A stretch of DNA of 64,000 nt from Eukaryota sp. TZLM1-RC (lineage: Eukaryota; Protista; Metamonada: BaSk clade), in assembly GCA_040285825.1 (NCBI GenBank), contig JAUPSS010000004.1, positions 992,001-1,056,000 of the forward strand. Direction: 5' to 3'. Under the pieces are notes generated by a model that was given only the letters and a program-made list of their open reading frames with translations, was not told the origin of the DNA and searched no databases. Positions 1 to 64,000 of the stretch are shown here, one piece after another. Position 1 is the stretch's first letter. Every line of letters begins with the position of its first letter. Position numbers and translations under genes: made by a program.

Positions 1-250
1 TTTGTATAAGTTGAAATAAAAACATTGACCTGTTGTAAACAATATGAGTTAGTAAGTTTAACAATTTTAATTAACCATGTTTTGCTTTTTGAAAAACATT
101 TCGAAGTACCAGATCTCAATTTAAATTTAAGTGATCATTTGATATAGTTTCACTTCATTGGTTTTTATATGCTGGTTAATCATCATTTTTTATTTAACAA
201 TATTTGATTAAAACTGAAAATAAATAAATGTAACATAAAAAACCAAAATT

Positions 251-276
251 ATTTATTGAATAGACCACAGTACTTT
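251..276 (-). promoter_or_regulatory. Conserved 3'-UTR block with a putative poly(A) signal after Sel1 genes (also 11418, 25880, 40865, 49854, 57902)
   Basis: AAAGTACTGTGGTCTA[T/G]TCAATAAA is retained in paralogs whose C-termini and flanks diverge. Confidence 0.45.
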
Positions 277-289
277 AAAATCTTCTACT

Positions 290-1080
290 TCATGATCGTC
301 TGGCAAGCTGCCTTTTGCAATCTTCTATCCTATCAGCAGCATCTTCATCACCAGCGTTCTTGGCCTTTTCGTACCATTTGATAGCTTGGCGACCGTTTTT
401 AGGTACACCGTAACCGTCTTCATAACAAACACCTAAATTTAATATTCCGTACTTATTACCCAATTCAGCAGCTTTTTGGTAATAAAACACGGCTTGAGAA
501 TAGTCTTGTTCAACACCAAGGCCTTGGTTATAACAGTAACCTAAACTACACATGGTATTAGCATTACCAGCATCAGCACCTTTTTTGAACCAATAAAAAG
601 CTTGTTGATGGTCTTGATCAACACCTTGACCATCTCTATAACAAACACCTAAATTAAACATAGCAACGCTGATACCAGCTTCAGCTGCCTTGCTATACCA
701 ATAAAAGGCTTGTTGGTAATCCTTTTCTACCCCATGACCATTTTCATAACAACAACCTAAACTATTCATAGCACCAGCATGACCAGCATCAGCAGCTTTT
801 TTGAACCAATAAAAAGCTGTTGATGGTCTTGATCAACACCTTTGCCATCTATATAACAATTACCTAAATTAAACATAGCAACACTATAACCAGCTTCAGC
901 TGCCTTGCTATACCAATAAAAACCTTGTTGGTAATCCTTTTCTGCGCCAAGATCATGGTTATAACAATACCCTAAACTATTCATAGCACCAGCATGACCA
1001 ACATCAGCAGCTTTTTTGAACCAATAAAAAGCTTGTTGATGGTCTTGATCAACACCTTCGCCATCTCTATAACAAACACC
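290..1080 (-). pseudogene. Sel1-repeat gene, 3' part (about 7 repeats), frameshifted and 5'-fused to a retroelement fragment
   Basis: ORFs 290-769 and 766-984 carry 36-aa AMxxLGxCY..G.GV..D.QQAFYW..KAA.AG repeats. The frameshift falls in an A-run near 810. At 1080 the Sel1 sequence joins family C sequence. Confidence 0.85.
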
Positions 1081-1375
1081 TCTTTAATACACGATATTCC
1101 TGCAGTTTGTGCCATATTAACAACAGTGTCTCTAACAGCATCATGTAATGAAGAACGGTAATTTATCAATTTAGAGCAATTCAGAGCATGGCGCAAAGTG
1201 ATTGAGGTGAACTCGAACAAATACATTTTTCTTTTGATAATAATTGATTAATGGGGATATTCAAATATAATCTCATTTTTGTTACAAACGCTTCATTAGT
1301 GGTGAACATTTTACATCCCAGTAATTGAGACAGAACTTGTGCTTTGTTACAATTGGAAATTTTGGGTCTCTGTTG
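1081..1375 (-). mobile_element. Internal fragment of RLE non-LTR family C (CCHC finger and HDAVRD region)
   Basis: Translates as KMRLYLN...CICSSSPQ/LRHALNCSKLINYRSSLHDAVRD, homologous to the zinc finger/HD motif of families A and B. Confidence 0.75.
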
Positions 1376-1419
1376 AAATAAAAAAAATAAAACAATTAAA
1401 AACAAAAATATTTAATGAA

Positions 1420-1720
1420 CTAAAAAATGACTGAAATATGACAACGTTCTAATCTTGCGCTAGCAACTGGATGAGCAGCATTTTTAGACTTTTGGTTAGA
1501 ATTTAATAGCTTTGTGAAGGTCTTTAGGTACACCTTTACCAAATTCATAACAGAAACCTGTGTTGAGCAATCCATGTGTCCCAATTCGGCTGCTTTTTGG
1601 AACCATAAAACCGCCTGAGAAAAGTCCTGGTGAACACAGCTACAATTGTCATGATAAATGTCTAAATGATACATACAACAGGGTAACCAGCATCAGCAGC
1701 TTCATGGTACCAAATAAAAG
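1420..1720 (-). pseudogene. Degenerate Sel1 C-terminal remnant
   Basis: QDFSQAVLWFQKAAELGH and KNAAHPVASARLERC resemble the terminal repeats of the intact paralogs. Confidence 0.65.
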
Positions 1721-2343
1721 ACTGAAGGTATTGTTTTTTCCTGTACCACCTTAAACCTTTTGCATCATTTCTTTAGCGGTGCAGCCGCTACAAATCAGAT
1801 TTATTTGTTGCTCCTGCCCATTCACGAATCGGGTTAATACATCGATTCTAGAACAAAGATGAGATAATTGTTGAGTTTATTCTTGATTTCGTAATTTAAA
1901 TTCTTCGTTTGTCTGTTTTATACCAATGTTAACTTCGCAAAAAGTTTGCTATTTTTGATTCAAGGTTTAATTGTTTGGGTTTTTAAGCGCAAATGTGACA
2001 ATTTTGTTTTCTAATTGGATTGAATTAATTAACTGAAGGCAATTTCTTTAAATTTTTTCTTTGAAAAACTTTTGCTTTCTTACAACACTTCTACTGATTT
2101 CTTTGTGCGGTCGAAAGTTGCTGAAATCATCACCCGAAAGTCCAATAGCAAAAGGATTTGTTCTGAATGTATTGCATTGAGCACCTCCACCAAATAAAGA
2201 TGTAGTAAATTGAGTGTTTAAAGGGTTAAGAAAGGACAAATGTTGAGAAAACAAAATACCAAACATATTATTTTTTTACAAGTTAAAGGATAATTAATCT
2301 ATAATTAATTTATCTTATTTTGTCATTCTCTATAAAAGGAAAA

Positions 2344-2601
2344 TTAAAGAATGGAGGTAGGTAAACTTCCACTAAATGGATTTGTGTGACCAGTAGCGGT
2401 AGGACCAAAAGAGCTAACTTTGGTTTCAGCATCTAGAAGACCAAGTTGTCTTTTACAATCTTCTATCCCTTCAGCAGCTTTAGAAAAACCAGCATCTTTG
2501 GCCTTTTCGTACCATTTAATAGCTTGGTAAAGGTCTTTAGGTACACCACAACCGTGTTCATAGCAAGGACCTAAATTGATCATTCCAACCGCTTGACCCA
2601 A
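2344..2601 (-). pseudogene. Last Sel1 repeat plus low-complexity tail (remnant)
   Basis: GMINLGPCYEHGCGVPKDLYQAIKWYEKAKDAG; no upstream repeats. Confidence 0.65.
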
Positions 2602-2693
2602 GTTTTGAAAAACAAAACTTAAAGTATACAGTTCAATGTTGAAAATTCAATAAACCATTGCTGTAAGTGTAAGAGTTTCGTTATTTTTTTATT

Positions 2694-2770
2694 ATTAATT
2701 TTATTAAAAACCCATAAATCAACATCTAAATAATCCATCTCTCCCAAAACAAAAAGACTAGATGCAACTA
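2694..2770 (-). mobile_element. Extremely 5'-truncated family A 3' tail (also at about 5327-5400, 13867-13942, 16500-16573, 33337-33410)
   Basis: Reverse complement matches the family A terminus (AGTTGCATCTAGT...GGAGAGATGGAT...GATGTTGATTTAT, then AATAAAATT and an A-rich tail). Confidence 0.8.
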
Positions 2771-3216
2771 GTATCGTTATTGATACGATTAACTGAGACT
2801 GATAAGAAGTTCCTAGTTTCGTAATGTCAAAGGTCAGGTTCTCTATTATGTTGGGGAAGATTCAACAAGTGTGGTTCAATACATAGATCATTTGTTCGTA
2901 AAAATATAACAAACTCGAAAGTGAAAATGATTTGTCTTGAAGGTGAAAATACGCTCTTCTACAATCAAATCATCATTAATTAATTTGCTCTTGTAGTTTT
3001 TGTAAGAATTCAAATGTATTGACACTGATATGGAAAAAGAACATTGTAGTATTTCCCTTTGGAGGGTTTGTCAATGTTGGAGCAATCAGATAACCAAAAA
3101 GGCTTGTCAATAGGAAAATGTCACACAAGTTGAATAACACCCGATGTATTCAATCGTTTTTCAAATAACCCTTTGTGTAGCATTTTATTGGTAACAATTT
3201 GGAAAAACTAAACCCT

Positions 3217-4389
3217 TCATAACCAAACATATTGATCTGACAATTCTTTCCTACAACTTTCTATCCTTTTAGCAGCTTTTGGATGACCAACATCTTTGGC
3301 CTTGTCGTACCATTCAATAGCTTGGTGAAGGGCTTTAGGTACACCGTAACCGTGTTCATAACATTTACCTAAATTGAACATTCCATACTCATGGCCCAAT
3401 TCAGCAGCTTTTTGGTAATAAAACACTGCTTGAGAATAGTCTTGTTTAACAAAACGAGCAAGGCGAAAACATTGACCTAAATTATTCATAGCACCAGCAT
3501 GACCAGCATCAGCACCTTTTTTGAAACAATAAAAAGCTTGTTGATGGTCTTGGTCAACACCTTCGCCATCTCTATAACAACATCCTAAATTAAACATAGC
3601 TCTACTATTACCAGCTTCAGCTGCTTTGATATACCAATGAAAGGCTTGTTGGTAATTCTTTTCGACACCAAGGCCATGGTCATAACAATAACCTAAATTA
3701 ATCATAGCTGATGAATTACCAGCTTCAGCAGCTCTTCTCGACCAATAAACTGCTTCTTGGTAGTGTTTATCATTGTAAAATTGTTTTGCTTTTTCAAACA
3801 TTTGTTGAGGCGTATCACCATCACTTGACTCAACTTCTAAATTTTCAAACCCACTCTTCAAATTTTGGTCACGATCACTACCTTCTTGATCCTCATTAGA
3901 AGATCTATCATCAGCTAATTTTTGGTTGGGATTACCGAAATTCTGATTGTTTGTAATATTATTATGGTAAACTTGAATTGAATTAATTTGTTCTTTTAAT
4001 CCCTTTTCTTTTTGAGAAAGTTCGTCTATTTTGGAATTTGAATCGTCAATTTCTATTCTCAAATCATTGATTAATTGATCTCTATTATTGATTTCTTGAT
4101 CCTTTTCGACCAACGTTTGGCTTAATTCTTGATTTCTAGAGACAAGATTAAAGTTCTGAAGTGTAAATTCTTGGTTTAATTCATCAGAATTAGATTGAGC
4201 CTGGTGTAAACTTTGATTTTCTTGAGTTAATTCTTGCATTGTCTGATTTAAATCAATATTTGATTTTCGGAAAATTTCATTTTCTAGGCTCAAATCCTCA
4301 ATAATTTGGTCTTTTTCAGCACAATTCTGACAATTTTGCCTTACATTGGGACTAAATTCATTTATCAAAGGCAAATCATTATAAATCAT
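3217..4389 (-). CDS. Kinase-less coiled-coil + Sel1-repeat protein (4 full repeats plus cap)
   Basis: Uninterrupted 390-aa ORF; collinear with the post-kinase part of 33857-36465. Confidence 0.75.
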   Translation of the reverse strand: MIYNDLPLINEFSPNVRQNCQNCAEKDQIIEDLSLENEIFRKSNIDLNQTMQELTQENQSLHQAQSNSDELNQEFTLQNFNLVSRNQELSQTLVEKDQEINNRDQLINDLRIEIDDSNSKIDELSQKEKGLKEQINSIQVYHNNITNNQNFGNPNQKLADDRSSNEDQEGSDRDQNLKSGFENLEVESSDGDTPQQMFEKAKQFYNDKHYQEAVYWSRRAAEAGNSSAMINLGYCYDHGLGVEKNYQQAFHWYIKAAEAGNSRAMFNLGCCYRDGEGVDQDHQQAFYCFKKGADAGHAGAMNNLGQCFRLARFVKQDYSQAVFYYQKAAELGHEYGMFNLGKCYEHGYGVPKALHQAIEWYDKAKDVGHPKAAKRIESCRKELSDQYVWL

Positions 4390-4423
4390 TGCAAATCATT
4401 GTACCACGAAGATTTGGATTGTG

Positions 4424-5190
4424 TGCCACTAATGAAGCATTTGTAACAAAAATGAGATTATATTTGAACATCCTCATTAACCAATTATTATCAAAAGAAA
4501 ATTGTATTTGTTCGAATTCACCTCAACTCACTTTGCGCCATGCTCTAAATTGATAACTTATCGTTCCTCATTACATGATGCTGTTAGAGACACTGTTTTC
4601 AATATGGCACAAACTGCAAGGATATCGTGCATCAAAGAGCCCCTGCTAAAGGAAACACTATCTCTGAATAATTTTGGTTCTGATGATAGAGAAGATGTAT
4701 ACTGTGATTGGATTGATAATTCTGAAGCTATTGTTGACTTTGTCTCATGCTATGTTGCAAACGATACTTTGGTTCACAGAAGAAAACTTAATCCTGTGGC
4801 TGCTCTGGATTTTAAAGCAAAAGAAAAACTTAGAAAATATGATAAAGAAATTGAAGATGCAAATGTCGATAGAAATACACAGCTGGTTTTTATTGCTTTC
4901 CCATTTTCGATAAATGGAAGATTATCAGTTGAAGCAGAAACTTTTTTGGATGACTTCCAAAAAATGGTGAAAGAAAAAACAATGAAAAGATTTGTTATTC
5001 TTTATGGCACTTTCGGATTCAATTTGCCATTATTAATAGCTTACCTCGGTTTTTCAATCGAATTAGAGAAGCTTTAGCTGTACAGCAAGCAGATCAAGAT
5101 TATGTAGAGAAAATCTTGGTTCAATGATAGTCGTCACATTAGTTATGATTTAATTTAATCAAGTGTGCAAATTCAATAAATAAATAATTA
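4424..5190 (+). mobile_element. 5'-truncated RLE non-LTR family C (CCHC, RLE, 3' end)
   Basis: CIC...H.LNC finger (10-bp deletion relative to the 1081-1375 copy), HDAVRD, DREDV...VDF, KEKLRKY; AATAAA-rich end. Confidence 0.75.
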
Positions 5191-5224
5191 TAACGTTACA
5201 AGATACTGAATTAACCCAGGATAC

Positions 5225-5323
5225 CGATTGAAAAACCGAGGTAATCTATGAATAATGGCAAATTGAATCCGAGAGCACCATAAAACAATATCAAATCTTT
5301 TCATTGTTTTTTGTTTACCCATT
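5225..5323 (-). repeat. Inverted family C fragment forming an imperfect inverted repeat with 4963-5060
   Basis: Direct reverse-complement comparison of the two arms. Confidence 0.8.
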
Positions 5324-5847
5324 GTTTAATTTTATTAAAAACCCATAAATCAACATCTAAATAATCCATCTCTCCCAAAACAAAAAGACTAGATGCAACT
5401 AGTATCGTTATTGATACGATTAACTGAGACTGATAAGAAGTTCCTAGTTTCGTAATGTCAAAGGTCAGGTTCTCTATTATGTTGGGGAAGATTCAACAAG
5501 TGTGGTTCAATACATAGATCATTTGTTCGTAAAAATATAACAAACTCGAAAGTGAAAATGATTTGTCTTGAAGGTGAAAATACGCTGTTCTACAATCAAA
5601 TCATCATTAATTAATTTGCTCTTGTAGTTTTTGTAAGAATTCAAATGTATTGACACTGATATGGAAAAAGAACATTGTAGTATTTCCCTTTGGAGGGTTT
5701 GTCACTGTTGGATCAATCAGATAACCAAAAAGGCTTGTCAATAGGAAAATGTCACACAAGTTGAATAACACCCGATGTATTCAATCGTTTTTCAAATAAC
5801 CCTTTGTGTAGCATTTTATTGGTAACAATTTGGAAAAACTAAACCCT

Positions 5848-6909
5848 TCATAACCAAACATATTGATCTGACAATTCTTTCCTACAACTTTCTATCCTTT
5901 TAGCAGCTTTTGGATGACCAACATCTTTGGCCTTGTCGTACCATTCAATAGCTTGGTGAAGGGCTTTAGGTAAACCGTAACCGTGTTCATAACATTTACC
6001 TAAATTGTATATTCCATACTCATTACCCAATTCAGCAGCTTTTTGGTAATAAAACACTGCTTGAGAATAGTCTTGTTTAACAAAACGAGCAAGGCGAAAA
6101 CATTGACCTAAATTATTCATAGCACCAGCATGACCAGCATCAGCACCTTTTTTGAACCAATAAAAAGCTTGTTGATGGTCTTGGTCAACACCTTTGCCAT
6201 CTCTATAACAACAACCTAATTCAACCATAGCACAAGCATTACCAGCATCAGCACCTTTTTTGAACCAATAAAAAGGTTGTTGATGGTCTTGATCAACACC
6301 TTTGCCATCTCTATAACAACAGCCTAATTCAACCAAAGCAAAATCATTACTAGCATCAGCACCTTTTTTGAACCAACGAAAAGCTTCTTGATGGTCTTGA
6401 CCGACACCTTTGCCATCTCTATAACAACAACCTAATTCAACCATAGCAAAATCATTACTAGCATCAGCACCTTTTTTGAACCAATGAAAAGCTTCTTGAT
6501 GGTCTTGACCGACACCTTTGCCATCTCTATAACAACAACCTAATTCAACCATAGCAAAATCATTACTAGCATCAGCACCTTTTTTGAACCAATGAAAAGC
6601 TTCTTGATGGTCTTGACCGACACCTTTGCCATCTCTATAACAACAGCCTAATTCAACCATAGCATAAGCATTACCAGCATCAGCACCTTTTTTGCACCAA
6701 TAAACAGCTTGTTGATGGTCTTGATCAACACCTTTGCCATCTCTATAACAACAGCCTAAATTACACATAGCATAAGCATTACCAGCATCAGCACCTTTTT
6801 TGAACCAATAAAAAGCTTGTTGATGGTCTTGATCAACACCTTTGCCATCTCTATAACAACAGCCTAATTCAACCATAGCATAAGCATTACCAGCATCAGC
6901 ACCTTTTTT
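5848..6909 (-). pseudogene. Sel1-repeat gene, part downstream of the family A insertion (9 repeats)
   Basis: ORF 5848-6948; the upstream part resumes at 10375-10495. Confidence 0.85.
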
Positions 6910-9900
6910 TAGTAACAACAATTTTATTCTAAACCTATAAATCAACATCTAAAAAATCCATCTCTCCTAAAACAAAAACACTAGATGCAACTCTCTCATA
7001 GTGAGATCCAAGAGAAGGCAAAGCATCAGAAACCATCTTCAACATCCCCTTAAATATAGAAAACACAATTCTATTTTGCCAAAACAATCTGTTGAAATTT
7101 CTGCCAGTTCTTCTCTTTACAATCATTTCAAAATCATCCAAAAAACGTAAAGCAGTTGGTGCAAGTGGACCAAAAAGGGAAAATACAAATGGATACAAAT
7201 TGTATTTTGCATGCTGTAGACTGGCCAATTTGGACAAAGGTTCATGGTATTTTTTGAATTTAAAATTTTCAGCATTTGAAAGGGGATTATGAATTTCAGA
7301 ATTAACAAGCCTTTCATTTGAGGCATTACAAGGATCAACAGACATTACATCTAATAAAATGAAGCTTCCATCTAATCCAGGTATTATAACATCACCTCTA
7401 TTATTCTTATGAAAATCATCTTCAGCATCAAACAGATTTGACAACAGAGGTTCCAAGAAGGATTCAATTCTATGAGATTTACACATACAATATAACTGGT
7501 CTCTTACAGCATCATGAACCTTGCTTCTAAAAAGTAATAAAATGTTTACAATTTAACAAATGAGTAGTTGCAATTTCTCGAGAACATTTACAAATTAAAT
7601 TATGAGGTAAATTATCAGGCCAGATAAAGGAACGAAATCTCATATTCAGAGTCCAAGCAGAATCGGATAAGAGAGTACCATAAACTTGTGGAATTGTTGT
7701 TACTAAGGCAGAAGAAGTACTGTCACACATATCTTGTAAAAAGATTTGCAAAAGCGGGATTCTTTTTCTTGGCCAAGCCAAGTCTAACATCAAAATCCAA
7801 GCTTTCAAAAATCTTTGACAATTTTTGTTGAAGCTTTTTACAGCAAAACTGTAAATTAAATAGAGATCGGTTTGGAATTTCTTGAATTGATTGAGGAAAA
7901 CATTTGGTCCAAATTTGTGGCGGTAATTTTTCAAGTTCACAAGATAACTCATACAAATAGGGACTACAATTGGGGACTAACAGATGAGAATCATCAGGAA
8001 ATCTACGAGAAAATTCATAAATAAAATTTTTGCCACCACCCAAGAATGCTGATTGACACAAAATTGAAGATTTAGTAAAACCAATACCACCCAAATTTGC
8101 TGAAGAAAATAAATGGCTTTTCAACATTCCTGGTTCTACATCCAATAAATCAGCAAAAAATTCTGTTCTCAATGAATTAAAAGAACGACAAAAATCTAAT
8201 GCTATGGAAGGAGCACAAGATCTCAAAATGTGGGTTATTTTCCCAGTGTAGCAAATTTTAAGCATGAAAAATTTAATATGCTTTTCTATATCTAAAGAAG
8301 AAATTGAATCAAGTTCAATTTTAATTTTTTCCAAAATAACTTGCAATTCATTCTGAATTTGAGGCACATTTCCTAACCAACAACCAAGGAACTTAAAAGC
8401 ATCACTACTATCGTTAGTAAAAGGGACAATAGAATCGTTTATCACGAGGTCTTGAGCAGAAGAGCCAATCAGAAGGCATTTGCTGGCATTAAGATGAAGC
8501 CCAATATTTTCATATGATTCGGCAATTTCTTGAGCAACCAATTCTAGTAAATCAAATGAACCAATCAAGGATATATCATCCATATAAGCAACTATTTTTA
8601 TAGAAGGGTATTTTTGCTTAATGATATTTAAAGTTTTGTGAATAGCTAAACAAAACAATAATGGGCCTAAAGGATCTCCCTGCTTCACTCCAGAAGATGA
8701 TTTAAGACCAAATGAATTAAAAATTAAATCTGATTCTTTCCCATAAAAATGGTAGAAAAAACTCGATAGCTCAGGAAAATCAGATTTAATAACTTCAAAA
8801 ATTGCTTCTCGCTTTACAGAATTAAAAGCATTTTTAAAGTCGAGATTAAAAATAAAATTATTTTCCTCTGCATTAAAAAAGGTATCAGAGGCAATAGCAG
8901 CAACAGAAGCACCATCAATTGTTTTTGATTCTAAATTGATGAGGATTCAAAAATGTAGAAGCTTTGTCTTTGACACGATCGAAGACAATTGATGCCAGCT
9001 AACGAGATAGAGATTCACCAACAGCAATTGGTCGTATTCCATCAGGATTGATTCCGTTTCCAGGCTTTACTAAAGCAATCAGACGTGCTGCGAGTAATTC
9101 AAATGGAGGATTATTTTTCAAAACAATCAATTGTTGAAAATAGTGGGCTAGATCATCAGCAATTTCGGGAGCACTGGAACACGCTATTTTTAACAGATCA
9201 AAAGAAATTCCAGATGGGCCTGCTGCTTTCCCCTTTGGCAATTTTTGAATAGCTTTAAGAACTTCAATTGCAGTAATAGGATTGTCAATCCAAAAGGACA
9301 CACTTCAGGCTTGCTGCACTTGAAATTTTCTTGAGGATGCAACTTTTGAAGTTTTTCAAGGGTATCAGAGTTTGCATCAGCCAAAGAAGAGGAAAACAAA
9401 GACTGCTTTGCGGCACCATAACGACCACGTAAGCACAATTTACGGCAAATTTTTGATTTTACAATTTTTCTATTTCCAAATTTTTTTCTTAAAACAATTT
9501 TTGTTTTTTCTAGCAAAATATTTCCAGAAGGATGAAATATTCCACTTATTATTTTTCAATTCAGAAGTAAAATTTCTCATTTCCATTGAGAAGGGGATTG
9601 TGCTTGCGGGACTTATTTCTACTGGAATCCGGATCGGGGGTCTTACGGTATCAACGGCTTTACAATTCGTACAAAACAGAAGTTTTCGACCATTTCGTGA
9701 ATCTGCAACATCTTTTTTGCAAAATGGACAACAAAAATTACTGTTTTCAGAACGGGAAGAAGAGGGAACACTAGAAGCATTTAACTGTTGATCGTCAGAA
9801 ACATTATTTTCAGCACCTTTCACAACGGCAACAGCTGGAACAGAACATTTGAAAATTTGTTGAGCAGATTTTAATTCAAATTCTCTTTTTTGTTTCTCAG

Positions 9901-10374
9901 GGCACGTTCTCGAATTATGACCACTGATACCACAAATCGAACATTTTTTAGAACCTTTTAATGGCAGTGGTTTCATTTTTTCAGTTCTTTCAATTTTGTC
10001 AAAAGTAGAAATAGACTTTTGACTTTTTGCAGTTTCAGCTGGAGAAAACAAATTTCGAGAAACGGAGTTGTTAATAGAACGCGCAACAGAACGCAAGGAA
10101 CGTAATGGTGGTTTTTCTGTGTTTTTCTGGTACAATGATCAGTTTTTGAATGAAAATTTTTTTGAGATGAATTTCGAGCATAGCTTGTATTGTGGGGAGA
10201 GTGGGGAGGTGGAGTGGATGAGCTTGATCTGACTGGTAGAATCTTTGCTTGGGCGTTCCAATCAGTATCAGAGTCACTATCAGCCAAAGGCATCGTTTTG
10301 ACAGAGAAACAGTACGACTTTGACGCCTTGACAGAAAGTGAAATATGAAAGGGTTGACTAAGGGAGGGAGAAAA
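6910..10374 (-). mobile_element. Full-length CRE-like non-LTR retrotransposon, family A (about 3.46 kb), 12-bp TSD
   Basis: Zinc knuckle CSICGISGHNSRTC; CPFC/CTNC; RT motifs RPIAVGE, LDFKNAFNSV, QGDPLGP, YMDD; CCHC and RLE. TSD agcacctttttt at 6898-6909 and 10375-10386. In-frame TAG at 8999-9001. Confidence 0.95.
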
Positions 10375-10495
10375 AGCACCTTTTTTGAACCAATAAAATG
10401 CTTGTTGATGGTCTAGATCGACACCATGACCATCTCTATAACAACAACCTAAACTTAACATACCTACTCTATTACCAGCTTCAGCAGCTCTACTT
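10375..10495 (-). pseudogene. Single Sel1 repeat upstream of the element A insertion
   Basis: RAAEAGNRVGMLSLGCCYRDGHGVDLDHQQAFYWFKKGA. Confidence 0.8.
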
Positions 10496-10579
10496 CAACA
10501 TTGTATAATTATCATTTATTATTGGTAGAATCTCAATACCACAACTTGAATGATTATTTTTAAAACCATCAGTTGTTTA

Positions 10580-10760
10580 TGAAATTGTTGAAATTTACCA
10601 TCACTTCGAAATCAAGTGACAATTTTAAAACATCCTTATGATGAATGAAACAATTCATTATAGAAATTGCTGGTGAATGTGGTGGTGCATAATTTCCATG
10701 TAATTCATTTTCAATAATTTGTCGAAATTTTCGCCCTCCTTGACCAACTGAATGATGATT
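10580..10760. repeat. Unassigned dispersed repeat (also at about 25007-25187, 48983-49160; diverged copy at 40045-40225)
   Basis: Nucleotide similarity between copies. The minus frame reads NHHSVGQGGRKFRQIIENELHGNYAPPHSPAISI; I do not recognise the family. Confidence 0.6.
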
Positions 10761-10817
10761 AAAACCCTGACTAACTACACCGTTTACTTTGAATAATTTT
10801 CATTATTCTCTTTGTTT

Positions 10818-11042
10818 GGAAGTTCTGCTCCATCGAAAGCAACTTGAAAACTAACGGGGATGAAATCTGGTAGGGAACATTGGCAACACAAACATCAAAA
10901 AGAGGAGATCTACCTTGAGAAAGTCGCTGGAAATGATCTGAACACGACTTCTGGCTCTCGTGTCTGCTTGGAATTGCTTGGTTAATTCTACAACCATGCG
11001 AGGGTCATATTCTACCGCAATAACTTTCTTTGCTACGTCTAA
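10818..11042 (-). pseudogene. DIM1: Fragment of 18S rRNA dimethyladenosine transferase (Dim1/KsgA family)
   Basis: Manual translation LDVAKKVIAVEYDPRMVVELTKQFQ...IISSDFLKVDL/PLFDVCVANVPYQISSPLVFKLL (one 1-nt frameshift) matches Dim1 motifs II-IV, including NxPY. Confidence 0.85.
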
Positions 11043-11456
11043 GACTATTTATGCAAGTAAATCCAAGAACGGAAAATTAATTTAATTATTTTCTATTTAC
11101 ATTTATAATGTTCAACTTGCGATATTTCGATGGAGCCAACAACAAATATACCAAATATGTTTAATTTGAATAAAAAGTTGAAATAAAAACATTGACCCGT
11201 TGTAAACAATATGAGTTAGTAAGCTTAACAATTTTAATTAACCATGTTTTGCTTTTTGAAAAACATTTCGAAGTACCAGATCTCAATTTAAATTTAAGTG
11301 ATCATTTGATATAGTTTCACTTCATTGGTTTTTATATGCTGGTTAATCATCATTTTTTATTTAACAATATTTGATTAAAACTGAAAATAAATAAATGTAA
11401 CATAAAAAACCAAAATTATTTATTGAATAGACCACAGTACTTTAAAATCTTCTACT

Positions 11457-12247
11457 TCATGATCGTCTGGCAAGCTGCCTTTTGCAATCTTCTATCCTAT
11501 CAGCAGCATCTTCATCACCAGCGTTCTTGGCCTTTTCGTACCATTTGATAGCTTGGCGACCGTTTTTAGGTACACCGTAACCGTCTTCATAACAAACACC
11601 TAAATTGAATATTCCGTACTTATTACCCAATTCAGCAGCTTTTTGGTAATAAAACACTGCTTGAGAATAGTCTTGTTCAACACCAAGGCCTTGGTTATAA
11701 CAGTAACCTAAACTACACATGGTATTAGCATTACCAGCATCAGCACCTTTTTTGAACCAATAAAAAGCTTGTTGATGGTCTTGATCAACACCTTGACCAT
11801 CTCTATAACAAACACCTAAATTAAACATAGCAACGCTGATACCAGCTTCAGCTGCCTTGCTATACCAATAAAAGGCTTGTTGGTAATCCTTTTCTACCCC
11901 ATGACCATTTTCATAACAACAACCTAAACTATTCATAGCACCAGCATGACCAGCATCAGCAGCTTTTTTGAACCAATAAAAAGCTGTTGATGGTCTTGAT
12001 CAACACCTTTGCCATCTATATAACAATTACCTAAATTAAACATAGCAACACTAAAACCAGCTTCAGCTGCCTTGCTATACCAATAAAAACCTTGTTGGTA
12101 ATCCTTTTCTGCGCCAAGATCATGGTTATAACAATACCCTAAACTATTCATAGCACCAGCATGACCAACATCAGCAGCTTTTTTGAACCAATAAAAAGCT
12201 TGTTGATGGTCTTGATCAACACCTTCGCCATCTCTATAACAAACACC
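11457..12247 (-). pseudogene. Duplicate of the 290-1080 Sel1 gene fragment
   Basis: Near-identical ORFs 11457-11936 and 11933-12151. Confidence 0.85.
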
Positions 12248-12548
12248 TCTTTAATACACGATATTCCTGCAGTTTGTGCCATATTAATATTAACAACAGT
12301 GTCTCTAACAGCATCATGTAATGAAGAACGGTAATTTATCAATTTAGAGCAATTAAGAGCATGGCGCAAAGTGATTGAGGTGAACTCGAACAAATACATT
12401 TTTCTTTTGATAATAATTGATTAATGGGGATATTCAAATATAATCTCATTTTTGTTACAAACGCTTCATTAGTGGTGAACATTTTACATCCCAGTAATTG
12501 AGACAGAACTTGTGCTTTGTTACAATTGGAAATTTTGGGTCTCTGTTG
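12248..12548 (-). mobile_element. Family C internal fragment (duplicate)
   Basis: Copy of 1081-1375 with a 6-bp duplication (NINM). Confidence 0.75.
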
Positions 12549-14389
12549 AAATAAAAAAAATAAAACAATTAAAAACAAAAATATTTAATGAACTAAAAAA
12601 TGACTGAAATATGACAACGTTCTAATCTTGCGCTAGCAACTGGATGAGCAGCATTTTTAGACTTTTGGTTAGAATTTAATAGCTTTGTGAAGGTCTTTAG
12701 GTACACCTTTACCAAATTCATAACAGAAACCTGTGTTGAGCAATCCATGTGTCCCAATTCGGCTGCTTTTTGGAACCATAAAACCGCCTGAGAAAAGTCC
12801 TGGTGAACACAGCTACAATTGTCATGATAAATGCCTAAATGATACATACAACAGGGTAACCAGCATCAGCAGCTTCATGGTACCAAATAAAAGACTGAAG
12901 GTATTGTTTTTTCCTGTACCACCTTAAACCTTTTGCATCATTTCTTTAGCGGTGCAGCCGCTACAAATCAGATTTATTTGTTGCTCCTGCCCATTCACGA
13001 ATCGGGTTAATTCATCGATTCTAGAACAAAGATGAGATAATTGTTGAGTTTATTCTTGATTTCGTAATTTAAATTCTTCGTTTGTCTGTTTTATACCAAT
13101 GTTAACTTCGCAAAAAGTTTGCTATTTTTGATTCAAGGTTTAATTGTTTGGGTTTTTTAAGCGCAAATGTGACAATTTTGTTTTCTAATTGGATTGAATT
13201 AATTAACTGAAGGCAATTTCTTTAAATTTTTTCTTTGAAAAACTTTTGCTTTCTTACAACACTTCTACTGATTTCTTTGTGCGGTCGAAAGTTGCTGAAA
13301 TCATCACCCGAAAGTCCAATAGCAAAAGGATTTGTTCTGAATGTATTGCATTGAGCACCTCCACCAAATAAAGATGTAGTAAATTGAGTGTTCAAAGGGT
13401 TAAGAAAGGACAAATGTTGAGAAAACAAAATACCAAACATATTATTTTTTACAAGTTAAAGGATAATTAATCTATAATTAATTTATCTTATTTTGTCATT
13501 CTCTATAAAAGGAAAATTAAAGAATGGAGGTAGGTAAACTTCCACTAAATGGATTTGTGTGACCAGTAGCGGTAGGACCAAAAGAGCTAACTTTGGTTTC
13601 AGCATCTAGAAGACCAAGTTGTCTTTTACAATCTTCTATCCCTTCAGCAGCTTTAGAAAAACCAGCATCTTTGGCCTTTTCGTACCATTTAATAGCTTGG
13701 TAAAGGTCTTTAGGTACACCACAACCGTGTTCATAGCAAGGACCTAAATTGATCATTCCAACCGCTTGACCCAAGTTTTGAAAAACAAAACTTAAAGTAT
13801 ACAGTTCAATGTTGAAAATTCAATAAACCATTGCTGTAAGTGTAAGAGTTTCGTTATTTTTTTATTATTAATTTTATTAAAAACCCATAAATCAACATCT
13901 AAATAATCCATCTCTCCCAAAACAAAAAGACTAGATGCAACTAGTATCGTTATTGATACGATTAACTGAGACTGATAAGAAGTTCCTAGTTTCGTAATGT
14001 CAAAGGTCAGGTTCTCTATTAAGTTGGGGAAGATTCAACAAGTGTGGTTCAATACATAGATCATTTGTTCGTAAAAATATAACAAACTCGAAAGTGAAAA
14101 TGATTTGTCTTGAAGGTGAAAATACGCTGTTCTACAATCAAATCATCATTAATTAATTTGCTCTTGTAGTTTTTGTAAGAATTCAAATGTATTGACACTG
14201 ATATGGAAAAAGAACATTGTAGTATTTCCCTTTGGAGGGTTTGTCAATGTTGGAGCAATCAGATAACCAAAAAGGCTTGTCAATAGGAAAATGTCACACA
14301 AGTTGAATAACACCCGATGTATTCAATCGTTTTTCAAATAACCCTTTGTGTAGCATTTTATTGGTAACAATTTGGAAAAACTAAACCCT

Positions 14390-15562
14390 TCATAACCAAA
14401 CATATTGATCTGACAATTCTTTCCTACAACTTTCTATCCTTTTAGCAGCTTTTGGATGACCAACATCTTTGGCCTTGTCGTACCATTCAATAGCTTGGTG
14501 AAGGGCTTTAGGTACACCGTAACCGTGTTCATAACATTTACCTAAATTGAACATTCCATGCTCATGGCCCAATTCAGCAGCTTTTTGGTAATAAAACACT
14601 GCTTGAGAATAGTCTTGTTTAACAAAACGAGCAAGGCGAAAACATTGACCTAAATTATTCATAGCACCAGCATGACCAGCATCAGCACCTTTTTTGAAAC
14701 AATAAAAAGCTTGTTGATGGTCTTGGTCAACACCTTCGCCATCTCTATAACAACATCCTAAATTAAACATAGCTCTACTATTACCAGCTTCAGCTGCTTT
14801 GATATACCAATGAAAGGCTTGTTGGTAATTCTTTTCGACACCAAGGCCATGGTCATAACAATAACCTAAATTAATCATAGCTGATGAATTACCAGCTTCA
14901 GCAGCTCTTCTCGACCAATAAACTGCTTCTTGGTAGTGTTTATCATTGTAAAATTGTTTTGCTTTTTCAAACATTTGTTGAGGCGTATCACCATCACTTG
15001 ACTCAACTTCTAAATTTTCAAACCCACTCTCCAAATTTTGGTCACGATCACTACCTTCTTGATCCTCATTAGAAGATCTATCATCAGCTAATTTTTGGTT
15101 GGGATTACCGAAATTCTGATTATTTGTAATATTATTATGGTAAATTTGAATTGAATTAATTTGTTCTTTTAATCCCTTTTCTTTTTGAGAAAGTTCGTCT
15201 ATTTTGGAATTTGAATCGTCAATTTCTATTCTCAAATCATTGATTAATTGATCTCTATTATTGATTTCTTGATCCTTTTCGACCAACGTATGGCTTAATT
15301 CTTGATTTCTAGAGACAAGATTAAAGTTCCGAAGTGTAAATTCTTGGTTTAATTCATCAGAATTAGATTGAGCCTGGTGTAAACTTTGATTTTCTTGAGT
15401 TAATTCTTGCATTGTCTGATTTAAATCAATATTTGATTTTCGGAAAATTTCATTTTCTAGGCTCAAATCCTCAATAATTTGGTCTTTTTCAGCACAATTC
15501 TGACAATTTTGCCTTACATTGGGACTAAATTCATTTATCAAAGGCAAATCATTATAAATCAT
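14390..15562 (-). CDS. Kinase-less coiled-coil + Sel1-repeat protein (duplicate)
   Basis: 390-aa ORF, a few substitutions from 3217-4389. Confidence 0.75.
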   Translation of the reverse strand: MIYNDLPLINEFSPNVRQNCQNCAEKDQIIEDLSLENEIFRKSNIDLNQTMQELTQENQSLHQAQSNSDELNQEFTLRNFNLVSRNQELSHTLVEKDQEINNRDQLINDLRIEIDDSNSKIDELSQKEKGLKEQINSIQIYHNNITNNQNFGNPNQKLADDRSSNEDQEGSDRDQNLESGFENLEVESSDGDTPQQMFEKAKQFYNDKHYQEAVYWSRRAAEAGNSSAMINLGYCYDHGLGVEKNYQQAFHWYIKAAEAGNSRAMFNLGCCYRDGEGVDQDHQQAFYCFKKGADAGHAGAMNNLGQCFRLARFVKQDYSQAVFYYQKAAELGHEHGMFNLGKCYEHGYGVPKALHQAIEWYDKAKDVGHPKAAKRIESCRKELSDQYVWL

Positions 15563-15596
15563 TGCAAATCATTGTACCACGAAGATTTGGATTGTG

Positions 15597-16363
15597 TGCC
15601 ACTAATGAAGCATTTGTAACAAAAATGAGATTATATTTGAACATCCTCATTAACCAATTATTATCAAAAGAAAAATGTATTTGTTCGAATTCACCTCAAC
15701 TCACTTTGCGCCATGCTCTAAATTGATAACTTATCGTTCCTCATTACATGATGCTGTTAGAGACACTGTTTTCAATATGGCACAAACTGCAAGGATATCG
15801 TGCATCAAAGAGCCCCTGCTAAAGGAAACACTATCTCTGAATAATTTTGGTTCTGACGATAGAGAAGATGTATACTGTGATTGGATTGATAATTCTGAAG
15901 CTATTGTTGACTTTGTCTCATGTAATGTTGCAAACGATACTTTGGTTCACAGAAGAAAACTTAATCCTGTGGCTGCTCTGGATTTTAAAGCAAAAGAAAA
16001 ACTTAGAAAATATGATAAAGAAATTGAAGATGCAAATGTCGATAGAAATACACAGCTGGTTTTTATTGCTTTCCCATTTTCGATAAATGGAAGATTATCA
16101 GTTGAAGCAGAAACTTTTTTGGATGACTTCCAAAAAATGGTGAAAGAAAAAACAATGAAAAGATTTGTTATTCTTTATGGCACTTTCGGATTCAATTTGC
16201 CATTATTAATAGCTTACCTCGGTTTTTCAATCGAATTAGAGAAGCTTTAGCTGTACAGCAAGCAGATGAAGATTATGTAGAGAAAATCTTGGTTCAATGA
16301 TAGTCGTCACATTAGTTATGATTTAATTTAATCAAGTGTGCAAATTCAATAAATAAATAATTA
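15597..16363 (+). mobile_element. 5'-truncated family C (duplicate)
   Basis: Copy of 4424-5190. Confidence 0.75.
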
Positions 16364-17020
16364 TAACGTTACAAGATACTGAATTAACCCAGGATACCGA
16401 TTGAAAAACCGAGGTAATCTATGAATAATGGCAAATTGAATCCGAGAGCACCATAAAACAATATCAAATCTTTTCATTGTTTTTTGTTTACCCATTGTTT
16501 AATTTTATTAAAAACCCATAAATCAACATCTAAATAATCCATCTCTCCCAAAACAAAAAGACTAGATGCAACTAGTATCGTTATTGATACGATTAACTGA
16601 GACTGATAAGAAGTTCCTAGTTTCGTAATGTCAAAGGTCAGGTTCTCTATTATGTTGGGGAAGATTCAACAAGTGTGGTTCAATACATAGATCATTTGTT
16701 CGTAAAAATATAACAAACTCGAAAGTGAAAATGATTTGTCTTGAAGGTGAAAATACGCTGTTCTACAATCAAATCATCATTAATTAATTTGCTCTTGTAG
16801 TTTTTGTAAGAATTCAAATGTATTGACACTGATATGGAAAAAGAACATTGTAGGATTTCCCTTTGGAGGGTTTGTCAATGTTGGATCAATCAGATAACCA
16901 AAAAGGCTTGTCAATAGGAAAATGTCACACAAGTTGAATAACACCCGATGTATTCAATCGTTTTTCAAATAACCCTTTGTGTAGCATTTTATTGGTAACA
17001 ATTTGGAAAAACTAAACCCT

Positions 17021-18083
17021 TCATAACCAAACATATTGATCTGACAATTCTTTCCTACAACTTTCTATCCTTTTAGCAACTTTTGGATGACCAACATCTT
17101 TGGCCTTGTCGTACCATTCAATAGCTTGGTGAAGGGCTTTAGGTACACCGTAACCGTGTTCATAACATTTACCTAAATTGTATATTCCATACTCATTACC
17201 CAATTCAGCAGCTTTTTGGTAATAAAACACTGCTTGAGAATAGTCTTGTTTAACAAAACGAGCAAGGCGAAAACATTGACCTAAATTATTCATAGCACCA
17301 GCATGACCAGCATCAGCACCTTTTTTGAACCAATAAAAAGCTTGTTGATGGTCTTGGTCAACACCTTTGCCATCTCTATAACAACAGCCTAATTCAACTA
17401 TAGCACAAGCATTACCAGCATCAGCACCTTTTTTTGAACCAATAAAAAGCTTGTTGATGGTCTTGATCAACACCTTTGCCATCTCTATAACAACAACCTA
17501 ATTCAACCATAGCACAAGCATTACCAGCATCAGCACCTTTTTTGAACCAATAAAAAGGTTGTTGATGGTCTTGATCAACACCTTTGCCATCTCTATAACA
17601 ACAGCCTAATTCAACCAAAGCAAAATCATTACTAGCATCAGCACCTTTTTTGAACCAACGAAAAGCTTCTTGATGGTCTTGACCGACACCTTTGCCATCT
17701 CTATAACAACAACCTAATTCAACCATAGCAAAATCATTACTAGCATCAGCACCTTTTTTGAACCAATGAAAAGCTTCTTGATGGTCTTGACCGACACCTT
17801 TGCCATCTCTATAACAACAGCCTAATTCAACCATAGCATAAGCATTACCAGCATCAGCACCTTTTTTGCACCAATAAACAGCTTGTTGATGGTCTTGATC
17901 AACACCTTTGCCATCTCTATAACAACAGCCTAAATTACACATAGCATAAGCATTACCAGCATCAGCACCGTTTTTGAACCAATAAAAAGCTTGTTGATGG
18001 TCTTGATCAACACCTTTGCCATCTCTATAACAACAGCCTAATTCAACCATAGCATAAGCATTACCAGCATCAGCACTTTTTTT
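17021..18083 (-). pseudogene. Sel1-repeat gene downstream of element A (9 repeats; homopolymer frameshift near 17430)
   Basis: ORFs 17021-17482 and 17421-18122. Confidence 0.85.
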
Positions 18084-21000
18084 TAGTAACAACAATTTTA
18101 TTCTAAACCTATAAATCAACATCTAAAAAATCCATCTCTCCTAAAACAAAAACACTAGATGCAACTCTCTCATAGTGAGATCCAAGAGAAGGCAAAGCAT
18201 CAGAAACCATCTTCAACATCCCCTTAAAAATAGAAAACACAATTCTATTTTGCCAAAACAATCTGTTGAAATTTCTGCCAGTTCTTCTCTTTACAATCAT
18301 TTCAAAATCATCCAAAAAACGTAAAGCAGTTGGTGCAAGTGGACCAAAAAGGGAAAATACAAATGGATACAAATTGTATTTTGCATGCTGTAGACTGGCC
18401 AATTTGGACAAAGGTTCATGGTATTTTTTGAATTTAAAATTTTCAGCATTTGAAAGGGGATTATGAATTTCAGAATTAACAAGCCTTTCATTTGAGGCAT
18501 TACAAGGATCAACAGACATTACATCTAATAAAATGAAGCTTCCATCTAATCCAGGTATTATAACATCACCTCTATTATTCTTATGAAAATCATCTTCAGC
18601 ATCAAACAGATTTGACAACAGAGGTTCCAAGAAGGATTCAATTCTATGAGATTTACACATACAATATAACTGGTCTCTTACAGCATCATGAACCTTGCTT
18701 CTAAAAGTAATAAAATGTTTACAATTTAACAAATGAGTAGTTGCAATTTCTCGAGAACATTTACAAATTAAATTATGAGGTAAATTATCAGGCCAGATAA
18801 AGGAACGAAATCTCATATTCAGAGTCCAAGCAGAATCGGATAAGAGAGTACCATAAACTTGTGGAATTGTTGTTACTAAGGCAGAAGAAGTACTGTCACA
18901 CATATCTTGTAAAAGATTTGCAAAAGCGGGATTCTTTTTCTTGGCCAAGCCAAGTCTAACATCAAAATCCAAGCTTTCAAAAATCTTTGACAATTTTTGT
19001 TGAAGCTTTTTACAGCAAAACTGTAAATTAAATAGAGATCGGTTTGGAATTTCTTGAATTGATTGAGGAAAACATTTGGTCCAAATTTGTGGCGGTAATT
19101 TTTCAAGTTCACAAGATAACTCATACAAATAGGGACTACAATTGGGGACTAACAGATGAGAATCATCAGGAAATCTACGAGAAAATTCATAAATAAAATT
19201 TTTGCCACCACCCAAGAATTCTGATTGACACAAAATTGAAGATTTAGTAAAACCAATACCACCCAAATTTGCTGAAGGAAATAAATGGCTTTTCAACATT
19301 CCTGGTTCTACATCCAGTAAATCAGCAAAAAATTCTGTTCTCAATGAATTAAAAGAACGACAAAAATCTAATGCTATGGAAGGAGCACAAGATCTCAAAA
19401 TGTGGGTTATTCTCCCAGTGTAGCAAATTTTAAGCATGAAAAATTTAATATGCTTTTCTATATCTAAAGAAGAAATTGAATCAAGTTCAATTTTAATTTT
19501 TTCCAAAATAACTTGCAATTCATTCTGAATTTGAGGCACATTTCCTAACCAACAACCAAGGAACTTAAAAGCATCACTACTATCGTTAGTAAAAGGGACA
19601 ATAGAATCGTTTATCACGAGGTCTTGAGCAGAAGAGCCAATCAGAAGGCATTTGCTGGCATTAAGATGAAGCCCAATATTTTCATATGATTCGGCAATTT
19701 CTTGAGCAACCAATTCTAGTAAATCAAATGAACCAATCAAGGATATATCATCCATATAAGCAACTATTTTTATAGAAGGGTATTTTTGCTTAATGATATT
19801 TAAAGTTTTGTGAATAGCTAAACAAAACAATAATGGGCCTAAAGGATCTCCCTGCTTCACTCCAGAAGATGATTTAAGACCAAATGAATTAAAAATTAAA
19901 TCTGATTCTTTCCCATAAAAATGGTAGAAAAAACTCGATTTTTTTTCTCACTCACTTTCAACGTCCTATTGTCGGTTCGATTGAATTCCTACAGTCTTAA
20001 TGTCAGACACTCTCTGTGATACTGACTGGACTGCAAAAAGTACCGAACGTGATCTTGACAAACCAACCTCCTCAACCACCAATCGTTCTCATTCTCCCCA
20101 CCTGTCACTCCATGCTAGAAAATCATTGGAAAAAAATTTAAATGAAAATATTTCTAAACCCCGCCGCAAATGTAGTAAATGTCGAAAATCCGGACATAAC
20201 ATTGCAACTTGTCCGCTTATTCAAAAGGAAAAACTGAATGCTCGTGCTGCAATTGCTGATTTAAATTTTTCGTTATCACACAATCCTAAAAATGAATTTT
20301 TAAGTGAGATTCCCGATAACACTCCTATCAAAGAAGATCAAAAGGATGAAAAAAAATGTGTTTTTTGTCGAAAGCTTGTTGCTGTCAATGATTCCGGTCG
20401 ACCTTTACTTTTTTGTGATTCTTGTGTTGCTGCTGATCAGCTACGTTGTCCCATTCGTGTTCCTGCTCAGCTTAGTCCGTTGGCTTCGATACCTTTTACT
20501 GTTGTTCTTCGTGCCTTTACTGAAAATCTCCGTAAAGGATTATGGGATGTTACGCCTATTTGGAAATTTTTTTCTGAAAAAGATAAAACTTTTATCGAAA
20601 AAATCAAATTTTAAAAAAATGTTTTTCGAAAGAAAAATTAGTGAGAAAATTAGCTTTAAAAGGACGTTTTGGATCTGCAAAACAATGTTTATTTTCTTCT
20701 GATTTAGCTGAATGTAATGAAAGCACATTGTTCCAATTGAATCATCTTCATCCGGAAAAAAATTTTCATTGTACTAAACCAGATTCAGTTGATTATTGGC
20801 TGCAAAATCCTGTCAATGCTTCTGAGGTATTGAAACTGATTCAGCAAATGCCTACTGGAAAAGCTCCTGGGCCATCTTTGTTGAATTTTGACATGATCAA
20901 ATCAGCTGTTGGACAGTGTCCTGAAATTGCTGACGATCTTGTTCTTTTTTTCAACAATCTTCTTACGTTAAAAATTAAAGTCCCTTTTGAGATGACCAGT

Positions 21001-24000
21001 GCTCGCTTAATTGCCCTTAAAAAAAGTCAATCCAAAATCCGTCCAATTGCAATTGGAGAATCTTTTTCAAGAATTCTTGCGTCTCTTGTTTTCAATAGAA
21101 TTGGAAAAAAAGCCAAGGAACTTTTCAGTCCGTTTCAATTTGGAATCAAGACAATTGATGGTGCTTCTTCTGCTGCTCTTTCGTCGGATGTGTTGTTTAA
21201 TTCTAGTGATTCTAATTACATCTTCAATTTAGATTTTAAGAATGCTTTCAATTCTGTATCTCGTTCTTCCATTTTACCTTTGCTGCAAAAGCATTTTCCT
21301 GAAGTTGAGCCTTTTTTCTATTCATTTTATGGAAAATCATCCTCATTGGTCTATGAAAATTTTGACCTGCTTTCGTCTTCAGGTGTTAAACAAGGTGATC
21401 CACTTGGTCCTTTTTTCTTTTGTCTGGCAATTCATCCATTAATGTGCGAATTGAAAGAAAAATTCCCAGAAATAGATATTGTAGCATATATGGATGACAT
21501 TTCTGTAATTGCTCCTATTACAATTCTGAAACAAATAGCAACTTTTATTCAACAGCGTTATGAAGATATTGGTCTCTCATTGAATATCTCCAAATGTTTG
21601 ATTATTGGCCATGAACCAATTGATTTTTTTCATTAATGATGTAAATGTCCCCTTTATCAATTATGATCAGTCTGGTTTTCGTTTTTTTGGGTTGTTATCT
21701 CGGAAATATTGATGAAGTGAAAAGCCAACTTTCGACTCTGTTGACTCAATTTGGAAATGAATTAGAATCAATAGAAAATTTAAATATTGAGAAACATTTG
21801 AAATTCTTTTTCCTCAAAATCTGTTATTCTGGAAAATTTACTCATATTTTGAGATCAACATCACCATCAATTTCCTTGGAGTTTTGTCGCATTTTTAATG
21901 AACAAAGAACTAATTTTTTAGCAAAATTATTGGAAATTGATGCATCTCAGTTACGAAGCCACATTTTTTTGTGGTACAAATTTTGGTGGTGTTGATTTTC
22001 ATAAGTCAAGCTACCTTTGTAAAGCTGCCTTTATTGGAGGTGGAAAGAATTTTATTTATGAATTTGTGAATCGTTTTCCTGAAAAAATTCATCTCATTGA
22101 AAATTGTGGCAGCTCCTATCTTATTTCTTTGCAACAGGAAATTGAAACTCTTTCACCCAATATTTGGGCTAAATGTTTCCCCTCTGATATTGTGGAACTT
22201 CCTTCAAGAAGCTTGCTCTCCTTACCATTGACTTTTGCAAAATTGCAGAAAAAATTTTGAAAGTTTTAGAAAACTTGGATTATATTGTACGTCTTAGCTT
22301 GGCTAAGGAAAAAAATCCCGTTTTTGCAAACTTTTTGATTGATCTTGAAGACAGTTGCTCAAGTTGCTTAATCTCCCAAATTCCCAACATTTACGGCCTT
22401 CTACTTAATGATCTCCAATGGACCACTGCAATGAGATTGAGATGTTTTCTATGGCCTTGCTCATTGCCAAATGATTTAATTTGTCGCTGCAAGAGTGTTG
22501 TTACGCTTTCCCATATTTTTAAACTGTAAGTATTTCATAACTTATCGCTCACTTGTTCATGACTCAGTTCGTGATCAATTATATGCCATGTGCAAAAGTT
22601 TCAATATAGAGGCATTTATTGAGCCACTAGTACGTAAGCTGTCTTCAGATCAAACTGATGATTCCTTTGGTAAAAGAAGGGCAGATTTAGTAGCTCCAGG
22701 GATCGATGGTGTTCTCAATGTTGTAGACGTTGTCTCAGTGGATGTTTGCAAAAATTCTGCTGCTCGTTTAGTGTATTCCGCTGACTCGCCGTTATCTAAC
22801 GCCGAAAAAAAAGAAGATAAAAAAAATATGAATAACCTTTGGCACAGTTAGGTAGAGTGGAACATGTGAAATATCAGTTTGTGCCGTTTGCAATTTCTCT
22901 TTTTGGCAATATTGGACCTTCAGGCTTGCACTTTTTGGAAAATTTTAAAAAAGTGTTACTGAATAGGTCTGGTAAAACAATGAACTCCACTTTCTGGTTA
23001 AATAGAATTGTTTTTTGCATTTTCAAGTCTATTCCAACAATGATTTCAAAGGCACTTTTAGCTATTGGTGTAGAATATGAACGTAATGCTGTGAGTAGGT
23101 TCAGTAATAGTGACGCTTGTTTGGAGGATATTGAATTCTAGATGGTTATTTTTATCTCAATAAATATTCCAGTTTTTAAAAAAAACTCGATAGCTCAGGA
23201 AAATCAGATTTAATAACTTCAAAAATTGCTTCTCGCTTTACAGAATTAAAAGCATTTTTAAAGTCGAGATTAAAAATAAAATTATTTTCCTCTGCATTAA
23301 AAAAGGTATCAGAGGCAATAGCAGCAACAGAAGCACCATCAATTGTTTTGATTCTAAATTGATGAGGATTCAAAAATGTAGAAGCTTTGTCTTTGACACG
23401 ATCGAAGACAATTGATGCCAGCTAACGAGATAGAGATTCACCAACAGCAATTGGTCGTATTCCATCAGGATTGATTCCGTTTCCAGGCTTTACTAAAGCA
23501 ATCAGACGTGCTGCGAGTAATTCAAATGGAGGATTATTTTTCAAAACAATCAATTGTTGAAAATAGTGGGCTAGATCATCAGCAATTTCGGGAGCACTGG
23601 AACACGCTATTTTTAACAGATCAAAAGAAATTCCAGATGGGCCTGCTGCTTTCCCCTTTGGCAATTTTTGAATAGCTTTAAGAACTTCAATTGCAGTAAT
23701 AGGATTTTCAATCCAAAAAGGACACACTTCAGGCTTGCTGCACTTGAAATTTTCTTGAGGATGCAACTTTTGAAGTTTTTCAAGGGTATCAGAGTTTGCA
23801 TCAGCCAAAGAAGAGGAAAACAAAGACTGCTTTGCGGCACCATAACGACCACGTAAGCACAATTTACGGCAAATTTTTGATTTTACAATTTTTCTATTTC
23901 CAAATTTTTTTCTTAAAACAATTTTTGTTTTTTCTAGCAAAATATTTCCAGAAGGATGAAATATTCCACTTATTATTTTTCAATTCAGAAGTAAAATTTC

Positions 24001-24800
24001 TCATTTCCATTGAGAAGGGGATTGTGCTGGCGGGACTTATTTCTACTGGGATCCGGATCGGGGGTCTTACGGTATCAACGGCTTTACAATTCGTACAAAA
24101 CAGAAGTTTTCGACCATTTCGTGAATCTGCAACATCTTTTTTGCAAAATGGACAACAAAAATTACTGTTTTCAGAAGGGGAAGAAGAGGGAACACTAGAA
24201 GCATTTAACTGTTGATCGTCAGAAACATTATTTTCAGCACCTTTCACAACGGCAACAGCTGGAACAGAACATTTGAGAATTTGTTGAGCAGATTTTAATT
24301 CAAATTCTCTTTTTTGTTTCTCAGGGCACGTTCTCGAATTATGACCACTGATACCACAAATCGAACATTTTTTAGAACCTTTTAATGGCAGTGGTTTCAT
24401 TTTTTCAGTTCTTTCAATTTTGTCAAAAGTAGAAATAGACTTTTGACTTTTTGCAGTTTCAGCTGGAGAAAACAAATTTCGAGAAACGGAGTTGTTAATA
24501 GAACGCGCAACAGAACGCAAGGAACGTAATGGTGGTTTTTCTGTGTTTTTTTCTGGTACAATGATCAGTTTTTGAATGAAAATTTTTTTGAGATGAATTT
24601 CGAGCATAGCTTGTATTGTGGGGAGAGTGGGGAGGTGGAGTGGATGAGCTTGATCTGACTGGTAGAATCTTTGCTTGGGCGTTCCAATCAGTATCAGAGT
24701 CACTATCAGCCAAAGGCATCGTTTTGACAGAGAAACAGTACGACTTTGACGCCTTGACAGAAAGTGAAATATGAAAGGGTTGACTAAGGGAGGGAGAAAA
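18084..24800 (-). mobile_element. Family A element (copy 2), interrupted by family B
   Basis: Same termini and target as 6910-10374; the RT-RLE part 18109-19860 is open; right TSD at 24801-24812. Confidence 0.95.
19940..23179 (+). mobile_element. Full-length CRE-like family B element (about 3.24 kb) nested antisense in the RT of A, 12-bp TSD
   Basis: CSKCRKSGHNIATC knuckle, RPIAIGE, QGDPLGP, YMDD, CRC..H..C, HDSVRD, RRAD..VDV, ending EDIEF* then AATAAA and A8. TSD aaaaaactcgat at 19928-19939 and 23180-23191. Confidence 0.95.
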
Positions 24801-25244
24801 AGCACCTTTTTTGAACCAATAAAATGCTTGTTGATGGTCTAGATCGACACCATGACCATCTCTATAACAACAACCTAAACTTAACATACCTACTCTATTA
24901 CCAGCTTCAGCAGCTCTACTTCAACATTGTATTATTATCATTTTATTATTGGTAGAATCTCAATACCACAACTTGAATGATTATTTTTAAAACCATCAGT
25001 TGTTTATGAAATTGTTGAAATTTACCATCACTTCGAAATCAAGTGACAATTTTAAAACATCCTTATGATGAATGAAACAATTCATTATAGAAATTGCTGG
25101 TGAATGTGGTGGTGCATAATTTCCATGTAATTCATTTTCAATAATTTGTCGAAATTTTCGCCCTCCTTGACCAACTGAATGATGATTAAAACCCTGACTA
25201 ACTACACCGTTTACTTTGAATAATTTTCATTATTCTCTTTTTTT

Positions 25245-25469
25245 GGAAGTTCTGCTCCATCGAAAGCAACTTGAAAACTAACGGGGATGAAATCTGGTAG
25301 GGGACATTGGCAACACAAACATCAAAAAGAGGAGATCTACCTTGAGAAAGTCGCTGGAAATGATCTGAACACGACTTCTGGCTCTCGTGTCTGCTTGGAA
25401 TTGCTTGGTTAATTCTACAACCATGCGAGGGTCATATTCTACCGCAATAACTTTCTTTGCTACGTCTAA
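25245..25469 (-). pseudogene. DIM1: DIM1 fragment, copy 2
   Basis: Near-identical to 10818-11042. Confidence 0.85.
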
Positions 25470-25903
25470 GACTATTTATGCAAGTAAATCCAAGAACGGA
25501 AAATTAATTTAATTATTTTCTATTTACATTTATAATGTTCAACTTGCGATATTTCGATGGAGCCAACAACAAATATACCAAATATGTTTAATTTGAATAA
25601 AAAGTTGAAATAAAAACATTGACCCGTTGTAAACAATATGAGTTAGTAAGCTTAACAATTTTAATTAACATTAAACATATTTTGCTTTTTGAAAAACATT
25701 TCGAAGTACCAGATCTCAATTTCAATTTGAGTGATCTTTGGTAAATTGTTTTGGTTGGTTTTAAATTTTTTTTAAACACATTATTATTGGTTTTAAAAGG
25801 CTAATTAATCATCACTTTTTATTGAATAATGTTTGATAAAAACTGAAAATAACTAAATGTAACATTGATAAACAAAGGTATTTATTGAATAGACCACAGT
25901 ACT

Positions 25904-28900
25904 TTATAATCTTCTACTTCTTGAACTTCTGGTAAGCTTTCTTTTACAATTTTCTATCATTTTAGCAGCTCCTGAATAACCAGCATTCTTGGCTTTCTCG
26001 TACCATTCAATAGCTTGATGAAGGTCTTTAGGTATACCGTAAACGTGTTCATAACAATCACCTAAACTGAACATTCCAACCTCATTACCCAATTCAGCAG
26101 CTTTTTGGAAATAAAACACTGCTTGAGAATAGTGTTGTTCAACACCATGACCCAGGCGATAGCAAACACCTAAACCAAACATAGCATCAGCATGACCAGC
26201 ATCAGCACCTTTTTTGAACCAATAGAAAGCTTGTTGATGGTCTTGATCAACACCTTCACCATTTCTATAACAAACACCTAAATTAAACATAGCTCTACTA
26301 TTACCAGCTTCAGCTGCCTTGCTAAACCAATAAAAGGCTTGTTGGTGATCCTTTTCTACACCATGACCATGTTTATTAAATTAACCATAGCACCGGCATT
26401 ACCAGCATCAGCACCTTTTTTGCACCAATAAAAAGCTTGTTGATGGTCTTGATCAACACCTTTGCCATCTCTATAACAACAGCCTAAATTACACATAGCA
26501 TCAGCATCACCAGCATCAGCACCTTTTTTTTTAAAAAAACTGGAATATTTATTGACCTTTTTTGATCCAATAAAATGCTTGTTGATGGTCTTGATCAACA
26601 CCTTCACCATTTCTATAACAAACACCTAAATTAAACATAGCTCTACTATTACCAGCTTCAGCTGCCTTGCTAAACCAATAAAAGGCTTGTTGGTGACCCT
26701 TTTCTATACCATGACCATGTTTATTACAATAACCTAAATTAACCATAGCACCAGCATGACTAGCATCAGCACCTTTTTTGAACCAATGGAAAGCTTGTTG
26801 ATGGTCTTGATCAACACCTTTGCCATCTCTATAACAACAACCTAAATTACAGATAGCATAAGCATTACCAGCATCAGCACCTTTTTTGAACCAATAAAAT
26901 GCTTGTTGATGGTCTTGATCAACACCTTCTCCATCTCTATAACAACAACCTAAATTAAACATAGCTCTACTATTACCAGCTTCAGCTGCCTTGCTATACC
27001 AATAAAAAGCTTGTTGGTAATCCTTTTCTACACCAAGACCATGGTTATAATAATAACCTAAATTAACCATAGCACCAGCATGACCAGCATCAGCACCTTT
27101 TTTGAAACAATAAAAAGCTTGTTGATGGTCTTGGTCAACACCTTCTCCATCTCTATAACAACAACCTAAATTAAACATAGCTCTACTATTACCAGCTTCA
27201 GCTGCCTTGCTAAACCAATAAAAGGCTTGTTGGTGATCCTTTTCTACACCAAGACCATGGTTATAATAATAACCTAAATTAACCATTGCACCAACATGAC
27301 CAGCATCAGCACCTTTTTTGAAACAATAAAAAGCTTGTTGATGGTCTTGGTCAACACCTTCGCCATCTCTATAACAACATCCTAAATTAACCATAGCACC
27401 AGCATGACCAGCATCAGCACCTTTTTTGAAACAATAAAAAGCTTGTTGATGGTCTTGGTCAACACCTTCGCCATCTGTATAACAACAGCCTAAATTAAAC
27501 ATAGCTCTACTATTACCAGCTTCAGCTGCCTTGCTAAACCAATAAAAGGCTTGTTGGTGATCCTTTTCTACACCAAGACCATGGTTATAATAATAACCTA
27601 AATTAACCATAGCACCAGCATGACCAGCATCAGCACCTTTTTTGAAACAATAAAAAGCTTGTTGATGGTCTTGGTCAACACCTTCTCCATCTCTATAACA
27701 ACAACCTAAATTAAACATAGCTCTACTATTACCAGCTTCAGCTGCCTTGCTAAACCAATAAAAGGCTTGTTGGTGATCCTTTTCTACACCAAGACCATGG
27801 TTATAATAATAACCTAAATTAACCATTGCACCAACATGACCAGCATCAGCACCTTTTTTGAAACAATAAAAAGCTTGTTGATGGTCTTGGTCAACACCTT
27901 CGCCATCTCTATAACAACATCCTAAATTAACCATAGCACCAGCATGACCAGCATCAGCACCTTTTTTGAAACAATAAAAAGCTTCTTGATGGTCTTGGTC
28001 AACACCTTCTCCATCTCTATAACAACAACCTAAATTAAACATAGCTCTACTATTACCAGCTTCAGCTGCCTTGCTAAACCAATAAAAGGCTTGTTGGTGA
28101 TCCTTTTCTACACCAAGACCATGGTTATAATAATAACCTAAATTAACCATAGCACCAACATGACCAGCATCAGCACCTTTTTTGAAACAATAAAAAGCTT
28201 GTTGATGGTCTTGGTCAACACCTTCGCCATCTCTATAACAACATCCTAAATTAACCATAGCACCAGCATGACCAGCATCAGCACCTTTTTTGAAACAATA
28301 AAAAGCTTGTTGATGGTCTTGGTCAACACCTTCGCCATCTCTATAACAACATCCTAAATTAAACATAGCTCTACTATTACCAGCTTCAGCTGCCTTGCTA
28401 AACCAATAAAAGGCTTGTTGGTGATCCTTTTCTACACCAAGACCATGGTTATAATAATAACCTAAATTAACCATAGCACCAGCATGACCAGCATCAGCAC
28501 CTTTTTTGAAACAATAAAAAGCTTGTTGATGGTCTTGGTCAACACCTTCGCCATCTCTATAACAACATCCTAAATTAACCATAGCACCAGCATGACCAGC
28601 ATCAGGACCTTTTTTGAAACAATAAAAAGCTTGTTGATGGTCTTGGTCAACACCTTCGCCATCTCTATAACAACAGCCTAATTCAACCATAGCATAAGCA
28701 TTACCAGCATCAGCACCTTTTATGAAACAATAAAAAGCTTGTTGATGGTCTTGGTCAACACCTTCGCCATCTCTATAACAACATCCTAAATTAAACATAG
28801 CACCAGCATGACCAGCATCAGCACCTTTTTTGAACCAATAGAAAGCTTGTTGATGGTCTTGATCAACACCTTCTCCATCTCTATAACAACAACCTAAATT

Positions 28901-31900
28901 AAACATAGCTACACTATCACCAGCATCAGCTGCCTTGCTATACCAATAAAAAGCTTGTTGGTAATCCTTTTCTACACCAAGACCATGGTTATAATAATAA
29001 CCTAAATTAACCATAGCACCAGCATGACCAGCATCAGCACCTTTTTTGAAACAATAAAAAGCTTGTTGATGGTCTTGGTCAACACCTTCTCCATCTCTAT
29101 AACAACAACCTAAATTAAACATAGCTCTACTATTACCAGCATCAGCACCTTTTTTGAAACAATAAAAAGCTTGTTGATGGTCTTGGTCAACACCTTCGCC
29201 ATCTCTATAACAACATCCTAAATTAAACATAGCTCTACTATTACCAGCTTCAGCTGCCTTGCTAAACCAATAAAAGGCTTGTTGGTGATCCTTTTCTACA
29301 CCAAGACCATGGTTATAATAATAACCTAAATTAACCATAGCACCAACATGACCAGCATCAGCACCTTTTTTGAAACAATAAAAAGCTTGTTGATGGTCTT
29401 GGTCAACACCTTCGCCATCTCTATAACAACATCCTAAATTAACCATAGCACCAGCATGACCAGCATCAGCACCTTTTTTGAAACAATAAAAAGCTTGTTG
29501 ATGGTCTTGGTCAACACCTTCGCCATCTGTATAACAACAGCCTAAATTAAACATAGCTCTACTATTACCAGCTTCAGCTGCCTTGCTAAACCAATAAAAG
29601 GCTTGTTGGTGATCCTTTTCTACACCAAGACCATGGTTATAATAATAACCTAAATTAACCATAGCACCAACATGACCAGCATCAGCACCTTTTTTGAAAC
29701 AATAAAAAGCTTGTTGATGGTCTTGGTCAACACCTTCGCCATCTCTATAACAACATCCTAAATTAACCATAGCACCAGCATGACCAGCATCAGCACCTTT
29801 TTTGAAACAATAAAAAGCTTGTTGATGGTCTTGGTCAACACCTTCGCCATCTGTATAACAACAGCCTAAATTAAACATAGCTCTACTATTACCAGCTTCA
29901 GCTGCCTTGCTAAACCAATAAAAGGCTTGTTGGTGATCCTTTTCTACACCAAGACCATGGTTATAATAATAACCTAAATTAACCATAGCACCAGCATGAC
30001 CAGCATCAGCACCTTTTTGAAACAATAAAAGCTTGTTGATGGTCTTGGTCAACACCTTCGCCATCTCTATAACAACATCCTAAATTAACCATAGCACCAG
30101 CATGACCAGCATCAGGACCTTTTTTTGAAACAATAAAAGCTTGTTGATGGTCTTGGTCAACACCTTCGCCATCTCTATAACAACAGCCTAATTCAACCAT
30201 AGCATAAGCATTACCAGCATCAGCACCTTTTATGAAACAATAAAAAGCTTGTTGATGGTCTTGGTCAACACCTTCGCCATCTCTATAACAACATCCTAAA
30301 TTAAACATAGCACCAGCATGACCAGCATCAGCACCTTTTTTGAACCAATAGAAAGCTTGTTGATGGTCTTGATCAACACCTTCTCCATCTCTATAACAAC
30401 AACCTAAATTAAACATAGCTACACTATCACCAGCATCAGCTGCCTTGCTATACCAATAAAAAAAGCTTGTTGGTAATCCTTTTCTACACCAAGACCATGG
30501 TTATAATAATAACCTAAATTAACCATAGCACCAGCATGACCAGCATCAGCACCTTTTTTGAAACAATAAAAAGCTTGTTGATGGTCTTGGTCAACACCTT
30601 CTCCATCTCTATAACAACAACCTAAATTAAACATAGCTCTACTATTACCAGCATCAGCACCTTTTTTGAAACAATAAAAAGCTTGTTGATGGTCTTGGTC
30701 AACACCTTCGCCATCTCTATAACAACATCCTAAATTAAACATAGCTCTACTATTACCAGCTTCAGCTGCCTTGCTAAACCAATAAAAGGCTTGTTGGTGA
30801 TCCTTTTCTACACCAAGACCATGGTTATAATAATAACCTAAATTAACCATAGCACCAACATGACCAGCATCAGCACCTTTTTTGAAACAATAAAAAGCTT
30901 GTTGATGGTCTTGGTCAACACCTTCGCCATCTCTATAACAACATCCTAAATTAACCATAGCACCAGCATGACCAGCATCAGCACCTTTTTTGAAACAATA
31001 AAAAGCTTGTTGATGGTCTTGGTCAACACCTTCGCCATCTGTATAACAACAGCCTAAATTAAACATAGCTCTACTATTACCAGCTTCAGCTGCCTTGCTA
31101 AACCAATAAAAGGCTTGTTGGTGATCCTTTTCTACACCAAGACCATGGTTATAATAATAACCTAAATTAACCATAGCACCAGCATGACCAGCATCAGCAC
31201 CTTTTTTGAAACAATAAAAAGCTTGTTGATGGTCTTGGTCAACACCTTCTCCATCTCTATAACAACAACCTAAATTAAACATAGCACCAGCATGACCAGC
31301 ATCAGCACCTTTTTTGAAACAATAAAAAGCTTGTTGATGGTCTTGGTCAACACCTTCTCCATCTCTATAACAACAACCTAAATTAAACATAGCTCTACTA
31401 TTACCAGCTTCAGCACCTTTTATGAAACAATAAAAAGCTTGTTGATGGTCTTGGTCAACACCTTCGCCATCTCTATAACAACATCCTAAATTAAACATAG
31501 CACCAGCATGACCAGCATCAGCACCTTTTTTGAACCAATAGAAAGCTTGTTGATGGTCTTGATCAACACCTTCTCCATCTCTATAACAACAACCTAAATT
31601 AAACATAGCTACACTATCACCAGCTTCAGCTGCCTTGCTATACCAATGAAAGGCTTGTTGGTAATTCTTTTCGACACCAAGGCCATGGTCATAACAATAA
31701 CCTAAATTAATCATAGCTGAAGAATTACCAGCTTCAGCAGCTCTTCTCGACCAATAAACTGCTTCTTGGTAGTTTTCATCATTGTAAAATTCCAATCCTT
31801 TTTCAAACATTTGTTCAGGCGTATCACCATCACTTGACTCAACTTCTAAATTTTCAAACCCACCCTCCAAATTTTGGTCACGATCACTACCTTCTTGATC

Positions 31901-32398
31901 CTCATTAGAAGATCTATCATCAGCTAATATTTGGTTGGGCTTACCGAAATTCTGATTATTTGTAATATTATTATGGTAAACTTGAATTGAATTAATTTGT
32001 TCTTTTAATCCCTTTTCTTTTTGAGAAAGTTCGTCTATTTTGGAATTTGAATCGTCAATTTCTATTCTCAAATCATTGATTAATTGATCTCTATTATTGA
32101 TTACTTGATCCTTTTCAACCAAAGTTTGACTTAATTCATGATTTCTAGAGACAAGATTAGAGTTCTGAAGTGTCAATTCTTGGTTTAATTCATCAGAATT
32201 AGATTGAGCCTGGTGTAAACTTTGATTTTCTTGAGTTAATTCTTGAATTGTCTGATTTAAATCAATATTTGATTTTCGGAAAATTTCATTTTCTAGGCTC
32301 AAATCCTCAATAATTTGGTCTTTTTCAGCACAATTCTGACAATTTTGCCTTACATTGGGACTAAATTCATTTATCAAAGGCAAATCATTATAAATCAT
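25904..32398 (-). pseudogene. Giant kinase-less coiled-coil + Sel1 gene (about 53 repeats), broken by homopolymer frameshifts, a 34-bp retroinsertion and a 10-bp deletion
   Basis: ORFs 30419-32398, 30006-30416, 26549-30064, 26356-26625 and 25904-26290 form one 108-bp array; repeats counted by hand. Confidence 0.85.
26530..26554 (-). mobile_element. 25-bp family B 3' tail inserted in a Sel1 repeat, 9-bp TSD
   Basis: Minus strand CAATAAATATTCCAGTTTTTTTAAA matches the family B end at 23158-23179; TSD acctttttt at 26521-26529 and 26555-26563. Confidence 0.9.
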
Positions 32399-32432
32399 TG
32401 CAAATCATTGTACCACGAAGATTTGGATTGTG

Positions 32433-33203
32433 TGCCACTAATGAAGCATTTGTAACAAAAATGAGATTATATTTGAACATCCCCATTAACCAATTATTAT
32501 CAAAAGAAAAATGTATTTGTTCGAATTCACCTCAACTCACTTTGCGCCATGCTCTAAATTGATAACTTATCGTTCCTCATTACATGATGCTGTTAGAGAC
32601 ACTGTTTTCAATATGGCACAAACTGCAAGGATATCGTGCATCAAAGAGCCCCTGCTAAAGGAAACACTATCTCTGAATAATTTTGGTTCTGACGATAGAG
32701 AAGATGTATACTGTGATTGGATTGATAATTCTGAAGCTATTGTTGACTTTGTCTCATGTAATGTTGCAAACGATACTTTGGTTCACAGAAGAAAACTTAA
32801 TCCTGTGGCTGCTCTGGATTTTAAAGCAAAAGAAAAACTTAGAAAATATGATAAAGAAATTGAAGATGCAAATGTCGATAGAAATACACAGCTGGTTTTT
32901 ATTGCTTTCCCATTTTCGATAAATGGAAGATTATCAGTTGAAGCAGAAACTTTTTTTGGATGACTTCCAAAAATGGTGAAAGAAAAAAACAATGAAAAGA
33001 TTTGTTATTCTTTATGGCACTTTCGGATTCAATTTGCCATTATTAATAGCTTACCTCGGTTTTTCAATCGAATTAGAGAAGCTTTAGCTGTACAGCAAGC
33101 AGATGAAGATTATGTAGAGAAAATCTTGGTTCAATGATAGTCGTCACATTAGTTATGATTTAATTTAATCAAGTGTGCAAATTCAATAAATAAATAATTA
33201 TAA
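32433..33203 (+). mobile_element. 5'-truncated family C (copy 3)
   Basis: Copy of 4424-5190. Confidence 0.75.
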
Positions 33204-33856
33204 CGTTACAAGATACTGAATTAACCCAGGATACCGATTGAAAAACCGAGGTAATCTATGAATAATGGCAAATTGAATCCGAGAGCACCATAAAACAATA
33301 TCAAATCTTTTCATTGTTTTTTGTTTACCCATTGTTTAATTTTATTAAAAACCCATAAATCAACATCTAAATAATCCATCTCTCCCAAAACAAAAAGACT
33401 AGATGCAACTAGTATCGTTATTGATACGATTAACTGAGACTGATAAGAAGTTCCTAGTTTCGTAATGTCAAAGGTCAGGTTCTCTATTATGTTGGGGAAG
33501 ATTCAACAAGTGTGGTTCAATACATAGATCATTTGTTCGTAAAAATATAACAAACTCGAAAGTGAAAATGATTTGTCTTGAAGGTGAAAATACGCTGTTC
33601 TACAATCAAATCATCATTAATTAATTTGCTCTTGTAGTTTTTGTAAGAATTCAAATGTATTGACACTGATATGGAAAAGAACATTGTAGTATTTCCCTTT
33701 GGAGGGTTTGTCAATGTTGGATCAATCAGATAACCAAAAAGGCTTGTCAATAGGAAAATGTCACACAAGTTGAATAACACCCGATGTATTCAATCGTTTT
33801 TCAAATAACCCTTTGTGTAGCATTTTATTGGTAACAATTTGGAAAAACTAAACCCT

Positions 33857-36465
33857 TCATAACCAAACATATTGATCTGACAATTCTTTCCTACAACTTT
33901 CTATCCTTTTAGCAGCTTTTGGATGACCAACATCTTTGGCCTTGTCGTACCATTCAATAGCTTGGTGAAGGGCTTTAGGTACACCGTAACCGTGTTCATA
34001 ACATTTACCTAAATTGTATATTCCATACTCATTACCCAATTCAGCAGCTTTTTGGTAATAAAACACTGCTTGAGAATAGTCTTGTTTAACAAAACGAGCA
34101 AGGCGAAAACATTGACCTAAATTATTCATAGCACCAGCATGACCAGCATCAGCACCTTTTTTGAACCAATAAAAAGCTTGTTGATGGTCTTGGTCAACAC
34201 CTTTGCCATCTCTATAACAACAACCTAATTCAACCATAGCACCAGCATGACCAGCATCAGCACCTTTTTTGAAACAATAAAAAGCTTGTTGATGGTCTTG
34301 ATCAACACCTTCTCCATCTCTATAACAACAACCTAAATTAAACATAGCTACACTATCACCAGCTTCAGCTGCCTTGCTAAACCAATAAAAGGCTTGTTGG
34401 TGATCCTTTTCTACACCAAGACCATGGTTATAATAATAACCTAAATTAACCATAGCACCAACATGACCAGCATCAGCACCTTTTTTGAAACAATAAAAAG
34501 CTTGTTGATGGTCTTGGTCAACACCTTCGCCATCTCTATAACAACATCCTAAATTAACCATAGCACCAGCATGACCAGCATCAGCACCTTTTTTGAAACA
34601 ATAAAAAGCTTGTTGATGGTCTTGGTCAACACCTTCTCCATCTCTATAACAACAACCTAAATTAAACATAGCTCTACTATTACCAGCTTCAGCACCTTTT
34701 ATGAAACAATAAAAAGCTTGTTGATGGTCTTGGTCAACACCTTCGCCATCTCTATAACAACATCCTAAATTAAACATAGCACCAGCATGACCAGCATCAG
34801 CACCTTTTTTGAACCAATAGAAAGCTTGTTGATGGTCTTGATCAACACCTTCTCCATCTCTATAACAACAACCTAAATTAAACATAGCTACACTATCACC
34901 AGCTTCAGCTGCCTTGCTATACCAATGAAAGGCTTGTTGGTAATTCTTTTCGACACCAAGGCCATGGTCATAACAATAACCTAAATTAATCATAGCTGAA
35001 GAATTACCAGCTTCAGCAGCTCTTCTCGACCAATAAACTGCTTCTTGGTAGTTTTCATCATTGTAAAATTCCAATCCTTTTTCAAACATTTGTTCAGGCG
35101 TATCACCATCACTTGACTCAACTTCTAAATTTTCAAACCCACCCTCCAAATTTTGGTCACGATCACTACCTTCTTGATCCTCATTAGAAGATCTATCATC
35201 AGCTAATATTTGGTTGGGCTTACCGAAATTCTGATTATTTGTAATATTATTATGGTAAACTTGAATTGAATTAATTTGTTCTTTTAATCCCTTTTCTTTT
35301 TGAGAAAGTTCGTCTATTTTGGAAATTGAATCGTCAATTTCTATTCTCAAATCATTGATTAATTGATCTCTATTATTGATTACTTGATCCTTTTCAACCA
35401 AAGTTTGACTTAATTCATGATTTCTAGAGACAAGATTAGAGTTCTGAAGTGTCAATTCTTGGTTTAATTCATCAGAATTAGATTGAGCCTGGTGTAAACT
35501 TTGATTTTCTTGAGTTAATTCTTGAATTGTCTGATTTAAATCAATATTTGATTTTCGGAAAATTTCATTTTCTAGGCTCAAATCCTCAATAATTTGGTCT
35601 TTTTCAGCACAATTCTGACAATTTTGCCTTACATTGGGACTCAATTCATTTATCAAAGGCAAACCTTCAGCATAATTTTCCAATAAACCCAATTGATGAA
35701 TAATTTGGTCAATCGTTGGTCTTTTTGAGGGATCACTGGACATACAATCATTAACCAATTTTTTCAAAATTTCTGGATCTTCTTGATCAAATGGAAGCTC
35801 TTTTCCCTGATACTTAGCACCCAATAAAGCTAATTGAGTATTTAAACCCTCAAAAGCTACTTTATTAGTAAGTAATTCATATAAAATTACCCCAATAGAA
35901 TAAACATCAGAAGCTTCTGTTATTCTATTGTCAAAAGCCTCCAAAGCGGCATATTTGGGTGTAAACGTGAGAGAAGTGAATATTCGTGTTGTGTTAGCTA
36001 TAACTTTGGAAGTACCAAAGTCAGCTATTCTTAATTGGCCATTAATTAATAGAATATTCTGGGGTTTTAGGTCACCATGAACGACGGCTTTTCCATGTAA
36101 CATCTTGATAGCAGAGCATAGATCCTTGGCTAGTCGGAGAGAGAGAGGGGATCACGTGAGAGAGGAGAGGGGGTAGGAAGGGAGGAAGTAGCGCGTTCCA
36201 TGACAATGCCCATCTTATCATCAAAGTAAGCAATGCCGAAAACACGGAGGATGGCAGGGCTGTTGAGGAAAGAAAGGAGGGCAATCTCTTTCTTGAGTAG
36301 CTTCTTCCCTTCTTCAGTGAGGGAGACCATCTTGACTGCTATATCGAGGGAGAACCAGCGGGCGGAGTAAACGGAAGCAAAGCCTCCTTCACCGATCTTC
36401 TCGCCGAGTTGGATGTCGGAGGCGTTGATCTCAGGGCAGGAAAGATCGTGGTGGGATGATGTCAT
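33857..36465 (-). CDS. Non-RD (TKL-like) protein kinase + coiled coil + 10 Sel1 repeats; one frameshift in a (TC)n tract near 36137-36147
   Basis: MTSSHH start at 36465; GEGGFA, IAVK, KKE, HGDLKPQN, DFG, YAALE, DVYSIG, KRP. Joining the frames across the tract gives ...RLAKDLCSAIKMLHG. Confidence 0.85.
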
Positions 36466-36606
36466 AGCGGTGTGGAGAGAGGAGAGAAGATATGGGGTGT
36501 GTGGGTAATGTTTAAGTGATCGCAAGTGTAGCTTTTTGAGGAACTAGGTCAAAATTCTAAAGACTTTTGAAGACCTTTCAACATTTAATTCGATTCAATA
36601 TCATAA

Positions 36607-38828
36607 GTGATTGTTTTGAAAATTAATCCTCCATTTGAATTACTCGCTGCACGTCTGATTGCTTTTGTAAAGCCTGGAAACGGAATCAAACCTGATGGAA
36701 TACGTCCAATTGCTGTTGGTGAATCTCTTTCTCGTTTTCTAGCATCAATTGTCTTCGATCGTGTCAAAGACAAAGCTTCTACATTTTTGAATCCTCATCA
36801 ATTTGGAATCAAAACAATTGATGGTGCTTCTGTTGCTGCTATTGCCTCTGATACCTTTTTTAATGCAGAGGAAAATAATTTTATTTTTAATCTCGACTTT
36901 AAAAATGCTTTTAATTCTGTAAAGCGAGAAGCAATTTTTGAAGTTATTAAATCTGATTTTCCTGAGCTATCGAGTTTTTTCTACCATTTTTATGGGAAAG
37001 AATCAGATTTAATTTCTAATTCATTTGGTCTTAAATCATCTTCTGGAGTGAAGCAGGGAGATCCTTTAGGCCCATTATTGTTTTGTTTAGCTATTCACAA
37101 AACTTTAAATATCATTAAGCAAAAATACCCTTCTATAAAAATAGTTGCTTATATGGATGATATATCCTTGATTGGTTCATTTGATTTACTAGAATTGGTT
37201 GCTCAAGAAATTGCCGATTCATATGAAAATATTGGGCTTCATCTTAATGCCAGCAAATGCCTTCTGATTGGCTCTTCTGCTCAAGACCTCGTGATAAACG
37301 ATTCTATTGTCCCTTTTACTAATTATAGTAGTGATGCTTTTAAGTTCCTTGGTTGTTGGTTAGGAAATGTGCCTCAAATTCAGAATGAATTGCAAGTTAT
37401 TTTGGAAAAAATTAAAATTGAACTTGATTCAATTTCTTTTTTAGATATAGAAAAGCATATTAAATTTTTCATGCTTAAAATTTACTACACTGGGAGAATA
37501 ACCCACATTTTGAGATCTTGTGCTCCTTCCATAGCATTAGATTTTTGTCGTTCATTCAATTCATTGAGAACAGAATTTTTTGCTGATTTATTGGATGTAG
37601 AACCAGGAATGTTGAAAAGCCATTTATTTTCTTCAGCAAATTTGGGTGGTATTGGTTTTACTAAATCTTCAATTTTGTGTCAATCAGCAATCTTGGGTGG
37701 TGGCAAAAATTTTATTTATGAATTTTCTCGTAGATTTCCTGATGATTCCCATCTGTTAGTCCCCAATTGTAGTCCCTATTTGTATGAGTTATCTTGTGAA
37801 CTTGAAAAATTACCGCCACAAATTTGGACCAAATGCTTTCCTCAATCAATTCAAGAAATTCCAAACCGATCTCTATTTAATTTACAGTTTTGCTGTAAAA
37901 AGCTTCAACAAAAATTGTCAAAGATTTTTGAAAGCTTGGATTTTGATGTTAGACTTGGCTTGGCCAAGAAAAAGAATCCCGCTTTTGCAAATCTTTTACA
38001 AGATATGTGTGCCAGTACTTCTTCTGCCTTAGTAACAACAATTCCACAAGTTTATGGTACTCTCTTATCCGATTCTGCTTGGACTCTGAATATGAGATTT
38101 CGTTCCTTTATCTGGCCTGATAATTTACCTCATAATTTAATTTGTAAATGTTCTCGAGAAATTACAACTACTCATTTGTTAAATTGTAAACATTTTATTT
38201 CTTTTAGAAGCAAGGTTCATGATGCTGTAAGAGACCAGTTATATTGTATGTGTAAATCTCATAGAATTGAATCCTTCTTGGAACCTTTGCTGTCAAATCT
38301 GTTTGATGCTGAAAATGATTTTCATAAGAATAATAGAGGTGATGTCATATTACCTGGATTAGATGGAAGCTTCATTTTATTGGATGTAATGTCTGTTGAT
38401 CCTTGTAATGTCTCAAATGAAAGGCTTGTTAATTCTGAAATTCATAATCCCCTTTCAAATGCTGAAATTTTAAATTCAAAAAATACAATGAAACTTTGTC
38501 CAAATTGGCCAGTCTACAGCATGCAAAATACAATTTGTATCCATTTGTATTTTCCCTTTTTGGTTCACTAGCACCAACTGCTTTACGTTTTTTGGATGAT
38601 TTTGAATTGATTGTAAAGGGAAGAACTGGCAGAAATTTCAACAGATTGTTTTGGCAAAATAGAATTGTGTTTTCTATTTTTAAGGGGATGTTGAAGATGG
38701 TTTCTGATGCTTTGCTTTCTCTTGGATCTCACTATGAGAGAGTTGCATCTAGTGTTTTTGTTTTGGGAGAGATGGATTTTTTAGATGTTGATTTATAGGT
38801 TTTGAACAAAATTAAATTTAAAAAAAAG
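36607..38828 (+). mobile_element. 5'-truncated family A element (independent insertion)
   Basis: 654-aa RT ORF lacking the TAG found in the Sel1-inserted copies; ends DVDL* then a short 3' UTR and A-tail. No TSD found. Confidence 0.9.
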
Positions 38829-39240
38829 GATGTCACACCGTTATGGAAATTTTTTTGCTTATAGGTAAAAAATTATTGTCTTCCAACTCCAAATTTCGTC
38901 CTTCTATCCTGAAAATAGAAAAATTGTTCGCAAGTTATCTTTAAAAGAACATTTTGGTTCCGCTAAGCAATGTTTGTTTTCATCAGTACTTGCGGAATGT
39001 AATGAAAATACTATTGCTCAGCACATAAATCTCCATACTTTTGAATATTTTAAGTGTCCCACGTCTAATAATGTCAATTATTAGGGTCAGAATCCCCCAA
39101 CTAATGATTAAATATTTAAATTGATCAACATCTTACTCTCTTCAAAAGGGCCTGGACCATCAATGATAACCTTTGAAATGTTGAAATCATCAATGAACCG
39201 CTGTCCTGAATGCATTGACGATTTGGTCTCCGTTTTCATT
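38829..39240 (+). mobile_element. Decayed fragment of a further CRE-like family (D), pre-RT region
   Basis: Reads DVTPLWKFF...ENRKIVRKLSLKEHFGSAKQCLFSSVLAECNENT...KGPGPSMITFEMLKSSMNRCPECIDDL; closest to family B but clearly diverged. Confidence 0.75.
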
Positions 39241-40374
39241 TGGATGTAATATCGTCCACAATTATTAAATTATGAATCAAATTTGATTAAAAAACAATTA
39301 CAAAGATCAATTCATTCAGAGGCAAACATTTCAGAACTATATGAAAATATTTTTTTCAGACGTAATGAATCAAATTCAATGATTTTAATTCAACCATTGT
39401 TATTCTTGTACCTAAAGAGTGATGTGCTAATACTTGTGGACAGATAATTTGATATAAAGTTTTGACTCCAGGTAAAGATATAATCCGAAACCATCAAAAC
39501 AGGTCCAGTATCCATTGTAAATGTAACTATTTATCAGTTTGTCCATGTTCATTGTTTTGTGGATGTAAGAACTTGAAGAAATTCAAACTTTATCAGTTAT
39601 ATGGATGCACAAAGGTCAGTAAAATGAACGAGATTGGACAAAAAGATCTTGGGTCTACCACTAATGATAGTGTTACGTATTCAAATCAATTTACAAGGAA
39701 GAATTTCCATTAGGGAGAAACGTGACAACATCGCTTATTTTCTAAGTCCCAGCAATCATAAAATGTGATTCTTCTGGAGAAAAATTGTGGAAGTGAGCAA
39801 TTAAAAACCAAAGACTTTTGAACAAATTCTCTAGTATTTATCCAACAAAAAAAGGAGTCACCCTATAGTTCAAATCTATGTCATGCTTATAATCACAATC
39901 AACAGTACGTTGATTGTGTGAATAGTTATTAATCAAGTGAATAATTCGGAATTCCATTGTTTGAATATCAATTGCTATGGTCAAATGAGAGAACTTGTTA
40001 TACAAGAACTATCACTATCTTTTCCCAAGAACATTTCTTCTTTAAATTGTTGAAATTTATCATCACACTCAAAATCAAATGACAATTTTACAACATACTT
40101 ATAATGAATAAAACATTTTATTATAGAAATTGCTGGTGAATTTGGTGGTACATGGTTGCCATGTAATTCTTTTTTAATAATTTGTAGAAATTTTTACCTT
40201 CCTTTACCAATTGAATGATGATTAACAATAACCATCACATTGTTTCAATCGTTGAAACTTGGTCAGTATTTAACTGAAGCGAGCGACGTGGTTTCCTTTT
40301 CATAAACCAATAACCTAAATTAACCATAGCATCAACATAACTATCTATGCAAGTAAATTCAACAACCGAAAATT

Positions 40375-40539
40375 TTGTTTATTAATTTTAATTTTATTCA
40401 AAAAATTTTCTTTATAGAATAATTAAAAATACTTTTTTTATGTGCATCTTGTATAGAAGCATTAAAATCAACATCTAAAAAATCCATCTCTCCCAAAACA
40501 AAAACACTAGATGCAACTCTCTCATAATGAGATCCAAGA
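40375..40539 (-). mobile_element. 165-bp truncated family A insertion with variant 3' UTR, 14-bp TSD
   Basis: TSD aacaaccgaaaatt at 40361-40374 and 40540-40553; a related empty site is visible near 11050-11095. Confidence 0.8.
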
Positions 40540-40936
40540 AACAACCGAAAATTAATTTAATTATTTTCTATTTGCATTTATAACGAGCAACTTGGTATAA
40601 TTCGATGGAGCCAATAACAAATAACAAATTTGTTGAATTTGAATAAGAAAGTTTAACAATTTCAATTAACATGAACCATGTTTTGCTCTTTGAAAAATAT
40701 TTTAAAGTTATCAATTTGAATTTAAATGATCATTGGATATAATTTCTCTTCGTTGGTTTTTATATGCTGGTTAATCATCATTTTTTATTTTGTACAATAT
40801 TTGATAAAAACTTATTTTTGACTAAAATTGAAGATAAATAAATGTAACATTAATAAACAAAGTTATTTATTGACTAGACCACAGTACTTTATTATTTTCT
40901 ACTTCTTGAATTTCTGGGAAGCTTTCTTTTACAATT

Positions 40937-42064
40937 TTATCTCCTTTCGGCAGCATTTGGATGACCAGCATTCTTGGCCTTTTCGTACCATTTAATAGCT
41001 TGGTGAAGGTCTTTAGGTAAACCTCTACCGTGTTCAAAACAAAAACCTAAATTGCACATTCCATGCACATTACCCAATTCAGCAGCTTTTTGGTAATAAA
41101 ACACTGCTTGAGAATAGTCTTGTTGAACACCACGGCCATTGAAATAACATTTACCTAAAATACCCATAGCACCAGCATGACCAGCATCAGCACCTTTTTT
41201 GAACCAATAAAAGGCTTGTTGATGGTCTTGATCAATACCTTGACCATCTCTATAACAACAGCCTAAATTAAACATAACGTTAGCAACACCAGCATCAGCA
41301 GCTTTTTTGAACCAATAAAAAGCTTGTTGATGGTCTTGATCAACACCTTCGCCATCTCTATAACAAACACCTAAATTAAACATAGCTACACTATTACCAG
41401 CTTCAGCTGTCTTGCTATACCAATGAAAGGCTTGTTGGTAATTCTTTTCGACACCAAGGCCTTGGTCATAACAACAACCTAATTCATACATACCAAGAAC
41501 ATGACCAGCATCAGCAGCTTTTTTGAACCAATAAAAAGCTTGTTGATGGTCTTGATCAACACCTTGACCATCTCTATAACAACAGCCTAATTCAACCAAA
41601 GCAAAATCATTACTAGCATCAGCACCTTTTTTGAACCAACGAAAAGCTTCTTGATGGTCTTGACCGACACCTTTGCCATCTCTATAACAACAACCTAATT
41701 CAACCATAGCAAAATCATTACTAGCATCAGCACCTTTTTTGAACCAATGAAAAGCTTCTTGATGGTCTTGACCGACACCTTTGCCATCTCTATAACAACA
41801 GCCTAATTCAACCATAGCATAAGCATTACCAGCATCAGCACCTTTTTTGCACCAATAAACAGCTTGTTGATGGTCTTGATCAACACCTTTGCCATCTCTA
41901 TAACAACAGCCTAAATTACACATAGCATAAGCATTACCAGCATCAGCACCGTTTTTGAACCAATAAAAAGCTTGTTGATGGTCTTGATCAACACCTTTGC
42001 CATCTCTATAACAACAGCCTAATTCAACCATAGCATAAGCATTACCAGCATCAGCACTTTTTTT
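40937..42064 (-). pseudogene. Chimeric Sel1-repeat gene downstream of element A copy 3 (10 repeats)
   Basis: ORF 40937-42103; the first 4-5 repeats match 17590-18083, the rest are unique. Confidence 0.85.
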
Positions 42065-45000
42065 TAGTAACAACAATTTTATTCTAAACCTATAAATCAA
42101 CATCTAAAAAATCCATCTCTCCTAAAACAAAAACACTAGATGCAACTCTCTCATAGTGAGATCCAAGAGAAGGCAAAGCATCAGAAACCATCTTCAACAT
42201 CCCCTTAAAAATAGAAAACACAGTTCTATTTTGCCAAAACAATCTGTTGAAATTTCTGCCAGTTCTTCTCTTTACAATCATTTCAAAATCATCCAAAAAA
42301 CGTAAAGCAGTTGGTGCAAGTGGACCAAAAAGGGAAAATACAAATGGATACAAATTGTATTTTGCATGCTGTAGACTGGCCAATTTGGACAAAGGTTCAT
42401 GGTATTTTTTGAATTTAAAATTTTCAGCATTTGAAAGGGGATTATGAATTTCAGAATTAACAAGCCTTTCATTTGAGGCATTACAAGGATCAACAGACAT
42501 TACATCTAATAAAATGAAGCTTCCATCTAATCCAGGTATTATAACATCACCTCTATTATTCTTATGAAAATCATCTTCAGCATCAAACAGATTTGACAAC
42601 AGAGGTTCCAAGAAGGATTCAATTCTATGAGATTTACACATACAATATAACTGGTCTCTTACAGCATCATGAACCTTGCTTCTAAAAGTAATAAAATGTT
42701 TACAATTTAACAAATGAGTAGTTGCAATTTCTCGAGAACATTTACAAATTAAATTATGAGGTAAATTATCAGGCCAGATAAAGGAACGAAATCTCATATT
42801 CAGAGTCCAAGCAGAATCGGATAAGAGAGTACCATAAACTTGTGGAATTGTTGTTACTAAGGCAGAAGAAGTACTGTCACACATATCTTGTAAAAGATTT
42901 GCAAAAAGCGGGATTCTTTTTCTTGGCCAAGCCAAGTCTAACATCAAAATCCAAGCTTTCAAAAATCTTTGACAATTTTTGTTGAAGCTTTTTACAGCAA
43001 AACTGTAAATTAAATAGAGATCGGTTTGGAATTTCTTGAATTGATTGAGGAAAACATTTGGTCCAAATTTGTGGCGGTAATTTTTCAAGTTCACAAGATA
43101 ACTCATACAAATAGGGACTACAATTGGGGACTAACAGATGAGAATCATCAGGAAATCTACGAGAAAATTCATAAATAAAATTTTGCCACCACCCAAGAAT
43201 GCTGATTGACACAAAATTGAAGATTTAGTAAAACCAATACCACCCAAATTTGCTGAAGGAAATAAATGGCTTTTCAACATTCCTGGTTCTACATCCAGTA
43301 AATCAGCAAAAAATTCTGTTCTCAATGAATTAAAAGAACGACAAAAATCTAATGCTATGGAAGGAGCACAAGATCTCAAAATGTGGGTTATTCTCCCAGT
43401 GTAGCAAATTTTAAGCATGAAAAATTTAATATGCTTTTCTATATCTAAAGAAGAAATTGAATCAAGTTCAATTTTAATTTTTCCAAATAACTTGCAATTC
43501 ATTCTGAATTTGAGGCACATTTCCTAACCAACAACCAAGGAACTTAAAAGCATCACTTCTATCGTTAGTAAAAGGGACAATAGAATCGTTTATCACGAGG
43601 TCTTGAGCAGAAGAGCCAATCAGAAGGCATTTGCTGGCATTAAGATGAAGCCCAATATTTTCATATGATTCGGCAATTTCTTGAGCAACCAATTCTAGTC
43701 AATCAAATGAACCAATCAAGGATATATCATCCATATAAGCAACTATTTTTATAGAAGGGTATTTTTGCTTAATGATATTTAAAGTTTTGTGAATAGCTAA
43801 ACAAAACAATAATGGGCCTAAAGGATCTCCCTGCTTCACTCCAGAAGATGATTTAAGACCAAATGAATTAAAAATTAAATCTGATTCTTTCCCATAAAAA
43901 TGGTAGAAAAAACTCGATTTTTTTTCTCACTCACTTTCAACGTCCTATTGTCGGTTCGATTGAATTCCTCCAGTCTTAATGTCAGACACTCTCAGTGATA
44001 CTGACTGGACTGCAAAAAGTACCGAACGTGATCTTGACAAACCAACCTCCTCAACCACCAATCGTTCTCATTCTCCCCACCTGTCACTCCATGCTAGAAA
44101 ATCATTGGAAAAAAATTTAAATGAAAATATTTCTAAACCCCGCCGCAAATGTAGTAAATGTCGAAAATCCGGACATAACATTGCAACTTGTCCGCTTATT
44201 CAAAAGGAAAAACTGAATGCTCGTGCTGCAATTGCTGATTTAAATTTTTCGTTATCACACAATCCTAAAAATGAATTTTTAAGTGAGATTCCCGATAACA
44301 CTCCTATCAAAGAAGATCAAAAGGATGAAAAAAATGTGTTTTTTTGTCGAAAGCTTGTTGCTGTCAATGATTCCGGTCGACCTTTACTTTTTTTGTGATT
44401 CTTGTGTTGCTGCTGATCAGCTACGTTGTCCCATTCGTGTTCCTGCTCAGCTTAGTCCGTTGGCTTCGATACCTTTTACTGTTGTTCTTCGTGCCTTTAC
44501 TGAAAATCTCCGTAAAGGATTATGGGATGTTACGCCTATTTGGAAATTTTTTCTGAAAAAGATAAAAACTTTTATCGAAAAAATCAAATTTTAAAAAAAT
44601 GTTTTTTCGAAAGAAAAATTAGTGAGAAAATTAGCTTTAAAAGGACGTTTTGGATCTGCAAAACAATGTTTATTTTCTTCTGATTTAGCTGAATGTAATG
44701 AAAGCACATTGTTCCAATTGAATCATCTTCATCCGGAAGAAAATTTTCATTGTACTAAACCAGATTCAGTTGATTATTGGCTGCAAAAATCCTGTCAATG
44801 CTTCTGAGGTATTGAAACTGATTCAGCAAATGCCTACTGGAAAAGCTCCTGGGCCATCTTTGTTGAATTTTGACATGATCAAATCAGCTGTTGGACAGTG
44901 TCCTGAAATTGCTGACGATCTTGTTCTTTTTTTCAACAATCTTCTTACGTTAAAAATTAAAGTCCCTTTTGAGATGACCAGTGCTCGCTTAATTGCCCTT

Positions 45001-48000
45001 AAAAAAAGTCAATCCAAAATCCGTCCAATTGCAATTGGAGAATCTTTTTCAAGAATTCTTGCGTCTCTTGTTTTCAATAGAATTGGAAAAAAAGCCAAGG
45101 AACTTTTCAGTCCGTTTCAATTTGGAATCAAGACAATTGATGGTGCTTCTTCTGCTGCTCTTTCGTCGGATGTGTTTTTTAATTCTAGTGATTCTAATTA
45201 CATCTTCAATTTAGATTTTAAGAATGCTTTCAATTCTGTATCTCGTTCTTCCATTTTACCTTTGCTGCAAAAGCATTTTCCTGAAGTTGAGCCTTTTTTC
45301 TATTCATTTTATGGAAAATCATCCTCATTGGTCTATGAAAATTTTGACCTGCTTTCGTCTTCAGGTGTTAAACAAGGTGATCCACTTGGTCCTTTTTTCT
45401 TTTGTCTGGCAATTCATCCATTAATGTGCGAATTGAAAGAAAAATTCCCAGAAATAGATATTGTAGCATATATGGATGACATTTCTGTAATTGCTCCTAT
45501 TACAATTCTGAAACAAATAGCAACTTTTATTCAACAGCGTTATGAAGATATTGGTCTCTCATTGAATATCTCCAAATGTTTGATTATTGGCCATGAACCA
45601 ATTGATTTTTTTCATTAATGATGTAAATGTCCCCTTTATCAATTATGATCAGTCTGGTTTTCGTTTTTTGGGTTGTTATCTCGGAAATATTGATGAAGTG
45701 AAAAGCCAACTTTCGACTCTGTTGACTCAATTTGGAAATGAATTAGAATCAATAGAAAATTTAAATATTGAGAAACATTTGAAATTCTTTTTCCTCAAAA
45801 TCTGTTATTCTGGAAAATTTACTCATATTTTGAGATCAACATCACCATCAATTTCCTTGGAGTTTTGTCGCATTTTTAATGAACAAAGAACTAATTTTTT
45901 AGCAAAATTATTGGAAATTGATGCATCTCAGTTACGAAGCCACATTTTTTTGTGGTACAAATTTTGGTGGTGTTGATTTTCATAAGTCAAGCTACCTTTG
46001 TAAAGCTGCCTTTATTGGAGGTGGAAAGAATTTTATTTATGAATTTGTGAATCGTTTTCCTGAAAAAATTCATCTCATTGAAAATTGTGGCAGCTCCTAT
46101 CTTATTTCTTTGCAACAGGAAATTGAAACTCTTTCACCCAATATTTGGGCTAAATGTTTCCCCTCTGATATTGTGGAACTTCCTTCAAGAAGCTTGCTCT
46201 CCTTACCATTGACTTTTGCAAAATTGCAGAAAAAATTTTGAAAGTTTTAGAAAACTTGGATTATATTGTACGTCTTAGCTTGGCTAAGGAAAAAAATCCC
46301 GTTTTTGCAAACTTTTTGATTGATCTTGAAGACAGTTGCTCAAGTTGCTTAATCTCCCAAATTCCCAACATTTACGGCCTTCTACTTAATGATCACCAAT
46401 GGACCACTGCAATGAGATTGAGATGTTTTCTATGGCCTTGCTCATTGCCAAATGATTTAATTTGTCGCTGCAAGAGTGTTGTTACGCTTTCCCATATTTT
46501 TAAACTGTAAGTATTTCATAACTTATCGCTCACTTGTTCATGACTCAGTTCGTGATCAATTATATGCCATGTGCAAAAGTTTCAATATAGAGGCATTTAT
46601 TGAGCCACTAGTACGTAAGCTGTCTTCAGATCAAACTGATGATTCCTTTGGTAAAAGAAGGGCAGATTTAGTAGCTCCAGGGATCGATGGTGTTCTCAAT
46701 GTTGTAGACGTTGTCTCAGTGGATGTTTGCAAAAATTCTGCTGCTCGTTTAGTGTATTCCGCTGACTCGCCGTTATCTAACGCCGAAAAAAAGAAGATAA
46801 AAAAATATGAAGAACCTTTGGCACAGTTAGGTAGAGTGGAACATGTGAAATATCAGTTTGTGCCGTTTGCAATTTCTCTTTTTGGCAATATTGGACCTTC
46901 AGGCTTGCACTTTTTGGAAAATTTTTAAAAAGTGTTACTGAATAGGTCTGGTAAAACAATGAACTCCACTTTCTGGTTAAATAGAATTGTTTTTGCATTT
47001 TCAAGTCTATTCCAACAATGATTTCAAAGGCACTTTTAGCTATTGGTGTAGAATATGAACGTAATGCTGTGAGTAGGTTCAGTAATAGTGACGCTTGTTT
47101 GGAGGATATTGAATTCTAGATGGTTATTTTTATCTCAATAAATATTCCAGTTTTTAAAAAAAACTCGATAGCTCAGGAAAATCAGATTTAATAACTTCAA
47201 AAATTGCTTCTCGCTTTACAGAATTAAAAGCATTTTTAAAGTCGAGATTAAAAATAAAATTATTTTCCTCTGCATTAAAAAAGATATCAGAGGCAATAGC
47301 AGCAACAGAAGCACCATCAATTGTTTTGATTCTAAATTGATGAGGATTCAAAAATGTAGAAGCTTTGTCTTTGACACGATCGAAGACAATTGATGCCAGC
47401 TAACGAGATAGAGATTCACCAACAGCAATTGGTCGTATTCCATCAGGATTGATTCCGTTTCCAGGCTTTACTAAAGCAATCAGACGTGCTGCGAGTAATT
47501 CAAATGGAGGATTATTTTTCAAAACAATCAATTGTTGAAAATAGTGGGCTAGATCATCAGCAATTTCGGGAGCACTGGAACACGCTATTTTTAACAGATC
47601 AAAAGAAATTCCAGATGGGCCTGCTGCTTTCCCCTTTGGCAATTTTTGAATAGCTTTAAGAACTTCAATTGCAGTAATAGGATTTTCAATCCAAAAAGGA
47701 CACACTTCAGGCTTGCTGCACTTGAAATTTTCTTGAGGATGCAACTTTTGAAGTTTTTCAAGGGTATCAGAGTTTGCATCAGCCAAAGAAGAGGAAAACA
47801 AAGACTGCTTTGCGGCACCATAACGACCACGTAAGCACAATTTACGGCAAATTTTTGATTTCACAATTTTTCTATTTCCAAATTTTTTCTTAAAACAATT
47901 TTTGTTTTTTCTAGCAAAATATTTCCAGAAGGATGAAATATTCCACTTATTATTTTTCAATTCAGAAGTAAAATTTCTCATTTCCATTGAGAAGGGGATT

Positions 48001-48776
48001 GTGCTGGCGGGACTTATTTCTACTGGGATCCGGATCGGGGGTCTTACGGTATCAACGGCTTTACAATTCGTACAAAACAGAAGTTTTCGACCATTTCGTG
48101 AATCTGCAACATCTTTTTTGCAAAATGGACAACAAAAATTACTGTTTTCAGAAGGGGAAGAAGAGGGAACACTAGAAGCATTTAACTGTTGATCGTCAGA
48201 AACATTATTTTCAGCACCTTTCACAACGGCAACAGCTGGAACAGAACATTTGAGAATTTGTTGAGCAGATTTTAATTCAAATTCTCTTTTTTGTTTCTCA
48301 GGGCACGTTCTCGAATTATGACCACTGATACCACAAATCGAACATTTTTTAGAACCTTTTAATGGCAGTGGTTTCATTTTTTCAGTTCTTTCAATTTTGT
48401 CAAAAGTAGAAATAGACTTTTGACTTTTTGCAGTTTCAGCTGGAGAAAACAAATTTCGAGAAACGGAGTTGTTAATAGAACGCGCAACAGAACGCAAGGA
48501 ACGTAATGGTGGTTTTTCTGTGTTTTTTCTGGTACAATGATCAGTTTTTGAATGAAAATTTTTTTGAGATGAATTTCGAGCATAGCTTGTATTGTGGGGA
48601 GAGTGGGGAGGTGGAGTGGATGAGCTTGATCTGACTGGTAGAATCTTTGCTTGGGCGTTCCAATCAGTATCAGAGTCACTATCAGCCAAAGGCATCGTTT
48701 TGACAGAGAAACAGTACGACTTTGACGCCTTGACAGAAAGTGAAATATGAAAGGGTTGACTAAGGGAGGGAGAAAA
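42065..48776 (-). mobile_element. Family A element (copy 3), interrupted by family B
   Basis: Same junctions as copy 2; right TSD at 48777-48788. Confidence 0.95.
43919..47157 (+). mobile_element. Family B element nested in A (duplicate)
   Basis: TSD aaaaaactcgat at 43907-43918 and 47158-47169. Confidence 0.95.
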
Positions 48777-49219
48777 AGCACCTTTTTTGAACCAATAAAA
48801 TGCTTGTTGATGGTCTAGATCGACACCATGACCATCTCTATAACAACAACCTAAACTTAACATACCTACTCTATTACCAGCTTCAGCAGCTCTACTTCAA
48901 CATTGTATTATTATCATTTATTATTGGTAGAATCTCAATACCACAACTTGAATGATTATTTTTAAAACCATCAGTTGTTTATGAAATTGTTGAAATTTAC
49001 CATCACTTCGAAATCAAGTGACAATTTTAAAACATCCTTATGATGAATGAAACAATTCATTATAGAAATTGCTGGTGAATGTGGTGGTGCATAATTTCCA
49101 TGTAATTCATTTTCAATAATTTGTCGAAATTTTCGCCCTCCTTGACCAACTGAATGATGATTAAAACCCTGACTAACTACACCGTTTACTTTGAATAATT
49201 TTCATTATTCTCTTTTTTT

Positions 49220-49444
49220 GGAAGTTCTGCTCCATCGAAAGCAACTTGAAAACTAACGGGGATGAAATCTGGTAGGGGACATTGGCAACACAAACATCAA
49301 AAAGAGGAGATCTACCTTGAGAAAGTCGCTGGAAATGATCTGAACACGACTTCTGGCTCTCGTGTCTGCTTGGAATTGCTTGGTTAATTCTACAACCATG
49401 CGAGGGTCATATTCTACCGCAATAACTTTCTTTGCTACGTCTAA
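49220..49444 (-). pseudogene. DIM1: DIM1 fragment, copy 3
   Basis: Near-identical to 10818-11042. Confidence 0.85.
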
Positions 49445-49877
49445 GACTATTTATGCAAGTAAATCCAAGAACGGAAAATTAATTTAATTATTTTCTATTT
49501 ACATTTATAATGTTCAACTTGCGATATTTCGATGGAGCCAACAACAAATATACCAAATATGTTTAATTTGAATAAAAAGTGGAAATAAAAACATTGACCC
49601 GTTGTGAACAATATGAGTTAGTAAGCTTAACAATTTTAATTAACATTAAACATATTTTGCTTTTTGAAAAACATTTCGAAGTACCAGATCTCAATTTCAA
49701 TTTGAGTGATCTTTGGTAAATTGTTTTGGTTGGTTTTAAATTTTTTTAAACACATTATTATTGGTTTTAAAAGGCTAATTAATCATCACTTTTTATTGAA
49801 TAATGTTTGATAAAAACTGAAAATAACTAAATGTAACATTGATAAACAAAGGTATTTATTGAATAGACCACAGTACT

Positions 49878-51055
49878 TTATAATCTTCTACTTCTTGAAC
49901 TTCTGGTAAGCTTTCTTTTACAATTTTCTATCATTTTAGCAGCTCCTGAATAACCAGCATTCTTGGCTTTCTCGTACCATTCAATAGCTTGATGAAGGTC
50001 TTTAGGTATACCGTAAACGTGTTCATAACAATCACCTAAACTGAACATTCCAACCTCATTACCCAATTCAGCAGCTTTTTGGAAATAAAACACTGCTTGA
50101 GAATAGTGTTGTTCAACACCATGACCCAGGCGATAGCAAACACCTAAACCAAACATAGCATCAGCATGACCAGCATCAGCACCTTTTTTGAACCAATAGA
50201 AAGCTTGTTGATGGTCTTGATCAACACCTTCACCATTTCTATAACAAACACCTAAATTAAACATAGCTCTACTATTACCAGCTTCAGCTGCCTTGCTAAA
50301 CCAATAAAAGGCTTGTTGGTGATCCTTTTCTACACCATGACCATGTTTATTAAATTAACCACAGCATCAGCATGACCAGCATCAGCAGCTCTTCTCCACC
50401 AATAAACTGATTCTTGGTAGTGTTTATCTTTATAAAATTGCCATCCTTTTTCAAACATTTGTTCAGGCGTATCATCATCACTTGACTTGACTTCTAAATT
50501 TTCAAACCCACACTCCAAATTTTGGACACAATCACTACTGCTGATCTCTTCTTGGTCCTCATTAGAAGAACTATCATCAGCCAATATTTGGTTAGGATTA
50601 CCAAAATTCTGATTTTCTGTAATATTATTATGGCAAATTTGGATTGAATTAATTTGTGCTTTCAATTCCTTTTCTTTTTGGGAAAGTTCGTCAATTTTGG
50701 AATTTGAATAGGTAATTTCTATTCTCAAAACATTTATTAATTGATCTCTATTATTGACTTCTTGATCCTTTTCAACCAGAGTTTGGCTTAATTCCTGATT
50801 TCTAGAGACAAGAGTAGAGTTCTGAAGTGTTAATTCTTGGTTTAATTCATCAGAATTAGATTGAGCCTGGTGTAAACTTTGATTTTCTTGAGTTAATTCT
50901 TGAATTGTCTGATTTGAATCCATGATAGATGTTCGGAAATTTTCATTTTCTAGACTCAAATACTCATTAATTTGGTCTTTTTCAGCACAATTCTGACAAT
51001 TTTGCCTTACATTGGGACTAAATTCATTTATCAAAGGCAAATCATTATAAATCAT
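49878..51055 (-). pseudogene. Kinase-less coiled-coil + Sel1 gene (about 4 repeats) with a 10-bp deletion near 50350
   Basis: ORFs 50330-51055 and 49878-50264; same deletion as near 26376. Confidence 0.8.
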
Positions 51056-51704
51056 TGCAAATCATTGTACCACGAAGATTTGGATTGTTGCCCATGTATC
51101 TTTTTACTCTCGAATCCTGACTGCCTCTCAACAAAACTGGTCTACCATGCAAAAAGTGCTCTTTGCCATAGTAATGACCTTAAATCAGCCCAACCCTTCC
51201 TCCTTTTTAGTGACTAAGCATTTTACCTTTTTCTGAAGAAATTTTGGGATAGTCATACAGGAACAACTGGTTTTTATTAATGAAGTTAGTTTAAGACTAG
51301 GAAAATTACACCGAAGGTATGGCAGATCACCTAAAAGGACCCCCTTGTGAGTGAAAAAAGACCTCAGTTCAAAGAAAGGCAAATAAGCTTTGACAGTTTT
51401 CGCTATTTCTGTGACGGGAGTTCTTGCATGCAGCTTACGGCGCAGATATTTCAACAGAATTGCTTTCACTGAATTTCTGAAGAGTTTACTGAATGGAGAT
51501 CTCCTAGGAGTGTTTGGTACAGCCAAGTCTATTATCATCATGGACGGTTGTGGAATTCACCGCCATAGAGGTATAAAAGAAGGTTTAAAGTTGTCTGGTG
51601 TCGACAGCTTAATTTTGAAGGTTGATGTCCGTAGGGGCGACGTCGGTGAACGTATGTCCTGCTAACTGAGACGTTTTCTTCAGGCGAAAAGCAGGGCTTG
51701 ATTG

Positions 51705-52295
51705 GTGGCACTGCGCGAAAAAAAATCAGCCGACCTTACAGAAATCAAAACTTATATCGAAGCAAAAGAATTATTCAATCTAAGAACACGAGAGTTCAAC
51801 CAGCAACCTTAAAACAACCTCAGCAGGAATACTCAAACATAAGAAGATCAGAAGACCAAATGATTAATCAATTCAAAAGAATATTTGGATTCTCTTCTGA
51901 TGTTGTTATTGGATTTGGTGATTCGAGGGTTGCTGATGATGAAATCAAAAGTTGGGCACCTACTATTAAAGAAAAATTATTGAGAAAGCTGTTCAAATAA
52001 GCCAGATATACCGTCCTTTTAATTGATGAATGCCGAACAAGTAAGTATTGTTCTGCTTGTGCTGAATTTGGTCAAATCAGAATGAATTCTGAAGAACACG
52101 GTATCAAAAGGCCTAGACTTGTGGATATAAGACGTTTGAGAGAAAGAAGAAAATATTTGAAATGGTGGTATGCAGGAGACATAAAAAAGACATTATAGTT
52201 CAAAACACGAAGGAGAAAAGTCAACAGTAGACGCAAATTCAATTGCTTGTGGACTACGTCGATGTTCAAAGTGCAAAACATGGTGGACAGGGATT
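51705..52295 (+). pseudogene. Fanzor (TnpB-like) nuclease, C-terminal fragment
   Basis: KTYIEAKELFN.., YSNIRRSEDQMINQFKRIFG..DVVIGFGD, APT..KLLRKLFK*ARYTVLLIDECRTSKYCSAC, GLRRCSKCKTWW/RD: RuvC-II Glu, split C4 zinc finger, RuvC-III RD. RuvC-I is absent. Confidence 0.8.
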
Positions 52296-52639
52296 TTTTA
52301 CCATAAATCGATTACGTTTGGTTGTATGAGGCAGACTTGTCTCACAAATTTCATGAAGCCCGCCAAGCCTCAACCTTCTCTTTCTCATTCAGAATTTGCT
52401 GCTCTTTTGGAAGGTCTGGAAGATTCCAACATGACTGCTGATGTCAGCGGCATCAAGCAGAATTGCCTTACCGCTATAGAGTTGGTCATGGCAGATTCTG
52501 TGGATTTTGACCGAAATCTAGTGTTGACTTTTTCATCTGACCATTTTCCAGCTTCGAGGACACGAGACAAGACCTCTTTTTTCATTTTTGCCAACTTTAT
52601 CACCTTACCCACCCACTTTCTCTAATATAATAATAACCG

Positions 52640-52800
52640 TGATAGAAACAAGTTTTGTTGCTTTGTTCTGCTTTGTCCCAGAACTGAACCTTTCTCTATG
52701 CGATCAGGCGTGACTGGACATTTAGAAAAACTTCACCCAGATGTCAGCAATGACGTTTTGAAACAGTCTGGATACATGAAATGCAGTTGTGGAGACATCA
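52640..52800 (+). pseudogene. Zinc-finger fragment of unknown, probably mobile-element, origin
   Basis: CCFVLLCPRTEPFSMRSGVTGHLEKLHP...GYMKCSCG, a C2H2-like spacing. Confidence 0.4.
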
Positions 52801-53635
52801 TCTCAGTTGAAGGTGTTGTGTTAGCTGAGGCTAAACGCCACTTTCCGGTTTTGGAGAGTATCACGTGTAGCATCACGTGATCAATAGTTTAAATTCAGTT
52901 CTTGTTTAATTTAGTTTGATTTTTTTATTCCGGTTCATAAACTTCTTGTTATTCTGATTATGAACAATATTGCACGAAAGCCAACAGTTGGCATGCATAA
53001 TACAAAAAAAGACTGTATTTTGCCTGCTTCCTACACTGATTCCTTAGCTTCGTCACAAACTGAATAAGACAGTCCACCCCTTCCTTCCGTAAGTTCCCCC
53101 ATTGATGCATATCATCAACCAATTAATCCCAGTCAACGCTATGGACTTGGTTTTGGACATCACAACCAATGATGTGGAGGTTTAAAGTTGTTTGGTGTCA
53201 AAAGCTTAATTTTGCCGGCCTACTGGCCTGAAATGAACCCCATAGAGGCGTTTTTGGGCGGTTAAGAAATAAATGCTACAATAACCATCAGAAAAGATCT
53301 TTATCGTTATTAAAAAAGTTTTAGAGACTGAAATGCGCATGGATTGTAGTTAATTGTTTGATCATGCTGGCTGAAAACATGGTGAAGTTTACAAATCTCC
53401 ATACTTCACTAAACCTCACCAGAGGAAGTATAGTGGATGAATAAAGTTTATCAGTAATTTAGACTATAGGTAGGTGTTCATGTCATCAATAAAAGCACAA
53501 ATATGCAAATGTTATGTGAAAACATGCTCAAATGGACAAATACTCATTCAATCACCTCTTTCTTCTTCATCACCGTCTTCAGGCTTAAAAATGCGTCATA
53601 TTCGGTTTTAGAGATGTTTTTTACAGAAACCCTCG

Positions 53636-54100
53636 CTACTTGATGGAATTTGGGTGGAGCAGAATTTCTTGTGAGGAGAGAGTTATGACCAATTGTGACA
53701 GGAAAAGAGTTTTGATGGCTGCGGGCTGACAGTCTTCAACGTTATTGAAGAAGAGTTTCAAGCCATGTACTTCGATCTTTTTTTTCGACATAGCATAGCT
53801 GTGGTACTCCACCTTGACATGAAAAGAATGTCTAAAATCAGGAGAGCTCGTACCTTCAAGAAGAGGTAGAGATGTGCCAAGGACCATGGGAACATCGTTA
53901 GATCTATCCATTTGAAGGAAAAAGGACGAAATTGACTGATGAATATATTTGGTTGGGAAATCAGGAATTAAAAACCTTAAGTGAAAAATACAGTATGCTC
54001 CATTCTGAATTTCACAGCAGTATCCATTGTAAATGTCTCTATTTATCAGTTTGTTCATGTTTAATTGATTTGTAGAAGTGATAAGTTGAACATAATCCAA
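53636..54100 (-). other. Unassigned 154-codon ORF; its 5' part is similar to about 39507-39580
   Basis: Shared nucleotide block cagtatccattgtaaatgt...atttatcagtttgt.catgtt; no recognisable domain. Confidence 0.3.
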
Positions 54101-54599
54101 ATTTTATAACTAAAACTCAAAAATCAAACATTTCTGATTGTCAGTAAACCTTCTACTTTCAGTAAAATCTATGCAGTCATAGTCACGTGCATATTCTCTT
54201 CATCAGTTCTTTGAGCAGCCAGTGTGTGATTATGTTGATGGACAGCTGACCAAGGTGACCACCATGGCTTACCTGGGCAGTTTGCTGGCCAGAGTTTTTG
54301 CTGTACGCTTCCATGAAGACAGTCATTTTCTGACTCAGCATCGATTGTGGATCCAGTGTCTTGACTTTGTGGCAGTCTTTGAGCCAAAACTCAGACATCC
54401 ATTCAAAAGACCTGGAAAAGGTCATATGTATGAGAAGCTCGAGCAAATCTCTACATAATGGCCGTTTCCTGTCCTGTTCATGTCAAAAAAGGTCATAATC
54501 ATGCGCTACCCACTAGTAGACCTCTACAACATTTAATGGATGCAAGGTGTCGCCACCTAAAAGGCAAATACTAGCAGCTCCTACCTGATGGTCTTGTGT

Positions 54600-55415
54600 C
54601 TTGAAAGCTAAACTTCTTCCGCCCGTATGCAATTGGTCACAACTGCCCAGCACGGCACGAGCCAGTTATGCTGGCTCTGTACTCCACATAACAGAAACTT
54701 TCGAAAACCTCTTCTTTCTTGGTTCAACACACACCATACCATGGCTCTCACTCTGTTTAATTTCTTGGTTGACGATCCTCAAAGGTACAACACTCTTCTT
54801 TCTTCCCGAAGAGTGATTCTTAATCAATGAAACAGTACCTACATCTTTTGTTGCGGATCAACAATCCAAAACCATCCTTTCAAAGCAAGCCTTTCCACAT
54901 ACCTTCAAACGACATAGACTCGCCCCTATTGCTAGTTTGAAGCCTGCTTTTGTTCCCTTTTCACATTGTATTTTGAACCACTTTGTATCCAAATATACAT
55001 CAAAAACACTCTTAAACAACCCTTATTCGTTCTTCAAGACTGTCACCACTGTTGAGACAGCACACAACCAACATTTAAAAGTTGACATGAATCGGAACGT
55101 CCAAGACTTCGAAAACCACTTCATGACTGGGAGCTGCGGCTCAGGTAGACCCCAAGAATTGCTTCTTGCGTTACCCCACAGTGCTTAGCTGCTCTTAGAG
55201 CTCAGAGTAGATTTCATCCCTGCATCTCTGCGATCAATATTATTGATGAACAACAAATTTGCGAGTCAATTTTCAGCCAATATAGTACTTTAGAGACGGT
55301 GAGGAACCAATAAGCCGGAAGGACCAGATCAAAAAGGAAAGAGACGAGTCGAATTTAGGTAGATTCTGTGGTAATCCTGGCCACACCATTAAAAAACGCC
55401 CAGGCTGTCAGAGGT
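54600..55415 (+). mobile_element. Probable decayed MULE/Mutator transposase
   Basis: Degenerate motifs in the expected order: C..H-like (LC/LHITE), TTVETAHNQHLK, SWIM-like GSCG..QELLL..H, GRTRSKRK, CGNPGHT knuckle. Confidence 0.45.
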
Positions 55416-55948
55416 ATTAAATATAAATAAAAATAGATTAATTCCGTTGAAACCCTCTTTAAACCCTTTTTTTAAAAAAGAAACCCTCACTTTGACTTAC
55501 AACTATACCTATTGTAAGTATTGAACCTACAAAGATCAAAAAACATGTAGACTATACAGACACACGTAATCAGATCTTTCTTGACCGTCATCAACCTCAT
55601 ACAGTTAAAAACTGAATGATTGATGATTACCCAGTCGTTCATGTATTTGTTAATAGAGACTCTAAATAAAGAGAATTACTCTCAATATTTGGTAGAGACT
55701 CTATATTAAAATTAAACAATGTGGACCAAGAAATAAAGTGTATTCTAATGTTGAGATTAGTACACTAATTCCCAGTCCTGTTGGATTTTTTAATCAATTT
55801 CCAAATTGAATTATAACATTAGAAAATGAAAGCAAAAACTTATATTTGCTTTAATATTCAACATGAATGTTCAAGATCTGGTATTCTTAATTGTCAATGG
55901 GGTTTTAAATATGTGCTTTGATATTGATTTGTTCAAAACTTCTTAATT

Positions 55949-56846
55949 TTAAAATCCATTAAACGAAATAACTAAATTCAACAGTGGTACATATTCGAGA
56001 AAATAGTTATTGAACATGACAAAGTTTGTATTAAAAATAATCATTGTTTTGGTTAATGCAAAGGTACCACTGATGGCAGTTGAATCACGAAGAAGAACAG
56101 TTTCTAAATCAATAATAGAATCAGTAGGAAAAAGAAATTGACAATCAACAACAACTACATCATCAAAATCAACAATGGATTTAACAAGGGTAATAAGAGG
56201 TTGACCATTAGCACATCCACTAATAACTTTACCATCAGAATCAACTGGACCTAAACTTTTTACATTGGTGAAATCCAAGGTTGAATTACCAGTTGAGATA
56301 AATGAACAAAACCAAAAGTATGGATTCACTTACAAGATAAAAACAAAGTAAAAGTCTAGCATAAGTTCCAAAGGATGAAGAGATTGAGTTTAGATGGACA
56401 AAAAACGTATAACTAAAGAAATTGGGTGGGTAGCTTGGGGGTTTATGTTCTGGAAAAAAGCCAAGAATAAGAATGAAAGAACTAATAAAGGAGATGATCC
56501 TGGGCAATGACAACGAGAACAATGTCGTTGAACAACAACAATATCGAAAGCATGGATGATGAGTATCAAGAGGATGTTGATATTGGGAGGATGGAGTGTT
56601 GAGCATTCTGTTCAAACGAGGGCAAGGGCTGGGTAGGAAGGATCACACGAGCATCAGTGCCATGGATGAAGAGGTTTGAATGATGGAATTGTACGATGGA
56701 TAAAGAGGTTGGGATGATGGAGTGAAAGAGCGAAGCTGATGGTGACAGAAAGCAGCTTGTGGAGGAGGTGAAAATTCGTTGAAACTCCATTGTTGAGATG
56801 CTTCAAGAAATCCTTTTGTGTTGCTGAAACTTTTGATAACCACCAA
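55949..56846 (-). other. Fragmented coding-like sequence of unknown family
   Basis: Chain of overlapping short minus-strand ORFs with higher GC than the flanks. Confidence 0.3.
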
Positions 56847-56865
56847 TCAATGATGTTTGGCTTAG

Positions 56866-57070
56866 TTTGAAAAGATTTGATATTTCTTTATGACGCTTTC
56901 GAATTTAATTTGCCATTATTAAAAGATTGCCTCGGTTTTTCAATCGAATAAGGAAGCTCTAGCTAGATATCAAGCAGATCAAGATTCTGTAGAGGAAATC
57001 TTTGTTCAATGAATTTCGTCCCATTAGCTAAGAGTTCTTTTGTTAAGTGTGTTAAGTTTAATTAATAACT
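56866..57070 (+). mobile_element. Family C 3' end (independent, diverged copy)
   Basis: Similar to 4983-5190 (tgaaaagatttg...cctcggtttttcaatcgaat...caagcagatcaagatt). Confidence 0.75.
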
Positions 57071-57282
57071 ACAATAAGATTTATCAACATCTTTTCCGAA
57101 AACTTTTCCATTTTCAATGGTTTAAATTAACCCTCATATTCGAAAATGGTAGTAATTGTGCAATGTTTTTCTATTTTTTTGTTGAATAAAATCCAATGAA
57201 TAAAGGTTAATAATATATTGTTTTTTGTTTTTGAGCAATTGTCCGTTAAAATATCATTTATATGAGCTTTTTCCCCAAAATT

Positions 57283-57809
57283 AAAGAATATAAAATATTT
57301 CTTCCACCACCTTGGAGTGGATTTACTCTTCATTCATTACACAGCTGCTGATTTGAGATTTCAAGTGACATCGCAATCTTACAACAAACCAGAATTTTTA
57401 GCTTGTGTTTCACTTATTTCAATTATTTTGCCTTGTCTCGTTATTTGATTAAAAAAATTGTGCAAAAAGCAATTACTTGTCAAAATAAAGCAAAATCAAA
57501 ACACAATGAGTTTCTGTCACAGACAAAACCTTAATTTCTTTTCACCCTAGGATATAAAGATCTAGTAAACTATTGAAAACTTTTCTTATTCAATCTAAAT
57601 CTAAATCAACTCTATTGAAACTGATTAGCTCCCATGTGGTTAACATGTGTTTCTACTTCTTACTTCACTTGTTTGTCAACCGTCCGATAAATCGGAGGTT
57701 CCATAATTCAATGATTTTCAGTTATGTTTCTTAAGTTTAAGGAACAAAAATAGAACATGTCTCATCTCGATTTAAATTCATCTGATCACTTGAATTAATT
57801 TCTTTTCTT
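57283..57809. repeat. About 525-bp direct repeat with about 61809-62331
   Basis: Near-identical sequence flanking the kinase-Sel1 gene on both sides. Confidence 0.85.
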
Positions 57810-57925
57810 CGGTCTTTATTTGCTAATTAATCATCAAACTGTATTTGTACAATATTTGGTTAAAACTGACAATGATGAATGTAACATTAATAAACAAAGT
57901 TGTTTATTGAATAGACCACAGTACT

Positions 57926-60900
57926 TTATAATCTTCTACTTTTGGATCGTCTGGTGAGTTTTCTGTTAGAAACTTCTATCCTTTCAGCAGCATCTTCATC
58001 ACCAGCATCCTTGGCCTTTTCGTACCATTCAATAGCTTGGTGAAGGTCTTTAGGTACACCTTTACAGTGTTCATAACGATTACCTGAATTAAACATGGCT
58101 ATTCTATCACCAGGCTGTCTTATTGAACCAATAAAAAACTTGTTGAAGGTCTTGATCAACACCTTGACCATCTCTATAACAAACACCTAAACTACACATA
58201 GCTGATGAATTACCAGCTTCAGATGCCTTGCTACACCAATGAAAGGCTTGTTGGTAATCCATTTCTACACCAAGACCATGGTCATAACAATAACCTAAAT
58301 TAAACATAGTACCAGCATGACCAGCATCAGCAGCTCTTCTCCACCAAAAAACTGCTTCTTAATAGTGTTTATCTTTATAAGATTCCAATCCTTTTTCAAA
58401 CATTTGTTCAGGCGTATCATCATCACTTGACTCAACTTCCAAATTTTCAAACCCACCCTCCACATTTTGGTCACAATCACTACCATTGATCTCTTCTTGA
58501 TCCTCATCAGAAGAACTATCATCAGATAATTTTTGGTTAGGATTACCAAAATTCTGATTTTCTGAAAAAAAAAGAATAAAAAGCCAAGGAATTTTTCAGT
58601 CCATTTCAATTTGGAATCAAGACAATTGATGGTGCTTCTCCTGCTGCTCTTTCGTCGGATGTGTTTTTTAACTCTAGTGATTCTAATTACATCTTCAATT
58701 TAGATTTTAAGAATGCTTTCAATTCTGTATCTCGTTCTTCCATTTTACCTTTGCTGCAAAAGCATTTTCCTGAAGTTGAGCCTTTTTTCTATTTATTTTA
58801 TGGAAAATCATCCACATTGGTCTATGAAAACTTTGACCTGCTTTCGTCTTCAGCTGTTAAACAAGGTGATCCACTTGGTCCTTTTTTCTTTTGTCTGGCA
58901 ATTCATCCATTCATGTGCGAATTGAAAGAAAAATTCCCAGAAATAGATATTGCAGCATATATGGATGACATTTCTGTAATTGCTCCTATTACAATTCTGA
59001 AACAAATAGCAACTTTTATTCAACAGCGTTATGAAGATATTGGTCTCTCATTGAATATCTCCAAATGTTTGATTATTGGCAATGAACCAATTTACTTTTT
59101 CATTAATGATGTCAATGTCCCCTTTATCAATTATGATCAGTCTGGTTTTCGTTTTTTGGGTTGTTATCTCGGAAATATTGATGAAGTCAAAGGCCAACTT
59201 TCGACTCTGTTGACTCAATTTGGAAATGAATTAGAATCAATAGAAAATTTAATTATTGAGAAACATTTGAAATTCTTTTTCCTAAAAATTTGTTATTCTG
59301 GAAAATTTACTCATATTTTGAGATCAACATCACCATCAATTTCTTTGGAGTTTTGTCGAATTTTTAATGAACAAAGAACCAATTTTTTAGCAAAATTATT
59401 GGAAATTGATGCATCTCAGTTACGAAGCCACATTTTTTGTGGTACAAATTTTGGTGGTGTTGATTTTCATAAATCAAGCTGCCTTTGTAAAGCTGCCTTT
59501 ATTGGAGGTGGTAAAAATTATATTTATGAATTTGTGAATCGTTTTCCTGAAGAAATTCATCTCATTGAAAATTGTGGCAGCTCTTATCTTATTTCTTTGC
59601 AACAGGAAATTGAAACTCTTTCACCCAATATTTGTTCTAAATGTTTCCCCTCTGATATTGTGGAACTTCCTCCAAGGAGCTTGCTCTCCTTACCACTGAC
59701 TTTTGCAAAATTGCAGAAAAAAATCTTGAAAGTTTTAGAAAACTTGGATTATATTGTACGTCTTAGCTTGGCTAAAGAAAAAAATCCCGTTTTTGCGAAC
59801 TTTTTGATTGATCTTGAAGACAGTTGCTCAAGTTACCTAATCTCCCAAATTCCCAACATTTATGGCCTTCTACTCAATGATCACCAATGGACCACTGCAA
59901 TGAGAATGAGATGTTTTCTATGGCCTTGTTCTTTACCAAATGATTTAATTTGTCGCTGCAAGACTGTTGTTACGCTTTCCCATATTTTAAACTGTAAGTA
60001 TTTTATAACTTATCGCTCAATTGTTCATGACTCAGTTCGTGATCAATTATATGCCATGTGCAAAAGTTTCAATATAGAGGCATTTATTGAGCCATTAGTA
60101 CGTAAGCTGTCTTCAGATCAAACTGATGATTCCTTTGGTAGAAGAAGGGCAGATTCAGTAGCTTCTGGGATCGATGGTGTTCTCAATGTTGTAGACGTTG
60201 TCTCAGTGGATGTTTGCAAAAATTCTGCTGCTCGTTTAGTGTATTCCGCTGATTCGCCGTTATCTAACGCCGAAAAAAAGAAGATAAAAAAATATGAAGA
60301 ACCTTTGGCACAGTTAGGTAGAGTGGAACATGTGAAATATCAGTTTGTGCCGTTTGCAATTTCTCTTTTTGGCAATATTGGACCTTCAGGGTTGCATTTT
60401 TTTGAAAATTTCAAAAAAGTGTTACTGAACAGGTTTGGTAAAACAATGAATTCCACTTTCTGGTTAAATAGAATGATTTTTTGCATTTTCAAGTCTATTC
60501 CAACAATGATTTCAAAGGCACTTTTAGCTATTGGTGTAGAATATGAACGTAATGCTGTGAGTAGGTTTAGTAATAGTAACGCTTGTTTGGAGGATATTGA
60601 ATTCTAGATGGGTTTTTTATCTCAATAAATATTCAAGTTAAAAAAAATTTCTGAAATATTATTGTGGCAAATATGGATTGAATTAATTTGTTCTTTTAAT
60701 TCCTTTTCTTTTTGGGAAAGTTCGTCAATTTTGGAGTTTGAATTGCTGATTTCTATTCTCAAATCATTTATTAATTGATCTCTATTATTGATTTCTTGAT
60801 CCTTTTCAACCAGAGTTTGGCTTAATTCTTGATTTCTAGAGACAAGATTAGAGTTCTGAAGTGTTAATTCTTGATTTCTCTGATTTAAATCAATAGTAGA

Positions 60901-61743
60901 TTTTCGGAAATATTCATTTTCTAGACTCAAATACTCATTGATTTGGACTTTTTCAGCACAATTTTGACAATTTTGGCTTAAATTGGGATTAAATTCATTT
61001 ATCAAGGGCAATTCTCCAGTATAATTTTCCAATAAATTCAATTGATGAATTATTTGGTCAATCGTTGGTCTTTTTGAAGTATCACAGGACATACAATCAA
61101 TAACCATATTTTTCAAAATTTCTGGATATTCCTGATCAAATGGAAGCTCCCTTCCCTGATATTTGGCCCCCAATAGAGAAAATTGAGTATTTAAACCCTC
61201 AAAAGCTACTTTATTAGTAAGTAATTCACATAAAATTACCCCAATAGAATAAATATCAGAAGCTTCTGTTATTCTATTGTCAAAAACCTCTAAAGCCGCA
61301 TATTTAGGGGTAAAGGTGAGAGAAGTGGAATTGCCAGTATGCTCAGCAATTACTTTAGAAGTACCAAAGTCGGCGAGTCGAAGTTGGCCATTTACGAGCA
61401 GGATGTTTTGTGGCTTGAGGTCACCGTGAATGACGGATTTCGAATGGAGGACCTTCATGGCACAACAAAGTTCTTTGGCAATGGCTAGATTTTGGTTTGT
61501 TAAAGAAGAGGGAACGTTGAGAGAGGATGTGGCAAGCTCCATTACAATGCCAATCTTGTCGTCAATGTAGGTGACTCCAAAGACACGGAGGATGGCAGGA
61601 CTATTCAGCATGGAGAGGAGAGAGAATTCCTTCTTGAGTTTGGCTTTCCCTTCGTCCGTGAGGAAGACGAGCTTGATGGCGACGGCAAGGCAGAACCACT
61701 TAGCAGAGTAGACAAAAGCAGAGCCGCCTTGGCCGATCTTCTT
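57926..61743 (-). pseudogene. Second kinase / coiled coil / Sel1 gene (about 3 repeats); 5' end lost and interrupted by family B
   Basis: KIGQGGSA, VAIK, HGDLKPQN, DFG, YAALE in 60622-61743. A stop lies just upstream (61756-61758) with no Met. The Sel1 part at 57926-58567 has a frameshift near 58115. Confidence 0.85.
58568..60647 (+). mobile_element. 5'-truncated family B element with an open RT-RLE frame, 9-bp TSD
   Basis: 648-aa ORF; TSD tttctgaaa at 58559-58567 and 60648-60656; A8 tail. Confidence 0.92.
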
Positions 61744-62363
61744 ATAATTTACACATTACATAAATTTGGTTTTTTGACATTGTTATGTACTGTACTGGCC
61801 CCCAATTAAAAAATATAAAATATTTCTTCCACCACCTTGGAGTGGATTTACTCTTCATTCATTACACAGCTGCTGATTTGAGATTTCAAGTGACATCGCA
61901 ATCTTACAACAAACCAGGATTTTTAGCTTGTGTTTCACTTATTTCAATTACTTTGCCTTGTCTCGTTATTTGAATGGAAAAATTGTGCAAAAAGCAATTA
62001 CTTGTCAAAATAAAGCAAAATCAAGACACAATGAGTTTCTGTCACAGACAAAATCTTAATTTCTTTTCACCCTAGGATATAAAGATCTAGTAAACTATTG
62101 AAAACTTTTCTTATTCAATCTAAATCTAAATCAACTCTATTGAAACTGATTAGCTCCCACGTGGTTTACATGTGTTTCTACTTCTTACTCTCACTTGTCA
62201 ACCGTCCGATACATCGGAGGTTCCATAATTCAATGTTTTTCAGTTATGTTTCTTAAGTTTAAGGAACAAAAATAGAACATGTCTCATCTCGATTTAAATT
62301 CATCTGATCACTTGAATTAATTTCTTTTCTTTATTCTTTATTATTATCTCTTTGGTATTATTT

Positions 62364-64000
62364 ATTTACGTGGTCGTTATGGTGCCGCAAAACAGTCCTT
62401 GTTTACCTCTTCTTTGGCTGATGCAAATTCTGATACCCTTGAAAAACTTCAAAAGTTGCACCCTCAAGAAAATTTCAAGTGCAGCAAGCCTGATGTGTGT
62501 CCTTTTTGGATTGAAAATCCTATTACTGCAATTGAAGTTCTTAAAACTATTCAAAAATTACCAAAAGGGAAAACAGCAGGCCCAACTGGAATTTCTTTTG
62601 ATCTGTTAAAAATAGCGTGTTCCAGTGCTCCCGAAATTGCTGATGATCTAGCCCATTATTTTCAACAATTAATTGTTTACAAAATTAATCCTCCATTTGA
62701 ATTACTCGCTGCACGTCTGATTGCTTTAGTAAAGCCTGGAAACGGAATCAAACCTGATGGAATACGCCCAATTGCTGTTGATTGAATCTCCATCTCGTTT
62801 GCTGGCATCAATTGTCTTCGATCGTGTCAAAGACAAAGCTTCTACATTTTTGAATCCTCATCAATTTGGAATCAAAACAATTGATGGTGCTTCTGTTGCT
62901 GCTATTGCCTCTGACACTTTTTTTAATGCAGAAGAAAATAACTTTATCTTTAATCTGGACTTTAAAAATGCTTTTAATTCTGTAAAGCGAAAAGCAATTT
63001 TTGAAGTAATTAAATCTGATTTTCCTGAGCTATCGAGTTTTTTCTACCATTTTTATGGGAAAGAATCAGATTTAATTTATAATTCATGTGGTCTTAAATC
63101 ATCTTCTGGTGTGCAGCAAGGTGATCCTTTAGGCCCAATATTGTTTTGTTTAGCTATTCACAACATTTTAAATATCATTAAGCAAAAACACCCTTCTACA
63201 AAAATAGTTGCTTATATGGATGATATATCCTTGATTGGTTCATTTGATTTACTAGAATTGGTTGCTCAAGAAATTGCTGATTAATATGAAAATATTGGGC
63301 TTCATCTTAATGCGAGCAAATGCCTTCTCATTGGCTCTTCTGCTCAAGATCTCGTGATAAATGATTCTATTGTCCCTTTTACTAATTATAGTAGTGATTC
63401 TGTTAAGTTCCTTGGTTGTTGGTTAGGAAACGTGCCTCAAATGCAGAATGAATTGCAAGCTATTTTGGAAAAAATGAAAATTGAACTTGATTCAATTTCT
63501 GCTTTAGATATAGAAAAACACATTAAATTTTTCATGCTTAAAATTTGCTACACTGGGAGTATAACCCACATTTTGAGATCTTGTGCTCCTTCCATAGCAT
63601 TAGATTTTTGTCGTTCTTTTAATTCATTGAGAACAAAATTTTTTGCTGATTTATTGAATGTAGATCCAGGAATGTTGAAAAGTCACTTATTTTCTTCAGC
63701 AAATTTGGGTGGTATTGGATTTACTAAATCTTCAATTTTGTGTCAATCAACATTCTTGGGTGGTGGCAAAAAAATTTTTATGAATTTTCTCGTAGATTTC
63801 CTAATGATTCTCATCTGGTAGTTCCCAGTTGCAGTCCATATTTGTATGAGTTATCTTGTGAACTTGAAAAAATGTTTTCCTCAATCAATTCAAGAAATTC
63901 CAAACCGATCTCTTTTTAATTTACAGTTTTGCTGTAAAAAGCTTCAACAAAAATTGTCAAAGATTTTTGAAAGCTTGGATTTTGATGTTAGACTTGGCTT
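62364..64000 (+). mobile_element. 5'-truncated, decayed family A element running off the window
   Basis: LRGRYGAAKQS...RPIAV, QGDPLGP, YMDD; stops at 62783 and 63282. Confidence 0.9.

Follow-up and report, generated by a model that had tools for sequence, protein, structure and literature searches.

How free-living protists discriminate prey, symbionts and viruses is largely an open question. In a 64,000-nucleotide stretch of DNA from Skoliomonas litria (JAUPSS010000004.1:992001-1056000, here called the window), protein kinases occur together with arrays of Sel1 repeats, and we asked whether these genes form a rapidly evolving family of repeat-shuffled sensors, as an initial annotation had proposed. 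S. litria is an anaerobic, free-living protist. A literature search found no comparable recognition system in metamonads, and searches with incomplete coverage returned nothing relevant on kinases with highly conserved Sel1 repeats in protists or on Sel1 and TKL kinases in Rhizophagus.

Organization of the locus

The features are compiled in Table 1. The arrays indeed consist of in-frame 108-bp Sel1 units (PF08238, E=3e-114), and by their predicted structure the encoded proteins are Sel1-like repeat proteins with 36-residue helix-loop-helix repeats. The annotated arrays of 3, 4, 9 and 10 units were recovered along with two further 6-unit arrays, but the "53" units are in fact 48 plus 5. The idea of a single architecture with 3 to 53 units had to be given up, as a kinase is present only in the gene starting at 36465 and in the 61.7 kb gene, the latter with three decayed Sel1 units at 58322-58004. 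Kinase, coiled coil and full array are joined in only one window copy, the frameshifted 36465 gene, and the copies in the window, including the one with 53 repeats, are broken. Numerous broken family copies are scattered among retroelements, which make up 41% of the window, and both the 4-unit and the 53-unit copies begin at a retroelement junction without a kinase. Three clean full genes with 4-7 units each lie near the window. Among full genes of the window and outside paralogues, repeat numbers are 4, 4, 5, 7, 8+, 10 and 10, and the outside paralogues are 5-30% divergent. The Sel1-kinase gene cluster of S. litria is young. Rfam gave zero matches, and the in-frame stops of paralogue L004 (TAG at Trp, TAA at Gln) are ordinary nonsense changes, which excluded an alternative genetic code.

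Table 1. Features of the kinase-Sel1 locus (positions in the window).
Feature	Position or identifier	Strand	Remarks
Kinase N-lobe	36130..36465	-	ATG at 36465; Gly loop, VAxK lysine, alphaC glutamate; GC ~51%
TC dinucleotide run between kinase lobes	36137..36147	-	+8 nt vs paralogue L002
Kinase C-lobe	35669..36129	-	HGDLKPQN (HGD 36071-36079), DFG, AALE; omega 0.14, 9 paralogues
Coiled-coil stalk and acidic disordered linker	35096..35668	-	
Capping helix pair, 10 Sel1 units (35008-33929), C-terminal capping helix	33857..35095	-	
Non-LTR retroelement family C, 3' fragment	32406..33190	+	multi-copy; short-read depth 250-790
Coiled coil and cap without kinase, long copy	31730..32398	-	99.6% identical to adjoining full gene
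48 Sel1 units	26546..31729	-	12 head and 16 tail types; 3-, 11- and 14-unit higher-order repeats
34-nt insertion	26521..26555	-	retroelement family B 3' end and target-site duplication
Five further units and C-terminal helix	25904..26520	-	second unit with 10-nt deletion near 26367
Second kinase copy (HGD) and coiled coil	58398..61800	-	family B element inside (58574-60647, 2 kb)
4-unit copy without kinase	3217..4389	-	duplicate 14390-15562; related copy 49878-51055
Headless 9-unit array behind family A retroelement	5848..6909	-	duplicates 17021-18083
Headless 10-unit variant of the 9-unit array	40937-42064		behind retroelement
Intact kinase-Sel1 genes	P9112_006157, P9112_006192, P9112_006073		

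In the full gene at 36465, Pfam found kinase and Sel1 domains alone; NACHT or NB-ARC domains were not found by Pfam, and the middle is one long helix followed by a disordered linker. The equivalent region of paralogue P0003 comprises one 119-residue helix and then 43 disordered residues. We looked for a signal peptide and a transmembrane helix and found neither, the sole hydrophobic peak being kinase strands 2-3, so that a receptor in the sense of a membrane protein is not supported. The gene is a mosaic: its N-lobe is 96% like L002/L003a, its stalk is 95% like L004, and its last unit is 98% like L005, yet the N-lobe of L005 is only 71% alike. The GC step within the kinase, in contrast, does not mark a chimera unique to this copy, as it is present in all nine paralogues (GC3 of 0.49-0.65 in the N-lobe and 0.22-0.38 in the C-lobe). 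The 8-nt TC expansion that causes the frameshift is either a real slip or a Nanopore error. A short-read contig covering 36152-36398 differs from the N-lobe at one position, and none of the fragmentary short-read contigs bridges the TC run.

As the assembly dates from the early days of Nanopore sequencing (Albacore 2.1.3, ABruijn, 41x; PMC11316075), it was conceivable that it had inflated the segmental duplicates of 9-11 kb as well as the array and had introduced frameshifts; the true diversity would then be lower, and the 36465 gene may be intact. In line with this, sequence pieces present three to four times in the window have a short-read depth of 2.4-2.5, compared with 2.9-3.5 for single-copy pieces, and homopolymer indels are confined to units 12-17 of the long array, where five of them (30018-30464, net zero) are probably Nanopore errors. 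However, a 136-nt array junction that occurs seven times in the assembly has a depth of 28 versus ~3 for single-copy DNA, diagnostic variants recur in register from one higher-order repeat to the next, a target-site duplication accompanies the 34-nt insertion, and the outside paralogues differ by 5-30%, well beyond error. We therefore regard such an artefact as quite improbable.

The long array is kinase-less and broken

A 53-unit protein is excluded, as a stop at 26549-26551, inside the 34-nt retroelement footprint, closes the long reading frame after 48 units. It is followed by one unit, a second unit with the 10-nt deletion and three units of a different paralogue; from this deletion onward, the chimeric tail hardly differs from the paralogue at 49878-50400. 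The description of the units as near-identical was overstated, since mean pairwise nucleotide identity in the long array is 83% and 12% of the pairs are at least 98% identical. The reading of the array as a variant of a receptor is thus not supported, as it is without a kinase, broken and of little diversity (12 head types).

In place of the kinase, the long copy has the family C fragment, which provides a cryptic ATG at 32398. The kinase-less coiled-coil-Sel1 copies could in principle be functional as decoys or dominant regulators, acting via stalk heterodimers or ligand titration, with the long array as a high-avidity binder. The same kinase-less start with the cryptic ATG in four copies, one of which has diverged to 90%, the open frames of 390 aa in the 4-unit copies and a short-read depth that fits a real multi-copy array would agree with such a role. 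On the other hand, the junction is one and the same in all four copies and therefore points to a single event that segmental duplications have multiplied. Upstream, where the promoter would lie, there is a retroelement fragment of opposite orientation. Two of these copies are broken downstream, and a check of the protein collection did not recover the kinase-less frames, which together make decoys very improbable. The best reading of the 25.9-32.4 kb array is that of a recent, kinase-less and broken recombination by-product that is at most a donor of units.

The kinase belongs to a Skoliomonas-specific clade

Both window kinases have the annotated HGD, with the lysine, the alphaC glutamate and the DFG intact, and all nine paralogues share this non-RD catalytic loop. 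Omega across these paralogues is 0.11 in the N-lobe and 0.14 in the C-lobe, indicating purifying selection. From these conserved residues (VAxK lysine, alphaC glutamate, HxD..N and DFG), the kinase is predicted to be active and TKL-like. The best PDB match was TAK1 (E=1e-25), and the group assignment is loose because NEK7 is close behind; the best solved relatives are TAK1, NEK7, ZAK and RAF, and IRAK and plant RLK kinases were absent among the best 60 solved-structure matches.

The non-RD loop had been taken as an argument for pattern recognition. This argument is not supported, as HGD is the majority state of a Skoliomonas-wide kinase clade (41 of 54 kinases) irrespective of the partner domain (HSP70, DUSP, LRR, TPR or UBA), and the best solved relatives are not IRAK. 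Being this widespread in the clade, HGD does not single out the Sel1 branch either. The clade is specific to Skoliomonas, and its kinases have interchangeable LRR, TPR, Sel1, UBA, MATH or ubiquitin domains and often an N-terminal RING. One could imagine that this stalked kinase clade swaps its LRR, TPR and Sel1 heads as a modular, cell-autonomous immune repertoire, in which helix-A cassettes would be recombined from broken arrays. The 48-unit array would then be a donor library for new specificities against bacteria or viruses that possibly vary within a culture. We consider this scenario unlikely.

Variation and putative diversifying selection on the Sel1 groove

The predicted Sel1 model is a canonical solenoid (pLDDT 98; TM 0.85-0.87 to 6ok3, 4bwr and 6ork) with helix A at unit positions 3-15. 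As annotated, variation is concentrated in helix A, with amino acids varying most at unit codons 2-4, 7, 8, 11, 14, 15 and 17 (entropy 1.8-3.1 bits), and on the ligand face known from TPR proteins: mapped by the LG..Y anchor, the fastest codons correspond to TPR positions 2, 5, 6, 9, 12 and 13, which are the ligand-contact set (PMC1261162). That helix B changes little is true of amino acid exchanges (pN 0.13 versus 0.49 in groove codons), but it exists in two tail types (codons 20-23 and 28-35).

The proposed shuffling was also confirmed, in that units and modules are exchanged between genes and the repeat number differs among full genes. Linkage between sites falls along the unit from an r2 of 0.28 to 0.05-0.08, and unit nucleotide identity within full genes is 60-83%. 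With an identity of at least 85% over at least 100 aa as criterion for highly conserved internal repeats, 36-57% of the unit pairs in window arrays are at least 85% identical, compared with 0-10% in the clean genes L003b, L005 and L007; L003a attains this internal identity through duplicated blocks. Mutagenesis by a diversity-generating retroelement was rejected, as changes in the variable codons affect all four bases and the reverse transcriptases are of the non-LTR type.

With one tree for the last two units of eight genes, M2a was preferred to M1a (LRT 25.7, p=3e-6), with omega ~6 at codons 7, 8, 11, 14 and 15 of the penultimate and 4, 7 and 17 of the last unit; tests of this kind on the groove are inflated by recombination among the units and by the many codons with differences at more than one base. 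We also allowed for recombination by using separate trees and rates per half-unit together with the a-priori groove set. Groove omega was then 1.87 for the caps (p=0.03) and 1.79 for 26 internal units of outside paralogues (p=0.004), and none of 19 and none of 8 null simulations with conversion attained the observed signals. Elsewhere in the unit, omega was 0.34-0.46 for other surface codons and 0.07-0.17 for the core. With window arrays included or alone, groove omega was 0.7-1.14 and not significant. For the outside units, a simpler fixed-site test yielded an omega of 1.40 (p=0.11), within its null range (95% LRT 5.3), and the single kinase-Sel1 gene of GEM-RC had no omega above 1, with values up to 1. 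All samples were small (8-26 sequences from one isolate). The anticipated excess of dN/dS was therefore seen in caps and outside units (~1.8) but was not significant with the window arrays, and the conservative models give moderate support to a putative diversifying selection on the groove, with the kinase conserved meanwhile. A hypervariable groove is generic to TPR-like folds (PMC1261162).

These values bear on a simpler explanation, according to which the genes are ordinary signalling kinase-Sel1 genes in an unstable, repeat-rich region. The groove codons would be unconstrained (omega ~1), and unit number and order would drift without adaptive value by slippage and retroelement-promoted unequal crossing-over. 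The groove values of the window-containing sets and of the GEM-RC gene are compatible with this, as are the high retroelement share, the mostly broken copies and the little diverse long array. In Rhizophagus, expanded kinase and Sel1 genes likewise lie in methylated, transposon-rich compartments (PMC8647823). Against it, the pre-defined groove set has an omega above 1 in two data sets of fuller genes, the groove codons evolve three to four times faster than the rest of the surface, and the kinase is conserved, so that we consider this explanation less probable, though a serious one.

A possible family of cytosolic sensor kinases

With modest confidence, we favor the reading that these genes form a lineage-specific family evolving by birth and death and encode cytosolic sensor kinases whose groove diversifies. 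A TKL-like HGD kinase is connected by a long coiled-coil stalk and a flexible acidic linker to 4-10 Sel1 units that form a predicted solenoid, and the concave groove of this solenoid may bind a protein or peptide ligand. New grooves would be built by unequal crossing-over and gene conversion among the 108-bp units, and bound ligand could cluster or unlatch the kinases via the coiled coil and thus lead to phosphorylation. Candidate ligands would be variable foreign proteins of bacterial prey, a symbiont or a virus, and the window would represent a turnover zone of the family. An immune role is only what we infer. The three clean, culturable paralogues, whose differences lie mainly in six groove residues of each repeat, are a directly testable set.

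Such a family would carry the design of a conserved scaffold, a selected groove and shuffled repeats from fungal NLRs to a Sel1-kinase without a NOD domain, but neither the design nor the domain pair is new in itself, the signal of selection is of moderate strength and the window copies are broken. Fungal NLRs (Podospora HNWD het-d/het-e and NB-ARC/NACHT-TPR or -ANK; PMC4986451, PMC12222747) are similarly cytosolic, with an N-terminal signalling domain, a solenoid of similar repeats at the C-terminus, a variable number of repeats and exchange within and between genes. Their positively selected sites lie on the concave TPR face, resembling the Skoliomonas groove, where the putative selection is weaker. 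In contrast, the Skoliomonas genes have a coiled coil instead of NACHT/NB-ARC and Sel1 instead of WD, TPR or ANK repeats, and the full genes mostly have less than 85% internal identity. In Ectocarpus, the ROCO-LRR and NB-ARC-TPR genes have one exon per repeat, unlike the Skoliomonas arrays of intron-free 108-bp units in one frame. These Ectocarpus genes are reported to encode candidate immune receptors diversified by repeat shuffling in a eukaryote that is neither animal nor plant (PMC3341825).

Pattern-recognition kinases of the non-RD type in the IRAK/Pelle/RLK group, such as XA21, FLS2 and EFR (PMC8463890), likewise lack the arginine before the catalytic aspartate, but the Skoliomonas kinase is not IRAK-like by its best solved matches, has no transmembrane or extracellular part and shares HGD with most of its clade. 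The Sel1-repeat family of Helicobacter slr/Hcp genes (PMC1941758) has positively selected surface residues; its proteins differ in being bacterial, secreted and without a kinase, and the passages considered report no near-identical shuffled cassettes.

Kinase and Sel1 are also found in one protein, in many copies among transposons, in Glomeromycota (Rhizophagus, Diversispora, Geosiphon; PMC8647823), and further fusions occur in chytrids, Bacteroidales and Magnetococcus. Near-identical repeats are known from fusions in Glomeromycota and bacteria as well, and in some outside fusions the repeats are 70-79% identical and the catalytic loop is of the non-RD type (HCD in Diversispora, HGD in Bacteroidales). 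The fusion looks independent, because the kinases of Glomeromycota and the other organisms fall outside the Skoliomonas clade and Sel1 precedes the kinase in the Glomeromycota matches, unlike in Skoliomonas.

Retroelements at the locus

The neighboring reverse transcriptases are those of dispersed non-LTR elements that end in poly(A). Both one family A insertion, copied three times through duplication events, and a single footprint of family B lie at one particular A6 run within the unit. Elements that target Sel1 units were nevertheless excluded, as 3' ends of family A occur at at least eight and those of family B at six other sites, all in unrelated sequence. Families A and B thus have a preference for A-runs rather than a specificity for Sel1.

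A kinase–stalk–Sel1 gene family in birth and death

Homologue searches revealed further members of the kinase–stalk–Sel1 family on contig JAUPSS010000004.1 between 0.68 and 1.07 Mb, and as clean, damaged, and cut paralogues occur among them, the family follows birth-and-death evolution. The modelled structure of one paralogue (P0003) is predicted to comprise a kinase, a single helix of 119 residues, an acidic, disordered linker, and a Sel1 solenoid of canonical type, with no fixed packing among these domains (pTM 0.42). Neither a membrane helix nor a signal peptide was found in the family. In nine of nine paralogues, GC content drops inside the kinase gene from 0.5 (GC3 ~0.6) in the first ~350 nt to 0.35 (GC3 ~0.27) in the remainder, possibly through an effect of 5' gene ends in this genome.

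Family members and features of the window (plain coordinates are window positions)
Feature	Coordinates	Strand	Sel1 units	Remark
P9112_006073			4	clean kinase–stalk–Sel1 gene
P9112_006157			5	clean kinase–stalk–Sel1 gene
P9112_006192			7	clean kinase–stalk–Sel1 gene
Other contig paralogue			4	single homopolymer indel
Other contig paralogue			8+	end truncated
Other contig paralogue			10	two nonsense codons
Other contig paralogue				cut by retroelement
GC step in kinase genes	36100-36465; 61300-61750
Penultimate Sel1 unit (example)	34144-34037
Non-LTR retroelement	6920-10380	-
Non-LTR retroelement	19940-23185	+
Non-LTR retroelement, family C	32406-33190	+
Insertions at Sel1-unit A6 run	26521-26555; 6909/10380
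Segmental duplicate	8-8767 vs 11175-19939			8.8 kb, 99%
Segmental duplicate	17280-26432 vs 41262-50406			9.2 kb, 99%
Decayed frame	51700-52300	+
GEMRC1_000208	L008:10001-12193			Skoliomonas sp. GEM-RC

Within the window, Pfam and a unit-by-unit scan bore out the 108-bp Sel1 units. These lie on the minus strand and form arrays of 3, 4, 6, 9, 10, and 48+5 units, and HGD was read in both kinases. The initial annotation had regarded the arrays as five versions of one gene, but only the copy with its ATG at 36465 unites a kinase and a stalk with a full array of 10 units. Its reading frame is shifted by a TC run that exceeds the one in paralogue L002 by 8 nt, and no short-read contig spans the run. 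In the kinase gene at 61.7 kb, a 2-kb retroelement interrupts the stalk, and the array at the end consists of three decayed Sel1 units. The 9-unit array and the array at 41 kb, both headless, lie behind a family A element. The long copy and those with 4 units lack the kinase and start at one common junction with a family C element. That such kinase-less copies, with retroelement junctions at their starts, are functional decoys is very improbable.

The long array is a recent product of unequal crossover

The supposed 53 units turned out to be 48 units followed by the 34-nt 3' end of a family B element with target-site duplication, which introduces a stop, and by a tail that carries a 10-nt deletion and derives from the paralogue at 50 kb. 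The first four units are identical to those of the adjacent 36465 gene, the stalk is 99.6% identical, and the array holds only 12 head types in higher-order repeats of 3, 11, and 14 units. It is a recent unequal-crossover product that added copies but no diversity.

The window spans 992001-1056000 of contig JAUPSS010000004.1 (GCA_040285825.1), as placed by a deposited protein that is encoded at window positions 60622-61611. The metamonad Skoliomonas litria, of which TZLM1-RC is the type isolate, is anaerobic and free-living and feeds on bacteria (PMC11603281); its 31.9-Mb genome is 55% repetitive (PMC11316075). As the assembly rests on 41x of early Nanopore data (Albacore 2.1.3, ABruijn) with Illumina polishing (PMC11316075), homopolymer indels within repeats are suspect. 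Short-read depth was 28 at an array junction with seven assembly copies and ~3 in single-copy DNA, which supports a real amplification of the long array. The segmental duplicates were not all clearly backed: pieces with three to four copies showed a depth no higher than single-copy DNA, so some may be assembly duplicates. Assembly inflation as the general explanation, with these pieces on its side and the junction depth against it, is improbable.

The groove evolves fast in the shorter paralogues

Helix A is predicted to span unit positions 3–15. From the ligand-contact positions of TPRs (2, 5, 6, 9, 12, 13; PMC1261162), we transferred a groove set of unit codons 4, 7, 8, 11, 14, and 15 via the LG..Y anchor, chosen ahead of the likelihood tests. 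These codons rank among the most variable of the unit, in line with the proposed focus of variation on helix A, and evolution of the groove is three to four times as fast as that of other surface positions. The kinase lobes are conserved (omega 0.11 and 0.14).

For 26 internal units from paralogues outside the window, site models identified codons 4, 7, 11, and 14 (omega 2.4–2.7, p=0.004–0.024); for the last two units of eight genes, they identified five of the penultimate unit's six groove codons (omega ~6, p=3e-6). This high value is owed partly to recombination. A recombination-tolerant model, with an own tree and rate for each half-unit, gave groove omegas of 1.87 for these terminal units (p=0.03) and 1.79 for the 26 internal units (p=0.004), both exceeding all null simulations (few replicates). 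Helix B and the loop showed no selection signal in the likelihood tests. A simpler fixed-site model yielded 1.40 for the outside units (p=0.11). Groove omega was 0.95–1.14 when window arrays were added and 0.7–0.8 for these alone. The real signal sits in the shorter outside paralogues. A relaxed groove with neutral repeat drift, which could accommodate the window values but less readily the outside ones, is unlikely; judged from these codon comparisons, diversifying selection on the groove is probable for the fuller genes, though not assured.

In the penultimate unit, the neutral tree of the helix-A half is 4–5 times longer than that of the helix-B half (7 vs 1.4–1.7), which suggests, as one joint alternative, old alleles or cassette swapping restricted to helix A.

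Units and modules are exchanged between paralogues

The proposed shuffling of repeats was borne out between paralogues. The 36465 gene is a mosaic whose N-lobe matches L002/L003a at 96%, its stalk L004 at 95%, and its last unit L005 at 98%, the N-lobe of which matches at 71% only. Many Sel1 units have their nearest match in a different gene at a different position, and the linker and the two ends of helix A assort freely, with linkage falling off along the unit.

The kinase clade and a possible sensor function

Non-RD kinases have been linked to immunity (PMC8463890), and the initial annotation had argued from this motif. However, HGD occurs in 41 of 54 kinases of the clade across three Skoliomonas species, HRD being confined to one S. 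litria subclade, and partner domains include LRR, TPR, Sel1, UBA, MATH, ubiquitin, DUSP, HSP70, and an N-terminal RING. The nearest solved relatives are TAK1, NEK7, ZAK, and RAF; IRAK and plant RLKs were not among the best solved-structure relatives. As the link to immunity is drawn mainly inside the IRAK/RLK group, HGD carries little weight for an immune role, and the modular, sensor-like partners are the better circumstantial evidence. The initial annotation held in part, in observation as well as interpretation, with the 53 units and the non-RD argument as its weakest items.

Building on the observed domains, kinase conservation, unit exchange, and groove-biased change, we consider a sensor kinase the most likely mechanism, with modest confidence in the whole. 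The groove would bind a variable protein ligand, and binding would cluster or unlatch kinases held via the coiled-coil stalk. Recombination of 108-bp units together with selection on six codons would renew specificity, and retroelements and segmental duplication would drive turnover and leave broken copies behind. A non-self ligand is a tentative proposal, rated somewhat below even odds.

The proposed mode of action would resemble that of fungal NLRs with highly conserved repeats, which have selected TPR sites on the concave face (PMC4986451, PMC12222747), but the Skoliomonas proteins lack a NOD domain and hence are not NLRs. Glomeromycota and chytrids as well as bacteria have kinase–Sel1 fusions too; similar repeats and non-RD loops are present in some of them, but the kinases are unrelated. 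Five bacterial proteins (P0167, P0198, P0199, P0202, P0175; one named Bacteroidales) with HGD loops and repeats 60–79% identical appear to be convergent look-alikes. Rhizophagus has expanded kinase and Sel1 genes amid transposons (PMC8647823), and Helicobacter has Sel1-like genes that are described as under positive selection (PMC1941758). Our literature search found no paper on the Skoliomonas family, and the S. litria genome paper is silent on kinases and Sel1. GEMRC1_000208 is a RING–kinase(HHD)–Sel1 gene with one frameshift and repeats of another type, which are 59% identical in nucleotides to those of S. litria; omega>1 was not seen in this one gene. RCL1_008855 encodes a RING-like–kinase(HGD)–TPR protein with near-identical TPRs.

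Retroelements of the window

Three non-LTR retroelement families with RT make up 41% of the window, and their C-terminal region presumably resembles a restriction-like endonuclease, judged by eye. Family B is nested inside family A with a target-site duplication, and family C reaches a short-read depth of 250–790, compared with ~3 for single-copy DNA. An A6 run of the Sel1 unit served as insertion site for two families; Sel1-specific insertion was rejected, as both have other insertions in unrelated sequence. The decayed frame has a zinc-ribbon-like end and, judged by eye, may be a gene of TnpB/Fanzor type.
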